From the NCBI GenBank assembly GCA_030390025.1, contig JASTWF010000338.1:372001-436000 (forward strand): 64,000 nucleotides of DNA, read 5' to 3'. Position 1 is the first letter of the stretch. Each line of letters opens with the position of its first letter. A program made the position numbers and the translations under genes. The notes below the pieces were generated by a model, which ran no database searches, had not been told where the DNA came from, and saw only the letters and a program-made list of their open reading frames with translations. This document shows, one piece after another, positions 1 to 64,000 of the stretch. Origin of the DNA: Squalus acanthias (Eukaryota).

Positions 1-76
1 CATAGAAACTAGAATTGTCTGTTCTGAATTTCTATCCTGTACTGACAGTGATGACTTTTGTAAACTCCTTTTACAG

Positions 77-1343
77 GCTATTAGAAGGGGAGGATTTACA
101 GACGGGAAACTCAAACCAAACATCACATCAAACATCAACAAACTTAACTCAAACATCACATCAAACATCAACTCAAACCAAACAACACAGACATCTGACA
201 GAGTCACTCCATTCATCAGGACCTGAATATCATCGGCCTTTGAATGTGGAAGGAGAAATGTTTGTCTGTTCTGTCTGTGGGAAAAGATTTCAAACATCAG
301 TGTGACTGGAAAAGCACCGAGACACACACACCCGAGTGAGAGTGTTCCAGTGCACTGACTGTGGAAAGAGCTTTAACCAGTTACACAGCCTGAAAAAACA
401 TCGCACCGTTCACAGAGGGGAGAAACCGTACACGTGTTCTGTATGTGGACGAGGCTTCAACTGATCGTCCAACCTGGAGAGACACAAGGACACCCGCACC
501 ACGGAGAAACCGTGGAAATGTGGGGACTGTGGGAAGGGATTCAATTACCCATCCCAGCTGGAAACCCATCGACGCAGTCACACTGGGGAGAGACCGTTCA
601 CCTGCTCCGTGTGTGGGAAGGGATTCACTAAATCATCCCACCTTCTGACACACCGGCGTATTCACACTGGGGAGAGGCCGTTCACCTGCTCCGTGTGTGG
701 GAAGGGATTCAGTCTGTTATGTAACATGCTCAGACACCAAGCTGTTCACACTGTTGGCACACAGTTTAATAGCTCCGTGTGTGGGAATGAATTCACTCAA
801 TCATATAACCTGCTGAAACACCAGCAAGTTCACACTGACGAGAGTCTGTTGAAATGTTCTAACTGTGTGAAGTGCTTTAAAAGCTGTGAGGAACTGATTA
901 AACACCTGGGCGTTCACACTGGGGAGAGATCGTTCACTTGCTCCCTGTGTGGGAAGGGATTCACTAACTCCTCCAGGCTCACTGAACACCAACTTGTTCA
1001 CACTGATAAGAGACCATTTAAATGTTCTGACTGTGAGAAGAGCTTTAAAAGCAAAAAGTATCTGTTCAGACACCAACATACTCACACAGGGGAGAGGCCG
1101 TTCACCTGCTCCGTGTGTGGGAAGGGATTCACTCAGTCATCCACCCTGCTGAGACACCAGCATGTTCACACTGGGGAGAGGCCGTTCAGCTGCTGTGTGT
1201 GTGGGAAGGGATTCACCCGTTCATCCAGCCTGCTGAGACACCAGCGAGCTCACACTGGGGAGAGGCCGTTCACCTGCTCTGAGTGTGGGAAGGGATTCGC
1301 CCGTTCATCCAGCCTGCTGACACATCAGCGAGTTCACAAGTGA
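77..1343 (+). CDS. C2H2 zinc-finger gene, coding exon (9 intact + 1 degenerate finger downstream of two in-frame TGA codons); possibly a pseudogene
   Basis: Splice acceptor ttttacag ends at 76. One reading frame runs to TGA 1341-1343, with CxxC-12-HxxxH fingers and TGERPF linkers. In-frame TGA at 303-305 and 462-464; ACG at 501 where a paralogue has ATG. Confidence 0.8.
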
Positions 1344-1370
1344 CTGCAGGGATTGGATTCTGCTTTTATT

Positions 1371-4300
1371 CATAGAATCATGGAAGATAGGAGCAGGAGT
1401 AGGCCATTCGGCCCCTCAAGCCTGCTCCGCCATTCAATGCGATCATGGCTGATCATCCAAATTCAGTACCCTGTCCCTTTCTCCCCATATCCCTTGATCC
1501 CTTTAGCCTTAAGAAATATATCCAACTACTTCTTGAATCTATTTAATGAATTGGCCTCTACTGCCTTCTGTGGCAGAGAATTCCATAGGTTCACCACTCT
1601 CTGGGTGAAGAAATTACTCCTCATTTCTGTCCTAAATGGCTTACCCCTTATACTTAGACTGTGACCCCTGGTTCTGGACTCCCCGACCATCGGGAACATC
1701 CTTCCTGCATCTAGTTTGTCCTGTCCTGTCAGAATTTTCTAAGTTTCAATGAGATCCCCTCTCATTCTTCTAAACTCCAGCGAGTATAAGCCCAATTGAC
1801 CCAATCTCTCTTCATACGTCATTCCTGCCATCCCAGATATCAGCCTTGTGAATCTTCGCTGAACTCCTTCCATGGCAAGAACATCCTTCCTCAGATAAGG
1901 TGACCAAAACTGCACACACTACTAAAGGTGTGGTCTCACCAAGGCCCTGTACAACTGCAGCAAGACACCCTTGTTCCTGTACTCAAATCCTCTCGCTATG
2001 AAGGCCAACATACCATTTGCCTTCTTAACCGCCTGCTGCACCTGCATGCTTACCTTCAGCAACTGGTGCACAAGGACTCCCAGGTCTCGTTGCACTTCCC
2101 CTTCTCCCAATCTATTGCCATTCAGATAATCTGCCTTTCTGTTTTTGACACCAAAGTGGATAACCTCGCATTTATCCACGTTATATTGCATCTGCCACGC
2201 TTCTGCCCAATCACCCAACCTGTCCAAATCATCCTGGAGTTTCTCGGCATCCTCCTCGCAGCACACACGCCCACCCAGTTTTGTGTCGTCTGCAAACTTG
2301 GAGATATTACATCTAGTTCCCTTGTCTAGATCATTAATATATATTGTGAATAGCTGGGGTCCAAGGACCGATCCCTGCGGTACCCCACTAGTCACTACCT
2401 GCCACTCGGAAAAAGACCCGTTTATTCCAACTCTTTGCTTTCTGTCTGCCAACCAGTTCTCTATCCAAGTCAATACCTTGCCCCCAATCCCATGTGCCTT
2501 AACTTTACACGCTAATCTCTTATGCGGGACCTTATCAAAAGACTTTTGGAAGTCCAAATACACCACATCCACTGGTTCTCCCTTATCTATCTTACCAGTT
2601 ACATCCTCAAAAAATTCCAGTAGATTAGTCAAGCATGATTTACCTTTTGTAAATCCATGTTGACTTTGTCCGATCCTGTCACTGTTTTTCAAGTGCTCAG
2701 CTATTACATCTTTTATAATGGACTCTAGCATTTTCCCCACTACCGATGTCAGGCTTACCGGTCTGTAATTCCCCGTTTTCTCTCTACCACCCTTTTTGAA
2801 TAGTGGGGTTACATTAGCTACCCTCCAATCCATGGGTACTGTTCCAGATTCCATCGAATGTTGGAAGATGATCAGCAATGCATCTACTATTTCTAGGGCC
2901 ACTTCCTTAAGTACCCTAGGATGTAGATTATCAGGCCCTGGGGATTTATCGGCCTTCAAACCCTTCAATTTCCCTAACACCATTTCCCTACAAATACTGA
3001 TTTCTTTCAGTTCCTCCCTTTCATCAGACCCTATGTTCCCCAACATGTCTGGGAGGTTATTTGTGTCCTCCTTTGTGAAGACAGAACCAAAATATGTATT
3101 TAATTGGTCTGACATTTCTTTGTTCCCCATTATAAGTTCCCCCGCTTCTGACTGCAAGGGACCTGTGCTTGATTTTACTAATCTTTTTCTCTTCGCATAT
3201 CTATAAAAGTTTTTACAGTCAGTTTTTATGTTCCCTGAAAGCTTACTCTCGTATTCTATTTTCCCCTTCTTAATTAATCCCTTTGTCCTCCTTTGTTGAT
3301 TCTTAAACTGCTCCCAATCCACAGGGTTACTGCTTTTTCTGGCCAATTTATATGCCCTCTCCTTGGATCTTATGCTATCCCTAATTTCCCTTGTTAGCCA
3401 CGGTTGAGTCACCCTTTTTGTTTTATTCTTATGCCAAACTGGGATGAACAAATTCTGTAGTCCGTCCATGCGGTCTTTGAATGTTTGCCATTGCCTATCC
3501 ACCGTCAATCCTTTGAGTGACATTCCCCAATCAATCCTACCCAACTCGCACCTCATATCATCGTAGTTTCCTTTATTTAAATTCAGGACCCTAGTCTCTG
3601 AGTCAACTACTTCACTCTCCATCCTAATGAAGAATTCTATCATATTATGATCGCTCCGACCCAAGGGGCCTCGCACAACAAGATTGCTAATTAATCCTTT
3701 CTCATTGCATAATACCCAGTCTAAGATGGCCTGATCTCTGGTTGGTTCCTCGACATATTGGTCCAGGAAACCATCCCGTAAACACTCCAGGAATTCCTTC
3801 TCCATAGTATTGTTACTAATTTGGTTAGCCCAATCTATATGTAGATTAAAGTCACCCATGATGACTGCTGTGCCCTTATTGCACGCTTCTCTAATTTCCC
3901 TTTTAATGCCATCCCTAACCTCCGCATTACTGTTTGGAGGTCTATATATCACTCCCACTAACGTTTTCTGCCCCTTGTTATTTCTCAGTTCAACCCATAC
4001 AGATTCCACATCATCAGAGCTAATATCCTTCCTTTCAATTGTGTTAATCCCCTCTTTAACCAGCAATGCTACCCCACCTCTCTTTCCTTTTTGCCTATCT
4101 TTCCTGAATATTGAGTACCCCTGGATATTGAGTTCCCAGCCTTGGCCACCCTGGAGCCATGTTTCGGTAATCCCAATCAAATCATATTCGTTTACCTCTA
4201 TTTGCGCAGCTAATTCGTACACCTTGTTCCGAATGCTCCTTGCATTAAGACACAAAGCCTTCAGGCTTGTTTTTTTAACACTCTTAGACCTATTAGAATT

Positions 4301-4531
4301 AGTATTTACTGTGGCCATGTTTGATTTAAACCGTTGTTTTCTCTGACTGCAACTTTTGTTTTTCTCCTTCCTATCTTTTGCTTTTATCCTTGTTTCCCTT
4401 TCCTCTGTCTCCCTGCTCAGGTTCCCAACCCCCTGCCATTTTAGTTTAAACCCTCCCCCAGAGCACTAGCAAACACTCCCCCTAGGACATCGGTCCCGGC
4501 TCTGCCCAGGTGCAGACCGTCAGGTGCAGGT
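1371..4531 (-). mobile_element. CR1-clade LINE, 5'-truncated: end of ORF1 plus ORF2 (APE endonuclease + RT), inserted in the ZNF 3' UTR
   Basis: ORF 1922..4318 has LNARSI, ITETWL, GDFN, SDH, GVPQGSVLGP and FADD, then a frameshift near 1920. ORF1 tail DGLH...GEGLN* (SGNH-like) at ~4443-4520. 3' tail near 1371. Confidence 0.92.
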
Positions 4532-4866
4532 ATTGCTGCTGTTAATCACATCAAGGACTGAACCATGTTCATTCTGACATTTGGGGTTTGTTTCTGCTGA
4601 TCTTAATAACTGGGCTGGAATTTAATATTCTGAATATCTGTCGAATAAATCAGCTTTGCTTCAAATACACAGTGTGTCGACTATTTAATTTCTCCAAGAT
4701 AAGAGGAGACTAATTGATGTCCTGTTACTGACTGCTCCATTTTGGGGCGTTTCACCTTTCTAACTCTAGATTATTTCATGATGCGGAGATGCCGGTGTTG
4801 GACTGGGATGGACAAAAATGAGAAGTCGCACAACACCAGGTTATAGTCCAACAGATTTATTTAAAA

Positions 4867-4904
4867 TTACAAGCTTTCGGAGCTGTCGCCCCTTCCTCAG
4901 GTAA
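4867..4904 (-). ncRNA. Minimal type I hammerhead ribozyme (Penelope pLTR)
   Basis: Minus strand reads UUAC-CUGAGGA-A-GGGGC-GACA-GCUCC-GAA-AGCU-U-GUAA: conserved core, stem II, palindromic stem III, stem I UUAC/GUAA. Confidence 0.75.
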
Positions 4905-5312
4905 AGGTACAATGAGTGAATCTACAATATTACACGGTATATAAACACAGAAACTGCAGAGATACAATCTTTCAGGGAGGCCTTACATCAAAGACACACC
5001 AGAGCACAGCCAAGACAATGAGATGAGTCACAGGGGGTCCAACGTGTCAAATCCTGCTGTCTGCAGTTTTTTTTTGTGTTTTTTTTTAAAACTGGAAAGA
5101 CAGACAACGATGTCGAGTCACGTTCTGTCGCGTGACATAAACCCGATATCCCTATTGAGGCCATCCTCATGGGTGCGGAACAAGGCTATCAGTTTCTGCT
5201 CGATGATTTTGCGTTGTCGTGTGTCTCGAAGGCCGCCTTGGAGAACGCTAACCCGCAGATCCGAGGCTGAATGTCCTTGACTGCTGAAGTGTTCCCCGAC
5301 TGGGAGGTAAGA

Positions 5313-5348
5313 ACCTGAGGAAGGGGCGACAGCTCCGAAAGCTTGTAA
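5313..5348 (+). ncRNA. Minimal type I hammerhead ribozyme, inverted copy (stem I shortened)
   Basis: AC-CTGAGGA-A-GGGGC-GACA-GCTCC-GAA-AGCT-T-GTAA. Confidence 0.65.
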
Positions 5349-5899
5349 TTTTAAATAAATCTGTTGGACTATAACCTGGTGTTGTGCGACTTCTCATAGA
5401 TTATTTCAGTTCCCATACCTTCGGTTACTCTCATGGACAAGTCTCAGCTCCCCAAACCTTCCAGAGTGCCTCTCCCAGCCTTGGTATCCAGGGAAGGTAT
5501 CGGTAACACGCCCGGGATCACTAAACACAAACCCAGTCTGTTAATCACTGTCAGCTACTGGACTTAGCGTGTGCCCCACAGCATCTCTCTCACCTTCGAT
5601 GTGTGAATAGAGCATCGCGCCTGTAAACTGCGTTTTGAATTTGCCCTTGCCCTGGGTTTTCCGATGAGCTTGTCCTGGGGCCCAGTGAGCCTTCACTGCT
5701 CCGGGGTATTTCCGGGCATGTCCTCACTGCCCCTGGAATTCCCACACATTGCCCCCTGGGTGTGAGGCCAGCGCTCTGTGCCTTTTAAACACTGGAGTGA
5801 AGCCGAGTCCTGCAGGCACACAGTCACCAGGAGGAGTTTCTAACTGTTCGGACCGACCTTTTGGGGAGATGATCCCACTTTTGGGCCGGTTGTGGTTTC

Positions 5900-7025
5900 T
5901 TCCCACTGTCCCGTTGCTTGTTCCCTTGGATTGGATCTTTATTTGTTCCCTTTGGTTTGGTTTCAGTTTCACTGCTGGACCCACCACTCAAAGCACTTTG
6001 TCTGATCTGCCCCCAGGAATGAGCAGACTCCTCCCTCACCTCACACACTGCACCATCTATGTTTAAATGAGGGGAGAGTGTAAACCCGGGGAGTCCGCCG
6101 GATTCACCGGGCGAAATGTACCAGTGGCAGCGATGGACCAGGAGTGGAGTTTCAGCCTCGATATCTCACTCCCTCCACACAAGTCCAGATCAGCATCAGT
6201 CCCCCGCCCCGGATTCACCTCCTCCACCCCTTGAAGCCCAATCGGGTGAAAGAAGGACACCCTCTGTATAAAGAGACTCCTTGTGTTCTCTCCCACCACT
6301 CGAATCCCTCAGATATCTGGAGAAGTGCACAGACTCACAGCTAAGGGTTCGACAGTCAATGGAAACACCAGGGGGGCAATGGACCCCCTGCCCAGAACCC
6401 TGAACGGTTCAAAAGGGACCGACCCAATCCCATTGGTGATCATTAAAGGTGGAGGGTGAGAGCATGGTGAGGAGACCCACTGAGTGAATGTTTCAAACCC
6501 CATCGACTCCAACAGCATCTCCAGAGAGACTCTCAACTCGGGACAAAGTCTTCTGAGAACGAACGGAGAGGGCAAGGGATGGGATCTGCCACAGAACCTG
6601 CAGCCTGGGGAGTGTTTAATAGTCATCAGATCAAACCTTCCTCGCAAACATTGGACAACCATCAACCGCCTCAGAAACGGTCATGGTAGATGCTGCCACC
6701 TTCTCCATAGATGGAAGATTAAAGCATCCCCATCATGTGACTGTGGAGCTCCTGATCAGACCCTGGAGCCCATCATTGAGCACTGCCCTCAGAGGAAATT
6801 CACAGGCAGCCTACAAGATACCCACGCTGTTACACAGGAAGCTTTGGCCTGGATATCTGACTTAGATATTGACATTTGATTTGCTTTGCTATTATCATAC
6901 GAAAAAAGAATAAGAAGATCGGACTTTATCTGAGAGTCTCCTTCAGACAGAGCCTGTCTGATCGGGTGGGGATCGGCGAATCAGACCCATTCAGGTGAAG
7001 GTTTAGACAATATCTTTGAATCACC
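5900..7025 (-). pseudogene. Highly decayed L1/Tx1-clade RT fragment, interrupted by a younger element
   Basis: Minus-strand translation LEMLLESMGFETFTQWV...PFRVLGRGSIAPLVFPLTVEPLAVSL..PDI*GIRV resembles L1 RT motifs (GFG..F..W; RQGCPLSPLLF.L..EPLA). Boundaries approximate. Confidence 0.45.
6625..6918 (+). mobile_element. 3' end of a Vingi/Ingi-like (I-group) non-LTR retrotransposon
   Basis: LPRKHWTTINRLRNGHGRC..LLHRWKIKASPSCDCGAPDQTLEPIIEHCP (C-terminal zinc-knuckle region), then a short UTR and GAA-rich tail. Confidence 0.6.
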
Positions 7026-7029
7026 ATTG

Positions 7030-7555
7030 AGAGGGGAGATGGGTCTGTGGGCCCTGTCCCCAGGAACCCTGGTCTGTTACAAGATAAGGGAGATGGGTCT
7101 GTGGGGTCTGTCCCCAGGAACCCTGGACTGTTACAGGATAAGGGAGATGGGTCTGTCCCCAGGAACCCTGCCTGACCAGTCCCCATTTCTCCTCCATTTA
7201 CAGACGCTCCCTGACCAGTCACCATTTCTCCTCCATTTACAGACGCTCCCTGACCAGTCTCCATTTCTCCTCCATTTACAGATGCTCCCTGACCAGACAC
7301 CATTTCTCCTCCATTTACAGATGCTCCCTGACCAGTCACCATTTCTCCTCCATTTCCAGACACTCCCTGACCAGTCACCATTACTCCTCCATTTACAGAC
7401 GCTCCCTAACCAGTCACCATTTCTCCTCCATTTACAGACGCTCCCTAACCAGTCACCATTTCTCCTCCATTTCCAGACGCTCCCTGACCAGTCTCCATTT
7501 ACAGATGCTCCCTGACCAGTCTCCATTTCTTCTCCATTTACAGACGCTCCCTGAC
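7030..7555. repeat. Compound minisatellite: ~54-bp unit (~2.5 copies), then 39-bp unit (~10 copies)
   Basis: Unit gacgctccctgaccagtcaccatttctcctccatttaca; 13-aa periodicity in the overlapping ORFs. Confidence 0.9.
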
Positions 7556-7737
7556 TTGCTGCCTGGCCCTTCACTCTACACGGCCTGACCTTGGTCATCT
7601 TCTAGATCTTACATACTGTTTATGGATAGCAAGCTGGTTACAAAACAGAGAGCAGGGGTTGGGAGTAGCTACTCAGACTGGCAAAAGGTGGGAAGTGGTG
7701 TTCCACAGGGATTGGTGCTGGGACCACAGTGGTTCAT

Positions 7738-10700
7738 ACACAAGAACATAAGGAATAGGAGCAGGAGTAGGCCAATCAGCCCCTCGAGCCTGCTCCGCCA
7801 TTCAATAAGATCATGGCTGATCTGATCCTCACCTCAAATCTAAAGAACACAAGAAGTAGGAGCAGGACCCGGCCACTCAGCCCCTGGGCCCGCTACGCCA
7901 CCCACAGGGCCTCGACCGATCCGAACTCAGCCTCATGTCCAATTTCCTGCCCGCTCCCTGTAACCCCTAATTCCCTTTACCTCTAGGAAACTGTCTATTT
8001 CTGTTTTAAATTTATTTAATGATGTAGCTTCCACAGCTTCCTGGGGCAGCAAATTCCACAGACCTACTACCCTCTGAGTGAAGAAGTTTCTCCTCATCTC
8101 AGTTTTGAAAGAGCAGCCCCTTATTCTAAGATTATGCCCCCTAGTTCTAGTTTCACCCATCCTTGGGAACATCCTTACCGCATCCACCCGATCAAGCCCC
8201 TTCACAATCTTATATGTTTCAATAAGATCGCCTCTCATTCTTCTGAACTCCAATGAGTAGAGTCCCAATCTACTCAACCTCTCCTCATATGTCCACCCCC
8301 TCATCCCCGGGATTAACCGAGTGAACCTTCTTTGTACTGCCTCGAGAGCAAGTATGTCTTTTCTTAAGTATGGACACCAAAACTGTATGCAGTATTCCAG
8401 GTGCGGTCTCACCAATACCTTATATAACTGCAGCAATACCTCCCTGTTTTTATAATCTATCCCCCTAGCAATAAAAGCCAACATTCCGTTGGCCTTCTTG
8501 ATCACCTGCTGCACCTGCATACTAACTTTTTGATTTTCTTGCACTCGGACCCCCAGATCCCTTTGTACTGCAGTACTTTCCAGTTTCTCGCCATTAAGAT
8601 AATAACTTGCTCTCTGATTTTTCCTGCCAAAGTGCATAACCTCACATTTTCCAATATTGTATTGCATCTGCCAAATCTCCGCCCACTCACCCAGCCTGTC
8701 CATATCCCCTTGTAGGTTTTTTATGTCCTCCTCACTTTCTACTTTCCCTCCCATCTTTGTATCATCTGCGAACTTTGATATGTTACACTCGGCCCCCTCC
8801 TCTAAATCGTTAATATAGATTGTAAAGAGTTGGGGACCCAGCACCGACCCCTGCGGAACACCACTGGCTACTGGTTGCCAGTCCGAGAATGAACCATTTA
8901 TCCCAACTCTCTGCTTCCTGTTAGATAACCAATCCTCCACCCATGCCAGAATATTACCCCCAATCCAGTGATTTTTTATCTTGAGCAATAATCTTTTATG
9001 TGGCACCTTGTCGAATGCCTTCTGGAAGTCTAAATACACTACGTCCACAGGTTCCCCTTTATCCACCCTGTACGTTATGTCCTCAAAGAACTCAAGCAAA
9101 TTTGTCAGACATGACTTCCCCTTCATAAAGCCATGCTGACTTTGTCCTATTAAATTATGTTTATCTAAATGTTCCGTTACTGTCTCCTTAATAATAGATT
9201 CCAAAATTTTACCCACCACAGATGTTAGGCTAACTGGTCTATAATTTCCAGCCTTCTGCCTACTACCCTTTTTAAATAAGGGTGTTACATTAGCAGTTTT
9301 CCAATCTGCCGGGACCTTTGCTGAGTCCAGGGAATTTTGGAAAATTATTACCAAAGCATCCACAATCCCTACTGCCACTTCCCTCAAGACCCTAGGATGT
9401 AAGCCATCAGGTCCAGGGGATTTATCCGCCTTGAGTCCCATTATTTTACTGAGTACCAATTCCTTAGTGATTTTAATTGTATTTAGCTCCTCCCCCCCTA
9501 GAGCCCCCTGTTTGTCCAGTGTTGGGATATTCTTAGTGTCCTCTACCGTAAAGACTGAAACAAAATATTTGTTCAGCATTTTTGCCATCTCCATGTTTCC
9601 CACCATTAATTTCCCGGTCTCATCCTCTAAGGGACCTACGTTTGCCTTAGCCACCCTTTTTCTTTTTATATAACTATAGAAACTCTTGCTATCTGTTTTT
9701 ATATTTTTTGCTCATTTAATTTCATAATCTATCTTCCCTTTCTTAATCAATCCTTTAGTTACTTTTTGCTGTCTTTTGAAGACTTCCCAATCTTCTATCC
9801 TCCCACTAAGTTTGGCTACCTTATATGTCCTTGTTTTTAGTTGGATACTATCCTTAATTTCTTTACTTAGCCACGGATGGCTGTCATTTCTTTTACACCC
9901 TTTTTTCCTCAGTGGAATATATATTTTTTGAAAGTTGTAAAATAACTCCTTAAATGAACACCACTGCTCATGTACCGTCTTACCCTTTAATCTATTTTCC
10001 CAGTCCACTTTAATCAATTCCGCTCTCATACCATCATAGTCTCCTTTATTCAAGCTCAATACGCTTGTTTGAGAACCAACCTTCTCATCCTCTAATTGGA
10101 TATGGAATTCAACCATGTTATGGTCACTCATTCCAAGGGGATCCTTAACTAGGACATTATTAATTTATCCTGACTCATTACACAGGACCAGGTCCAAGGT
10201 TGCTTGCCCCCTTGTAGGATCAGTTACATACTGCTCAAGAAATCCATCCCTAATACACTCAATAAACTCTTCCTCAAGGCTGCCCTGCCCAATTTGATTT
10301 GTCCAGTTAATATGATAGTTAAAATCCCCCATAATTATAGCTGTTCCCTTATTACATGCCCCAACTATTTCCTGATTAAGACTTCTTCCAGCAGAGTTGC
10401 AACTATTAGGAGGCCTATATACTACTCCCACTAGTGTTTTTTTCCCCTTATTATTCCTTATCTCCACCCAAACTGTTTCATTATCCTGATCCTTTGACCC
10501 AATATCATTTCTCAGTATTACAGTGATTCCTTCCTTTATTAACATAGACACCCCACCTCCCCTTCCTTCCTGCCTGTCCTTCCTGATTGTTAAATACCCT
10601 GGCATATTTAATTCCCAGTCGTTGTCACCCTGCAGCCATGTTTCTGTAATGGCCACAAGATCATAACCATACGTAGTTATTTGTGCCGTTAACTCGTCCA

Positions 10701-10825
10701 TTTTGTTACGAATGCTACGTGCATTCAGATAAAGAACTTTCAAATATGTTTTGTGACACTTAGTTCCTGCTTTTTCCTTTTTTAACACTTTACCTTTTAC
10801 TCCATACCTTCTGTCCATTCCTGAC
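7738..10825 (-). mobile_element. CR1-clade LINE (second family), ORF2 endonuclease + RT broken by frameshifts
   Basis: ORFs 10165..10818 (LNARSI, ITETWL, GDFN), 9712..10131 and 7933..9654 (LDFQKAFDKV, GVPQGSVLGP, FADD). 3' tail aagaacataagg. Confidence 0.92.
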
Positions 10826-11869
10826 AGTGTGGAGGGAGCTGCACTCTGTATCTAACCCGTGCTGTACCTGCCCTGGGAGTGTTTGATGGATGTCAGGTCC
10901 AGGTACAGTTTCATTTTTACCATCACTTGCACCGATCATCACACACTGGAGGTTTATATCAGGAGCTTGTGTGTGATGGTGAGGTGATCACTGGACAATA
11001 AAGTGCAGAGACTGGTGGGTGGCTGCTCATTATCCTCGGTGTGATTTAATCCCCTTTCCCACTGAATACTGCGGACAGACAGGCTCACCTTGGGAACCGA
11101 ATGGTCATTGTGACATCACTTTCTAAACAAGAGCCCACCAGACAATGGGTTCTCAATAAATGTTAAAGGGATTCAACGCTCTGAAGTTACACTGTGAATA
11201 AAGGAAATAAAATGCTGATCAATAAAGGCTGAAGATAATGATTTATCTCTGTGGAATGTGCTTGCACACATTAAGAATGATGAGCTTTGTGCACACACAC
11301 ACAGCAAACACATTGTGAGGCTCTTTTCAGTTGTTGCTCTGAACCCGCTGAGAGCTGGTGAACTTGGTGGGCATTAGGACCCTGCGGCCGCCCATCCGGC
11401 GGTGCTGTGAGGTCACGGTTCCAGGCTCTGTCTCACCCAATCAGTGGGTCCCGCCAAAGCTCAATAGAAAATACTGCAGCAAAAACAATCCTGAACATTC
11501 ACAAACTGGGAGCAATCGGCACAGCACAACACAAGTGTGAATTAGTAAACTTTAACACACAGAGTCTGTCACTAATTAGTACAAAGTGCAGGGCACTATT
11601 GCTCACCTTCAGTCCTGTCCCTCAATCCCAGCTCATCTCTGGGGGATTGTTACAAGGTTCACCCCGTCCTTTCAACACAGATATTACCCACATAATCCCA
11701 CATCAATTAGACATTGCACACAGCTTCTGACAGTTATTAACAAGACTAGACCGATGCTTCAAACCAAAAAATGATTGCATCCTCCCATCCACTCAAATAT
11801 ATTGTCTTTATTTATATTAATTAATTTCTGTCTGTCGTGTGTGTGGGAGTGAGTGCAGTAATAACTCAG

Positions 11870-13212
11870 ACATAGTCTAGTAAACAGAGACAGGGTCTAG
11901 TGTAATATAAACAGAGACAGGGTCTAGTGTAATATAAACAGAGACAGTGTAATATAAACAGAGACAGGGTCTAGTGTAATATAAACAGAGACAGGGCCTA
12001 GTGTAATATAAACAGAGACAGTGTCTCGTCTAATATAAACCAAGACAGGGTCTAGTGTAATACAAACAGAGATAGGGTCTAGTGTAATATAAACAGAGAC
12101 AGGGTCTAGTGTAATACAAACAGAGACAGGGTCTACTGTAATATAAACAGAGACAGGGTCTAGTGTAATATAAACAGAGACAGGGTCTAGTGTAATATAA
12201 TACAGAGACAGGGTCTAGTGTAATATAAACAGAGACAGGGTCCAGTGTAATACAAACAGAGACAGGGTCTACTGTAATATAAACAGAGACAGGGTCTACT
12301 GTAATATAAACAGAGACAGGGTCTACTGTAATATAAACAGAGACAGGGTCTACTGTAATATAAACAGAGACAGGGTCTAGTGAAAAAAAACAGAGACAGG
12401 GTCTAGTGTAATAGAGACAGGGACTAGCGTAATATAAACGGAGACAGGGTCTAGTGTGATATAAACAGAGACAGGGTCTAGTGTGATATAAACAGAGACA
12501 GTGTCCAGTGTAATATAAACAGAGACAGGGTCTAGTGTAATATAAACTGACACAGGGTCGAGTTTAATATAAACAGAGACAGGGTCTAGCGTAATATAAA
12601 CAGAGACAGGGTCTAGCGTAATATAAACAGAGACAGGTTCTAGTGTAATATAAACAGAGACAGGGTCCAGTGTAATATAAACAGAGACAGGGTCTAGTGT
12701 AATATAAACTGACACAGGGTCGAGTTTAATATAAACAGAGACAGGGTCTAGCGTAATATAAACAGAGACAGGGTCTAGCGTAATATAAACAGAGACAGGT
12801 TCTAGTGTAATATAAACAGAGACAGGGTCCAGTGTAATATAAACAGAGACAGGGTCTAGTGTAATATAAACAGAGACAGGGTCTAGTGTAATATAATCAG
12901 AGACAGGGTCTAGTGTAATATAATCAGAGACAGGGTCTAGTATAATATAAACAGAGACAGTGTCCAGTGTAATATAAACAGAGACAGGGTCTAGTGTAAT
13001 ATAAACTGAGACAGGGTCGAGTGTAATATAAACAGAGACAGGGTCTAGTGTAATATAAACAGAGACAGGGTCTAGCGTAATATAAACAGAGACAGGGTCT
13101 AGTGTAATACAAACAGAGACAGGGTCTAGTGTAATATAAACAGAGACAGGGTCTAGTGTAATATAAACAGAGACAGGGTCTAGTGTAATATAATCAGAGA
13201 TAGGGTCTAGTG
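11870..13212. repeat. 27-bp minisatellite, ~49 copies
   Basis: Unit aaacagagacagggtctagtgtaatat. Confidence 0.95.
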
Positions 13213-13254
13213 CCAGGATATCGGGTCAGGCCCACCACGTAAAATGAGTTTGAC

Positions 13255-13680
13255 TCCCCTGCGGTTGTTCTCCTTCGAGCAGAGAAGCCCAAGAGGAGAT
13301 TTGAGAGAGTTGTTTAAAATCACGAAGGGTTTAGATAGAGTAAATAAAGAGAAACTGTTGCCAGTGACTGAAGGGTCGATAACCAGAGGGCACAGATTGA
13401 AGGTGATTGGCAAAAGAACCAGAGGTGACACGAGGAAAAACCTTTTTACACAACGAGTGTTTAGGATCTGGAACGCACTGCCTGATAGGCTGGTAGATAC
13501 AGATTCAATAGTAGCCTTCAAAAGGGAATTGGAGAAATACTTGAAGGAGAAAACATTGCAGGGGTTTGGGGAATGAGCAGGGGAGTGGGACTAACTGGAT
13601 TGCTCTTCGAAAGAGCCGGCACAGACTCGATGGGCAGAATAGCCTCCTTCTGTGTGGTACTATTCGATGATTGTATGACA
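13255..13680 (+). mobile_element. CR1 LINE 3' fragment
   Basis: LFSFEQRSPRGDL..FKI.KG...TRGH...FTQRV..WNALP, plus 3' UTR. Confidence 0.8.
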
Positions 13681-15104
13681 ATCTCTTTCTATTTTAATAT
13701 TTATGATGTTATTGTCGACAGCACATCCCACAGCTGGAATCTGAGCATCACCCACAGGAGTGTAGACTGATGTGAAACCATCTTTAACAGTCCACTGACT
13801 CCTGACGTAGCTGGAAAAGCTTTTGCTGTTATTCCCACAATTGGGCGCCATCAGCTTTTCCAAAGATCTCTGAGCTTCTCTAATGGCTGCTTTCGTCTCC
13901 CTCCATTGTGGGTGACATTTCTCCCTATTCTCCAGTAAACTGAATCCATCTTGATCTGAACTGGGTTCAATGTGAGACAGTTCGGGGAGTCAGGCATCAT
14001 TCACCCCTAGACCTACACTGACTGGTTAAACCCCAGACAGCTCCTTAGTAAGGATTGCTCTGGTTCCTCACCATATATGTGTCAGGATACTGAAACCCAG
14101 CTTTCTCAGTCCACTCCTGGAGGCCCCACTCCCTGAGCCGACAACCTTCAGCAGGGTCAGTGCTGGAGTTCCGCAGCGGGAGTGATCCCAGAGTAACTGT
14201 CGGGATTGCACCCCGTGGATGTTCCGGGTCGTGTATTTTGAGTTATCCTGGTGTCTAACACGCACACATCAATAAAACAGGGAATTCCTGGAAACACGCT
14301 GCAGGTCCTTCTTTATCTGGAGATCAAATGTCTGTTGTATAATTGTACCAGCAGTTAACAGGCTCCTGTGAACTCCTCCCTCTGCTATTTTAATGCAGAC
14401 TTTAACCAATTTATTTTAAACGGGTTTATTTTAAATGAGCTAACACCTGCCTTCAAATGGTAGATTCAGGACTGTCTCACATACACATATTAAATCTTCG
14501 TGGAATAATTACCAGTCATTTTTAGACTGGAAACTTAACCCTGCCGTTTCACTTTCAGTCAGGAACAGATCGCAATTTGACAACAATCTCTGATTTGACA
14601 GCACGTTTCCAGCATTCACCGTTGTTCTTCCTGACTCTAAACACAGTTGTAAAGGAGCCTTCTGTTCTGTGCCTCGGAGCTCTGACCCATGGGAGAGAGC
14701 GGCTGGGACACATTCCTTACAGGCCTCAAGATTAACCTGCACGGGGACATTACTGTCAGTGAAGAGAGACGAGAAAGACCAAAGTGCCGTTTGCCCCTCT
14801 CAGTGTGGCCCTGAAGGACTGTGTCCAGGCTGTAGTTCTGTTCCCGCCGTACGATCCTCCCCCCAGATTGTCCTTTGAGCTCCAGCCAGGTGATGCTAAA
14901 CACTCAGGTGGGAACGTAAAAAATCCACAACAATGTCTTTAAAGCAAAGCTGATTTATTTGACATATATCCAGAATATTAAACTCCAGCCCAGTTACAGG
15001 GGTTATTAACATCAGCAGAAACAAACTCCAGCTGTCAGAATGAACATGGTTCAGTCCTGGATGTGATTAACAGCAGCAATAACATCAGAATCCAACTCCT
15101 GCAG

Positions 15105-15470
15105 TCACTTGTGAATTCGCTGGTGTCTCAGCAGGTGGGATGAACACGTGAATCCTTTCCCACACACGGAGCAGGTGAACGGTCTCTCCCCAGTGTGAAC
15201 TTGCTGGTGTCTCAGCAGGCTGGATGAATTAGTGAATCCCTTCCCACACTCGGAGCAGGTGAACAGACTCTCCCCGGTGTGAACTCGTCGATGAGTTTCC
15301 AGCTCACACGGGTAGTTGAATCGCTTCCCACAGTCCCCACATTCACATGGTTTCTCCCCGGTGTGACTGCGCTTGTGTCTCGACAGGCCAGAGGATCGGC
15401 TGAAGCCTCGTCCACACACAGAACACGTGTACGGTTTCTCCCCGCTCTGAACGGTGCTTTCTGCTTCCAT
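15105..15470 (-). CDS. C2H2 zinc-finger protein, 4 fingers (121 aa from MEAEST)
   Basis: Acceptor at 15565-15567 (minus), ATG at 15470, four C2H2 fingers, TGA at 15105-15107. Confidence 0.8.
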
Positions 15471-16049
15471 GTTCAAAGGTCCTGATGAATTGAGTGACTC
15501 TGTCAGATCTTGAAGTGATGTTTGGTTTGAGTTTCCCGTCTGCAAATCCTCCCCTTCTAACACCCTGCAAAATGAATTTAAAACAGGAAAAAGGGAGGGT
15601 GAGAGAGAACCCACAAAAACACAAAGGCAGGTTGTGAAATTGAGCTGAATGAATCTGGGAATTTGTGGAGCCGGCACTAGAAAAAAGTGACCATGAAAGC
15701 TGCCGGATTGATGTAAAAACCCAACTGGTTCACTAATGTTCTGCAGGGAAGGGAACCCGCCACCCGGTCTGGGCCTACACAAGACTCTGGCCTCTATGGG
15801 AGGACAGAGAGCCAGGTGGGAGGGGGAGGAGTGAAGGAGTTACTTTATACATCTGTAACTTGACTAGAACTTTGACAGCACCTCCCAAACACGCGACCTC
15901 CACCACCTAGAAGGACAAGGGCAGCAGGTGCATGGGAACACCATCACCTCCCAGTTCCCCTCCAAGTCACACACTATCCTGACTTGGGCATATATCGCCA
16001 TTCCTACATCGTCGCTGGGTGAAAATCCTGGAACTCCTCACCTAACAGC

Positions 16050-16665
16050 ATTCTGAGAGTACCAGAACTGTCCACAGTACTCCAGGTGTGGTCTCACCAA
16101 GGCCCTATATAATTGCAGGAAGAATTCTTTACTCTTATACCCCGATGCATTTGTAATAAAGGCTAACTTACCATTTGCTTGCTGCACCTGCATGTTAACT
16201 TTCTGTGATTCGTGTACAAGGACACGCAGGTCCCTCTGAACACCAACATTTCCCAGTCTCTCACCATTTAAAAAATATTCTGCTTTTCTATTTTTCCCAC
16301 CAAAGTGGATAACTTCACATTTCTCCACATCTGCCATGTTCTTGCCCACTCACTTAACCTGTCTATATCCCATTGCAGGCTCTTTGTGTCCTCCTCACAA
16401 CTGACTGTCCCACCGAGTTTTGTATCGTCAGCAAACTTGGATATATTGCACTCGGTCCCCTCATCGAAGTCATTGATACAGATTGTAAATAGCTGAGGCC
16501 CAAGCACTGATCCTTGCTCTACCCGACCAGTTACAGCCTGCCAACCCGAAAGTGACCTGTTTATCCCTACTCTCTGTTTTCTGCCCGTTAACCAATGCTC
16601 AATCCCTGCTGATATTTTACCCCAACCCCATGAGCCCTAATTTAGTGAAATAACCTCTTGTGTAT
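16050..16665 (-). mobile_element. CR1 RT fragment in the ZNF intron
   Basis: [11 protein letters not shown]...KFADDTKLGG, DLRVLV, LVRPHLEYC. Confidence 0.8.
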
Positions 16666-17007
16666 CATTCTGTGATTCTATGAAATCTGCGTTCTTCCCA
16701 CTCGGGCCTCTTGTACAACCCCCACTCCCTAGGCTCCACCATTGGCAGCCGTGCCTTCAGTTACCTCGGCCCCAAGATCTTTGACCAAGTCTTTGGTCAC
16801 CTGTCCGAATCTCTCCTTCTTTGTCTCGGAGTCAGTTTTTGACAGATTTCGCTCTTGTGAAGGGCCTTGGAACGTTTTACTACATTAAAGGCGCTATGTA
16901 AATGCAAGTTGTTGTTGGAGTGCTGCCATTGGCCTCAGCTTCGCCAGACAGAATCAGCCAGGGACGGCAGCTGTGCTGCTCCCCATGGTCGAAGTGCTGG
17001 AAGCTCA

Positions 17008-17266
17008 TAGTATCGGCTCAAAGCTCAGAATTACCACTCGGCAAGGTTCTGGAGGGCAAACAGTGACTGGGACCGAACCCCACCATCACACAGCACCTTC
17101 AGTACAGGCTCACAGCTCAGAATTACCACTCGGCAAGGCACGGCAAGGTACTGGAGGGCAAACAGTGACTGGGACCGAACCCCACCATCACACAGCACCT
17201 TCAGTACAGGCTCACAGCTCAGAATTACATGGGGATTCTAACCCTGGGACTGTACATGGGGATTCT
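17008..17266. repeat. 92-bp repeat (~2.3 copies) followed by ~1.5 copies of the 27-bp ggggattctaaccctgggactgtacat unit
   Basis: Short versions of the arrays at 34231-34665 and 37097-37988. Confidence 0.8.
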
Positions 17267-17269
17267 GGA

Positions 17270-17493
17270 GGAGAAGCATCCGGGAAGGCGCCGAACACCT
17301 CGAGTCTCTTCGCCGGAAGCCAAGCGCAAGGAGCGCACGTCAACCCAAGCACCCCACCCACCTGCCCCTTCAACCACCGTCTGCCCCACCTGTGACAGAG
17401 ACTGTAGGTCCCGCATTGGACTCAGTCACCTGAGAACTCATTTTTAATGTGGAAGCAAGTCATCCTCGGCTCCGAGGGACTGCCTAAGAAGAA
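17270..17493 (+). mobile_element. RTE-clade LINE 3' end
   Basis: CPTCDRDCRSRIGLSHLRTH C-terminal motif, short UTR, aagaagaag tail. Confidence 0.65.
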
Positions 17494-17930
17494 GCCCCGC
17501 CCACTCTTTGTCCCTCGCAAGATGACCGCGCATGCGCTGTGCTACTCACTGCACCAAGATGGCGGCCGTTATCCTGGGCCTGTGACCGGGAGAAGCCCCG
17601 AAGCTGCAAACTCGGGACCTTCAGGTTATTATTCGGGGTGTGCGGAGTACAGCAGTTGATTATGAAGCCTCCCCGCCCACCCGCCGGTCCATTACGCCGC
17701 TCCGCCCACCCGCAGGTGCGTTGCTCCGCTCCGTCGGGCCGTTTCTTAACGATTGATGCGGACCTGGTCTGCAGCCTCCGTCTCTGTGATGACACACACC
17801 GCGCATGCTCCAACCCCAAGCGGGATTCGCGCCTGCGCACTGGTCTTTTATAGTCTGGGTGCGGCACATTCTCCCCCGCGGGGAATGCTGGGTAAAAGCC
17901 CCGCCATTGAAAGGCCACATTCGTGAGTGG
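17494..17930 (-). promoter_or_regulatory. CpG-island promoter/first exon, probably for the minus-strand ZNF at 15105
   Basis: CpG-rich; YY1-like CAAGATGGCGGC (~17556), NRF1-like GCGCATGCGC and GCGCCTGCGCA, GC box. Homologous to 22440-22850, 38130-38560 and 60230-60715. Confidence 0.6.
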
Positions 17931-17974
17931 AAAAACATTTAATAGGTTTGCATTGAGCACTGAACCATGTTCAT

Positions 17975-20716
17975 CGAAATAACAACAGAAAACGCTGGAA
18001 AAACTCAGCAGGCCAGGCAGCATCCGTGGAGAGAGAAAGAGAGTTAACGTTTCAGGTCGAAGACCTTTCATCAGAACTGGGAAGAGCCGGAAATCAAATA
18101 GATTTAAGGCCAGGGTAAAGCTGGGAAAAGGGGGAGGGGATAAAGGAACAAAGGGGGCGATGAAGAGACATTAAGAGACATTAAGAGATATGCAAGGCTA
18201 GAGGTGGTGTTAATGTGACAGATTAAGGCTGAAAGAAGTGTGAAATCCACTGGCAGAATGAAGGACAGCTGCCAGCTTCTAGGAGGAAAAAAAAGGTGGG
18301 GGGGGGCAAATAAAAGGGTGGAAAAAATAAAATATAAATGTGATTGGAGCTGAGGTTATGATCTAAAATTGTTGAACTCGATATTGAGTCCAGAGGGCTG
18401 TAGCGTCCCTAAACAAAAGATGAGGTGCTGTTCCTCGAGCTTACGCTGCGCTTCCGTGGAACAGTGTAATAGGCCGAGGACAGTGAGGTCAGAGTGGGAG
18501 TGCAGCGGTGAATTAAAGTGACAGGCCACCGGGAGCTCGGGGTCCCCCTACGGACTGAACGGAGGTGTTCCGCAAAGCGGTCACCCAATCTGCGTTTGGT
18601 CTCCCCAATGTAGAGGAGACCACATCGTGAGCAGCGAATACAGTATACTAAATTGCAAGAAGTACAAGTAAAACGCTGTTTCACCTGGAAGGTGTGTTTG
18701 GGGCCCTGGACAGTGGGAAGAGGAGAGGTATAAGGGCATGTGTTGCATCTCCTGCGCGTGCACGGGAAGGTGCCGGGCGAAGGGGAAGGGGTGCTGGGGG
18801 TGGTAGAGGAGTGGACTAGGGTGTTGCGGAGGGAGCGGTCCCTGCGGAATGCTGAAAGGGGAGGTGAGGGGAAGATGTGTTTGGTGGTGGGATCACGCTG
18901 GAGGTGGCGGAAATGGCGGAGGATGATCCGTTGAATGTGGAGGCTGGTGGGGTGAAAGGTGAGGACAAGGGGGACCCTATCGTGGTTCCGGGAGGGAGGG
19001 GCAGGGGTGAGGGCAGAAGTGCGGGAGATAGAACGGACACGGTCGAGGGCCGTGTCGACCACGGTAGAGGGGAATCCTCGGTTGAGGAAAAAGGAAGACA
19101 TGTCGGAAGCATTGGTATGGAAGGTGGCATCATCAGAGCAGATGCGGCGGAGACGGAGAAACTGGGAGAATGGAATAGAGTCCTTACAGGAGGCGGGGTG
19201 GGAGGAAGTGTAGTCCAGGTAGCTGTGTGAGTCAGTTGGCTTGTAGTGAATGTTAGTCAATAACCTATCCCCAGAGATGGAGATGGAGAAGTCGAGGAAG
19301 GGAAGGAAAGAGTCGGAGATGGACCATGTGAAGGTGAGGGAAGGGTGGAAATTGGAAGCATAGTGAATGAAATGTTCTAGTTCAGGGCGAGAGCAGGAGA
19401 CGGCACCGATACAGTCATCAATGTACCGGAAAAAGAGGTGAGGGAGGGGACCCGAGTAGGACTGGAACAAAGAGTGTTCCACATATCCCACGAAAAGGCA
19501 GGCATAGCTAGGACCCATGCGGGTACCCATAGCAACACCTTTAATTTGGAGGAAATGGGTAGAGTCAAAGGAGAAGTTGTTCAATGTGAGAACAAGTTCA
19601 GCCAGGTGGAGGAGGGTGGTGGTGGATGGGGACTGGTTGGGCCTCTGTTCAAGGAAGAAGCGGAGCGCCCTCAGGCCATCCTGGTGGGGAATGGAGGTGT
19701 AGAGGGATTGTACGTCCATAGTGAAGAGGAGACGGTTGGGGCCGGGAAACTGGAAACTGTTAAAATGGCGGAGGGCATCGGAAGAGTCGCGGATGTAGGT
19801 GGGAAGAGACTGGACAAGGGGAGAAAAAATAGAGTCGAGATAGGAAGAGATAAGTTCCGTGGGGCAAGAACAGGCTGAAACGATGGGTCTACCGGGGCAG
19901 TCCTGTTTGTGGATCTTAGGAAGGAGGTAGAAGCGGGCTGTGCGGGGTTGGGGAACTATGAGGTTGGCGGCCGTGGGGGGAAGATCTCCAGAGGAGATGA
20001 GGTCAGTGACAGTCTTGGACACGGTGGCTTGATGTTCGGTAGTGGGGTCATGGTCCAGGTGGAGGTAGGAGGAGGTGTCAGAGAGTTGGCGTTCAACTTC
20101 CGCTAGGTAGAGGTCGGTTCGCCAAACAACAACAGCGCCACCCTTGTCAGCAGGTTTAATGACAATGTCAGGGTTGGATCGGAGAGAATGGAGTGCTGCA
20201 AGTTCAGAGGGAGGTAGGTTGGAGTGAGTGAGAGGAGCAGAGAAATTGAGCTGGCCGATGTCACGGCGGCAGTTAGCAATGAAAAGATCTAGAGAGGGTA
20301 AGAGGCCAGAGGGAGGGGTCCAGGTGGAACGAGAATTCTGAAAGTGGGAGAAAGGGTCAGCCATGCGGGGGGAAGACTCCTGGCCAGAGAAGTGGGCACG
20401 GAGACGGAGGTGGCGGAAAAAGAGCTCAGCATCGTGCCGAGCTCGAAATTCATTTAGATGGGGGCGTAAGGGGATGAAGCTCAGGCCTTTGCTGAGGACT
20501 GATCGTTCGGAGTCAGAGAGGGGAAGGTCAGAGGGGATGGTGAAAACGCGGCAGGGGGTGAGATTGGGAGAGGGGGGTCAGAGGAAAGTGAAGGGGAAGA
20601 AGGTTCCGGAGGGGCGTTAGTGTCCAAGAGTTGTTGAAGCTTGTTGTGGACACTAACGCCCCTCCGGAACCTTCTTCCCCTTCACTTTCCTCTGACCCCC
20701 CCTCTCCCAATCTCAC
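17975..20716 (-). mobile_element. Penelope-like element (RT + GIY-YIG endonuclease), 5'-truncated with fold-back inversion
   Basis: ORF 18409..20364 has IKPADKGG, LPKIHK, GRPIVS, DVQSLYT, GVAMGT, RYIDD and VYCIRC..CGLLYIGET. The frame continues upstream (SVLSKGLSFIP). 1-nt frameshift near 18545. The paralogous site at ~38590 lacks the insertion. Confidence 0.92.
18042..18078 (-). ncRNA. Minimal type I hammerhead ribozyme at the Penelope 3' end
   Basis: Minus strand reads AGUU-CUGAUGA-A-AGGUC-UUC-GACCU-GAA-ACGU-U-AACU. Confidence 0.75.
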
Positions 20717-21679
20717 GGGTGAGCTCCACATCCCGGCTGCTCGCGGGGAATGCCGGTGCGGAGGGCCCGGTGCAGAAGGCCCGGGGAGGAAAGGCTGTGA
20801 GATTTTCAACTCGGCTTAACTCGGTGCTGTGTGAACGGGCTGCTCCACACCCCGGCTGCTCGCGGGGAAATGCCGGTGCGGAGGGCCCGGTGCAGAAGGC
20901 CCAAGGTGGAAGACTCCGAGGAGAGTGGCCTGGGCGGGGGGCCCAGGGCGGGGCGGCTGGTCGGCAGAGGTGGAGTCGGGAGATGCGGTTGGTGAGCATT
21001 GCTGCACTGGTTCTGAAAGTTGCAGAATGGTTTCGGGCCTGAATGAGTTCCAGCGGCCCAGCATCTGCTCTGCCTGGCGGCAGCTCTGAGGCTTTTTCTT
21101 GGTCATGGGACCGGTTTATGCGTCGCCATATTGGTGAAGGAAAGACAAATTGTTTCCATCTGTAATGGGGCACGTGAGCAGTTACAAGATGGAAAATGTG
21201 AATGGTTAAAAGACGGAAAATAAAAGGAAATTAAAAGACAGAGCAAAGTAATATCAGTAAGGAATGATGAGTATTCTTTGATGGTTGGGTCCTGTGAGCG
21301 ATAACAGCATGCAGAAGAAGATTTGAGTGTTTGGTCTTTTTACGGGATTTCAGGAAGTGGATGGCTTCTTTTTCTGTGGAAGGGCTGAAGACTGTGGACA
21401 AGGACTATGACTTTACATGGTTCGACAACATCAAATGATATTCGTTAATGGATTGCCAATAGGACTGGTGTAGAACTGGTATTTAATTGTTTTGCTGGGA
21501 AGGTTTCAGGTTTTCTGTTTGAAAGCAGTTTACTTGAAGCTTAATTGATTTTCTGATAAGGATTGTGGGAATTTGCACATGATGATATATTGGTGGTTAT
21601 GTAGGAATTTACTTTGTGGTTATTGTCTAGTGTTGGTGTGTTTGAAAAGATAAAGTAAATTAATATTGGTAATTTATTG

Positions 21680-22065
21680 AACGAACGGATGCTCGAGTGA
21701 ACGAACGGACGAACGATTCAAACGAACGCATTCATGCATATTAGAACTTACACTCGATCGAACGAATGATCACTTGTGCAGTGATAGAACGAACGATTCG
21801 AGCGAACGCACGCAGGCGCGCACTTAGACAAATGATACGCACGCATGCATTCAGACATACATATTGGAACTTACACTCGATCGAACGAATGACCTCATGG
21901 GGTAGTGGTCGAACGAACGATTCGAGCGAACGCACGCAGGCGCGCACTGAGACAAATGATACGCACGCACGCATTCATACATACATATTGGAACTTACGC
22001 TCGATCGAACGAACGAATGCCTGAATGAACGAACGAACAATTGAATGAATGATCGAACGAACAAT
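21680..22065. repeat. (GAAC)n-rich tract with a ~123-bp tandem duplication
   Basis: gaacttac(a/g)ctcgatcgaacgaa recurs at 21744, 21867 and 21991. Confidence 0.8.
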
Positions 22066-22439
22066 GCCAGTAGGACTGGCGTAAAAGGTTTTTTTTCTTG
22101 GTTTATTGGAATAAATGTTATCTGCAGCATTTAATTGGATTATGATGGTGCTATGTGTTTGTACACTGGTGTTGAAATGGTTTTTGTTTTATGTGGAGTT
22201 AACTTTGAGATTTATTATTTTAAATCTAAAAAGTTGTGTGGTATTGTTTAAGGGTATTTGTACTGTAAACATTATTGATTATTTGTAAAATTAATCATTG
22301 CATTTATATTAACTAAGGCTGTTTTTAAGGCTTTATTTTTTACTGTGATGGATGAATGTAATGGATTTACTATGTAATGGATTTACTATGTAATTGATGA
22401 GTTGTACAGGTATTATTGTTTTTGAATAAAAATATTTCC

Positions 22440-22845
22440 ACTGGAGGCGCCCAGTGCGCAGGCGCAGGCGCAGTGCACGCCCGTAGCTGGAGCATGCGCA
22501 GTGTCACTGTGATCAGAGCCATGCGAGGGCAGGGAGCGGGCCGATTTGGGAGACGCGGTTTTTGATCCGATTACGAATCAGCGGGGCGCAGGGAGGTAAC
22601 GCACCCGGCGGGTGAGCTTCGTAAGCACCTGGCGTAGGCCGCAAGCCCGGAATGAGAACCTACAGGTTCCGTGTCTGGAGCTCGGAGGCTTTTTCCCAGG
22701 AACTAGGCCATGGTTAACGGTGGCCATCTTTGTAAAGGAGCTCTTAGGGTTTTTGCGTCACCATCTTGCTTCGTCGAGCGGTAGAGCGCATGCGTGGCCA
22801 TCTTTGTAAAGGAGCCACTAGGGGGCGTGGCTTCAAGGTCCCACT
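22440..22845 (+). promoter_or_regulatory. CpG-island promoter and non-coding exon 1 of the ZNF at 23952
   Basis: TGCGCAGGCGCA and GCATGCGCA (NRF1-like), GCCATCTT (YY1-like), donor GG|GTGAGC with GT at 22612. Confidence 0.65.
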
Positions 22846-23760
22846 GAGTGAACTGAACCCAGCCAGAGTCAGCACCTTCAGGGGAGGAGAGGGAGGGGAA
22901 CCAGTGAGTGTAGAACTGAACCCAGCCAGAGTCAGCACCTTCAGGGGAGGAGAGGGAGGGGAACCAGTGAGTGTAGAACTGAACCCAGCCAGAGTCAGCA
23001 CCTTCAGGGGAGGAGAGGGAGGGGAACCAGTGAGTGTAGAACTGAACCCAGCCAGAGTCAGCACCTTCAGGGGAGGAGAGGGAGGGGAACCAGTGAGTGA
23101 GGAACTGAACCCAGCCAGAGTCAGCACCTTCAGGGGAGGAGAGGGAGGGGAACCAGTGAGTGTAGAACTGAACCCAGCCAGAGTCAGCAGCTTCAGGGGA
23201 GGAGAGGGAGGGGAACCAGTGAGTGTAGAACTGAACCCAGCCAGAGTCAGCACCTTCAGTGGAGGAGAACCAGTGAGTGTAGAACTGAACCCAGCCAGAG
23301 TCAGCACCTTCAGGGGAGGGGAGGAGAGGGAGGGGAACCAGTGAGATTCGCATTGAACCCAGTCAGAGTCAGCACCTTCAGGGGAGGAGAGGGAGGGGAA
23401 CCAGTGAGTGTCGAACTGAACCCAGCCAGAGTCAGCACCTTCAGTTGAGGAGAGGGAGGGGAACCAGTGAGTGTAGAACTGAACCCAGCCAGAGTCAGCA
23501 CCTTCAGGGGAGGAGAGGGAGGGGAACCAGTGAGTGTCGAACTGAACCCAGCCAGAGTCAGCACCTTCAGGGGAGGAGAGGGAGGGGGACCAGTGAGTGT
23601 GGAACTGAACCCAGCCAGAGTCAGCACCTTCAGGGGAGGAGAGGGAGGGGAACCAGTGAGTGTGGAACTGAACCCAGCCAGAGTCAGCACCTTCAGGGGA
23701 GGAGAGGGAGGGGAACCAGTGAGTGTAGAACTGAACCCAGCCAGAGTCAGCACCTTCAGC
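22845..23760. repeat. 63-bp intronic minisatellite, ~14 copies
   Basis: Unit gtgagtgtagaactgaacccagccagagtcagcaccttcaggggaggagagggaggggaacca. Confidence 0.95.
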
Positions 23761-23951
23761 GAGAAGGAAAATGTGTTGGAGACGGTGCGATGGGTTTGGA
23801 TTTTAGCACAGGGAGGAGGGAGAGTGTGTGGGATTGAGATTTACAGCTTTGGGGGAACAAGAGAGGAAAGAATGTTCCATAGAAACTAGAATTGTTTGTT
23901 CTGAATTTCTATCCTCTACTTAGTGATAAATTTTGTAAACTCCTTTTACAG

Positions 23952-24736
23952 GCTGTGAGAAGGGGAGGATTTACAGACCGGAAACTCAAACCAAACATAA
24001 TTTCAAGATCTGATGGAGTCACTCCATTCATCAGGACCTCAATATCATCGGCCTTTGAATGTGGAAGGAGAAATGTTTGTCTGTTTTGTCTGTGGAAAAG
24101 ATTTCAAACATCAGTGTGACTGGAAAAGCACCGAGACACGCACACCCGAGTGAGAGTGTTCCAGTGCACTGACTGTGGAAAGAGCTTTAACCAGTTACAC
24201 AGCCTGAAAAAACATCGCACCGTTCACAGCGGGGAGAAACCGTACACGTGTTCTGTATGTGACGAGGCTTCAACTGATCGTCCAACCTGGAGAAACACAA
24301 GGACACCCGCGACACGGAGAAACCGGGGAAATGTGGGGACTGTGGGAAGGGATTCAGTTCCCTGTCTGAGCTGGAAGCTCATCAACGCAGTCACACTGGG
24401 GAGAGAGTGTTCACGTGCTCTGTGTGTGGGAAGGGATTCACTAACTCCTCCAGCCTCACTTCCCACCAACGCGTTCACACTGATAAGAGACCTTTTAAAT
24501 GTTCTGAGTGTGAGAAGAGCTTTAAAAGCACAAGGGATCTTCTGACACACCAGCGAGTTCACACTGGGGAGTGGCTGTTCACCTGCTCCCTGTGTGGGAA
24601 CGGTTTCACTCAGTCATCCCACCTGTTGACACACCAGCGAGTTCACACTGGGGAGAGGCCGTTCACCTGTTCCGTATGTAGGAAGGGATTCGTTCAGTCA
24701 TCCACCCTGCTGAGACACAAGCGAGTTCACAAGTGA
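23952..24736 (+). pseudogene. C2H2 zinc-finger gene, probably pseudogenised (5 fingers after the second TGA)
   Basis: Acceptor AG at 23950-23951. TGA at 24117 and 24275. Single-G deletions near 24095 and 24261. No in-frame ATG before the intact fingers (ACG at 24314). Confidence 0.7.
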
Positions 24737-25124
24737 CTGCAGGGCTTAGATTCTGCTGTTTTTGCTGCTGTTAATCTCATCCAGGACTGAATCATGCTCA
24801 TTCTGACAGTTGGAGTTTGTTTCTGCTGATGTTAATCACTCCTCTAACTGGGCTGGAGTTTAATATTTTGATATCTGTCAAACAGATTAACTTTGTTTCT
24901 AACACACCGTGGGTCGAATCCTTGATTTCTCCAAGATAAGAGGAGACTAATTGATGTCCTGTTAATGACTGCTCCATTTTTGGACCTTTTCTCTTTTCTA
25001 ACTCAAGATTATTTCAGTTCTCACACCTTTAGTTACTCTCGTGCTCAAGCCCCAGCTCCCCAAACCTTCCAGAGTGCCTCTCCTAGCCTTGCTATCAAGC
25101 AAAGGTATTGGTAACATGTCCGTG

Positions 25125-28100
25125 AACCTGCCCTGGAGTGTTTGATGGGACAGTATAGAGGGAGCTTTACTCTGCATCTAACCCGTGCTGTACCTGCCCT
25201 GGGAGTTTTTGATGGGACAGTGTAGAGGGAGCTTTACTTTGTATCTAACCCATGCTGTACCTGCCCTGGGAGTGTTTGATGGGACAGTGCAGAGGGAGCT
25301 TTACTCTGTATCTAACCCGTGCTGTACCTGTGCTGGGAGAGTTTGATGGGACAGTGTAGAGGGAGCTTTACTCTGTATCTAACCTGTGCTGTACCTGCCC
25401 TGGGAGTGTATGATGGGATAGTGTCGATGGAGTTTTACTCTGCGTCTAACCCGTGCTGCACCTGCCCGGGGAGTGTTTGATGGGACAGTATAGAGGGAGC
25501 TTTACTCTGTATCTAACCCGTGCTGTACCTGCCCTGGGAGTGTTTAATGGGATAGTGTCGAGGGAGCTTTGTGCTGTACCTGCCCTTGGAGTGTTTGATG
25601 GGACAGTGTAGAGGGAGTTGTACTCTGTAACTAACCCCTGCTGTACCTGCCCTGGGAGTGTTTGATGGGACAGTGTAGTAGGAGCTTTACTCTGTAACTA
25701 ACCCCTGCTGTACCTGCCCTGGGTGTGTTTGATGGGACAGTGTAGAGGGAGCTTTACTCTGTAACTAACCCCTGCTGTACCTGCCCTGGGAGTGTTTGAT
25801 GGGATAGTGTAGAGGGAGCTTTACTCTGTAACTAACCCCTGCTGTACCTGCCCTGGGAGTGTTTGAAGGGATAGTGTAGAGGGAGCCTTTCTCTGTATCT
25901 AGCCCGTGCTGTACATTCCCAGGGAGTGTTTGGTGGGACAATGTAGAGCGAGTTTTACTCTGTATCTAACCCGTGCTGTACCTGCCCTGGGATTGTTTGA
26001 TGGGACAGTATGGAGGAAGCTTTATTCTGTATCTAACCCGTGATGTACCTGCCCTGGGAGTGTTTAATGGGATATTGTAAAGGGAGCTTTACTCTGTCTG
26101 CAACCTGTGCTGTACCTGCCCTGGGAGTGTTTGATGGGACAGTGTAGAAGGAGCTTTACTCTGTATCTAACCCGTGCTGTAGCTGCCCTGGGAGTGTTTG
26201 ATGGGACAGTGTAGAGGGAGCTTTACTCTGTATCTAACCTGTGCTGTACCTGCCCTGGGAGTGTTTGATGGGACAGTGTATGGGGAGCTTTACTCTGTAT
26301 CTAATCCGTGCTGTACCTGCCCTGGGAGTGTTTACTGGGACAGTGTACAGGGAGCTTTACTATGTATCTTACCCGTGCTGTACCTGCCCTGGGAGTGTTT
26401 GATGGGACAGCATGGAGGGAGCTTTACTCTGTATCTCACCCGTGCTGTACCTGCCCTGGGAGTGTTTAATGGGACAGTGTAGAGGGAGCTTTACTCTGTA
26501 TCAAACCAGTTCCGTACCTGCACTGGGAGTGTTTGATGGGACAGTGTAGAGGGAGCTTTACTCTGTAGGTAACTCGTGCTGTACCTGCCCTGGCAGTGTT
26601 TGATGGGACAGTGAAGAGGAAGCTTTACTCTGTATGTAACCCGTGCTGTACCTGCCCTGGGAGTGTTTGATGGGACAGTATCGAGGGAGCCTTACTCTGT
26701 ATCTAACCCGTGCTGTACCTGCCCTGGAAGTGTTTGATGGGACAGTGTAGAGGGAGCTTTGTGCTGTACCTGCCCTGGGAGTGTTTGATGGGACAATAGA
26801 GAGGGAGCTTTACTCTGTATCTCACCCGTGCTGTACCTGCCCTGGGAGTGTTTAATGGGACAGTGTACAGAGAGCTTTACTATGTATCTCACCCGTGCTG
26901 TACCTGCCTTGGGAGTGTTTAATGGGACAGTGTAGAGGGAGCTTTACTCTGTATCTAACCTGTGCAGTACCTGCCCTGGGAGTGATTGATGGGACATTGT
27001 AGAGGGAACTTTACTTTGTATCTATCCCGTGCTGTACCTGCCCTGGGAGTGTTTGATGGGACAGTGTAGAGGGAGCTTTACTCTGTATCTAACCCGTGCT
27101 GTACCTGCCCTGGGAGTGTTTGATGGATCGTGTAGAGGGAGCTTTACTCTGTAGCTAACTCGTGCTGTACCTGCCCTGGGAGTGTTTGATGGAACAGTGC
27201 AGAGGGAGCTTTACTCTGTATCTAACCCGTGCTGTACCTGCCCTGGGAGTGTTTGATGGGACAGTGTAGAGGGAGCTTTACTCTGTTTCTAACCCGTGCT
27301 GTACCTGCCCTGGGAGTGTTTGATGGGACAGTGCAGAGGGAGCTTTACTCTGTACCTAACCCCGTACTGTACCTACCCTGGGAGTGCTTGATGGGACAGT
27401 GTAGAGGGAGCTTTACTCTGTGTCTAACCCTTGCTCTCCCTGCCCTGTGAGTGTTTGATATGACAGTGTAGAGGGAGCTTGACTTGAACTAACCTCTGCT
27501 GTACCTGCCCTGGGAGTGTTTGATGGGACAGTGCAAAGGGAGCTTTACTCTGTATCTAAACCGTGCTGTACCTATCCGAGGAGTGTTTATGGGACACTGT
27601 AGAAGGAGCTTTACTCTGTATCTAACCTGTGCTGTTCCTGCCCTGGGAGAGTTTGATGGGACAGTGTAGAGGGAACTTTACTCTGTATCTCACCCGTGCT
27701 GCATCTGCCCTGGGAGTGTTTGATGGGACAGTGTAGAGGGAGCTTTGCTCTGTATTTAACCCGGGCTGTACCTGCCCTGGGAGTTTTTGATGGGACAGTG
27801 CAGAGGGAGCTTTACTCTGTATCTAACCCGTGCTGCACCTGCCCTGGGAGTGCTTGATGGGACAGTGTAGAGGGAGCTTTACTCTGTCTCTAACCCGTGC
27901 TGTACCTGTCCTGGGAGTGTTTGATGGGACAGTGCAGAGGGAGCTTTACTCTGTATCCAACCCGTGCTGTACCTGCCATGGGAGTGTTTGATGGGACAGT
28001 GTAGAGGGAGCATTACTCTGTATCTAACCTGTGCTGTACCTGCCCTGGGAGTGTTTGACGGGACAGTGTCGAGGGAGCTTTACTGTGTATCTTATCCGTG

Positions 28101-29492
28101 CTGTACCTGCCCTGGGAGTATTGGATGGGACCGTGTAGAGGGACCTTTACTCTGTTTCTAACCCGTGCTGCACCTGCCCTGGGAGTGTTTGATGGGACAG
28201 TGTAGAGGGAGCTTTACTCTGTATCTAACCCTTGCATGTCCCTGCCCTGTGAGTGTTTGATAGGACAGTGTAGAGGGAGCTTGACTCGAACTAACCACTG
28301 CAGTTCCTGCCCTGGGAATGTTTGATGGGACAGTGTACAGGGAGCTTTACTCTGTATCTAACCCGTGCTGTACCTGCCCTGAGAGTGTTTGATGGGACAG
28401 TGTAGAAGGAGCCTTACTCTGTATCTAACGCGTGCTGTACCTGCCCTGTGAGTGTTTGATGGGACAGTGTACAGGGAGCTTCACTGTGTATCTAACCTGT
28501 GCTGTACCTGCCTGGGTGTGTTTGATGGGACAGTGTCGAGGGAGCTTTACTCTGTATCTAACCCGTGCTGTACCTAAGAACATAAGAACATACAGAGTAT
28601 AGCTCCCTCTGCACTGTCCCATCAAACACTCCCAGGGCAGGTACAGTACGGGGTTAGACACAGAGTAAAGCTCCCTGTACACTGGGAGTGTTTGTTGGGA
28701 CAGTGTAGAGGGAGCTTTACTCTGTATCTAACCCGTGCTGTACCTGCCCTGGGAGTGTTTGATGGGACAGTGTAGAGGGAGCTATACTCTGTATGTAACC
28801 TGTGCTGTACCTGCCCTGGGAGTGTTTGATGGGATAGTGTAGAGGGAGCTTTACTCTGTATGTAACCTGTGCTGTACCTACCCTGGGAGTGTTTGATGGG
28901 ACAGTGTCGAGGGAGCTTTACTCTGTATCTAACCCGTGCTGTACCTGCCCTGGGAGTGTTTGATGGGACAGTGTAGAGGGAGCTTTACTCTGTATCTAAC
29001 CCATGCTGTACCTGCCCTGGGAGTGTTTGATGGGACAGTGTAGAGGGAGCTTTACTCTGTATCTCACCCATGCTGTACCTGCCCTGGGAGTGTTTGATGG
29101 GACAGTGTAGAGGGAGCTTTACTCTGTATCTAACCCGTGCTGTACCTACCCTGGGAGTGTTTGATGGGACAGTGTAGAGGGAGCTTTACTCTGTATCTAA
29201 CCCGTGCTGTGCCTACCCTGGGAGTGTTTGATGGGACAGTGTAGAGGGAGCTTTACTCAGTATCTAACCCGTGCTGTTCCTGCCCTGGGAGTGTTGGATC
29301 GGACAGTGCAGAGGGAGCTTTACTCTGTATCTAACCCGTGCTGTCCCTGCCCTGGGAGTGTTTGGTGGGACAGTGTAGAGGGAGCTTCACTCTGTATCTA
29401 ACCCGTGCTGTGCCTTCCCTGGGAGTGTTTTATGGGACAGTGTAGAGGGAGCTTTACTCAGTATCTAACCCGTGCTGTACCTGTCCTGGGAC
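25125..29492. repeat. 67-bp satellite, ~65 copies, with a small internal inversion
   Basis: Unit gggacagtgtagagggagctttactctgtatctaacccgtgctgtacctgccctgggagtgtttgat. A single remnant unit lies at ~10825-10890. Confidence 0.95.
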
Positions 29493-29787
29493 TGTGGAGA
29501 GGGATGTCACGTCCAGGTACAGTTTCATTTTTACCATCACTTGCACCGATCATCACCCACTGGAGGTTTAAATCAGGAGCTTCTGTGTGATGGTGAGGTG
29601 ATCACTGGACAATAAAGTGCAGAGACTGGTGGGTGGCTGCTCATTATCCTCGGTGTGATTTAATCCCCTTTCCCACTGAATACTGCGGACAGACAGGCTC
29701 ACCTTGGGAACGGAATGGTCAGTGTGACATCACTTTCTAAACAAGAGCCCACAAGACAATGGGTTCTCAATAAATGTTAAAGGGATT

Positions 29788-30425
29788 CTAAGGCAAATGG
29801 TATGTTGGCCTTCATAGCGAGAGGATTCGAGTACAGGAGCAAGGATGTCTTGCTGCAGTTGTACAGGGCCACACCTTGAGTATTGTGTGCAGTTTTGGTC
29901 GCCTTATCTGAGGAAGGATGTTCTTGCCATGGAGGGAGTGCAGCGAAGATTCACCAGACTGATACCTGGGATGGCAGGAATGACGTATGAGGAGGGATTG
30001 GGTCGATTGGGCTTATACTCGCTGGAGTTTAGAAGAATGAGAGGGGATCTCATTGAAACGTATAAAATTCTGACAGGACTCGACAGAGTAGATGCAGGAA
30101 GGATGTTCCTGATGGCGGGGGAGTCCAGAACCAGGGGTCATTTAGGACCGAGATGAGGAGGAATTTCTTCACCCAGAGAGTGGTGAACCTGTGGAATTCT
30201 CTACCACAGAAGGCAGTTGAGGCCAATTCATTAAATATATTCAAGAAGGAGTTAGATATATTTCTTAAGGCTAAAGGGATCAAGGGATATGGGGAGAAAG
30301 CAGGGACAGGGTACTGAATTTGGATGATCAGCCATGAAACATAGAAACATAAAAGATAGGAGCAGGAGTAGGCCATTTGGCCCCTCTAGCCTGCTCCGCC
30401 ATTCAATGCGATCATGGCTGATCAT
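29788..30425 (+). mobile_element. CR1 3' fragment (+) abutting an inverted CR1 3'-tail fragment
   Basis: PHLEYCVQFWSPYLRKD...GLYSLEFRRMRGDLIE; tail-to-tail 3' UTR from ~30337. Confidence 0.8.
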
Positions 30426-31581
30426 CTTGATCTGAACTGGGTTCAATGTGAGACAGTTCGGGGAGTCAGGCATCATTCACCCCTAGACCTGCACTGACAG
30501 ATTAAACCCCAGACAGCTCCTTAGTAAGGATTGCTCTGGTTCCTCACCATATATGTGTCAGGATACTGAAACCCAGCTTTCTCACAGTCCACTCCTGGAG
30601 GCCCCACTCCCTGAGCCTACAACCTTCAGCAGGGTCAGTGCTGGAGTTCCACAGCGGGAGTGATCCCAGAGTAACTGTTGGGATCGCACCCCGTGGATGT
30701 TCCGGGTCGTGTATCTTTAGTTATCCTGGTGTCCAACACGCACACATCAATAAAACAGGGAATTCCTGGAAACACGCTGCAGGTCCTTCTTTATCTGGAG
30801 ATCAAATGTCTGTTGTGTAATTGTACCAGCAGTTAACAGGCTCCTGTGAACTCCTCCCTCTGCTATTTTAATGCAGACTTTAATCAATTTATTTTAAACG
30901 GGTTTATTTTAAATGAGCTAACACCTGCCTTAAAATGGTAGACTCAGGACTGTCTCACACACATATTAAATCTTCGTGGAATAATTACCAGTCATTTTGA
31001 GACTGGAAACTTAACCCTGCTGTTTCACTTTCAGTCAGGAACAGATCACAGTTTGACACCAATCTCTGATTTGACAGCACGTTTCCAGCATTCACTGTTG
31101 TTCTTCCTGACTCTAAACACAGTTGTAAAGGAGCCTTCTGTTCCGTGCCCAGGAGCTCTGACCCATGGAAGAGAGCGGCTGGGACACATTCCTTACAGGT
31201 CTCAAGATTAACCTGCACGGGGACATTGCTGTCAGAGAAGAGAGACGAGAAAGACCAAAGTGCCGTTTGCCCCTCTCAGTGTGGCCCTGAAGGACTGTGT
31301 CCAGGCTGTAGTTCTGTTACCGCCGTACGATCCTCCCCCCAGATTGTCCTTTCTGAGCTCCAGCCAGGTGATGCTAAACACTCAGGTGAGAACGACAAAA
31401 ATCCACAACAATGTGTTTAAAGCAAACTGATTTATTTGACAGATATCCAGAATATTCAACTCCAGCCCAGTTACAAGGGTTATTAACATCAGCAGAAACA
31501 AACCCCAACTGTCAGAATGAACACGATTCAGTCCGGGATCTGATTAACAGCAGCAATAACAGCAGAATCTAACCTCTGCTG

Positions 31582-32703
31582 TCACTTGTGAACTCGCTGG
31601 TGTCTCAGCAGGTTGGAAGACCGATTGAATTCCTTCCCACACTCAGAGCAGGTGAACGGCCTCTCCCCAGTGTGAACTTGCTGGTGTCTCAGCAGGGTGG
31701 ATGACTCAGTGAATCCCTTCCCACACTCAGTGCAGGTGAATGGCCTCTCTCCAGTGTGAACTTGCTGGTGTCTCAGCAGGTTGGAAGACCGAGTGAATCC
31801 CTTCCCACATTCAGAGCAGGTGAACGGCCTCTCCCCAGTGTGAACTTGCTGGTGTCTCAGCAGGGTGGATGACTCAGTGAATCCCTTCCCACACTCAGTG
31901 CAGGTGAACGTCCTCTCTCCAGTGTGAACTTGCTGGTGTCTCAGCAGGTTGGAAGACTGAGTGAATCCCTTCCAACATTCAGAGCAGGTGAACGGCCTTT
32001 CCCCAGTGTGAACTTGATGGTGTCTCAGCAGGGTGGATGACTCAGTGAATCCCTTCCCACACTCAGTGCAGGTGAACGGCCTCTCCCCAGTGTGAACTTG
32101 CTGGTGTCTCAGCAGGTTGGAAGACCGAGTGAATCCCTTCCCACATTCAGAGCAGGTGAACGGCCTCTCCCCGGTGTGAACTCGCTGGTGTGTCAGCAGG
32201 TGGGATGACTGAGTGAATCCCTTCCCACACTCAAAGCAGGTGAACGGCCTCTCCCCAGTGTGAGTTCGCTGGTGCACAGTGAGGTCAAATGATCCCCTGA
32301 ACCCAGTCCCGCAGTGAGAGCACCTGAACGGTTTCTCGTCAGTATGAACAAGTTGATGGCATGTCAGTTCCCCGGAACATTTAAAGCACTTCCCGCAGTC
32401 CGGGCATTTAAAAGGTTTTTCGTCAGTGTGAACTCGCTGGTGCTGCAGCAGGTGGGATGAATTAGTGAATCCCTTCCCACATTCAGAGCAGGTGAACGGT
32501 CTCTCCCCGGTGTGAACTCGTCGATGAGTTTCCAGCTCACACGGGTAGTTGAAACGCTTCCCACAGTCCCCACATTTACACGGTTTCTCCCCGGTGTGAC
32601 TGCGCTTGTGACTCGACAGGCCAGAGGATCGGCTGAAGCCTCGTCCACACACAGAACACGTGTACGGTTTCTCCCTGCTCTGAACGGTGCTTTCTGCTTC
32701 CAT
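31582..32703 (-). CDS. C2H2 zinc-finger protein, 13 fingers (373 aa from MEAEST)
   Basis: Uninterrupted ORF, acceptor at 32798-32800 (minus), ATG at 32703. Paralogue of the 15105 gene. Confidence 0.9.
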
Positions 32704-33274
32704 GCTCAAAGATCCTGATGAATCGAGTGACTCTGTCAGATATTGAAGTAATGTTTGGTTTGTGTTTCCTGTCTGCAAATCCTCCCCTTCTAATACCCTG
32801 TAAAATGAATTTAAAACAGGAAAAAGGGAGGGTGAGAGAGAACCCACAAAAACACAAAAGCAGGTTGTGAAATTGAGCTCAATGAATCTGGGAATTTGTG
32901 GAGCCGGCACTAGAAAAAAGTGACCATGAAAGCTGCCGGATTGTCGTAAAAACCCAACTGGTTCACTAATGTCCTTCAGGGAAGGGAACCTGCCACCCGG
33001 TCTGGGCCTACACAAGACTCTGGCCTCTATGGGAGGAGAGAGAGCGAGGTGGGAGTGGGAGGGGTGAAGGAGTTACTTTATATATCTGCAACTCGACTGG
33101 AACTTTGACAGCACCTCCCAAACACGCGACCTCCACCACCTAGAAGGACAAGGGCAGCAGGTGCATGGGAACACCATCACCTCCCAGTCACACACTATCC
33201 TGACTTGGGCATATATCGCCGTTCCTACATCGTCGCTGGGTGAAAATCCTGGAACTCTTCACCTAACAGCATTC

Positions 33275-33890
33275 TGAGAGTACCAGAACTGTCCACAGTA
33301 CTCCAGGTGTGGTCTCACCAAGGCCCTGTATAATTGCAGGAAGAATTCTTTACTCTTATACCCCAATGCATTTGTAATAAAGGCTAACTTACCATTTGCT
33401 TGCTGTACCTGCATGTTAACTTTCTGTGATTCGTGTACAAGGACACGCAGGTCCCTCTGAATACCAACATTTCCCAGTCTCTCACCATTTAAAAAATATT
33501 CTGCTTTTCTATTTTTCCCACCAAAGTGGATAACTTCACATTTCTCCACATCTGCCATGTTCTTGCCCACTCACTTAACCTGTCTATATCCCTTTGCAGG
33601 CTCTTTGTTTCCTCCTCACAGCTTACTTTCCCATCTAGCTTTGTATCGTCAGCAAACTTGGATACATTTCACTCGGTCCCCTCATCGAAGTCATTGATAC
33701 AGATTGTAAATAGCTGAGGCCCAAGCACTGATCCTTGCTGTACCCGACTAGTTACAGCCTGCCAACCCGAAAGTGACCCGTTTATCCCTACTCTCTGTTT
33801 TCTGCCCGTTAACCAATCCTCAATCCATGCTAATATTTTACCCCCAACCCCATGAGCCCTAATTTAGTGAAATAACCTCTTGTGTATCAT
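33275..33890 (-). mobile_element. CR1 RT fragment (duplicate of 16050-16665)
   Basis: Near-identical sequence and ORF 33259..33570. Confidence 0.8.
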
Positions 33891-34230
33891 TCTGTGATTC
33901 TATGAAATCTGCGTTCTTCCCACTCGGGCCTCTTGTACAACCCCCACTCCCTAGGCTCCACCATTGGCAGCCGTGCCTTCAGTTACCTCGGCCCCAAGAT
34001 CTTTGACCAAGTCTTTGGTCACCTGTCCGAATCTCTCCTTCTTTGGCTCGGAGTCAGTTTTTGACGGATTTCGCTCTTGTGAAGGGCCTTGGAACGTTTT
34101 ACTACATTAAAGGCGCTATGTAAATGCGAGTTGTTGTTGGTGTGCTGCCATTGGCCTCAGCTTCGCCAGACAGAATCAGCCAGGGATGGCAGCTGTGCTG
34201 CTCCCCATGGTCGAAGTGCTGGCAGCTCAT

Positions 34231-34665
34231 AGTATCGGCTCAAAGCTCAGAATTACCACTCGGCAAGGTACTGGAGAGCAAACAGTGACTGGGACCGAAC
34301 CCCACCATCACACAGCACCTTCAGTATAGGCTCACAGCTCAGAATTACCACTCGGCAAGGTACTGGAGGGCAAACAGTGACTGGGACCGAACCCCACCAT
34401 CACACAGCACCTTCAGTATAGGCTCACAGCTCAGAATTACCACTCGGCAAGGTACTGGAGGGCAAACAGTGACTGGGACCGAACCCCACCATCACACAGC
34501 ACCTTTAGTATCGGTTCAAAGCTCAGAATTACCACTCGGCAAGGTACTGGAGGGCAAACAGTGACTGGGGCCGAACCCCACCATCACACAGCACCTTCAG
34601 TACAGGCTCACAGCTCAGAATTACCACTCGACAAGGTACTGGAGGGCAAACAGTGACTGGGACCG
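34231..34665. repeat. 92-bp minisatellite, ~4.7 copies (one more copy at ~36030-36140)
   Basis: agtat...cagcacctt recurs at 34231, 34323 and 34415. Confidence 0.9.
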
Positions 34666-36021
34666 GACATATAGAGTGGATAAAGGGGAACCAGTGGACG
34701 TAGTGTATTTAGACTTCCAAAAGGCATTTGACAAGGTGCCACACAAAAGATTATTGCTTAAGTTAAAAAATGGATAGAGGATTGGCTATCTAACAGAAAG
34801 CAACGAGTTGGGATAAATGGTTCATTCTCAGACTGGCAATCAGTAACTAGTGGTGTTCCACAGGGGTCAGTGCTGGGTCCCCAACTCTTTACAATCTATA
34901 TTAACGATTTGGAGGAAGGGACCAAGTGTAACATATCAAAATTTGCAGATGATACTAAGATGGGAGGGAAAGTAGTGAGTGAGGAGGACATAAAAAACCT
35001 GCAAGGGGACATAGACAGGCTAAGTAAGTGGGCAGAGATTTGGCAGATGGAATACAACACTGGAAAGTGTGAGGTGATGCACTTTGGCAGGAAAAATCCT
35101 AGAGCAATTTATTATCTTAATGGCAAGAAACTGGAGAGTACTGAAGTGCAAAGGGATCTGGGGGTCCTGGTGCACGAAACTCAAAAGGTTAGTATGCAGG
35201 TGCAGCAAGTGATTAAGAAGGCAAATGGAATGTTGGCTTTCATTGCTAGGGGGATAGAATGTAAAAATAGGGAGGTATTGCTTCAGTTGTACAAGGTATT
35301 GGTGAGACCGCACCTGGAATACTGCATACAGTTTTGGTGTCCTTACTTAAGGAAAGACATCCTTGCTCTCGAGGCAGTGCAAAAAAGGTTCACACGGTTA
35401 ATCCCGGGGATGAGGGGGTGGTCATATGAGGAGACGTTGGGTAGATTGGGACTCTACTCATTGGAGTTCAGAAGAATGAGAGGCGATCTTATTGAAACAT
35501 ATAAGATTGTGAAGGGGTTGGATCGGGTGGATGCGGGGAGGATGTTCCCGATGACGCGTGAGACTAGAACTAGGGGACATAGTCTTAGAATAAGGGGCTG
35601 CTCTTTCAAAACTGAGATGAGGAGGAACTACTTCACTCAGAGGGTGGTAGGTCCATGGAATATGCTGCCACAAAAAGCTGTAGAAGCTACATCATTAAAT
35701 AAATTTAAAACAGAAATAGACAGTTTCCTAGAAGTAAAGGGCATTAAGGGTTACGGGGAGCGGGCAGGAATTTGGACATGAGTCTAGGTTCGGATTGGTC
35801 ATGGCCCTGTGGGTAGTGGAGCGGGCCCAGGGACCGTGTAGCCTGATTCTGCTCCTATTTCGTGTGTGCAATTCTGTTAGATGCAGGAGATGGTTCTGTG
35901 ATAGTAGATAGTAGATTGGCGGTTAGGATCAGATCAGCCATGATCTTATTGAATGGCGGAGCAGGCTCGAGGGGCCGATTGGCCTACTCCTGCTCCTATT
36001 TCTTATGTTCTTATGTTCTTA
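34666..36021 (+). mobile_element. CR1 LINE 3' portion, close relative of the 7738-10825 family
   Basis: ORF 34870..35781 (FADD...WT); (ttcttatg)n tail. Confidence 0.9.
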
Positions 36022-36335
36022 TGACCGCACCATCACACAGCACCTTCAGTATAGGCTCACAGCTCAGAATTACCACTCGGCAAGGTACTGGAGGACAAAC
36101 AGTGACTGGAGCCGAACCCCACCATCACACAGCACCTTCAGGAGAGAAAGGGAGAAAAATCCGAGCCTGCGATGAGTCTGGATTTCAAACAGCGAGGATG
36201 TGGTGAGGAGGGGGAGTGTGTGGGACGGGGGATTTACAGATTAGGAGGGGCAAGAGAGGAAAGAATGTTCCAGAGAAACTAGAACTGTCTGTTCAGAATT
36301 TCTATCCTGTACCGACAGTGATGGCTTTTGTAAAT

Positions 36336-36770
36336 TATGAAGACAGGTTGCATAGACTAGGCGTCTACTCCCTTGAATATTGAAGATTAAGCGGTGATCT
36401 AATTGAGGTGTTTAAGATGATTAAAGCAGTTGATCGGGTAAACAGAGAGAAACTATTTCCTCTGGTGGGGGAGTCCACAGCAAGGGGGACATAACCTTCA
36501 AATCAGAGTCAGGCCGTTCAGGGGTGATGTCAGGAAGGCCTTCTTCACACAAAGGCTACTGGAAATCTGGAACTCTCTCCCCCAAAAACTGCTGCAGCTG
36601 GGGTCAATAGAAGATCTCAAAACTGAGTTTGCGAGATTTTTGTTAGTCAAGGGTACTAAAGGTTACGGAACCAAGGTGGGTAGATGGAGCTCAGACACAG
36701 ATCAGCCAGGATCTAATTGAATGAGGAACAGGCTCGATGGGCTGAATGGCCTCCTCCTGTTCCTACCTAC
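36336..36770 (+). mobile_element. CR1 3' fragment with ~16-bp TSD, inside an orphan ZNF intron/acceptor remnant
   Basis: YEDRLHRLG..SL...RL.GDLIEVFK; flanked by tgatggcttttgtaaa / tgatgacttttgtaaa. Confidence 0.7.
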
Positions 36771-37096
36771 AATGATGACTTTTGTAAACAGCTTTTACAG
36801 GATATTAGGAGGGGAGGAGATGCAGACAGGATTAATCCTGGGCCCCTCCTGTTCCGATGACAGACTGAACCAATCACACAGCTCGGTCTCAGATTGAATT
36901 ATTCCTCTCTCCAGCCTGTAACCGAGGAAACTTGTAACACTGAGGCTGAAATTCCATTTCCGTGAGCCGGGGATGCAGGCAGTGCTGGGCACAGAGGGAG
37001 CAGCAAACCGGGTTCAGAGTGGGCACGCTGGGATTGCTCTTGACCTGAGTTTTGCAGTGAGCATGTGCTGGGACCCAAGCTCATTGGAAAAAGGAT

Positions 37097-37988
37097 GGAC
37101 TCCAACCCTGGGACTGTAAATGGGGATTCTAACCCTGGGACTGTACATGGGGATTCCAACCCTGTGACTGTACATGGGGATTCTAACCCTGGGACTGTAC
37201 ATGGGGATTCTAACCCTGGGACTGTACATGGGGATACCAACCCTGGGACTGTACATGGGGATTTTAACCCTGGGACTGTACATGGGGATTCTAACCCAGG
37301 GACTGTACATGGGGATTCTAACCCTGGGACTGTACATGGGGATTCTAACCCTGGGACTGTACATGGGGATTCTAACCCTGGGACTGTACATGGGGATTCT
37401 AACCCTGGGACTGTACATGGGGATTCTAACCCTGGGACTGTACATGGGGATTCTAACCCTGGGACTGTACATGGGGATTCTAACCCTGGGACTGTACATG
37501 GGGATTCTAACCCTGGGACTGTACATGGGGATTCCAACCCTGGGACTGTACATGGGGATTCAACCCTGGGACTGTACATGGGGATTCTAACCCAGGGACT
37601 GTACATGGGGATTCTAACCCTGGGACTGTACATGGGGATTCTAACCCTGGGACTGTACATGGGGATTCCAACCCTGGGACTGTAGATGGGGATTCCAACC
37701 CTGGGACAGTACATGGGGATTCTAACCCTGGGACTGTACATGGGGATTCTAACCCTGGGACTGTACATGGGGATTCTAACCCTGGGACTGTACAAGGGGA
37801 TTCTAACCCTGGGACTGTACATGGGGATTCCAACCCTGGGACTGTACATGGGGATTCCAACCCTGGGACTCTACATGGGGATTCCAACCCTGGGACTGTA
37901 CAAGGGGATTCCAACCCTGGGACTGTACATGGAGATTCTAACCCTGGGACTGTACATGGGGATTCTAACCCTGGGACTGTACAAGGGG
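37097..37988. repeat. 27-bp minisatellite, ~33 copies
   Basis: Unit ggggattctaaccctgggactgtacat. Confidence 0.95.
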
Positions 37989-38129
37989 AGCCCAGCTCTG
38001 GTGCTCTTCTGTTACAATTGTGTTGGGTGTTAAACGTATGCCAGCGCCTTCAGGAGAGATGGTGAGAAATCCGAGGTGTGAAGAGTCTGAATCCAATAAC
38101 TCTATCAATGATTTACTCTCCCGGGCACT

Positions 38130-38560
38130 GAAGCCCCGCCACTTTTTGCTCCTGCACGAAGATGGCCGCTAATAGGCTTGGCTACTCACTGAATCAAGAT
38201 GGCGGCGCGCTTAACCCGCCCGCTTCCCTGCACAAAGATGGCGGCCGTTATCCTGGGCTTGTGACCGGGAGAAGCCCCGAAGCTGCAAACGCGGGACCTT
38301 CAGGTTATTATTCGGGGCTGGCGGCCTACACTAGTTGTTTATGAAGCCTTCCCGTCCACCCCTGGTCCATAGCTCCGTTCCCGCAGGCCGTTTCTTACCG
38401 ATTTTTCGGAGACCACGTCGCCACCACGCTCATCCGGCATTACACGCGCCTGCGCACTGAGCTCCTGTAGTCTGGGTGCGGCACATTCTCCCCCGCGGGG
38501 AATGCTGGGTAAAAGCCCCGCCATTGAAAGGCCACATTAGTGATTGGAACAGAATTTACT
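38130..38560 (-). promoter_or_regulatory. CpG-island promoter, probably for the 13-finger ZNF
   Basis: Three AAGATGGC(G/C)GC YY1-like motifs and GCGCCTGCGCA; paralogous to 17494-17930. Confidence 0.6.
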
Positions 38561-38921
38561 ACGAGTTGCATTGAGCACTGAACCATGTTCATTCTAGCAG
38601 TTAGAGTGTGTTTCTGCTGATCTTAATAACCCCTATACCTGGGATGGAGATTAATATTGTGTATAAATATTGAATAAATCAGCTTTGTTTCAAGCTCACA
38701 GTGTGTCGAATATTTAATTGATGTTCTGTTACCCACTGTACAATTTTGGGCCTTTTCTTCCTCTGGATTATATCACCTCTCATCTAGTTCACCTTCTACC
38801 ACATCAAGCCCTAAGCGTGTTCCGTTTGAGTGCATGGCTTGTGGTTGTAATAGTCTGAACTGCAGTGTCTCACTTTATACTCACCTGACGTTACTTTGAA
38901 CCACCGCTTTATTGAACTACA

Positions 38922-39055
38922 GCAATAGCAAAATACGGCGGATGCTGGAAATCTGAAATAACAACAGAAAATGCTGATCACTCAGCAGGCCAGGCACCAT
39001 CGAGGAGAGAGAAACAGAGTCAACGTTTCCAGTCGGGGACCCTTGGTCAGAACAG
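38922..39055 (-). mobile_element. Penelope 3'-end (pLTR) fragment with a degenerate hammerhead
   Basis: Similar to 17975-18078; the core reads CUGACCA instead of CUGAUGA. Confidence 0.6.
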
Positions 39056-39894
39056 CTTTATTGAACTATCTTGCATAAGATCTGAAATGTTATTTTCTGT
39101 ATCATGTAACATTTTTTGTATCCGATTTAGTAAATAATCCTCCACACATATTGCATGTGATAGGCTTTGAAATATTCTGATCTTTGTGATTGTCATTGCT
39201 GTTTTTGATGATCTTGTAGATTTAATCTCTTGTTACTAACATACCTTGTACTATTTCTTTAATGGAGATATTTGTTTAACATACTTCCTTTATCAGGTCA
39301 TCAGCTCCTGCATTGACCCCTGTCAACAATCCTTAGTTAGGGGCTGGGGTTCGGGTGTAGGTTCAGGTGTTAGTGGTTGTGGTTTGTGGTTATTGGTTAG
39401 GATTGTGGTTAGTGGTTGGGGGTAGTCAATAGGATATTAAGCTGAGGAGACAGTGATTGAGGTTAGACACCATTATTGACAATGCCAGTGTCAGTGGTCG
39501 TGTCCTTTCTCATTTCATGATTTTCAACCTCATGCAGACGAGTCACAAAACAGCCTCACGAATTGTTCATTCAAGGAACCTTCTTTCCTGTGTAGGCCTC
39601 ATTTCCTCCCTTCTTTCACATCTCTACATTTCTCACAGAAAAATACATCAGGGACATTAGATTTTGGGATTTTGGGACAAGAACAGGCAGATCCAGGTGT
39701 TGTGCTGGTTACATCCAATCATTGGCCTGCCTGAAAAGGGCTTGTGACAATAACCTGTCACCAGGCCCCAACAGTCGCCATCTGATTCCACCGTCATATC
39801 TTCATCCATTACCCGCCTTTCACCCTCACAGGAGCTGATTTCACCACCATGACCATTCCCCATACTGAGGCTCTCTGATTCTCATTTTATAGAC

Positions 39895-40365
39895 TCAGTG
39901 TAAGTGGTCCCTGGATTTGGTGCCTCAGTGTAACTGAAACCTGGATTTGTAGTCTTAGTATAAGTGGTCCCTGGATTTGGTGTCACACTGTAAGTGGTCA
40001 CTGGATTTCGTGTGTCAATGTAAGTGGTTCCTGGATTTGGTGTCACACTGTAAGTGGCCCCTGGATTTGGTGTCTCAGTGTAAGTGATCCCTAGATTTTG
40101 TGTCACTGTGTAAGTGGTCCCTGGATTTGGGGCCACAGTGTTGGCCTTGGATTTGGTGTCACGGTGTAAGAGACCCCTGGAATTGTTGTCTCAGAGTAAG
40201 TGGTCCCTGGATTTTGTGTCACATTGTAAGTGGTCCCTGGATTTGGTGTCACAGTGTAAGAGATCCCTGACTTTGGTGTCTCAATGGAAGGGGTCCCTGG
40301 ATTTGGTGTCTTACTGTAAGTGGTCCCTCGATTTGGGGTCACGGTGTAAATGGTCCCTGGATTTG
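39895..40365. repeat. 30-bp minisatellite, ~15 copies
   Basis: Unit gtaagtggtccctggatttggtgtcacact. Confidence 0.9.
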
Positions 40366-40732
40366 CTGTGAGGCTGTGATTGAAGGTTCAGTGCACAGGG
40401 GCGGGGGGCGGGTCCTGGGGTTAGGAATCTTTCACCCGCCAACATTGACATCATTGGGTGATTGCCCACGGGGTTTAAATCTCTGGCAGGTTTGTGTTTC
40501 AACAGCACTTCCTCATTGGAACTGAGTGCAAACCCGCAGCCCAGCAATGTGTTCAGCACAGAATGATCCCACACAAATCTATTCCCCATTAACACTGTCC
40601 ATATTAATTCACCAGAAACAGCCCAGTGCCCGCAAGAAACGGCAGCCCCGCATCTGACATCAGTTAAACATACAATTCAAAATATTGTAAAGAGAAAATA
40701 AACAACATTATAGTTCAACAGAGTCTATTAAT

Positions 40733-42175
40733 TGTAGAATTCGCAATTATCGCGATTTCATTTTAATAAGGAGAAAACACAAGTTTCATTCAAAACAGCT
40801 TTTATTTCAGCGGAATGCTGTCAGGTTTAAATTGGACACAAGCAGCCTGTAAAATGGCCGCCGCACCGCGTGACAGAACATTCGAGACTTTTTCAGCAGA
40901 CAGACAAGATGGCGTTCCAATAAACATTTTTGCAGGATCGATAACGATTCAGCACAGTGAAGACGTTACACAGGACATTATGGGTTTACAGTATAAACAT
41001 CGATACTGGAATCGGTCTCCCAGGTACAAAGGAAAGCCATCAAGGGCCCATCCAAAGGACATTAATATGTAAACTCCCAACGGCTCTACGATGAGAGAGC
41101 CGTTAGCAGGTAGTTATACAGGACATTTGGAAGCCCCAAACCCCTCCAGGGGGAACACCGACCGATTTAACAATGGGAGACGTATTAGCAGGTACTCAAA
41201 CATTCAGGAGTAGCCCCGAAACCCATTAAAGACAGAGATCACCCATACAGGACTTTTTGGGCGCCAAACCTTAAACAAAAGAATGGACATTATAGTTGGG
41301 CGGGAAACGGAAGAACTGTGCACTATAATTGCAGGCCCAAACCGTCCATTCGCTCTCTTGCTCTCTTGCTCTTGACTCTTGGTTCTTGCTCCTGCCTCGT
41401 GTTCGTGACTCTTGCCGCTTGCCGCTGTTATCATCGTGGCTGCTCCTGGGTAAAAGACTGTTGCAAAGACCTATGTTGGTAGCTGGCAGCGGAACCGAAG
41501 GCCCGGGATGAGATGAGATGAGATGAGATGAGAGGAGAAGAGAAGAAGACCTTATCCATCGCCACGAGGTCTTCACTACAGCGGACGGTCCAGCCGACTG
41601 ACCGAGCAGCAGAAGCAGTAAACAAGTGGGACCAGGAGATCTCCTGACCAACACGTGGGTGCTGCGGTGGAAAACATCCGATCAGCTATTCGGGATTTCT
41701 CCGAGTTATTACGAGTGGTGAGCATGAGTCTCGGGATCCTACGAAGCTAGTTTTAGGATAGTTATTGATAGGGGAGGGTTTTAAAGTAAGGATATTTGTA
41801 ATGTGTGCCCTATTTACGTTGTGCTGGTCGTTCCTCGTTTCCCTAAGAGTGATTATAACTGTTTGTAAGATTGTACTGTCATTAATCTGTGCATATGACA
41901 TGTATTTCATAATTTTAAGTATCATGCAATAAAGATTTTCCATTTCGTACCGTTCAAACCAAGTCTACATGAGTTTTATCTCCATTTCTGCTCTCGCATC
42001 TAAGTCCAGTGTCTAGAACCGTAAGGGAGAGTGATTCGAACCACTCACAGGGGTGTCTAGTGTTCCCAGACTGGCTGGAGACCAGGCCTAGACCCGCACT
42101 GACATACAGGCTGCACAGAGCCGCGTGAATCTCACAGGCTACGAGACACGCAGGGTCAGGAGAGTATCCCTTACA
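40733..42175 (+). repeat. 5' LTR (1443 bp)
   Basis: TGTAGAAT...CCCTTACA; YY1-like motifs ~40851 and ~40905, TATAAT 41324, AATAAA 41928. Confidence 0.95.
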
Positions 42176-42179
42176 GAAA

Positions 42180-43991
42180 ATGGCGCCCGCGGCAGGACGC
42201 TGGCAGCGAGAGGGTAGTGTGTTAGATTTTGGAATGACTGTACGAAATGTGATGCAGGAAAAGATAGCGGATTACGTATTTGGAAAGGTTAATCTAACGA
42301 AAAGGTGGATAAGCGAACTGTTAGCGGATAAGAGTCCACTAGAGGCAGCTGAAAGATGGACGGATAGTAAGGAGCATAAAAAGGCAGTTGAGAAAGCAGT
42401 CTGGCTTATGTGCTACAAAAGGCAGGTCCAGATTTCTAACCAGACCAATACAGCGCTAACCGCTCGAATCAAGCAGTTAGAGGAGGAAATGGAGGAGAAG
42501 GTTTCTGGAGGGGAGGTGCTCATTAAGAGTTTAAATGAGTTACGCCAGGAAAGCCAGGAAGTCTCCAGCTACCTTAAAACAAGGGTAGAGTATCTCGAGT
42601 GCCAGATCACTGAAGCAAAATTAAACGAGAATAGGATGAAGGACAGATGTAACCGTCAAGCTGCCCAGATAAGAACTCAAGAAGAGAGCTTAATGGGGGT
42701 TAGGTCGGCGTATAAGTTGGCCCTTGAGGATAAGTTTCAGGGAGCCGACCATAGCGCCTGCGAAAAAGAGATAGAGAGCCTCAAAAGGGCCGTGAATAAT
42801 GCGAACGGCATGGTGTGCCTTATTAATCCGTCGGCACGCCAGCCGCTAGTAAATGAGAGATTTAGAAATTCCCCACCAAGTAAAGCAGAAGAAGTAGTAG
42901 CCACTGCGCCCTCCGCGCCACCCAGCTATTCAGAAACCTGGGTTAGGGAGGAAGCAACGGAAGAAGCGAAAGAGCCCGTTGAAAAAGAGGTAGAAAAGGG
43001 ATCGTTGTATCCAGTAACGGGGATTAAAAGGGGCCCAAGCAGAAACGGTGGGGAAGAACCGGGGGATCTCCTCGGACAGCTGGTGTTGCCTCACAGTTCA
43101 CACCAGCTGAGGGCCATGATAAACCACGTAAGGAAGCTGACCGAGATAGACGACCCTTCCGTACATTTTAGGGAAGTTGAGCAAGCCGCAGCCATCAACG
43201 GCTGCGATGATGGGGAGACAGCAAAAATGCTGCTGTTCTCTTTAGATAGCTCGGTCCTTCAGTGTCTCTCAGGCGATAGCAAGAGGGGTAATAAAAGTTA
43301 TGAGGAATTGAAAAATGAGGTCCTAGAAGTAGTGGGAGCGAACGACGGAGGTCCGTTTGCTAGAGTGGGACAGACAGTGCAGATGGAGGGAGAACCCCCG
43401 AAGGTTTTTGCCGACAGGCTGTGGCCAGTATATGAGCGCAGCTGTCTAGGTGCGCCCGAGCGCGAAGATGTGGAAGGCGCCGCTTTAATTCATTGGCTTA
43501 GGTGCATAATAGCCAACAGTTTACCAGCCGTTAGAGAGCAGGCAAAAGCCTGGTTCGATCCCAATGACCTCAACCTTACGGAAGAGTCGGTCTTGAATCG
43601 ACTCACGTTAGGTTACCGTAACATAAGGGGTATGGCAACACGTCCCTTTAAGGGAAGAGTACATGAGGTACGACCCGCAGCCCCGACTCAAAGAGAGTGG
43701 CATCAGGAGGGTAATCGCGCCCCACCGGCAAGCAATGCCTGTTACGGGTGTGGGAAGACAGGGCACTGGCGCAAGCACTGCAGGAACCCTTGGAAGGATT
43801 CCAAGGATAAGAATCCCGCGGTCCGAGCCCAGGCGCCTGTCCCGGCTAAGGAAGCAAAGGTACCCACCTCTCCCGAAGACCTCGAAGCAGTGTTAGGAGT
43901 CATGCGCAAGATGGTTTTAAATGCGCGTGGACAGGTGGCGGTCGCAACCGGCCCCGTAGGTGCCGCAGGACCGTCTAATAGTGCCCCATGA
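42180..43991 (+). CDS. gag: Gag polyprotein (coiled coil, late domain, capsid-like region, CCHC knuckle)
   Basis: 603-aa ORF; PSAPPSY at 42909-42929; CYGCGKTGHWRKHC at 43740-43781. The true start could be ATG 42180 or a downstream ATG (~42234). Confidence 0.9.
   Translation: MAPAAGRWQREGSVLDFGMTVRNVMQEKIADYVFGKVNLTKRWISELLADKSPLEAAERWTDSKEHKKAVEKAVWLMCYKRQVQISNQTNTALTARIKQLEEEMEEKVSGGEVLIKSLNELRQESQEVSSYLKTRVEYLECQITEAKLNENRMKDRCNRQAAQIRTQEESLMGVRSAYKLALEDKFQGADHSACEKEIESLKRAVNNANGMVCLINPSARQPLVNERFRNSPPSKAEEVVATAPSAPPSYSETWVREEATEEAKEPVEKEVEKGSLYPVTGIKRGPSRNGGEEPGDLLGQLVLPHSSHQLRAMINHVRKLTEIDDPSVHFREVEQAAAINGCDDGETAKMLLFSLDSSVLQCLSGDSKRGNKSYEELKNEVLEVVGANDGGPFARVGQTVQMEGEPPKVFADRLWPVYERSCLGAPEREDVEGAALIHWLRCIIANSLPAVREQAKAWFDPNDLNLTEESVLNRLTLGYRNIRGMATRPFKGRVHEVRPAAPTQREWHQEGNRAPPASNACYGCGKTGHWRKHCRNPWKDSKDKNPAVRAQAPVPAKEAKVPTSPEDLEAVLGVMRKMVLNARGQVAVATGPVGAAGPSNSAP
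42181..42198 (+). promoter_or_regulatory. Primer-binding site
   Basis: TGGCGCCCGCGGCAGGAC, 5 nt after the 5' LTR; TGG is complementary to the tRNA CCA end. Confidence 0.7.
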
Positions 43992-46900
43992 CTAGAACCA
44001 GCACAGCCCGTCTACCTGTGTCCGCTCAGCTATGATGCGTGGAGGCGACCTGTGGTGGAGATGGAGGTAGAGAAACAAAAGGGCAGTTATCTGTTGGACA
44101 CGGGAGCTTCTTGCACCATAATCCATACAGATGACCCTTTTGACTCGCCGCTATCTACCAAGGTCCCATTCACGCTAGCAGGGTTCACAGGGAAAGAACA
44201 GGCTGGCACGTTTTCCCTCCCGCTATCCATTCGTTTAGGAACACTTCGCTTTAAGTGGAAGTGTATACTGATGGCATGGCAAAAGGGGGGTGGAAGAGGT
44301 ATTCTCGGGTCCGATCTGCTAGCGGGACACGGGATCCTCGTGGACCTCAGAAATCACTGTCTCTGGGGGGCTAAAGGGGAAAAAGGCGAGGTAATGGTGA
44401 TTCAAGGGGAGGAAGAAACAGGGGTCCTGTGTACCGTACAGCCATCCGGAGGCTATGACCTCAGGCTTATGGTCGCAGATGTCCCAACGGACATGCAGAC
44501 GTACGTGACAGATAATATGCACGCGTTTGCAACCCACAAGCACGATTGTGGGAGGGTGGTCGGGTTTGAGGTCAGCGTAGATGGGGACCCCATGACCCGA
44601 CCCCAAAAGCAGTATAACTTCCCCAAAGAAGCAGAACCCGATATGGAGGCAGCAATGTCTTCCTTGGTGCAGCAGGGCGTGTTGAGGCCGATAGCCACAC
44701 ACGTGAACTCCCCATTATGGCCGGTTAGGAAGCCGGATAATTCGTGGAGAGCCACGGTGGACTACAGAGTCCTTAACAGTAACATCCCCGCCTGCGCGCC
44801 CACAGTAGCAGCAGTTGCTGACCTAATAGGGAGCATCCCAGCGTCCGCGACCACGTTCACGGTGCTGGATATCTCGAACGGTTTTTGGTCCATCCCGCTG
44901 CGGCGAGAGGACCAGTACAAGTTTGCCTTTACGTTTAAAGGGCAACAGTACACGTGGAACTGCTTGCCACAAGGTTTCCACAATAGCCCCAGTATTTTTC
45001 ACCAGTGTATGGCAGGGAGTTTAAAGGAGTTTAGTCAGCCCAATCAGATAGTACAGTATGTGGATGATTTGCTCCTATTTACGGACTCAAGGGAGGAGCA
45101 CGGACCACTGCTGGACGAGTTATTGGAGCTGTTAGCGAGAAAGGGTTTTAAAGTAAACCCAAAGAAAGCACGTATCGGTCAGCAGGAAGTAAAATTCCTG
45201 GGACTGACCCTACGCGCTGGGGAAAGAGCCATAGACAAAGCAAGGAGGGAGTCGGTGCAAGAATTACCGATTCCCAACAACGTAAGGGGTGTGAGGTCCT
45301 TCTTGGGACTGACCGGTTACTGCAGGGATTTTATCGAGGATTATGCGGCCACAGCGGCGCCGCTCCTCCGACTCCTCCATAAGGGAGTAGAGTGGCTTTG
45401 GGACGAGGGCTGCCAAGCAGCCTTCGAGAAGTTAAAAAGGGATCTGCAGACCGCGCCAGCCTTAGGGGCCATAGATGGGGGGAAGGAGTTTTTCCTGGAG
45501 GTAGCTGCCAGCGGAGACAGCTTAAGCGCCGTGCTGCTCCAAGAGCGTCACGGCAAGCTGAGGCCGGTTGTCTATTCATCCAGGGTATTAACGGATGTGG
45601 AGAGAAGTTTTTCCAATTGCGAAAGGCACCTTTTAGCCACGCATTGGGCTGTGAAAAGATCAGCGATCTTCACAGGGCTCTCTCCCATCACTCTCCTCAC
45701 ACATCACACACCAACTAAGATGCTTCTGGATGGGAGGATTAAAGACGGGACCGTAAGCAGCGCACGCATTGCGCGTTGGACCCTTCTTCTCTCCCAGTTG
45801 GACATCAGAGTAAAAGGTCTTTGCGAGCCCAGGCTTGCGGCCAATTTGGTATACCCCGGTACAGCCCACCGGTGTTCGGTGGAGGGGGTGTGGGACGTCA
45901 ACATAGGTTTACGGGCCGGGATACATCCCACTGGGCGCGAGATTTATGTTGATGGGTCTAGCACAGTATCTGCTGGCGAGCGACTCACAGGGTGTGGAGT
46001 TTATGACCCTGCGGCAGACCTTGCCCTGGCGATCAAGCTCCCTAGCACCATGAGCGCGCAGCAGGCTGAGCTGTCTGCCGTGGTGTACGTGGTAACCCAC
46101 CCAGACATTTTCCCAACCCCATACACGATTTGCTCGGACAGTATGTTCACCTGCAATTCGTGTACGGAATACCTGGCCATTTGGTCCCGCCGTGGATACA
46201 CCTCCGCGGACGGGCGACCTTTAACGGTAAAGCCCTTGCTGGAAAAGATCTTAGCAGCAGCAGTAGGGGAGGAAGGGGAGATTTTCATCCATAAGGTGAA
46301 AGCTCACTCCTCCACAGAGCCCCGTGGGGAGGGCAACCGGCAGGCGGATGCGCTAGCCAGGGAGGGTGCCCGCGACGGTACTTTCTGGAACCCCTATAGA
46401 ACCGGACCCATAGCAGCGGTCCGAGGTGGGGACGGGAATACCGGGAACACCAGGGTAGCATTGCCCCTAGACCTTAAGACCGTCCAAGCCCAGGATCCCG
46501 CCCTAAAAGCAGTCCTAAAAACGATTGCTGAGGGGAGGCAGGTAGAAGGTCCGTACAGTACGGCAACCCTCTCAGTTAAGGAAGGCATGCTGTTCCGCGA
46601 GGAGCAGTGGGTTGTGCCGCAGCAGCACAGGAGGGAATTCCTCCAGTTGGCTCACGAGGGACCAGGGGCAGGGCACCCCGGGCCCGAGGTTACCTGGCAA
46701 CGGGTAGAGCAAGCGGGATGGTGGCCAGGGCTCAGGGAACAAGTCCGCGAGTTCTGTGCAAACTGTCTTGTGTGCGCTGCAAACAACCCAGACCCCCAGA
46801 AAAGGAAGGTGCCCATGGGACACGTAAGAAGGGTAGAGGGACCATGGCAGTCGATACAGATCGACTATATAGGACCCCTGCCCACCACCCAGGGAGGTTA

Positions 46901-48494
46901 TAAGTACTGCCTCGTCCTGGTGGATGTGTTTTCCAAGTGGGTGGAAGCCTTCCCTTGTCGAACAGCTACGGCACTGGGTACAGCAAAAATCTTGGTCCGG
47001 GAAGTGTTCTCGCGGTGGGGACTCCCCCGTTTTGTGGAGTCAGACCAAGGGAGTCATTTCACCGGCCAGGTGATGCAGAACACCCTCATGCTTTTGGGCA
47101 TTGAAGGGAAGTGGCACGTAGCACACAATCCCCAGTCATCCGGGATTGTTGAACGTATGAACCGGACCCTGAAGGAGAAATTGAGGAAAGAGACTAGGAA
47201 CTCGCCCCAAAAATGGGCGGAAGTTCTGCCTTTAGTCCTCATGGGGGTCCGGGCCAGTCAGTCAAAAAGTACGGGGTACTCCCCGCACGAGGTAATGACC
47301 GGCAGGCTCATGCGAACCCCCACCCATGTGCTAGCCCCGGTGCTCACTGAGGGTCAGCTTCAAGAGATCAGCAGGGACAAGTTCGCCCAAACTCTCTTGG
47401 AGCGCCTGAAGCAAGTTTATGAGCAGGCGGCTGGGAACATGGGAAGGCAGCACCAGGGCAATCGCTTGTTGCTGGAACCCCGCAAAACGCGGGAGTGGGA
47501 AGTAGGAGACCAGGTCATGGTCAGAAACTACGCCAGAGTAGGGAGTCTGGAACCACTGTATATGGGACCCTACAACATTGTAGACAAGGCAAGTCCCATG
47601 GTTTACGCCGTAAAAGTACCTCGGCGCACTAAGTGGTTCCACATAAACCAATGTAAACTGTACCAGCCGGGTGCGCAAGGGAAAACTACAGGGGTAAATC
47701 CCGCCAACGGGAAAACACAGCCCCAGGTAGGACCACAAGGCACACAGGCAGGCGTAGCAGCTTGCATCAGGGGAAGGGACATCCCGGACGATCATGCAGC
47801 GTTTTTCTGGAGTTGGGGGTTAGATGACGAGGACCCCAGGGTACCCTGGTCAGATGAGGATAGTGCAGATGAGCATAGTGATGATGACGGGTGGTTTCAC
47901 AGGAACGGTCTGGAAGGATTGGGGCCGCTAGGTAGAGATCCATACGGGGTGGACACACAAGCTGCAGGTCCCGACAGCAGGAGGAAGGAGCTAGAGGAGG
48001 CCGGGCCAGCCGCTATGTGGTTCCCAGAGGTGTGGCCGCCCGCTGTAAACGTCCAGTCCTCAGGGGAGGCAGAGTTCGCGAGTGAAGGGCCGCCTGCTGG
48101 GCCGAGCAGGGCGGGGCCCCGAACTGCCAGCCCCGAGGTTAGGGAGGCGGAGTCAGCGGAGGCGGGGCTGGCGCCTGTGATGGAACCCCAGGTCATCCCG
48201 TTGAAGGTCTCGGGACCCGGTCCGTCCGTCACGGAGCCCCCGCCCATAGCAGTTCCCCGTAGGTCAAGCAGAGCACCCCAGCCCAGGAAGACGTGGTCAG
48301 GTCCACAGGATGCCCCAGGGCGTAAGTTTCAGATTAAGATAACCCGGGTAGAGACAGGCCACATCGAAGCAGTAACAGGCTGCGGCAGATCAGAGGAAAG
48401 GGTCAGCGCAGCAACAGGCTGCGGCAGATCAGAAGGAAGGGTCAGTGCCCTCCCACCGTCGGGAAGAGCTCGCAGCAGCCTTCTCAGGATTTAA
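43992..48494 (+). CDS. pol: Pol (protease, RT, degenerate RNase H/tether, RNase H, integrase, long C-terminal tail), in frame with gag
   Basis: LLDTGAS (~44097); LPQGFHNSP and YVDD (45057); IYVDGSS..AQQAEL..SDS..GNRQAD; HHCC; IDYIGP / SDQGSHF / GIVERMN; GPY. Confidence 0.95.
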   Translation, partial: LEPAQPVYLCPLSYDAWRRPVVEMEVEKQKGSYLLDTGASCTIIHTDDPFDSPLSTKVPFTLAGFTGKEQAGTFSLPLSIRLGTLRFKWKCILMAWQKGGGRGILGSDLLAGHGILVDLRNHCLWGAKGEKGEVMVIQGEEETGVLCTVQPSGGYDLRLMVADVPTDMQTYVTDNMHAFATHKHDCGRVVGFEVSVDGDPMTRPQKQYNFPKEAEPDMEAAMSSLVQQGVLRPIATHVNSPLWPVRKPDNSWRATVDYRVLNSNIPACAPTVAAVADLIGSIPASATTFTVLDISNGFWSIPLRREDQYKFAFTFKGQQYTWNCLPQGFHNSPSIFHQCMAGSLKEFSQPNQIVQYVDDLLLFTDSREEHGPLLDELLELLARKGFKVNPKKARIGQQEVKFLGLTLRAGERAIDKARRESVQELPIPNNVRGVRSFLGLTGYCRDFIEDYAATAAPLLRLLHKGVEWLWDEGCQAAFEKLKRDLQTAPALGAIDGGKEFFLEVAASGDSLSAVLLQERHGKLRPVVYSSRVLTDVERSFSNCERHLLATHWAVKRSAIFTGLSPITLLTHHTPTKMLLDGRIKDGTVSSARIARWTLLLSQLDIRVKGLCEPRLAANLVYPGTAHRCSVEGVWDVNIGLRAGIHPTGREIYVDGSSTVSAGERLTGCGVYDPAADLALAIKLPSTMSAQQAELSAVVYVVTHPDIFPTPYTICSDSMFTCNSCTEYLAIWSRRGYTSADGRPLTVKPLLEKILAAAVGEEGEIFIHKVKAHSSTEPRGEGNRQADALAREGARDGTFWNPYRTGPIAAVRGGDGNTGNTRVALPLDLKTVQAQDPALKAVLKTIAEGRQVEGPYSTATLSVKEGMLFREEQWVVPQQHRREFLQLAHEGPGAGHPGPEVTWQRVEQAGWWPGLREQVREFCANCLVCAANNPDPQKRKVPMGHVRRVEGPWQSIQIDYIGPLPTTQGGYKYCLVLVDVFSKWVEAFPCRTATALGTAKILVREVFSRWGLPRFVESDQGSHFTGQVMQNTLMLLGIEGKWHVAHNPQSSGIVERMNRTLKEKLRKETRNSPQKWAEVLPLVLMGVRASQSKSTGYSPHEVMTGRLMRTPTHVLAPVLTEGQLQEISRDKFAQTLLERLKQVYEQAAGNMGRQHQGNRLLLEPRKTREWEVGDQVMVRNYARVGSLEPLYMGPYNIVDKASPMVYAVKVPRRTKWFHINQCKLYQPGAQGKTTGVNPANGKTQPQVGPQGTQAGVAACIRGRDIPDDHAAFFWSWGLDDEDPRVPWSDEDSADEHSDDDGWFHRNGLEGLGPLGRDPYGVDTQAAGPDSRRKELEEAGPAAMWFPEVWPPAVNVQSSGEAEFASEGPPAGPSRAGPRTASPEVREAESAEAGLAPVMEPQVIPLKVSGPGPSVTEPPPIAVPRRSSRAPQPRKTWSGPQDAPGRKFQIKITRVETGHIEAVTGCGRSEERVSAATGCGRSEGRVSALPPSGRARSSLLRI

Positions 48495-48777
48495 AGGGGC
48501 CGCCCTGAGAACGGGCGGCATTGTAAAGTTATTAGTTTAAGGTTTTAAGTTTTAGTTTAAAGTTTTAAGTAGTTTTAATAAGTTTAAGTTTGTAGTGGTT
48601 TTAACAGATAACGACAAATGATGGGAGTTTTAAGGCCAGGTTTAGAGGAAGTCTGTTCAGCAAAAGTTGAAGTTTACGTGAGGCGAGGTCAGGGGACCCG
48701 CTCACCCTTCACAAAAGCCAGAGACTTTTTGCGAGGCTGGCTACCTCATTCTATCTGATCACAGGAACCAAGGAAGG

Positions 48778-51128
48778 ATGGAACGACTCATAGTATTGCT
48801 CGTGGCAATCGGATGTGGATTGGCCTATCGGGGCCTCACCAAGGATGTCGTGGTGTTTGGATGTTCCGGGGACACGGCCCCCATCGCGGTGGATGGGACC
48901 GGGAGACGGAAGGCAGAAGGGACCAGCACCTATTTCCACAAGGGAAGGTGGCCAGGATGGCTGGGAACGAACTCAACGGAGTATTCCAGCACATCGGGGT
49001 TCGCCTACAAAGAGACTTCTTTAATGTGCCCCAAAGTACGGATCATCGCACCCAGGATCAGCGTCACCGTCGGCAAACGGATTTGTTTGACTTGCAGTGG
49101 GAATGTCCCATTGAGCCGATGGTGGTGGCTGCGAAAGCTGAGCAAAACTATGAGGAACTCTTCGGTTGAGTGGGAGCGACTGGGTAATAATACCCATCGG
49201 ACAATTACGGGGACAGATGGACAAGTGAAAGTCTGTTGGGACAAATGGTGGGAACCAGATGAGGGGATTTATGTTTGTATGTGGGGGTCAAAGTACGTTT
49301 GCCCCAAAGGCATCTCCATATTCTTTATTAACCAGTGGCAGGATAACGGACAGGGGATGAGGTGGGATGCGAGCACCAGGGGGTGCGGAGCCCCATTCTC
49401 CCCGATCCCAGTAAATGCCACTGAGCTCATTACGCGCCCACGCAAAGCCCCGCCCACGATTCCGGTAGTTCTAACTGAGGAAGAAGGGTGCCCTAAAACT
49501 AGTAAGGGACCCGGGAACGGTTTGGTACTGGTCCCCACAGACCAGATACTATTTCAGGGGTGCATTACGCGGTGGCCTCGGTGATTTTAAATCTCACTGA
49601 GGTACGGTTACCAGAGTGGTGCCCCAAAAAGACGGAACAGTTGTACCAGGTCCTGTTGACCAAGATGTTCAGGCAGTTTTACGAGTTCGATTTCGCGGAA
49701 ATTGATAAGACAAGTTTATACACCGCACCGCAGGAAGTTTTGGACCAAGTTGGGAGGCAAAGAAGGGGTTTGGTGAACGATGCGTTCACTGCTTTTAACA
49801 CAGGGACATCTGTGGTCAACGCTCTAGACAGTGTGGAGCTGCAGACCCAGGTTAATGGTTTAAAAACACAGTTAAAGGATATTCTCACAGATGAGAATAA
49901 AGTGGTAGGGTCGGGTCTGCACGAGGACCAAGCCATGACACTACACTTAAAAGAGATTATAGCAGAGCTGGAGAAACATGCGCGTACGGTAAATGCCCTG
50001 ATTAGGGAAGATCGGAATGCATCCGATCAAGCTGCGCAGAACGAGGTGTGCGTGCTTTACGGGGCGTGGTTACTGGGCGAGGGCCGCAGTAATTTGGAGG
50101 ATTTAAAACAAGGTTTGGTCCCGTCCTGGATAAGTAACAAACACCTGCGGGCGCTCCACCCTTTTCAGAATGCATTAAGTCCGTGCCAGCTCAGGCTAGC
50201 TTCAGAAGCTTACCCAGTCCCCGTGGACTGCGGACGTTCAAACCATACTATTATGGGAATAGTATTACGCATGCCGGTTTTGGGCAACACAGCAAAGCCC
50301 GCCCCGGTGTATCGGGTAGAGAACATTGGTGTCATTCAGGGGGGAGCCCACATTCGTTATGCAGCGGTTCCACCTTACGTCATCCGCTGGGAGCAAACGA
50401 TGACAGGTACAGATCTCTCTGGTTGTCGTGGCAGGGGAGCACACATAATACTGTGCCCCCAGCACTTGAATGCCTTTTTAACACCACAGTGCGGGTTCAG
50501 AACGGCTGGCGCCAAGTCCATGAATTGCACCATGGAGGCAATGGCACAAGATCATGTGCCTCCGCAGGTAGCATACATCGGGGGTGGAACATATTGTGTT
50601 ACCACTGCAGCGCAACACTACCAGCATGGAAACCGTAGCCGGTGTCCGGTGAGTGACAGCAGTTTCTGTTTTAAACCCAGGGCTGAAGTTCAAGTAGCAC
50701 AACAGCGAATTATCCCAATCCCTGAACCATCCACTGTTCACCTCACAGTAAAAGAGAATTTTACCGACTTGCAGCGATTTGTCGCACATTTTGGGTACCT
50801 CATTCCCCCTCTCCCTGAGCATTTAACCAAACTTCTGAAAGCCGTCGCGGTGTCACAAAAGCATTTTTATACCTTAGAACAGAAAACCGTCGAGATAGGT
50901 ACAGACATTTTGGACATAGTGGTTCCACCGTGGTGGAATCTGTTCACGAATATTGAAGTGCCCTCATGGGTCAGAATAGCCTCCCACATTTTAGTCGTCT
51001 GTCAAGTGTTTATTGTAGTATACCTTTTGTTTATACATTGTAAAAGAGACAAGCGCCTCACCAAGCATGAGAACACGGGAGAGTGGCGAGAACGTTACGT
51101 GCGCGTGCACGATGAGAGCGCAGTGTAA
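48778..51128 (+). CDS. env: Envelope glycoprotein (signal peptide, Ig-like domain, furin site, fusion subunit, TM), split by a -1 frameshift near 49557-49560
   Basis: ORFs 48778..49584 and 49560..51128 join into ~783 aa if one G is added to the GGGG run. RQRR|GL at 49755-49766, TM ~50976-51035, candidate splice acceptor AG at 48763-48764. Confidence 0.85.
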
Positions 51129-51541
51129 TGGGAAAACGGCGTCACTCCCGCTCGCCACGTGCGCCGCGGAAGTTTGTACTCATTGTAAATACGTTGGAAA
51201 CTCGACATGTTTAAGAGTTGGGATTTGTTTATTTTGGTGATGGTGTTGATTGTTTGGTTTTTTGGGTTTTGTTTTTCCTTTCCCTGAATAAAAGATAAAT
51301 ATACAGGTGATGCGTGAGGTATCGGCCTGGTTACGCCGGGAAGGAAAACAAGTGGTGTAAGTTTAAGGGCAAATGATGCCTATGGTGATATAAAATGTGA
51401 TTTTTCTTGGGAAATAAGGACGACACAGAGACCCTAGTGAAGTTAAAATTTTATGGGATTAATTTACTGGATTCGGAGTGAAATCGAGATAAGATTGCTC
51501 ACCACTGAGTTTTTGATACGATAAGCGGAGTTATTCGCATC

Positions 51542-51553
51542 AACAGGAGGGAC
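51542..51553 (+). promoter_or_regulatory. Polypurine tract
   Basis: AACAGGAGGGAC immediately before the 3' LTR. Confidence 0.7.
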
Positions 51554-52982
51554 TGTAGAATTCGCAATTATCGCGATTTCATTTTAATAAGGAGAAAACA
51601 CAAGTTTCATTCAAAACAGCTTTTATTTCAGCGGAATGCTGTCAGGTTTAAATTGGACACAAGCAGCCTGTAAAATGGCCGCCGCACCGCGTGACAGAAC
51701 ATTCGAGACTTTTTCAGCAGACAGACAAGATGGCGTTCCAATAAACATTTTTGCAGGATCGATAACGATTCAGCACAGTGAAGACGTTACACAGGACATT
51801 ATGGGTTTACAGTATAAACATCGATACTGGAATCGGTCTCCCAGGTACAAAGGAAAGCCATCAAGGGCCCATCCAAAGGACATTAATATGTAAACTCCCA
51901 ACGGCTCTACGATGAGAGAGCCGTTAGCAGGTAGTTATACAGGACATTTGGAAGCCCCAAACCCCTCCAGGGGGAACACCGACCGATTTAACAATGGGAG
52001 ACGTATTAGCAGGTACTCAAACATTCAGGAGTAGCCCCGAAACCCATTAAAGACAGAGATCACCCATACAGGACTTTTTGGGCGCCAAACCTTAAACAAA
52101 AGAATGGACATTATAGTTGGGCGGGAAACGGAAGAACTGTGCACTATAATTGCAGGCCCAAACCGTCCATTCTGTCTCTTGACTCTTGGTTCTTGCTCCT
52201 GCCTCGTGTTCGTGACTCTTGCCGCTTGCCGCTGTTATCATCGTGGCTGCTCCTGGGTAAAAGACTGTTGCAAAGACCTATGTTGGTAGCTGGCAGCGGA
52301 ACCGAAGGCCCGGGATGAGATGAGATGAGATGAGATGAGAGGAGAAGAGAAGAAGACCTTATCCATCGCCACGAGGTCTTCACTACAGCGGACGGTCCAG
52401 CCGACTGACCGAGCAGCAGAAGCAGTAAACAAGTGGGACCAGGAGATCTCCTGACCAACACGTGGGTGCTGCGGTGGAAAACATCCGATCAGCTATTCGG
52501 GATTTCTCCGAGTTATTACGAGTGGTGAGCATGAGTCTCGGGATCCTACGAAGCTAGTTTTAGGATAGTTATTGATAGGGGAGGGTTTTAAAGTAAGGAT
52601 ATTTGTAATGTGTGCCCTATTTACGTTGTGCTGGTCGTTCCTCGTTTCCCTAAGAGTGATTATAACTGTTTGTAAGATTGTACTGTCATTAATCTGTGCA
52701 TATGACATGTATTTCATAATTTTAAGTATCATGCAATAAAGATTTTCCATTTCGTACCGTTCAAACCAAGTCTACATGAGTTTTATCTCCATTTCTGCTC
52801 TCGCATCTAAGTCCAGTGTCTAGAACCGTAAGGGAGAGTGATTCGAACCACTCACAGGGGTGTCTAGTGTTCCCAGACTGGCTGGAGACCAGGCCTAGAC
52901 CCGCACTGACATACAGGCTGCACAGAGCCGCGTGAATCTCACAGGCTACGAGACACGCAGGGTCAGGAGAGTATCCCTTACA
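51554..52982 (+). repeat. 3' LTR (1429 bp)
   Basis: Matches the 5' LTR by eye except for a 14-bp length difference in a CTCTT-repeat patch. Confidence 0.95.
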
Positions 52983-52997
52983 TAATGGCCAGTGAAA

Positions 52998-55900
52998 ACC
53001 CCTCACCCCAACTCCTCTTTCACCCCTACTCACCAACTCCCCTCACCCCAACTCCTCTTTCACCCCTACTCTCCAACCCCCTCACCGCAACTCCTCTTTC
53101 ACCCCTACTCTCCAACTCCCCTCACCCCAACTCCTCTTTCACCCCTACTCTCCAACCCCCTCACCGCAACTCCTCTTTCACCCCTACTCTCCAACTCCCC
53201 TCATCCCAACTCCTCTTTCACCCCTACTCTCCAACCCCCTCACCCAAACTCCTCTTTCACCCTAACTCTCCAACCCCCCTCACCCCAACACCTCTTTCAC
53301 CCCTACTCTCCAACCCCCCTCACCCCAACTCCTCTTTCACCCCTACTCTCCAATCCCCCTCACCCCAACTCCTCTTTCACCCCTACTCTCCAAACCCCTC
53401 ACCCCAACTCCTCTTTCACCCCTATTCTCCAGCTCCCCTCACCCCAACTCCTCTTTCACACCTACTCTCCAACCCCCCTCACCCCAACTGCTCTTTCACC
53501 CCTACTCTCCAAACCCCTCACCCCAACTTCTCTTTCACCCCTACTCTCCAACCCCCCTCACCCCAACTCCTCTTTCACCCCTACTCTCCAACCCCCCTCA
53601 CCCCAACTCCTCTTTCACCACTACTCTCCAACCCCCCTCACCCCAACTCCTCTTTCACCCCTACTCTCCAACCCCCCTCACCCCAACTCCTCTTTCACCC
53701 CTACTCTCCAACCCCCCTCACCCCAACTCCTCTTTCACCCCTACTCTCCAACCCCCCTCACCACAACTCCTCTTTCACCCCGACTCTCCAAACCTCCTCA
53801 CCCCAACTCCTCTTTCACCCCTACCCTCCAAAACCCCTCACCCCAACTCCTCTTTCACCCCTACTCTCCAACCCCCCTCACCACAACTCCTCTTTCACCC
53901 CGATTCTCCAAACCTCCTCACCCCAACTCCTCTTTCACCCCTACCCTCCAAACCCCTCACCCCAACTCCTCTTTCACCCCTACTCTCCAACCCCCCTCAC
54001 CCCAACTCCTCTTTCACCCCTACTCTCCAGCTCCCCTCACCCCAACTCCTCTTTCACCCCTACTCTCCACACCCCTCACCCCAACTCCTCTTTCACCCCT
54101 ACTCTCCAACCCCCCTCACCCCGACTCCTCTTTCACCCCAACTCTCCAACACCCCTCACCCCAACTCCTCTTTCACCCCTACTCTCCAACCCCCCTCACC
54201 CCAACTCCTCTTTCACCCCTACTCTCCAACCCCCCTCACCCCAACTCCTCTTTCACCCCAACTCTCCAACCCCCCTCACCCCAACTCCTCTTTCACCCCT
54301 ACTCTCCAACCTCCCTCACCCCAACTCCTCTTTCACCCCTACTCTCCAACCCCCCTCACCCCAACTCCTCTTTCACCCCTACTCCCAACCCCCCTCACCC
54401 CAACTCCTCTTTCACCCCTACTCTCCAACTCCCCTCACCCCAACTCCTCTTTCACCCCTACTCTCCAACTCCCCTCACCCCAACTCCTCTTTCACCCCTA
54501 CTCTCCAACCCCCCACACCCCAACTCCTCTTTCACCCCTACTCTCCAACCCCCCTCACCCCAACTCCTCTTTCACCCCTACTCTCCAACTCCCCTCACCC
54601 CAACTCCTCTTTCACCCCTACTCTCCAACTCCCCTCACCCCAACTCCTCTTTCACCCCTACTCTCCAACCCCCCTCACCCCAACTCCTCTTTCACCCCTA
54701 CTCTCCAACCCCTCACCCCAACTCCTCTTTCACCCCTACTCTCCAACCCCCTCACCGCTACTCCTCTTTCACCCCTACTCTCCAACTCCCCTCATCCCAA
54801 CTCCTCTTTCATGCCTACTCTCCAACCCCCTCACCGCTACTCCTCTTTCACCCCTACTCTCCAACTCCCCTCATCCCAACTCCTCTTTCACCCCTACTCT
54901 CCAACCCCCTCACCCAAACTCCTCTTTCACCCTAACTCTCCAACCCCCCTCACCCCATCTCCTCTTTCACCCCTACTCTCCAACCCCCCTCAACTCAACT
55001 CCTCTTTAACCCCTACTCTCCAACCCCCCTCACCCCAACTCCTCTTTCACCCCTACTCTCCAACCCCCTCACCCCAACTCCTCTTTCACCCCTACTCTCC
55101 AACCCCGCTCACCCCAACTCCTCTTTAACCCCTACTCTCCAACCCCCCTCACCCCAACTCCTCTTTCACCCCTACTCTCCAACCCCCTCACCCCAACTCC
55201 TCTTTCACCCCTACTCTCCAACCCCCCTCACCCCAACTCCTCTTTCACCCCTATTCTCCAGCTCCCCTCACCCCAACTCCTCTTTCACACCTACTCTCCA
55301 ACCCCCCTCACCCCAACTGCTCTTTCACCCCTACTCTCCAAACCCCCTCACCCCAACTCCTCTTTCACCCCTACTCTCCAACCCCCCTCACCCCAACTCC
55401 TCTTTCACCCCTACTCTCCAACCCCCCTCACCCCAACTCCTCTTTCACCCCTACTCTCCAACCCCCCTCACCCCAACTCCTCTTTCACCCCTACTCTCCA
55501 ACCCCCCTCACCCCAACTCCTCTTTCACCCTTACTCTCCAACCCCCTCACCCCAACTCCTCTTTCACCCCTACTCTCCAAACCCCTCACCCCAACTCCTC
55601 TTTCACCCCTACTCTCCAACCCCCCTCACCACAACTCCTCTTTCACCCCTACTCCCCAACCCCCCTCACCCCAACTCCTCTTTCACCCCTACTCTCCAAC
55701 CCCCCTCACCCCAACTCCTCTTTCACCCCTACTCTCCAACCTCCCTCACCCCAACTCCTCTTTCACCCCAACTCGCCAACCAACCTCACCCCAACTCCTC
55801 TTTCACCCCTGCTCCCAACCCCCTCACCCCAACTCCTCTTTCACCCCTACTCTCCAACTCCCCTCACCCCAACTCCTCTTTCACCCCTACTCTCCAACCC

Positions 55901-56470
55901 CCCTCACCCCAACTCCTCTTTCACCCCTAGTCTCCAACCCCCCTCACCCCAACTCCTCTTTCACCCCTACTCTCCAACCCCCCTCACCCCAACTCCTCTT
56001 TCACCCTACTCTCCAACCCCCCTCATCCCAACTCCTCTTTCACCCCTACTCTCCAACCCCCCTCATCCCAACTCCTCTTTCACCCCTACTCTCCAACCCC
56101 TCTCACCCCAACTCCTCTTTCACCCCTACCCTCCAACCCCTCTCACCCCAACTCCTCTTTCACCCCTACTCTCCAAACCCCTCACCCCAACTCCTCTTTC
56201 ACCCCTACCCTCCAACCCCTCTCACCCCAACTCCTCTTTCACCCCTACTCTCCAAACCCCCTCACCCCAACTCCTCTTTCACCCCTACTCTCCAACCCCC
56301 AACTCCTCTTTCACCCCTACTCTCCAACCCCCCTTCACGCAAACTCCTCTTTCACCCCTACTCTCCAACCCCCAACTCCTCTTTCACCCCTACTCTCCAA
56401 CTCCTCTTTCCCACTACTCTCCAACCCCCCTCACCCCAACTCCTCTTTCACCCCTACTCTCCAACCCCCT
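52998..56470. repeat. ~40-bp C-rich satellite, ~85 copies
   Basis: Unit ccccctcaccccaactcctctttcacccctactctccaac; almost no G on the + strand. Confidence 0.95.
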
Positions 56471-57164
56471 TTCATCTTCCATTGATATTTGGAACCTGTC
56501 AGAATTTGAAAGATATTTACAAATGATTTGATTGTTTCTTAGAGTTGGGATCTTTTTTCATTCTGTTGCCTTCTGATTGAAATGAAACCGACGGTTTTAC
56601 CAGTCGGGATTTGAAAGGTATTTGTAACAGATTGTAGATGTTCTTCGATCGGGATCTTTCTCTATTCCATCCACTCGAGCAGTTGGATAACAGACTTTCT
56701 CCTGTGAATATAGAGCTGGAGTATTGGGTCGTGATGTGTTCACTTGTTCATCTTCTTGACTCTAAAAATTGAGTCTTGTGGTTTCAGACACCAGATAATC
56801 AAGCTCACAACAACAGATTGTCTTTTACTGACTTTATTAACAGCATTGGAATAATACAGACAGAGTATAGTTACCTGTCCGGAGACAGGGATAATACAGT
56901 GGATTCAGAGCTCTCTTCTCCCCAGGTCTGTTATAACAAGCTGCGGCTACACTGACGAGAGTTATACTGAACTTGTTTACTGCATTCGTGATCTGGCCCT
57001 GCTCAAAGCTGAGATATCTGTGCATTGTTCTGACTGTCACCACAAGGCTGTGTCACTATCACACAGACAACGTTTCCATGTTTCACATCTCCATCCACAG
57101 ACCATCTCTTTACACATCCCCTTCCATCCTCAATCAACATCAGCAAAATAGATTATCTGCTCAA

Positions 57165-57320
57165 TACCATCGTGCTGTGTGTGGGATCTTGCTGTGCGCA
57201 GATTGGCAGCCGCATTTCCTACATTACAACAGTGACTACACTTCAAAAGTATTTCATTGTCTGTAAAGCGTTTGGGACGTCCTGAGGTTGTGAAAGGCGG
57301 GATAGAAATTCAAGTCTTTT
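57165..57320 (+). mobile_element. SINE fragment (Deu-domain / AmnSINE-SacSINE-like core and tail)
   Basis: gggatcttgctgtgcgcagattggcagccgcatttcctacattacaacagtgactacacttcaaaag...gtgaaaggcg, recognised from memory of this SINE superfamily. Confidence 0.5.
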
Positions 57321-57708
57321 TGATTTCATAACAGCAAAAGTTACACTGGGACAAATGTTCAGTCATTCTCTATTACACGCACTCTGGAAGGTCTGGGTAG
57401 CTGGGACTTGAGAGTAAGAGAAGGTCTGAGAACTGAAATTATCTAGACTGAGAAAGGAGAAAAGGCCCAGAAATGGAGCAGTCGGTGACAGGACATCAAT
57501 TAGTCTCCTCTTATCTCAGAGACATCAAATACTCGATTCACTGAGTGTTTGACATTTATCCAGAATATTAAACTCCAGCCCAGTTATAGGGGTTACTAAC
57601 ATCAGCAGAAACAAACCCCAACTGTCAGAATGAACACAGATCAGTCCTGGATGTGATTAACAGCAGCAATAACAGCAGAATCCAACCCCTGCTGTCACAA
57701 GTGAACTC

Positions 57709-57865
57709 ATAAGAACATAAGAAATAGGAGCAGGAGTAGGCCATTCGGCCCAACAAGCCTGCTCCGCCATTCAATAAGATCATGGCTGATCTTCTATCTG
57801 AACTGCATTTTCCTGCACTATCCCCATATCCCTTTATTCTCTTAATATCCAATATCTTAATATCA
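57709..57865 (-). mobile_element. CR1 3'-tail fragment inserted in the decayed terminal finger of the ZNF gene
   Basis: ataagaacataagaaataggagcaggagtaggcc... interrupts the HQ/RVH coding sequence. Confidence 0.7.
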
Positions 57866-58024
<159 letters not shown>

Positions 58025-58063
58025 TCATCTCTAACCACACATGGAGTAGGCGAACGGCCTCTC

Positions 58064-58654
58064 CTAAATGTGCACACACTGGTGTGTCAGCAGATTGGAT
58101 GAATGAGTGAATCGCTTCCCACACACGGAGCAGGTGAACGGTCTCTCCCCAGTGTGAACTCGCTGGTGTTTCAGCAGGTTGGATGACTGAGCGAATCCCT
58201 TCCCACATACGGAGCAGGTGAATGGCCTCTCCCCGGTGTGAACTCGCTGGTGTGTCAGCAGGGTGGATGACCGAGTGAATCCCTTCCCACACTCAGAGCA
58301 AGTGAACGGTCTCTCCCCAGTGTGAACTCGCTGGTGTCTCAGCAGTTCGGATGACTGAGTGAATCCCTTCCCACACTCAGAGCAGGTGAATGGCCTCTCC
58401 CCAGTGTGAACTCGCTGGTGTGTCAGCACATCCTTTTCACTTTTAAATCTCTTCTCACAGTCAGAACATTTAAAAGGTCTCTTATCAGAGTGATGAAGTT
58501 GGTGCTTAGTGAGGTTGGATGACTGAGTGAATCCCTTCCCACACACAGGGCAGGTGAATGGTCTCTCCCCGGTGTGACTGCGACGATGAGTTTCCAGCTC
58601 AGACGGGTAATTGAATCCCTGCCCACAGTCCCCACATTGCTCCGGTTTCTCCAT
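58064..58654 (-). CDS. C2H2 zinc-finger protein, 7 fingers (MEKPEQC...)
   Basis: 196-aa ORF. Upstream in-frame vestigial fingers with TGA at 58691-58693 and 58850-58852; decayed fingers downstream to ~57695. Confidence 0.85.
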
Positions 58655-59484
58655 GGTGCGGGTGTCCTCGTGTCTCTCCAGGTTGGATGATCAGTTGAAG
58701 CCTCGTCCACACACAGAACACGTGTACGGTTACTCCCCGCTGTGAATGGTGCGATGTTTTTTCAGGCTGTGTAACTGGTTAAAGCTCTTTCCACAGTCAG
58801 TGCACTGGAACACTCTCACTCGGGTGTGTGTGTCTCGGTGCTTTTCCAGTCACACTGATGTTTGAAATCTTTTCCCACAGACAGAACAGACAAACATTTC
58901 TCCTTCCACATTCAAAGGCCGATGATATTCAGGTCCTGTTGAAACGAGTGACTCTGTCAGATCTTCATGTTTGGTTTGAGTTTCCCCGTCTGCAAATCCT
59001 CCGCTTCTGATACTCTGTAAAAGGAGGTTACGAAACTCATCACTTGAAGTACAGGACAGAATTTCAGAACAGACAATTCTAGTTTCTAAAGAACATTCTT
59101 TCCTCTCTTGTTCCTCCAAAGCTGTAAATCCCCATCCCACACTTTGTCCCTGCTCCCTGTGTTAAAATCCAAACACATCGCACGTCTCAAGACAGTTTTT
59201 CCTCCTCTCCCAGTTTTCTCCACCAACTCTGGCTGGGTTCAGTTCGACACTCACTGGTTCCCCTCCCTCTCCTCCCCTGAAGGTGCTGACTCTGGCTCGG
59301 TTCAGTTCTACACTCACTGGTTCCCCTCCCTCTCCTCCCCTGATGGTGCTGACTCTGGCTGGGTTCAGTTCGAAACTCACTGGTTCTCCTCCCCTGAAGG
59401 TGCTGACTCTGGCTGGGTTCAGTTCTACACTCACTGGTTCCCCTCCCTCTCCCCTGAAGGCGCTGACTCTGGCTGGGTTCAGTT

Positions 59485-60090
59485 CGCTTTGCGGAACACC
59501 TCCGTTCAGTCCGTTAGGGGGACCCCGAGCTCCCGGTGGCCTGTCACTTTAATTCACCGCTTCACTCCCACTCTGACCTCACCGTCCTCGGCCTATTACA
59601 CTGTTCCACGGAAGCGCAGCGTAAGCTCGAGGAACAGCACCTCATCTTTCGTTTAGGCACGCTACAGCCCTCTGAACTCAATATCGAGTTCAACAATTTT
59701 AGATCATAACCTCAGCTCGAATCACATTTATATTTTATTTTTTCCACCCTTTTATTTGTCCCCCCCCACCTTTTTTTTTCCTCCTAGAAGCTGGCAGCTG
59801 TCCTTCATTCTGCCAGTGGATTTCACACTTCATTCAGCCTTAATCTGTCACATTAACACCACCTCTAGCCTTGCATATCTCTTAATGTCTCTTAATGTCT
59901 CTTCATCGCCCCCTTTGTTCCTTTATCCCCTCCCCCTTTTCCCAGCTTTACCCTGGCCTTAAATCTATTTGATTTCCGGCTCTTCCCAGTTCTGATGAAA
60001 GGTCATCGACCTGAAACGTTAACTCTCTTTCTCTCTCCACGGATGCTGCCTGGCCTGCTGAGTTTTTCCAGCGTTTTCTGTTGTTATTTC
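59485..60090 (+). mobile_element. Penelope 3' fragment (same family as 17975-20716)
   Basis: Near-identical to the reverse complement of 17976-18580. Confidence 0.9.
59988..60024 (+). ncRNA. Minimal type I hammerhead ribozyme
   Basis: AGTT-CTGATGA-A-AGGTC-ATC-GACCT-GAA-ACGT-T-AACT. Confidence 0.75.
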
Positions 60091-60229
60091 AGTTCTACAC
60101 TCACTGGTTCCCCTCTCTCTCCTCCCCTGAAGGTGCTGACTCTGGCTGGGTTCAGTTCTACACTCACTGGTTCCCCTCCCTCTCCTCCCCTGAAGGTGCT
60201 GACTCTGGCTGGGTTCAGTTCTCCTGGGA

Positions 60230-60715
60230 CCCTGAAGCCCCGCCCACCTTTGCATCCTTTACAAAGATGGCCGCACGAAACAAGATGGCGGTGAACAAAG
60301 ACGCTGCTTTCCTTTACAGAGATGGCCGCCCTTAGCCTGGCCTGCTGAGTTTTTCCAGCGTTTTCTGTTGTTATTTCGGATTTCCAGCATCCGCAGTATT
60401 TTGCTATCGTCTTAGCCTGGGCTTGTTGCCGGGGAAAAAGCCTCAGAACTGCAAACGCGGAACCCGTAAGTTCTCATTCCGGGCTTGCGGCCTACACCAG
60501 GTGATTATGAAGCTCACCCGCCGGATGCGTTACCTGCCTACGGCCCCTGATTCGTAATCAGCGCAAATATCGTTTCTCCCGCCTAATTCCACTTGTCGCA
60601 CTCAGAGGGCCTCGGATCTCAGTGACACTGCGCATGCTCCAAATACGGGCGGGCACTGCGCCTGCGCGCTGGGCTCCTCCAGTGTGAACAGGGCACATTG
60701 TCCCCGCGGGACACG
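60230..60715 (-). promoter_or_regulatory. CpG-island promoter/exon 1 of the 7-finger ZNF
   Basis: Inverted homologue of 22440-22845, including the donor (gctcacccgccgg ~60512-60524) and YY1- and NRF1-like motifs. Confidence 0.65.
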
Positions 60716-60716
60716 T

Positions 60717-63273
60717 CATAGAGTCACAGAGTTAGACAGCACAGAAAGAGGCCCTTCGGCCCATCGTGTCCGCGCCGCCCATCAAGCCCTGTCTATTCTA
60801 ATGCCAGTTTCCAGCACTTGGTCCTTAGCCTTGTATGCTATGGCGTTTCAAGTGCTCATCTAAATGCTTCTTGAATGTTGTGAGGGTTCCTGCCTCTACC
60901 ACCCTTTCAGGCAGTGAGTTCCAGATTCCAACCACCCTCTGGGTGAAAAAGTTTTTCCTCAAATCCCCTCTAAACCTCCTGCCCCTTACCTTGAAACTAT
61001 GCCCCCTGGTTATTGACCCCTCTACTAAGGGGGAAAGTTCCTTTCTATCTATCCTATCCATGCCCCTCATAATTTTGTACACCTCAATCAGGTCCCCCCT
61101 CAGCCTTCCCTGCTCTAAGGAAAACAACCCCAGCCTGTCCAGTCTCTCTTCATAGCTGAAGCGCTCCAGCCCAGATAACATCCTGGTGAATCTCCTCTGC
61201 ACCCTCTCCAATACAATCACATCAATCCTATAGTGTGGCGACCAGAACTGCACACAGTATTCCAGCTGTGGCCTAACTAGTGTTTTGTACAGCTCCATCA
61301 TAACATCCCTGCTCTTATATTATATGCCTCGGCTAATGAAGGCAAGTATCCCATATGCCTTCTTAACCACCTTATCTACCTGTCCTGCTGCCTTCAGGGA
61401 TCTATGTACATGCACACCAAGGTCCCTCTGATCCTCTGTCCTTCCTAGGGTCCTATCATTTATTGTGTATTCCCTTGCCTTGTTAGTCCTCCCAAAATGC
61501 ATCACCTCACACTTTTCAGGGTTAAATTCCATTTGCCACTGTTCTGCCCATCTGACCAACCCGTCTATATCGTCCTGTAGCCTGAGGCTTCCCTCCTCGC
61601 TATTTACCACTCCACCAATTTTTGTGTCATCTGCGAACTTACTGATCATCCTTCCTACATTCATATCTAAATCATTAATGTACATTACAAACAGCAAGGG
61701 ACCCAGCACCAATCTCTGCGGTACACCACTGGACACAGGCTTCCAGTCACAAAAACAACCTTCGACCATCACCCTCTGCCTCCTGCCACTAAGCCAATTT
61801 TGGATCCAATGTGCCAAATTGCCCTGGATCCCATGGGCTCTTACCTTCTTGACCAGTCTCCCATGCGGGACTTTGTCAAAAGCCTTACTGAAGTCCATGT
61901 AGACTACATCAACTGCATTACCCTCATCCACACACCTAGTCACCCCCTCAAAAAATTCAATCAAATTGGTCAGACATGATCTCCCCCGACAAAGCTATGC
62001 TGACTATCCTTGATTAATCCTTGCCTCTCCAAGTGGAGACTAATTCTGTCCCTCAGAACTTTTTCCAATAATTTCCCTACCACTGATGTTAGGCTCACTG
62101 GCCTGTAATTCCCTGGTTTATCCCTACTACCCTTCTTGAACAATGGTACTACGTTAGCTGTCCTCCAGTCCTCTGGCACCTCCCCTGTGGCCAGAGAGGT
62201 TCTGAAAATTTGTGTCAGAGCCCCTGTAATCTCCTCCCTTGCCTCACACAGCAGCCTGGGATACATCTCGTCTGGGCCTGGGGATTTATCCATTTTTAAG
62301 CCCACTAAAACCGCTAGTACCTCCTCCCTCGCAATGCTAATTTGTTCAAGTATATCACAATCCCCCTGCCTGATTTATATGCCTACATCGTCCTTCTCCA
62401 TAGTGATAGTGAACACAAATGCAAAATATTCATTTTAAACCTCATCTTCCGGCTCTACACACAGATTGCCACTTTGGTCCCTAATGGGCCCTACTCTTTC
62501 CCTGGTTATCCTCTTGCCCTTAATATACTTATGAAACACCTTGGGATTTTCCTTTATTTTGCCCGCCAGTGTTTTTTCATACCCCCTCTTCGCTCTCCTG
62601 ATTTCTTTTTTAAGTACCCCCCTGCACTTTCTATACTCCTCTCGTGCTTCCACTGTTTTTAGTCCTTTGTATCTGCCAAAAGCTTCCCTTTTTTCCCTCA
62701 TCCACTCTTGTACACTTGTACATCCCTTGACATCCAGGGTTCCCTGGACTTGTTGGTCCCACCCTTGACCTTTACGGGAACATGTTGGCGCTGTACTCTC
62801 TTTATTTCCTTTCTGAATGACTCCCACTGCTCTGATGTGGATTTTCCTACAAGTAGCTGATCCCAGTCCACTTTGGCCAGATCCTGCCTTATCATATTAA
62901 AATCGGCCTTCCCCCAATTTAGAACCTTTATTTCTGGTCCATCTTTGTCCTTTTCCATGACTACCTTAAATCTCAACAAATTATGGTCACTGCCACCAAA
63001 ATGCTCCCCTACTGACACTTCTACCACTTGCCCGGCTACAATCCCTAGAATTAGGTCCAGTACCGCCCCCTCTCTTGTTGGACTTTCTACAGGCTGGCTC
63101 AAAAAGCTCTCCTGGATGCACTTTAAGAATTCCGCACCCTCTAAGCCTTTCACACTCTGACTATCCCAGTTAATATTGGGGAATTTGAAATCCCCTACTA
63201 TTATTACCCTATTATTTCTACACTTCTCTGAGATTTGCCTACATATCTTTTCCTCTATCTCCCCCTGACTGTT
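60717..63273 (-). mobile_element. CR1 LINE (third family), fragmented ORF2
   Basis: ORFs 62698..63153, 62435..62827, 61970..62305, 61320..61964 (MDFSKAFDKV, FADD) and 60825..61301; tail catagagtcacagag. Confidence 0.9.
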
Positions 63274-63454
63274 TGTAACTAGCAGGAGAGATAAGGGGGA
63301 ACCAGTGGATGTGGTGTATTTGGATTTTCAGAAACAATCGATAAGATGCCACACAAGAGGTTATTAAACAAAAGTAGGGCTCATGGGATTGGGGGTAATA
63401 AACTAGCATGGTCCCTGGAGTTTGAGAGAAATCAAGTTTGAAAATGATGCAGAG

Positions 63455-63660
63455 TTTCAGCCAATGAGGGAGCTCCGGGCTCAACCCCGCCCACTGGGAG
63501 CCGTAAGTCCCGCCCCTCACACACTCCGATTGGTTGGAGGACCCGCCGCCCGCTCGGTCCTCCATTCCCGCCCCACTCTTGCTATTGGTCCGGAGCTCCT
63601 GTCAATCACCTGGGCAGTGTGAGCTGAGCATGCGCGGATCTTGGCAGCAGACACTGACAC
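63455..63660. promoter_or_regulatory. Candidate promoter with CCAAT boxes, GC box and an NRF1-like motif
   Basis: AGCCAATGA ~63459, CCCGCCC, GATTGG, CTATTGG, GCATGCGC. Confidence 0.35.
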
Positions 63661-63683
63661 ATCAGGTGAGAGAGCTCAGGGAA

Positions 63684-64000
63684 ACTCTCAATATCGAGTT
63701 CAACAATTTTAGATCATAACCTCAGCTCCAATCACATTTATATTTTATTTTATCCACCCTTTTATTTGTCCCCCCCACCTTTTTTTTCCTCCTAGAAGCT
63801 GGCAGCTGTCCTTCATTCTGCCAGTAGATTTCACACTTCATTCAGCCTTAATCTGTCACATTAACACCACCTCTAGCCTTGCATATCTCTTAATGTCTCT
63901 TAATGTCTCTTCATCTCCTCCTTTGTTCCTTTATCCCCTCCCCCTTTTCCCAGCTTTACCCTGGCCTTAAATCTATTTGATTTCCAGCTCTTCCCAGTTC
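63684..64000 (+). mobile_element. Penelope 3' fragment, cut by the window edge just before its hammerhead core
   Basis: Near-identical to 59675-59992. Confidence 0.85.

Follow-up and report, generated by a model that had tools for sequence, protein, structure and literature searches.

Pol expression mode is a taxonomic marker for retroviruses, and the textbook form of retroviral stop-codon readthrough combines a UAG codon with a pseudoknot. In-frame UGA codons at the gag–pol junction are also in print, as seen in the available text of the sources, for SSSV (UGAAGA), ZFERV (UGACGA) and a cane-toad ERV (UGAAGU) (PMC13517186), and for XtERV-S, whose junction reads UGA CAG (PMC8278194). The sequence-only reading that preceded this analysis had set the UGA-CUAG motif of alphaviruses and vertebrate genes against gammaretroviral UAG plus pseudoknot; these UGA junctions are an addition to that contrast. 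The available portions of two sources describe UGACUA as a type II motif, with readthrough of about 1.3% or more from UGACUAG in human genes (PMC13517186), and report that 3′ stem–loops raise alphavirus readthrough 3- to 14-fold (PMC3159437). In a 2026 review, alphaviruses and a dicistrovirus are the sole entries for UGACUA. Shark ERVs that cluster with SnRV have been described as well (PMC4422223, PMC6001957, each available in part).

Here we analyse a gag–pol junction in the window, that is, the whole stretch of 64,000 nucleotides of Squalus acanthias DNA under study. Comparative sequence evidence points to programmed UGA readthrough at this junction of a young cartilaginous-fish endogenous retrovirus, a reading to which we assign a probability of roughly 0.87. 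We found no description of UGA-CUA for a retrovirus in the literature consulted; what appears to be new is this context for a retrovirus, UGA readthrough at gag–pol having already been proposed, in other contexts, for fish and frog retroviruses.

The provirus and its gag–pol junction

The element at 40733–52982 is a young, full-length provirus with a 4-bp target duplication. Over 1,429 aligned columns its LTRs show 2 mismatches, apart from a single indel of 14 nt, and its LTR–gag–pol–env–LTR order, primer-binding site, purine tract and target duplication correspond to the layout of the Retroviridae. The features, all on the forward strand, are as follows.

40729–40732, +, left target-site duplication TAAT, 4 bp, flanking the 5′ LTR
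40733–42175, +, 5′ LTR, 1,443 bp, with TG...CA ends (LTR–LTR alignment)
42181–42198, +, probable primer-binding site, starting TGG after a 5-nt spacer (sequence 3′ of the LTR)
42252–43991, +, gag, with N-terminal charged region, capsid-like region and one CCHC knuckle at about 43740–43781 (homologue alignment)
43989–43995, +, gag stop TGA plus CTAG, a type II UGA-CUA context (sequence)
43998–44058, +, candidate 3′ stimulator, a predicted extended stem–loop from +10, counted from the first UGA base (MFE structure)
44066–44149, +, second predicted stem–loop, over the protease active-site codons (MFE structure)
43992–48494, +, pol in the gag frame, with protease (DTG at 44097), RT (YVDD), tether, RNase H, integrase and a long low-complexity C-terminal tail (Pfam, frame map)
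44061, +, first ATG of pol, inside the protease (frame map)
48735–48764, +, putative, canonical-looking splice acceptor, a pyrimidine-rich stretch with CAG at its end, 13 nt upstream of the env ATG
48778–51128, +, env, in two frames in this copy (48778–49584 and 49506–51128), with signal peptide, RQRR site and TM helix (ORFs)
51554–52982, +, 3′ LTR, 1,429 bp, with a short purine tract on its 5′ side (LTR–LTR alignment)
52983–52986, +, right target-site duplication TAAT, flanking the 3′ LTR

The gag start at 42252 is placed by homologue alignment, and the frame is open from 42129. ARAGORN returned no tRNA gene in the window for comparison with the primer-binding site. Two sub-threshold Rfam matches to sR24 lie in the LTRs and are read as chance.

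The heptamer TGACTAG occupies 43989–43995, the gag-terminal TGA (43989–43991) being followed directly by CTAG. Upstream, the stop-to-stop gag frame (42129–43991) comprises 620 codons and includes the CCHC knuckle; downstream, 1,500 codons of pol (43992–48494) continue in the identical reading frame, with domains that Pfam places in the order PR–RT–tether–RH–IN. Across 43500–44500 the TGA is the sole stop in this frame, as compared with 17 and 16 stops in the other two, and no second stop occurs in the approximately 2,100 codons of gag–pol. The predicted fusion would be 2,080–2,104 residues long, depending on the start codon. These data bear out the sequence-only reading in its description of the TGA and CTAG at the gag end, of a frame interrupted by a single UGA and of a Gag-Pol of about 2,100 aa, and the peptide that it quoted is correct.

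With respect to context, UGA followed by CUA places the site in the type II class (UGA-CUA/CGG), and a conserved coding frame directly follows the stop, as seen in the 1,500 open codons and in the protease homology ahead of the first ATG. It departs from the UAG-G context of gammaretroviral type III readthrough in that the codon is UGA and the next base C. The heptamer is not enriched, with 4 matches in the window versus 10.0 expected; of the window's 5,425 stop triplets, counted over both strands, 4 read TGACTAG and 22 read TGA-CTA or TGA-CGG. It is notable for its position, not its frequency. The remaining matches, at 2388, 15861 and 61936, are at chance level.

The protease matches Pfam RVP from pol residue 17, the first ATG is residue 24, and the codons upstream of that ATG align with the N-termini of homologous proteases. 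Within a protease model of low overall confidence (mean pLDDT 57.7), the segment before the ATG is modelled as β-strands at residues 6–11 and 20–26 with pLDDT of about 71–76; Foldseek returned only weak retropepsin matches for the model (best E 0.08). Judged by homology, the 23 codons preceding the first ATG are conserved protease. The ATG itself (44061) falls inside the second of these strands, with the catalytic Asp 12 residues further on, and has no counterpart at the equivalent place in the coelacanth homologue P0006, in P0013 and in the viral locus L001. Many Pol homologues are annotated as starting a few residues before DTG, and a leaky stop would account for automatic annotation cutting such Pols to an internal Met.

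Conservation of the stop position and predicted RNA structure downstream

Conservation of TGACTAG across copies and relatives, proposed earlier as a check, was seen for the position of the stop and may hold for the heptamer. Among 29 Gag matches, two near-full-length relatives, at 45% and 37% identity, end no more than 1 residue from the stop, and two more members of the 37%-identity cluster end at the same residue; these were compared as proteins, so that the conservation concerns the position of the stop and not its codon or context. Many related copies of the provirus exist, and contigs from four organisms were compared in one run each (854, 95, 11 and 294 contigs). Among the 40 of 105 variant rows listed in the four runs, none falls within 43989–43995, while 43987 and 44003 are listed. 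The same rows do report positions where nearly all contigs disagree with the present copy (43726, 43733, 43811, 43919 and 44456), and a private nonsense change at the stop should therefore have appeared among them too. A minority CGA form may exist among the copies, some T>C changes being among the rest of the 105 rows. One loose contig end (2 contigs, agreement 0.8) hints that some diverged copy carries G at 43994, giving CUG for CUA. On the supporting side, a diverged contig in which 18 of 87 letters differ begins matching at 43988, and its upstream sequence is unlike that of the provirus.

The stop lies 35 codons upstream of the DTG motif, as compared with 27–40 codons in viral loci with an intact junction. 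A screen of 7,995 candidates gave no longer protein that spans the junction, a result of little weight. Searching metagenome and viral contigs with the PR–RT protein gave no relative, and the alignment-based search recovered 15 and 80 loci, all of them distant retroviruses or gypsy-like elements.

Folding of the region downstream of the stop, likewise suggested by the sequence-only reading, gave a divided answer: a stem–loop can form from +10, but it is not exceptional relative to other gag–pol windows. The first stem–loop scores z −1.9 in an 80-nt window (rank 28 of 157 windows in gag–pol). Windows of about 160 nt that cover both stems reach z −3.8 and −3.5, the latter ranking 6 of 77, with five other 160-nt windows folding better than the junction window. 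With tools that do not predict pseudoknots, the predicted stem–loop is plausible as a stimulator and statistically not outstanding.

Proposed mechanism and alternative explanations

Most ribosomes would stop at the UGA and release a Gag of about 580–600 aa. The CUAG context would weaken termination such that a small share of ribosomes, probably a few percent, would insert an amino acid, the UGA being decoded by a near-cognate tRNA. Near-cognate candidates at UGA are the tRNAs for Trp, Cys or Arg. Ribosomes that pass the stop would yield a Gag-Pol of about 2,090 aa, to be packaged and cleaved. The stem–loop from +10 may raise readthrough as in alphaviruses, which is the least certain step. Expression of Pol by UGA suppression, as originally proposed, gains support from comparison, given the shared Gag end, the protease retained ahead of the ATG, the lack of a frameshift route and the occurrence of the same context in lokiretrovirus and ERV-S sequences.

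The TGA could instead be a nonsense mutation of this copy or sub-lineage, with one open Gag-Pol frame in the functional element; such a change would most often arise from a CGA codon by CpG decay. Such a history would fit the CGA-CTA found at the equivalent position of the Loki-Pfl consensus, the eight other lokiretrovirus consensus sequences annotated as single gag–pol ORFs, the already broken env of this copy, and the coelacanth homologue P0006, whose annotation runs through the junction without a stop but may be a gene-model artefact. It is difficult to reconcile with Gags at 37–45% identity that stop at the same place, with variant rows that list private differences elsewhere and none at the stop, or with a young copy (2 LTR mismatches) free of any further stop in 2,100 codons; the lack of a junction-spanning protein in the candidate set points weakly in the same direction. 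The end of the relatives' Gags, the 35-codon spacing to DTG, the protease ahead of the ATG and the rarity of the context together make a nonsense mutation unlikely, and we consider its chances very slim.

A separate Pol, translated from a spliced pol transcript or through initiation or reinitiation at an internal ATG in the manner of foamy viruses, is slightly easier to entertain, yet still improbable. The Candida element Tca2 has reportedly been studied on this question. The AG of CTAG could act as a splice acceptor, with CTAAT 17–21 nt upstream, and the lineage has a basal position, with class III and foamy-like groups not far off. However, the pyrimidine share before that AG is only 0.54, versus 0.67 at the env acceptor, and initiation at 44061, with its location within the protease and its absence from the three homologues, would discard conserved protease sequence. 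As for a frameshift out of the gag frame and back, a TTTAAAT heptamer is present at 43916, but two shifts would be required, pol being in the gag frame, and stops close one of the other frames at 43918, 43957 and 43993 and the second at 43976, 43979 and 44033. The frame map largely refutes this bypass, whose likelihood we regard as negligible.

Placement of the provirus

In foamy viruses, Pol has a start codon of its own and a frame separate from gag, and Gag lacks a Cys-His box. The shark provirus differs on each count, as pol is in the gag frame, no ATG precedes the protease core and Gag carries a CCHC knuckle. Its RT appears to fall among basal, snakehead-retrovirus-like retroviruses, not lokiretroviruses: it groups with retroviruses by a 96/94 split from loki-like and gypsy-like rows in a 20-row, midpoint-rooted tree, the rows being without labelled class III or foamy RTs; a 70-row tree was built as a quick version. 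Both a tether and a second RNase H are present (PF17917/PF17919 and PF00075). The best viral RT match is L001 (10,688 nt, UAG GGC junction), probably snakehead retrovirus, at 43–46% identity versus 34–38% for gamma- and epsilon-type loci; the tree places the two in a polytomy, and integrase identity to L001 is low, at 31%. Lokiretrovirus, our first reading of the element, was rejected on the basis of RT phylogeny and Pol architecture. RT identity to the loki-like Pol P0033, on a separate branch (96/94), is 33%, P0033 being a single representative called loki by eye from motifs in the supplement of Wang and Han 2021.

The named Env relatives come from a sawshark and a skate. Env may be F-type by its language-model features, which score 0.94–0.96 to the Gypsy env, Baculo_F and Fusion_gly clusters, with a recognition value of 1805, below 2300, in the language-model atlas. 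Pfam gave no match for Env, its structure model has a pLDDT of 33, and a PDB sequence search yielded no useful match. In this copy, env is broken across two frames.

Comparison with known systems

In terms of genome organization, MoMLV (gamma) and WDSV (epsilon), both type III, resemble the shark provirus in that a single in-frame stop follows the NC knuckle and precedes DTG by about 30 codons. They differ in their UAG-G context and, in MoMLV, an H-type pseudoknot, which in gammaretroviral type III readthrough lies 8 nt after the stop, and the shark RT lies outside the gamma/epsilon group. Snakehead retrovirus, clade Huo and shark CmiERV lineage I may be related through L001, the best viral RT match; SnRV has a UAG stop. 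SSSV, ZFERV, the cane-toad ERV and XtERV-S share a UGA junction, aquatic hosts and inferred suppression; in the available text, none has the CUA context. A frog class III relative of ERV-S does read TGA CTA G at its gag end (PMC8278194, supplement file 5), which the available main text leaves without comment.

Lokiretroviruses are similar in their tether plus RNase H, perhaps in an F-type Env, as suggested by the language-model features, and in a TGA-CTA gag end, found in 7 of the 9 consensus junctions that are readable in the supplement of Wang and Han 2021. They differ in the long PR–RT insert of their Pol, absent from the shark provirus, in which no smc gene was seen either. The lokiretrovirus paper itself includes no cartilaginous host and does not mention readthrough, stop codon or suppression.

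Taken together, these comparisons allow a broader reading, offered tentatively and at less than even odds. UGA-CUA readthrough might be widespread and unrecognised among the basal branches of the retrovirus tree, in the shark lineage, class III ERV-S relatives and the lokiretrovirus sister group, alternating, as it does in alphaviruses, with CGA or an uninterrupted frame; it might predate the gammaretroviral UAG–pseudoknot, and the present element would be a non-loki retrovirus with an F-type envelope. The junction constitutes a short, directly testable cassette.

The nearest parallel in signal is the nsP3–nsP4 opal codon of alphaviruses (SINV, ONNV and CHIKV; Beier–Grimm type II), which, in the available text, shares the UGA-CUA context, ONNV reading UGA CUA G (PMC13517186), and yields a polymerase via readthrough, as the shark site would, with a predicted extended 3′ stem–loop (PMC13517186, PMC3159437). 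The shark site would differ in setting a retroviral Gag:Gag-Pol ratio, and its stem–loop is a prediction. Given the young shark UGA-CUAG provirus and the presence of this motif among lokiretroviruses and ERV-S relatives, the comparison suggests that retroviruses share a leaky-stop signal with alphaviruses and vertebrate host genes, whether by ancestry or by repeated convergence.

Structure of the gag–pol junction

The gag frame (42129-43991) closes at a TGA that is followed directly by CTAG (TGACTAG, 43989-43995), and pol remains open in the same frame for a further 1,500 codons (43992-48494), in which Pfam identifies protease, RT, two RNase H-type domains and integrase. Both observations agree with the sequence-only reading. 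Between 43500 and 44500 this is the lone stop of the gag/pol frame, against 17 and 16 in the other two. The TGA lies 3′ of the CCHC knuckle and 35 codons ahead of the protease DTG. TGACTAG occurs no more often in the window than expected (4 observed, 10.0 expected), and across both strands its context is found at 4 of 5,425 stop triplets (22 for either type II context, UGA followed by CUA or CGG); its presence at the one gag stop is therefore unlikely to be due to chance. Overall, we consider it probable (roughly 0.87) that the junction acts in the manner of the UGA-CUA readthrough sites of alphaviruses, and the earlier proposal that Pol is expressed by suppression of the gag UGA is, to the same degree, supported by comparative sequence evidence.

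Conservation of the stop and its context

An unlikely alternative is that the TGA is a nonsense mutation private to this copy. A search with Gag against 1.84 billion representatives gave 29 matches, compared at the protein level. Contrary to a private mutation, both near-full-length proteins (45% and 37% identity) end within one residue of the element's stop, and two further proteins of the second Gag cluster share that cluster's end residue. Copy variation was assessed over 43500-44500 in aligned contigs from 4 of the 20 runs holding the stretch. The copies are highly variable (22 of 40 synonymous among the variants listed, 40 of 105), but no variant among those listed from these runs falls within 43989-43995, the nearest being at 43987 and 44003. 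Since sites at which this copy departs from almost every contig do appear in the list, a private nonsense change at the TGA should be visible. For conservation of TGACTAG across copies, proposed earlier as a check, the listed variants are favourable, against one weak loose end that hints at CUG after the stop in a diverged copy. A diverged contig (18 mismatches in 87 letters) first agrees with the element at 43988, its upstream sequence being unlike, which suggests that the junction outlasts the Gag tail.

With the 43987 variant, common among copies, the last gag codon (43986-43988) has AA as its final two bases; in yeast, readthrough is reported to be favoured by adenines at −1 and −2 (excerpts of PMC3159437). 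The annotated coelacanth homologue XP_064407972.1 is open from its Gag-like part into protease; it may lack the stop, or its gene model may have bridged it.

Probable translation across the UGA

With respect to routes that avoid the UGA, pol has its first ATG at 44061 (residue 24), with the catalytic Asp just 12 residues further on. The Pfam RVP match begins at residue 17, and the segment before this ATG aligns with the protease N-termini of XP_064407972.1, a second homologue (P0013) and L001, a viral locus taken to be snakehead retrovirus. The predicted protease structure places strands at 6-11 and 20-26, at low overall model confidence. A spliced pol mRNA might use the AG of CTAG, which is a poor acceptor beside that of env (pyrimidine fraction 0.54 versus 0.67). 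Frameshifting is very unlikely, as two shifts would be needed, through frames closed by stops.

Folding of the downstream RNA, also proposed earlier, gave a mixed outcome. The prediction has one stem-loop starting at +10 (43998-44058) and another 3′ of it, and the 162-nt junction stretch has a folding z of −3.78. As a control across gag-pol, five windows rank above the 160-nt junction window (6 of 77; median z −1.2), and the first hairpin by itself ranks 28 of 157. This measure has little power either way, as the known MoMLV-type site scores z +0.8 on it. The listed variant at 44003 preserves a stem pair as G-U. Alphavirus 3′ stems stimulate readthrough 3- to 14-fold (excerpts of PMC3159437), and the predicted stem-loop here is a candidate stimulator, a lead rather than a result.

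The provirus and its relatives

Features of the provirus and the surrounding window
40733-42175: 5′ LTR, flanked by a TAAT duplication
51554-52982: 3′ LTR, flanked by a TAAT duplication
52986-56500 and about 25000-29000: long arrays of minisatellite repeats (units of ~40 bp and 67 bp)
465-1343 and 31582-33072: two ORFs, each encoding several C2H2 zinc fingers (Pfam)
1922-4465, 7933-9711, 34762-35781 and 18409-20577: RT ORFs of LINE type, one of them also encoding an endonuclease domain, and an ORF combining RT with GIY-YIG that is probably Penelope-like (Pfam)

The long LTRs (1.4 kb) contain short simple repeats and differ by 2 mismatches in 1,429 columns and by a single 14-nt indel, giving rough ages of ~0.3 million years at a mammalian rate or ~3 million years if the shark rate used in PMC4422223 applies. 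Within 42176-42198, a 5-nt spacer lies between the LTR and the probable PBS, and the provirus directly adjoins the 40-bp array. The stretch is present in 20 of 24 listed runs, spanning eight organism codes.

The env gene, 3′ of pol, is divided in this copy between two frames near 49506-49584, a region through which a skate homologue is continuous. All six Env matches are named from sawshark or skate, and of five named Gag representatives (eight looked up) four come from sharks, which points to a cartilaginous fish as host. Among named Pols the closest (44-45%) are "NYNRIN-like" proteins of coelacanth and frog. In a careful 20-row tree, RT falls in a basal polytomy with the coelacanth and frog Pols and L001, outside the epsilon/gamma group and divided by a 96/94 branch from a loki-like Pol; a 70-row quick tree is concordant, both trees being without labelled foamy or ERV-L RT. 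Judged by RT sequence, the element is a basal retrovirus, neither a gammaretrovirus nor a lokiretrovirus. Language-model features give Env (48778-51128) an F-type appearance (paramyxovirus/errantivirus-like), despite an RT that is not lokiretroviral. The integrase tail (47670-48494; ~270 aa) has an acidic composition rich in Pro and Arg and contains a short repeat within it, near 48380-48440.

Comparison with known readthrough junctions

Readthrough at gag-pol is already known, and UGA there has precedents. Excerpts of PMC13517186 define the type II context as UGACGG or UGACUA, name UGACUA for CHIKV, SINV and PSIV, place the UGACUAG readthrough floor at ~1.3%, list gag-pol UGA in SSSV (UGAAGA), ZFERV (UGACGA) and a toad ERV (UGAAGU), and describe epsilonretrovirus readthrough as without experimental test. 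XtERV-S has an in-frame TGA followed by CAG, and a related element in file 5 has TGA CTA G 5′ of the protease region, with a one-base shift further on in that copy (PMC8278194 and supplement, in part). We found no description of UGA-CUA at a retroviral gag-pol junction in a literature search with little coverage of subscription articles, Repbase notes or bioRxiv supplements. A literature search for "lokiretrovirus" with "readthrough" returned nothing, term searches found no "lokiretrovirus" in the 2026 review PMC13517186, and "readthrough", "stop codon" and "suppression" had no matches in the lokiretrovirus paper PMC7947760. Within the literature searched, neither the CUA context nor its recurrence in distant retroviral lineages appears to have been reported.

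Nine of 24 lokiretrovirus consensus junctions were read by eye in the portion of the PMC7947760 supplement consulted. Gag ends in TGA CTA G in Ofa, Cne, Pyo and Sau, TGA CTA A in Bsp, Dcl and Lro, CGA CTA A in Pfl and TGN CTA A in Tfu; the TGA-CTA rate of 7/9 is biased, as junctions were partly located by motif search. Eight further consensuses are annotated there as single gag-pol ORFs. As in our element, gamma-, epsilon- and snakehead-type loci place the stop after the knuckle and shortly before DTG, and the presence of TGA-, CGA- or TGN-CTA in one lokiretrovirus sub-lineage, with gag-pol annotated as a single open frame in others, recalls the opal/Arg toggle of alphaviruses.

Follow-up and report, generated by a model that had tools for sequence, protein, structure and literature searches.

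A predicted immunoglobulin V/I-type domain at the N-terminus of an F-type envelope protein in a young endogenous retrovirus of Squalus acanthias

The window analysed here, a stretch of 64,000 nucleotides from Squalus acanthias (GCA_030390025.1, contig JASTWF010000338.1, positions 372,001 to 436,000), holds a recently integrated endogenous retrovirus of a very young and high-copy family. Its envelope protein (Env) is predicted with high confidence, from sequence profiles and modelling, to carry a V/I-type immunoglobulin (Ig) fold at residues 88-186, ahead of an F-type class I fusion body. As an explanation of the whole, that of a young endogenous retrovirus with an Ig-headed F-type Env, whose Ig domain is a candidate receptor head, is somewhat favoured.

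All features of the provirus lie on the forward strand. It is bounded by a 5′ LTR (40733..42175) and a 3′ LTR (51554..52982), placed by aligning the two repeats and by reading their ends and the flanking duplication. The LTRs begin with TG and end with CA, there is a 4-base target duplication at the flanks, and the LTR alignment of 1443 columns contains no mismatches and three gap openings. A few bases 3′ of the LTR lies a primer-binding-site-like stretch (42181..42198), recognised by reading of the sequence, which we take to resemble the tRNA-Lys type. The gag gene is an open frame running from the first ATG after this site to a stop codon (42234..43991) and has one CCHC knuckle (weak zf-CCHC match, E 0.09), while pol (43992..48494) follows directly after the gag stop in the same frame and has a long low-complexity tail at its end. 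The latter encodes protease, reverse transcriptase, a Ty3-type RNase H-like domain, RNase H and integrase, with Pfam matches to RVT_1 (9.8e-36), Integrase_H2C2 (1.6e-17) and rve (5.6e-15), and to a dual RNase H, namely RT_RNaseH_2 (2.1e-21, residues 470-558) and RNase_H (2e-19, residues 650-793). In the PDB, Pol is roughly equally close to Ty3 (5e-72), MLV-type reverse transcriptase (5e-70) and foamy virus PR-RT (1.9e-63), which would be compatible with a reverse transcriptase on a branch sister to all other retroviruses, as in the lokiretroviruses. Identification as an endogenous foamy virus, prompted by a PDB match of the Env to that of foamy virus, was rejected, as a CCHC knuckle in gag and a pol in frame after gag are not foamy-like. 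The sole joint seen in contigs of public runs (14 runs listed, none RNA) was a 154-base skip within gag, present in two runs, and none joined leader and env. No second glycoprotein or other env-like ORF occurs between pol and the 3′ LTR in the ORF list of the window.

The env gene opens with a hydrophobic leader, MERLIVLLVAIGCGLA, which by sequence reading is a probable signal peptide (residues 1-16, 48778..48825; hydrophobic window at residues 4-22). The sequence-only reading had the Ig domain directly after this peptide, which did not hold, since about 70 conserved residues (17-87, 48826..49038; alignment A1) lie between the two. Within this segment G63, N65, S66, S70, S71 and Y77 are nearly invariant in A1, and its pLDDT is below 50 in an AF2 model of residues 1-261. 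The Ig domain itself is placed by profiles, predicted structure and motifs at 49039..49335 (residues 88-186), close to the borders first proposed (49030-49332, residues 85-185) and to the extent of the modelled strands (residues 93-185). It is followed by a Pro-rich, Cys-containing linker of 44 residues (187-230, 49336..49467), delimited by alignment A1 and per-region identities, and then by the start of the conserved fusion-body core (CP..GPGNGLV..., 49468..49584), in which a frameshift near 49560 leads through 7 out-of-frame codons to a stop. The remaining env continues in the shifted frame (49560..51128) with a furin-like RQRR cleavage site (residues 327-330, 49755-49766), a fusion-peptide-like stretch (49767-49826), a heptad and Cys-rich body, a transmembrane (TM) anchor (residues 730-753, 50964-51035) and a short tail.

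In the window copy the env frame is broken. ORF 48778..49584 ends in 7 out-of-frame residues, and residue 262 is the first at which the window copy differs from an open copy. Out of 6815 candidates, 143 env copies were scored (97-100% identical, same genome), and 117 of these by hand count have open frames of at least 801 codons, so that the contiguity of the first ORF with the F-like ORF, on which the sequence-only reading had hung its proposal, is found as one frame in most copies. One open-frame copy yields an ORF of 783 residues, the env frame is open through the locus end in 11 of the 12 loci L009-L020, and in all four public runs all or part of the contigs covering the break carry the in-frame form, one base different in length. 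The arrangement of Env with Ig domain lies inside the LTRs here and recurs across many contigs of the genome. Because most scored copies lie in long open frames, the Ig domain and the fusion body are, almost certainly, parts of one 783-residue Env. Public gene models join env pieces to host genes, these being ZFP2-like, Niban 1-like and cadherin-related 5-like.

The motifs from which an Ig-like domain had been proposed near the Env N-terminus are present as quoted and the proposal is borne out by profiles and by a model. Cys103 and Cys106 lie within KRICLTCSG, WWWLRK occupies residues 115-120 and the F-strand motif reads D161-E-G-I-Y-V-C167. The spacing from Cys106 to Cys167 is 61 residues (the expectation for the Ig superfamily, IgSF, being about 55-75), and both cysteines, together with Gly163, are invariant in 15 of 15 rows of alignment A6. 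HMM alignments place W115-W117 of the C strand and the D/E-x-G-x-Y-x-C of the F strand on the Ig consensus. The domain also has two N-glycosylation sequons (N127 and N137), and its region probably forms two disulfides.

Single sequences gave low scores. Pfam returned one match for ORF 48778..49584, Ig_3, with an E-value of 0.12 (0.015 for the domain alone), and no single sequence reached the curated cut-off, the window domain scoring 16.2 bits against a cut-off of 30. Ig_3 was matched by all five family members (best E 3.9e-4, also below the curated cut-off) and by 7 of the 15 A6 members at E<=1 (best 3.9e-4). In a single-sequence phmmer search of the PDB, 10 of 11 matches at E<=10 were Ig domains, with a best E-value of only 0.22. 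A profile of five family members (A2) matched the IgV domain of CRTAM over the whole domain (E 0.0022, profile positions 12-103), and the joint profile of 15 sequences (A6) matched 2097 PDB sequences at E<=1, the best 60 of which are all IgSF proteins, including JAM-A (3.6e-10), VEGFR2 (2.2e-8) and DIP-alpha (6.1e-8). The language-model neighbours of the domain in the Atlas are likewise Ig V/I-set clusters (0.92-0.95).

With A6 as input, AF2 gave a model of the domain with a pLDDT of 75.8 and a pTM of 0.68, although this alignment was assembled from Ig-like modules and the model is therefore not independent of the profile evidence. Eight to nine strands are modelled, these being A′, B (ICLTCS), C (WWWLRK), C′, D, E, F (IYVCMW) and G, with Cys106 and Cys167 as the canonical pair. 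Foldseek found at least 500 matches to the model at E<=0.001 with TM-scores up to 0.69, all matches listed being Ig V-type domains, and VIA-align aligned 93 of 108 residues with antibody V (VL) domains (Z 11.1, rmsd 2.7 Å), Z being at least 8 for 992 of 997 chains. AF2 of residues 1-261 with alignment A1 was unusable (pLDDT 39).

The env body is an F-type class I fusogen, as judged from its sequence, and the proposed fusion of the Ig domain to an F-like fusogen finds its support here. The class I layout is present: the leader occupies residues 1-16, RQRR (327-330) precedes GLVNDAFTAF..., and residues 730-748 form a hydrophobic window. Profile A4 of the env body matched foamy virus Env in the PDB (8rm1, E 4.2e-5; 8rm0, 2.4e-4), the only solved protein family matched, aligning profile positions 206-395 with residues 56-250 of the 8rm1 chain; no paramyxovirus F was among its PDB matches at E<=10. 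Foamy virus Env is itself F-like (PMC11468914). The nearest Atlas neighbours of the body are Gypsy/Baculo_F (0.94-0.95) and Fusion_gly (0.93), the latter set making up 12 of the 30 nearest clusters, and a relative, P0042, matches Baculo_F (E 0.0011). Like the F proteins of paramyxoviruses, pneumoviruses and baculoviruses and the gypsy Env, the protein has a signal peptide, a cleavage site, a fusion peptide and a TM anchor in that order. It differs in that its pre-cleavage part is of some 310 residues, F2 having about 80-100. An internal IgSF fold, domain II, is found in F proteins and in foamy virus Env (PMC11468914), and it is only in this form that the F-type fusogens compared have an Ig fold. 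The view that F proteins have no such domain therefore stands for an extra N-terminal V-like module and fails for the Ig fold as such.

The layout recurs outside the window. An alignable Ig-like module occupies the same position in a bamboo-shark protein (P0017, already named ‘Ig-like domain-containing protein’ in UniRef), in seven older env lineages of this genome and in two frog proteins (P0022, P0050). The architecture of Ig domain plus F-type body, considered unusual in the sequence-only reading, is thus real and is not peculiar to this locus. Aligned group against group by hhalign, the Ig modules reached a probability of only 56% (E 1.1e-4), and the family profile, when set against P0017, P0022 and P0038 one at a time, gave probabilities of 1.4%, 0.5% and 0.2%, none of them significant. 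Word-index homologue searches returned only 3-4 proteins each, and a search of IMG/VR with the Env protein P0007 gave four pattern matches and no relative. Two relatives, P0016 and P0026, have a different Cys-rich module in place of the Ig domain, and P0040 has no module. The Ig segment is conserved equally to its flanks or more, with 59 of 99 residues identical to P0004 (flanks 37/71 and 21/43) and 64 of 98 to P0009 (flanks 31/71 and 20/39), the latter being a chimeric gene model with a zinc-finger part.

The best profile and fold matches of the module are host IgSF V/I-set proteins (JAM-A, CRTAM, FCRL, contactin, IgLON and VEGFR2), which share its Cys-Trp-Cys core and D/E-x-G-x-Y-x-C motif. 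It differs from these in an unusual W-x3-W pattern that the viral modules share ahead of the F strand (VCWDKWW, LNWPQFW), and in its identity to solved Ig domains of 11-20%. A host donor gene could not be identified among the solved Ig domains compared. Given the same layout in older lineages, bamboo shark and frogs, any capture would be ancient, and an ancient host origin is what we infer. Of the proposal of a captured host domain, the genuine Ig fold is retained, with the donor not found and the event moved far back.

As to function, the open-frame env would give a 783-residue type I membrane glycoprotein from the single env gene of the provirus, composed in order of signal peptide, a segment of about 70 residues, Ig domain, 44-residue Pro-rich linker and F-type core, the core running from RQRR (327-330) through fusion peptide, heptad regions and Cys-rich body to the TM anchor (730-753). 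Since the provirus is without a second glycoprotein gene, the N-terminal extension, of which the Ig domain is the sole recognisable fold, would be the leading candidate for a receptor-binding head in the surface subunit. The Ig head may then engage a cell-surface ligand, upon which the fusion core would be released. Such a receptor-binding role is put forward tentatively, at a little under even chances.

The Ig domain could instead be real and have a structural or shielding role, lying near the trimer base, where it would pack on the core, keep the protein in its prefusion state, bear glycans or link neighbouring trimers through Ig-Ig contacts. The N-terminal-most core element of F and of foamy virus Env belongs to the membrane-proximal domain II (PMC11468914), and by this analogy the element with which the core begins, behind the linker, would be placed there also, which does not favour a simple apical receptor head. 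The N-terminal hairpin of foamy virus has moreover been proposed as a trimer-trimer link in a lattice (PMC11468914), the Ig domain has two sequons within it, and it is well conserved rather than hypervariable. However, a linker of 44 residues could bring the module to any part of the trimer, and P0016, P0026 and P0040, with another module or none, show that the core folds without an Ig domain, as would be expected of an exchangeable targeting head more than of an integral brace. We consider the structural role rather unlikely, while giving it more weight than the other alternatives.

A role chiefly as an immune decoy or ligand mimic, in the manner of the Ig proteins of large DNA viruses, appears improbable. 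Among viral structures, the model is indeed closest to herpes-, pox- and adenovirus Ig proteins (IL-1 receptor-like, CD200-like, E3 CR1 and RL11 family; BFVD, 26 matches at E<=0.001), and the 50 BFVD matches listed include no retroviral or Mononegavirales envelope protein. These DNA-virus proteins, however, are separate immunomodulatory or adhesion proteins which stand alone and are not parts of a fusogen, whereas the Ig domain here belongs to the polypeptide of the sole envelope protein and has stayed at the same place in many lineages; nor was similarity to a particular immune ligand found.

That the Ig signature arose by chance, or is the internal domain II of the fusion protein read wrongly, is very improbable and already largely refuted: the sub-threshold scores of all single sequences and the failed model of residues 1-261 speak for it, but profile E-values down to 3.6e-10 and structure matches over 93 of 108 residues are against chance, and the domain I/II region of the core is a separate stretch, well downstream, with its own alignment to foamy virus Env. 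The idea of a host exon joined by misassembly or local rearrangement, for which the fused public gene models might speak, is refuted by copy number, the same contiguous layout being found inside LTRs with a 4-base target duplication, in the 143 scored copies on many contigs and in contigs of the four public runs.

Among described retroviruses, the lokiretroviruses resemble this provirus in having an Env with signal peptide, R-x-K/R-R site, fusion peptide, coiled coil and TM anchor (PMC7947760) and a pol with dual RNase H. The lokiretrovirus Env is similar to Mononegavirales F and unlike that of ordinary retroviruses (PMC7947760), a likeness that the Env here may share. Frogs, Xenopus tropicalis among them, have related env proteins, and this species is given as a host of lokiretroviruses (PMC7947760). 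They differ with regard to PF00523 (Fusion_gly), which is matched by Loki-Str at 2.2e-7 (PMC7947760) and at E<=1 by none of P0002, P0007 and 9 relatives here. The published lokiretrovirus Env model does not name an Ig domain, the word ‘immunoglobulin’ not occurring in the main text (PMC7947760), and neither the word nor a description of such a domain was found in the lokiretrovirus literature searched. In that screen three genomes of Orectolobiformes (Chondrichthyes) are given as examined, with none positive (PMC7947760, supplement).

Foamy virus Env (gp130; 8RM0, 8RM1) also has an F-fold core with an added receptor-binding module (PMC11468914), the module here being a putative one. That of foamy virus is of 327 residues, has another fold and is inserted in domain III beside the furin site (PMC11468914), whereas the module here is an Ig domain of 100 residues at the extreme N-terminus. 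CrocERV31 is likewise an endogenous retrovirus with host-derived Ig-like domains in the env position, although there a whole host nectin3 mRNA with three Ig domains, about 76% identical to the host gene, replaces env (PMC4299795). In contrast, the Squalus provirus keeps what looks like a working fusogen and has just one, strongly diverged Ig domain joined to it in frame.

More broadly, a clade of F-type retroviral Envs in cartilaginous fishes and amphibians may use an exchangeable N-terminal head, usually an IgSF V-like domain, for receptor finding; we offer this as a speculative reading that is doubtful at present. Were it true, the head might mimic a host Ig adhesion molecule similar to JAM, nectin or CRTAM, a self-targeting F-like fusogen would have arisen by addition of a host cell-adhesion domain, and the family, with its identical LTRs and more than 100 open env frames, would be a very recently active member of the clade, in a host group that had been screened for such viruses with no positive result.

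Known F-type systems have either a separate attachment protein, as in the paramyxoviruses, or a receptor-binding domain inserted in the core, as in the foamy viruses. An N-terminal Ig V-like module on an F-type retroviral Env would be a third way to attach a targeting part, if targeting is indeed its role. Large DNA viruses often have Ig domains of host type, which are rare in retroviral Envs. A cartilaginous fish is here seen to have many young loki-like proviruses with an F-type env, as against none in the three shark genomes of the published screen (PMC7947760). The occurrence of the layout in sharks, skates and frogs, along with the alternative modules, offers a natural series for the study of receptor swapping over a constant fusion core.

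Env is encoded within a complete provirus spanning 40733-52982 of the window, all features of which lie on the forward strand. It is flanked by a 4-base duplication and bounded by a 5′ LTR (40733-42175) and a 3′ LTR (51554-52982), both starting with TG and ending with CA and aligning over 1443 columns with no mismatches and three gap openings. Just 3′ of the 5′ LTR is a stretch that reads as a primer-binding site, followed by gag (42234-43991), which has a single CCHC knuckle and matches Pfam weakly at best, and pol (43992-48494), which begins right after the gag stop and shares its frame. Pol encodes a protease, a reverse transcriptase (RT), a Ty3-type RNase H-like domain, a second RNase H and an integrase, and among solved structures it matches Ty3 (5e-72), MLV-type RT (5e-70) and foamy virus PR-RT (1.9e-63) about equally well. 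The env gene occupies two overlapping frames (48778-49584 and 49506-51128), and no second glycoprotein gene was found among the ORFs of the provirus. The provirus is loki-like but unclassified; a published screen for lokiretroviruses listed three shark genomes, none of them positive (PMC7947760).

The N-terminal third of gag (42234-43100) has the look of a long coiled coil, is rich in E, K and Q and has no Pfam match; an SMC-like gene has been reported in some lokiretroviruses (PMC7947760). Pol continues for approximately 390 residues past the integrase core (47300-48494) as an acidic and then Pro/Ser-rich tail that no Pfam family covers and that closes with two direct copies of TGCGRSE.RVSA. 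A tandem array of 30-base repeats, in which a 226-nt unit recurs in 12 overlapping copies, lies at 39814-40425, shortly before the 5′ LTR. Directly 3′ of the provirus, a tandem repeat of about 3.6 kb (52900-56530) has several open forward-strand frames with repeat peptides such as PLSPLLSNPPHPNSSFTPTLQ, and looks like a satellite more than a gene.

The window env frame is broken by one base near 49560, residue 262 being the first to differ between its product and that of an open copy. A search of the 3.7 Gb genome gave 6815 first-look candidates, 143 of which were scored, all at 97-100% identity; by hand count, 117 of these have an open frame of at least 801 codons. The remaining 26 have shorter frames, and eight of them (L001-L008) possess the same 300/340-codon frame as the window, so this frameshifted form must itself have undergone copying or duplication. 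One arbitrarily chosen copy has a 783-residue ORF with ATG and stop identical in place to those of the window, and 11 of 12 further loci are open up to the locus end. In four of four public sequencing runs, contigs at the break carry a one-base length variant that preserves the frame, this form accounting for 150.2 of the depth of 264.5 in X1 and for the whole depth in X3, X5 and X9. With these open copies and in-frame contigs, the possibility that the first ORF is not contiguous with the F-like ORF is not borne out. Near-identical env sequence (0.47-0.70 of 31-letter words) is present in runs X1-X14, which bear seven different organism codes, so the family is spread over several organisms as labelled, or over close relatives of them.

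Open copies carry RQRR at residues 327-330, with a fusion-peptide-like stretch after it, and a hydrophobic anchor at 730-748; they have 10 sequons and 23 cysteines. No Pfam F family matched this Env at E ≤ 1. Among solved proteins, the sole match to a profile of the body (17 relatives) was foamy virus Env (8rm1, E-value 4.2e-5; 8rm0, 2.4e-4), and Atlas neighbours of the body are Gypsy/Baculo_F (0.95, 0.94), Fusion_gly (0.93) and CoV_S2 (0.91) clusters. On this evidence the body is a class I fusogen of the F type, and its internal domain I/II region is separate from the Ig module and lies well downstream of it; lokiretrovirus Env has been described as F-like (PMC7947760, PMC9040795). According to its cryo-EM paper, foamy virus Env has domains I-III in common with paramyxo- and pneumovirus F, domain II having an Ig-superfamily fold (PMC11468914), so the sequence-only statement that such a domain is absent from F proteins holds only with qualification.

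The motifs of the N-terminal domain are present as first read. The leader MERLIVLLVAIGCGLA forms residues 1-16, Cys103 and Cys106 lie within KRICLTCSG, WWWLRK is at 115-120, and D161-E-G-I-Y-V-C167 places Cys167 61 residues from Cys106. The domain (49030-49332, residues 85-185) does come after the signal peptide, but not directly, as about 70 conserved residues (17-87) intervene. In Pfam, Ig_3 was the sole match to the first ORF (E-value 0.12) and matched the domain alone at 0.015, though at 16.2 bits this is below the curated cut-off of 30; with phmmer against the PDB (E ≤ 10), 10 of 11 matches were Ig domains, the best at 0.22. Such single-sequence evidence is consistent but weak.

Profiles gave a clearer picture. 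All five close-family members, which are 53-73% identical, match Ig_3, the best at 3.9e-4, and their profile matched the CRTAM IgV domain (E-value 0.0022, positions 12-103). Older env lineages related to the bamboo shark protein P0017 gave 83 matches in the genome at 33-81% identity, many with stops; these lineages, among them loci L022-L041, are diverse members of the same superfamily, most with stops, and at least one (L022) has an open frame of 784 codons. Of 20 places taken, seven with a stop-free N-terminal module were kept; the other 13 had stops, frameshifts or missing cover and were set aside. The resulting profile had 47 PDB matches, all IgSF (best 2.5e-4), with JAM-A matched over the whole domain at 3.3e-4, and hhalign joined this profile to the close family across 66 columns spanning strands B to F (probability 56%, E-value 1.1e-4). 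When 15 modules are aligned jointly, two frog proteins among them, Cys106, Gly163 and Cys167 are invariant and an unusual W-x3-W pattern aligns ahead of the F strand. The joint profile matched 2097 PDB sequences at E ≤ 1, the best 60 of which are all IgSF (JAM-A, 3.6e-10; VEGFR2, 2.2e-8; DIP-alpha, 6.1e-8). This profile evidence is decisive for Ig identity.

An initial AlphaFold2 model, covering residues 1-261, had no usable fold (pLDDT 39). With the joint alignment supplied, and thus not independently of it, residues 80-187 were modelled with strands A′, B, C, C′, D, E, F and G as an Ig fold (pLDDT 75.8, pTM 0.68). Foldseek of this model yielded 500 or more matches in the PDB at E ≤ 0.001, those listed all being V-type Ig domains, and VIA-align gave Z 11.1 (rmsd 2.7 Å, 93 aligned residues), with Z ≥ 8 in 992 of 997 chains. 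Atlas feature neighbours of the domain are Ig V/I-set clusters (0.92-0.95). The N-terminal domain of Env thus very probably has an Ig fold.

An exhaustive representative search returned 49 proteins at E ≤ 0.001, with named relatives from skate (72-75% identical), sawshark, hound shark, bamboo shark and three frogs. The Ig domain is shared by P0017-related lineages and two frog proteins; P0017 is named 'Ig-like domain-containing protein' in UniRef. The relative P0038 matches V-set at 0.045, and one module from an alignment of four distant N-termini, taken as the P0038 segment, does so alone at 0.0014. In the close family, conservation of the Ig segment equals or exceeds that of its flanks. Relatives P0016 and P0026 have a different, Cys-rich N-terminus, while in P0040 the core directly follows the signal peptide. 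The N-terminal module is therefore, judging from these proteins, exchangeable, with Ig the commonest form seen. The public, automatically built sawshark gene models P0009, P0010 and P0011, in which env pieces are fused to host genes (ZFP2-like zinc fingers, Niban 1-like and cadherin-related 5-like), are annotation chimeras able to mislead profile searches.

PMC7947760, PMC9040795 and other papers mentioning lokiretroviruses describe no Ig domain, the word 'immunoglobulin' occurring zero times in each text, and the literature searches listed no paper in which an F-type retroviral Env has such a domain fused to it. A crocodilian ERV is known to have captured a host Ig protein, nectin3, which replaces env there (PMC4299795).

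As the provirus has no second glycoprotein gene, its lone Env would have to carry both receptor binding and fusion. The main rival is a structural, shielding or lattice role for the Ig domain, by analogy with F and foamy virus Env, in which an N-terminal core element is membrane-proximal (PMC11468914); this is rather unlikely. An immune-modulating role, suggested only by similarity to the Ig proteins that large DNA viruses encode, is improbable. Receptor binding is the role we tentatively favour: the N-terminal addition, in which Ig is the one fold that can be recognised, is the strongest candidate for a receptor-binding head and may serve this single Env as such.
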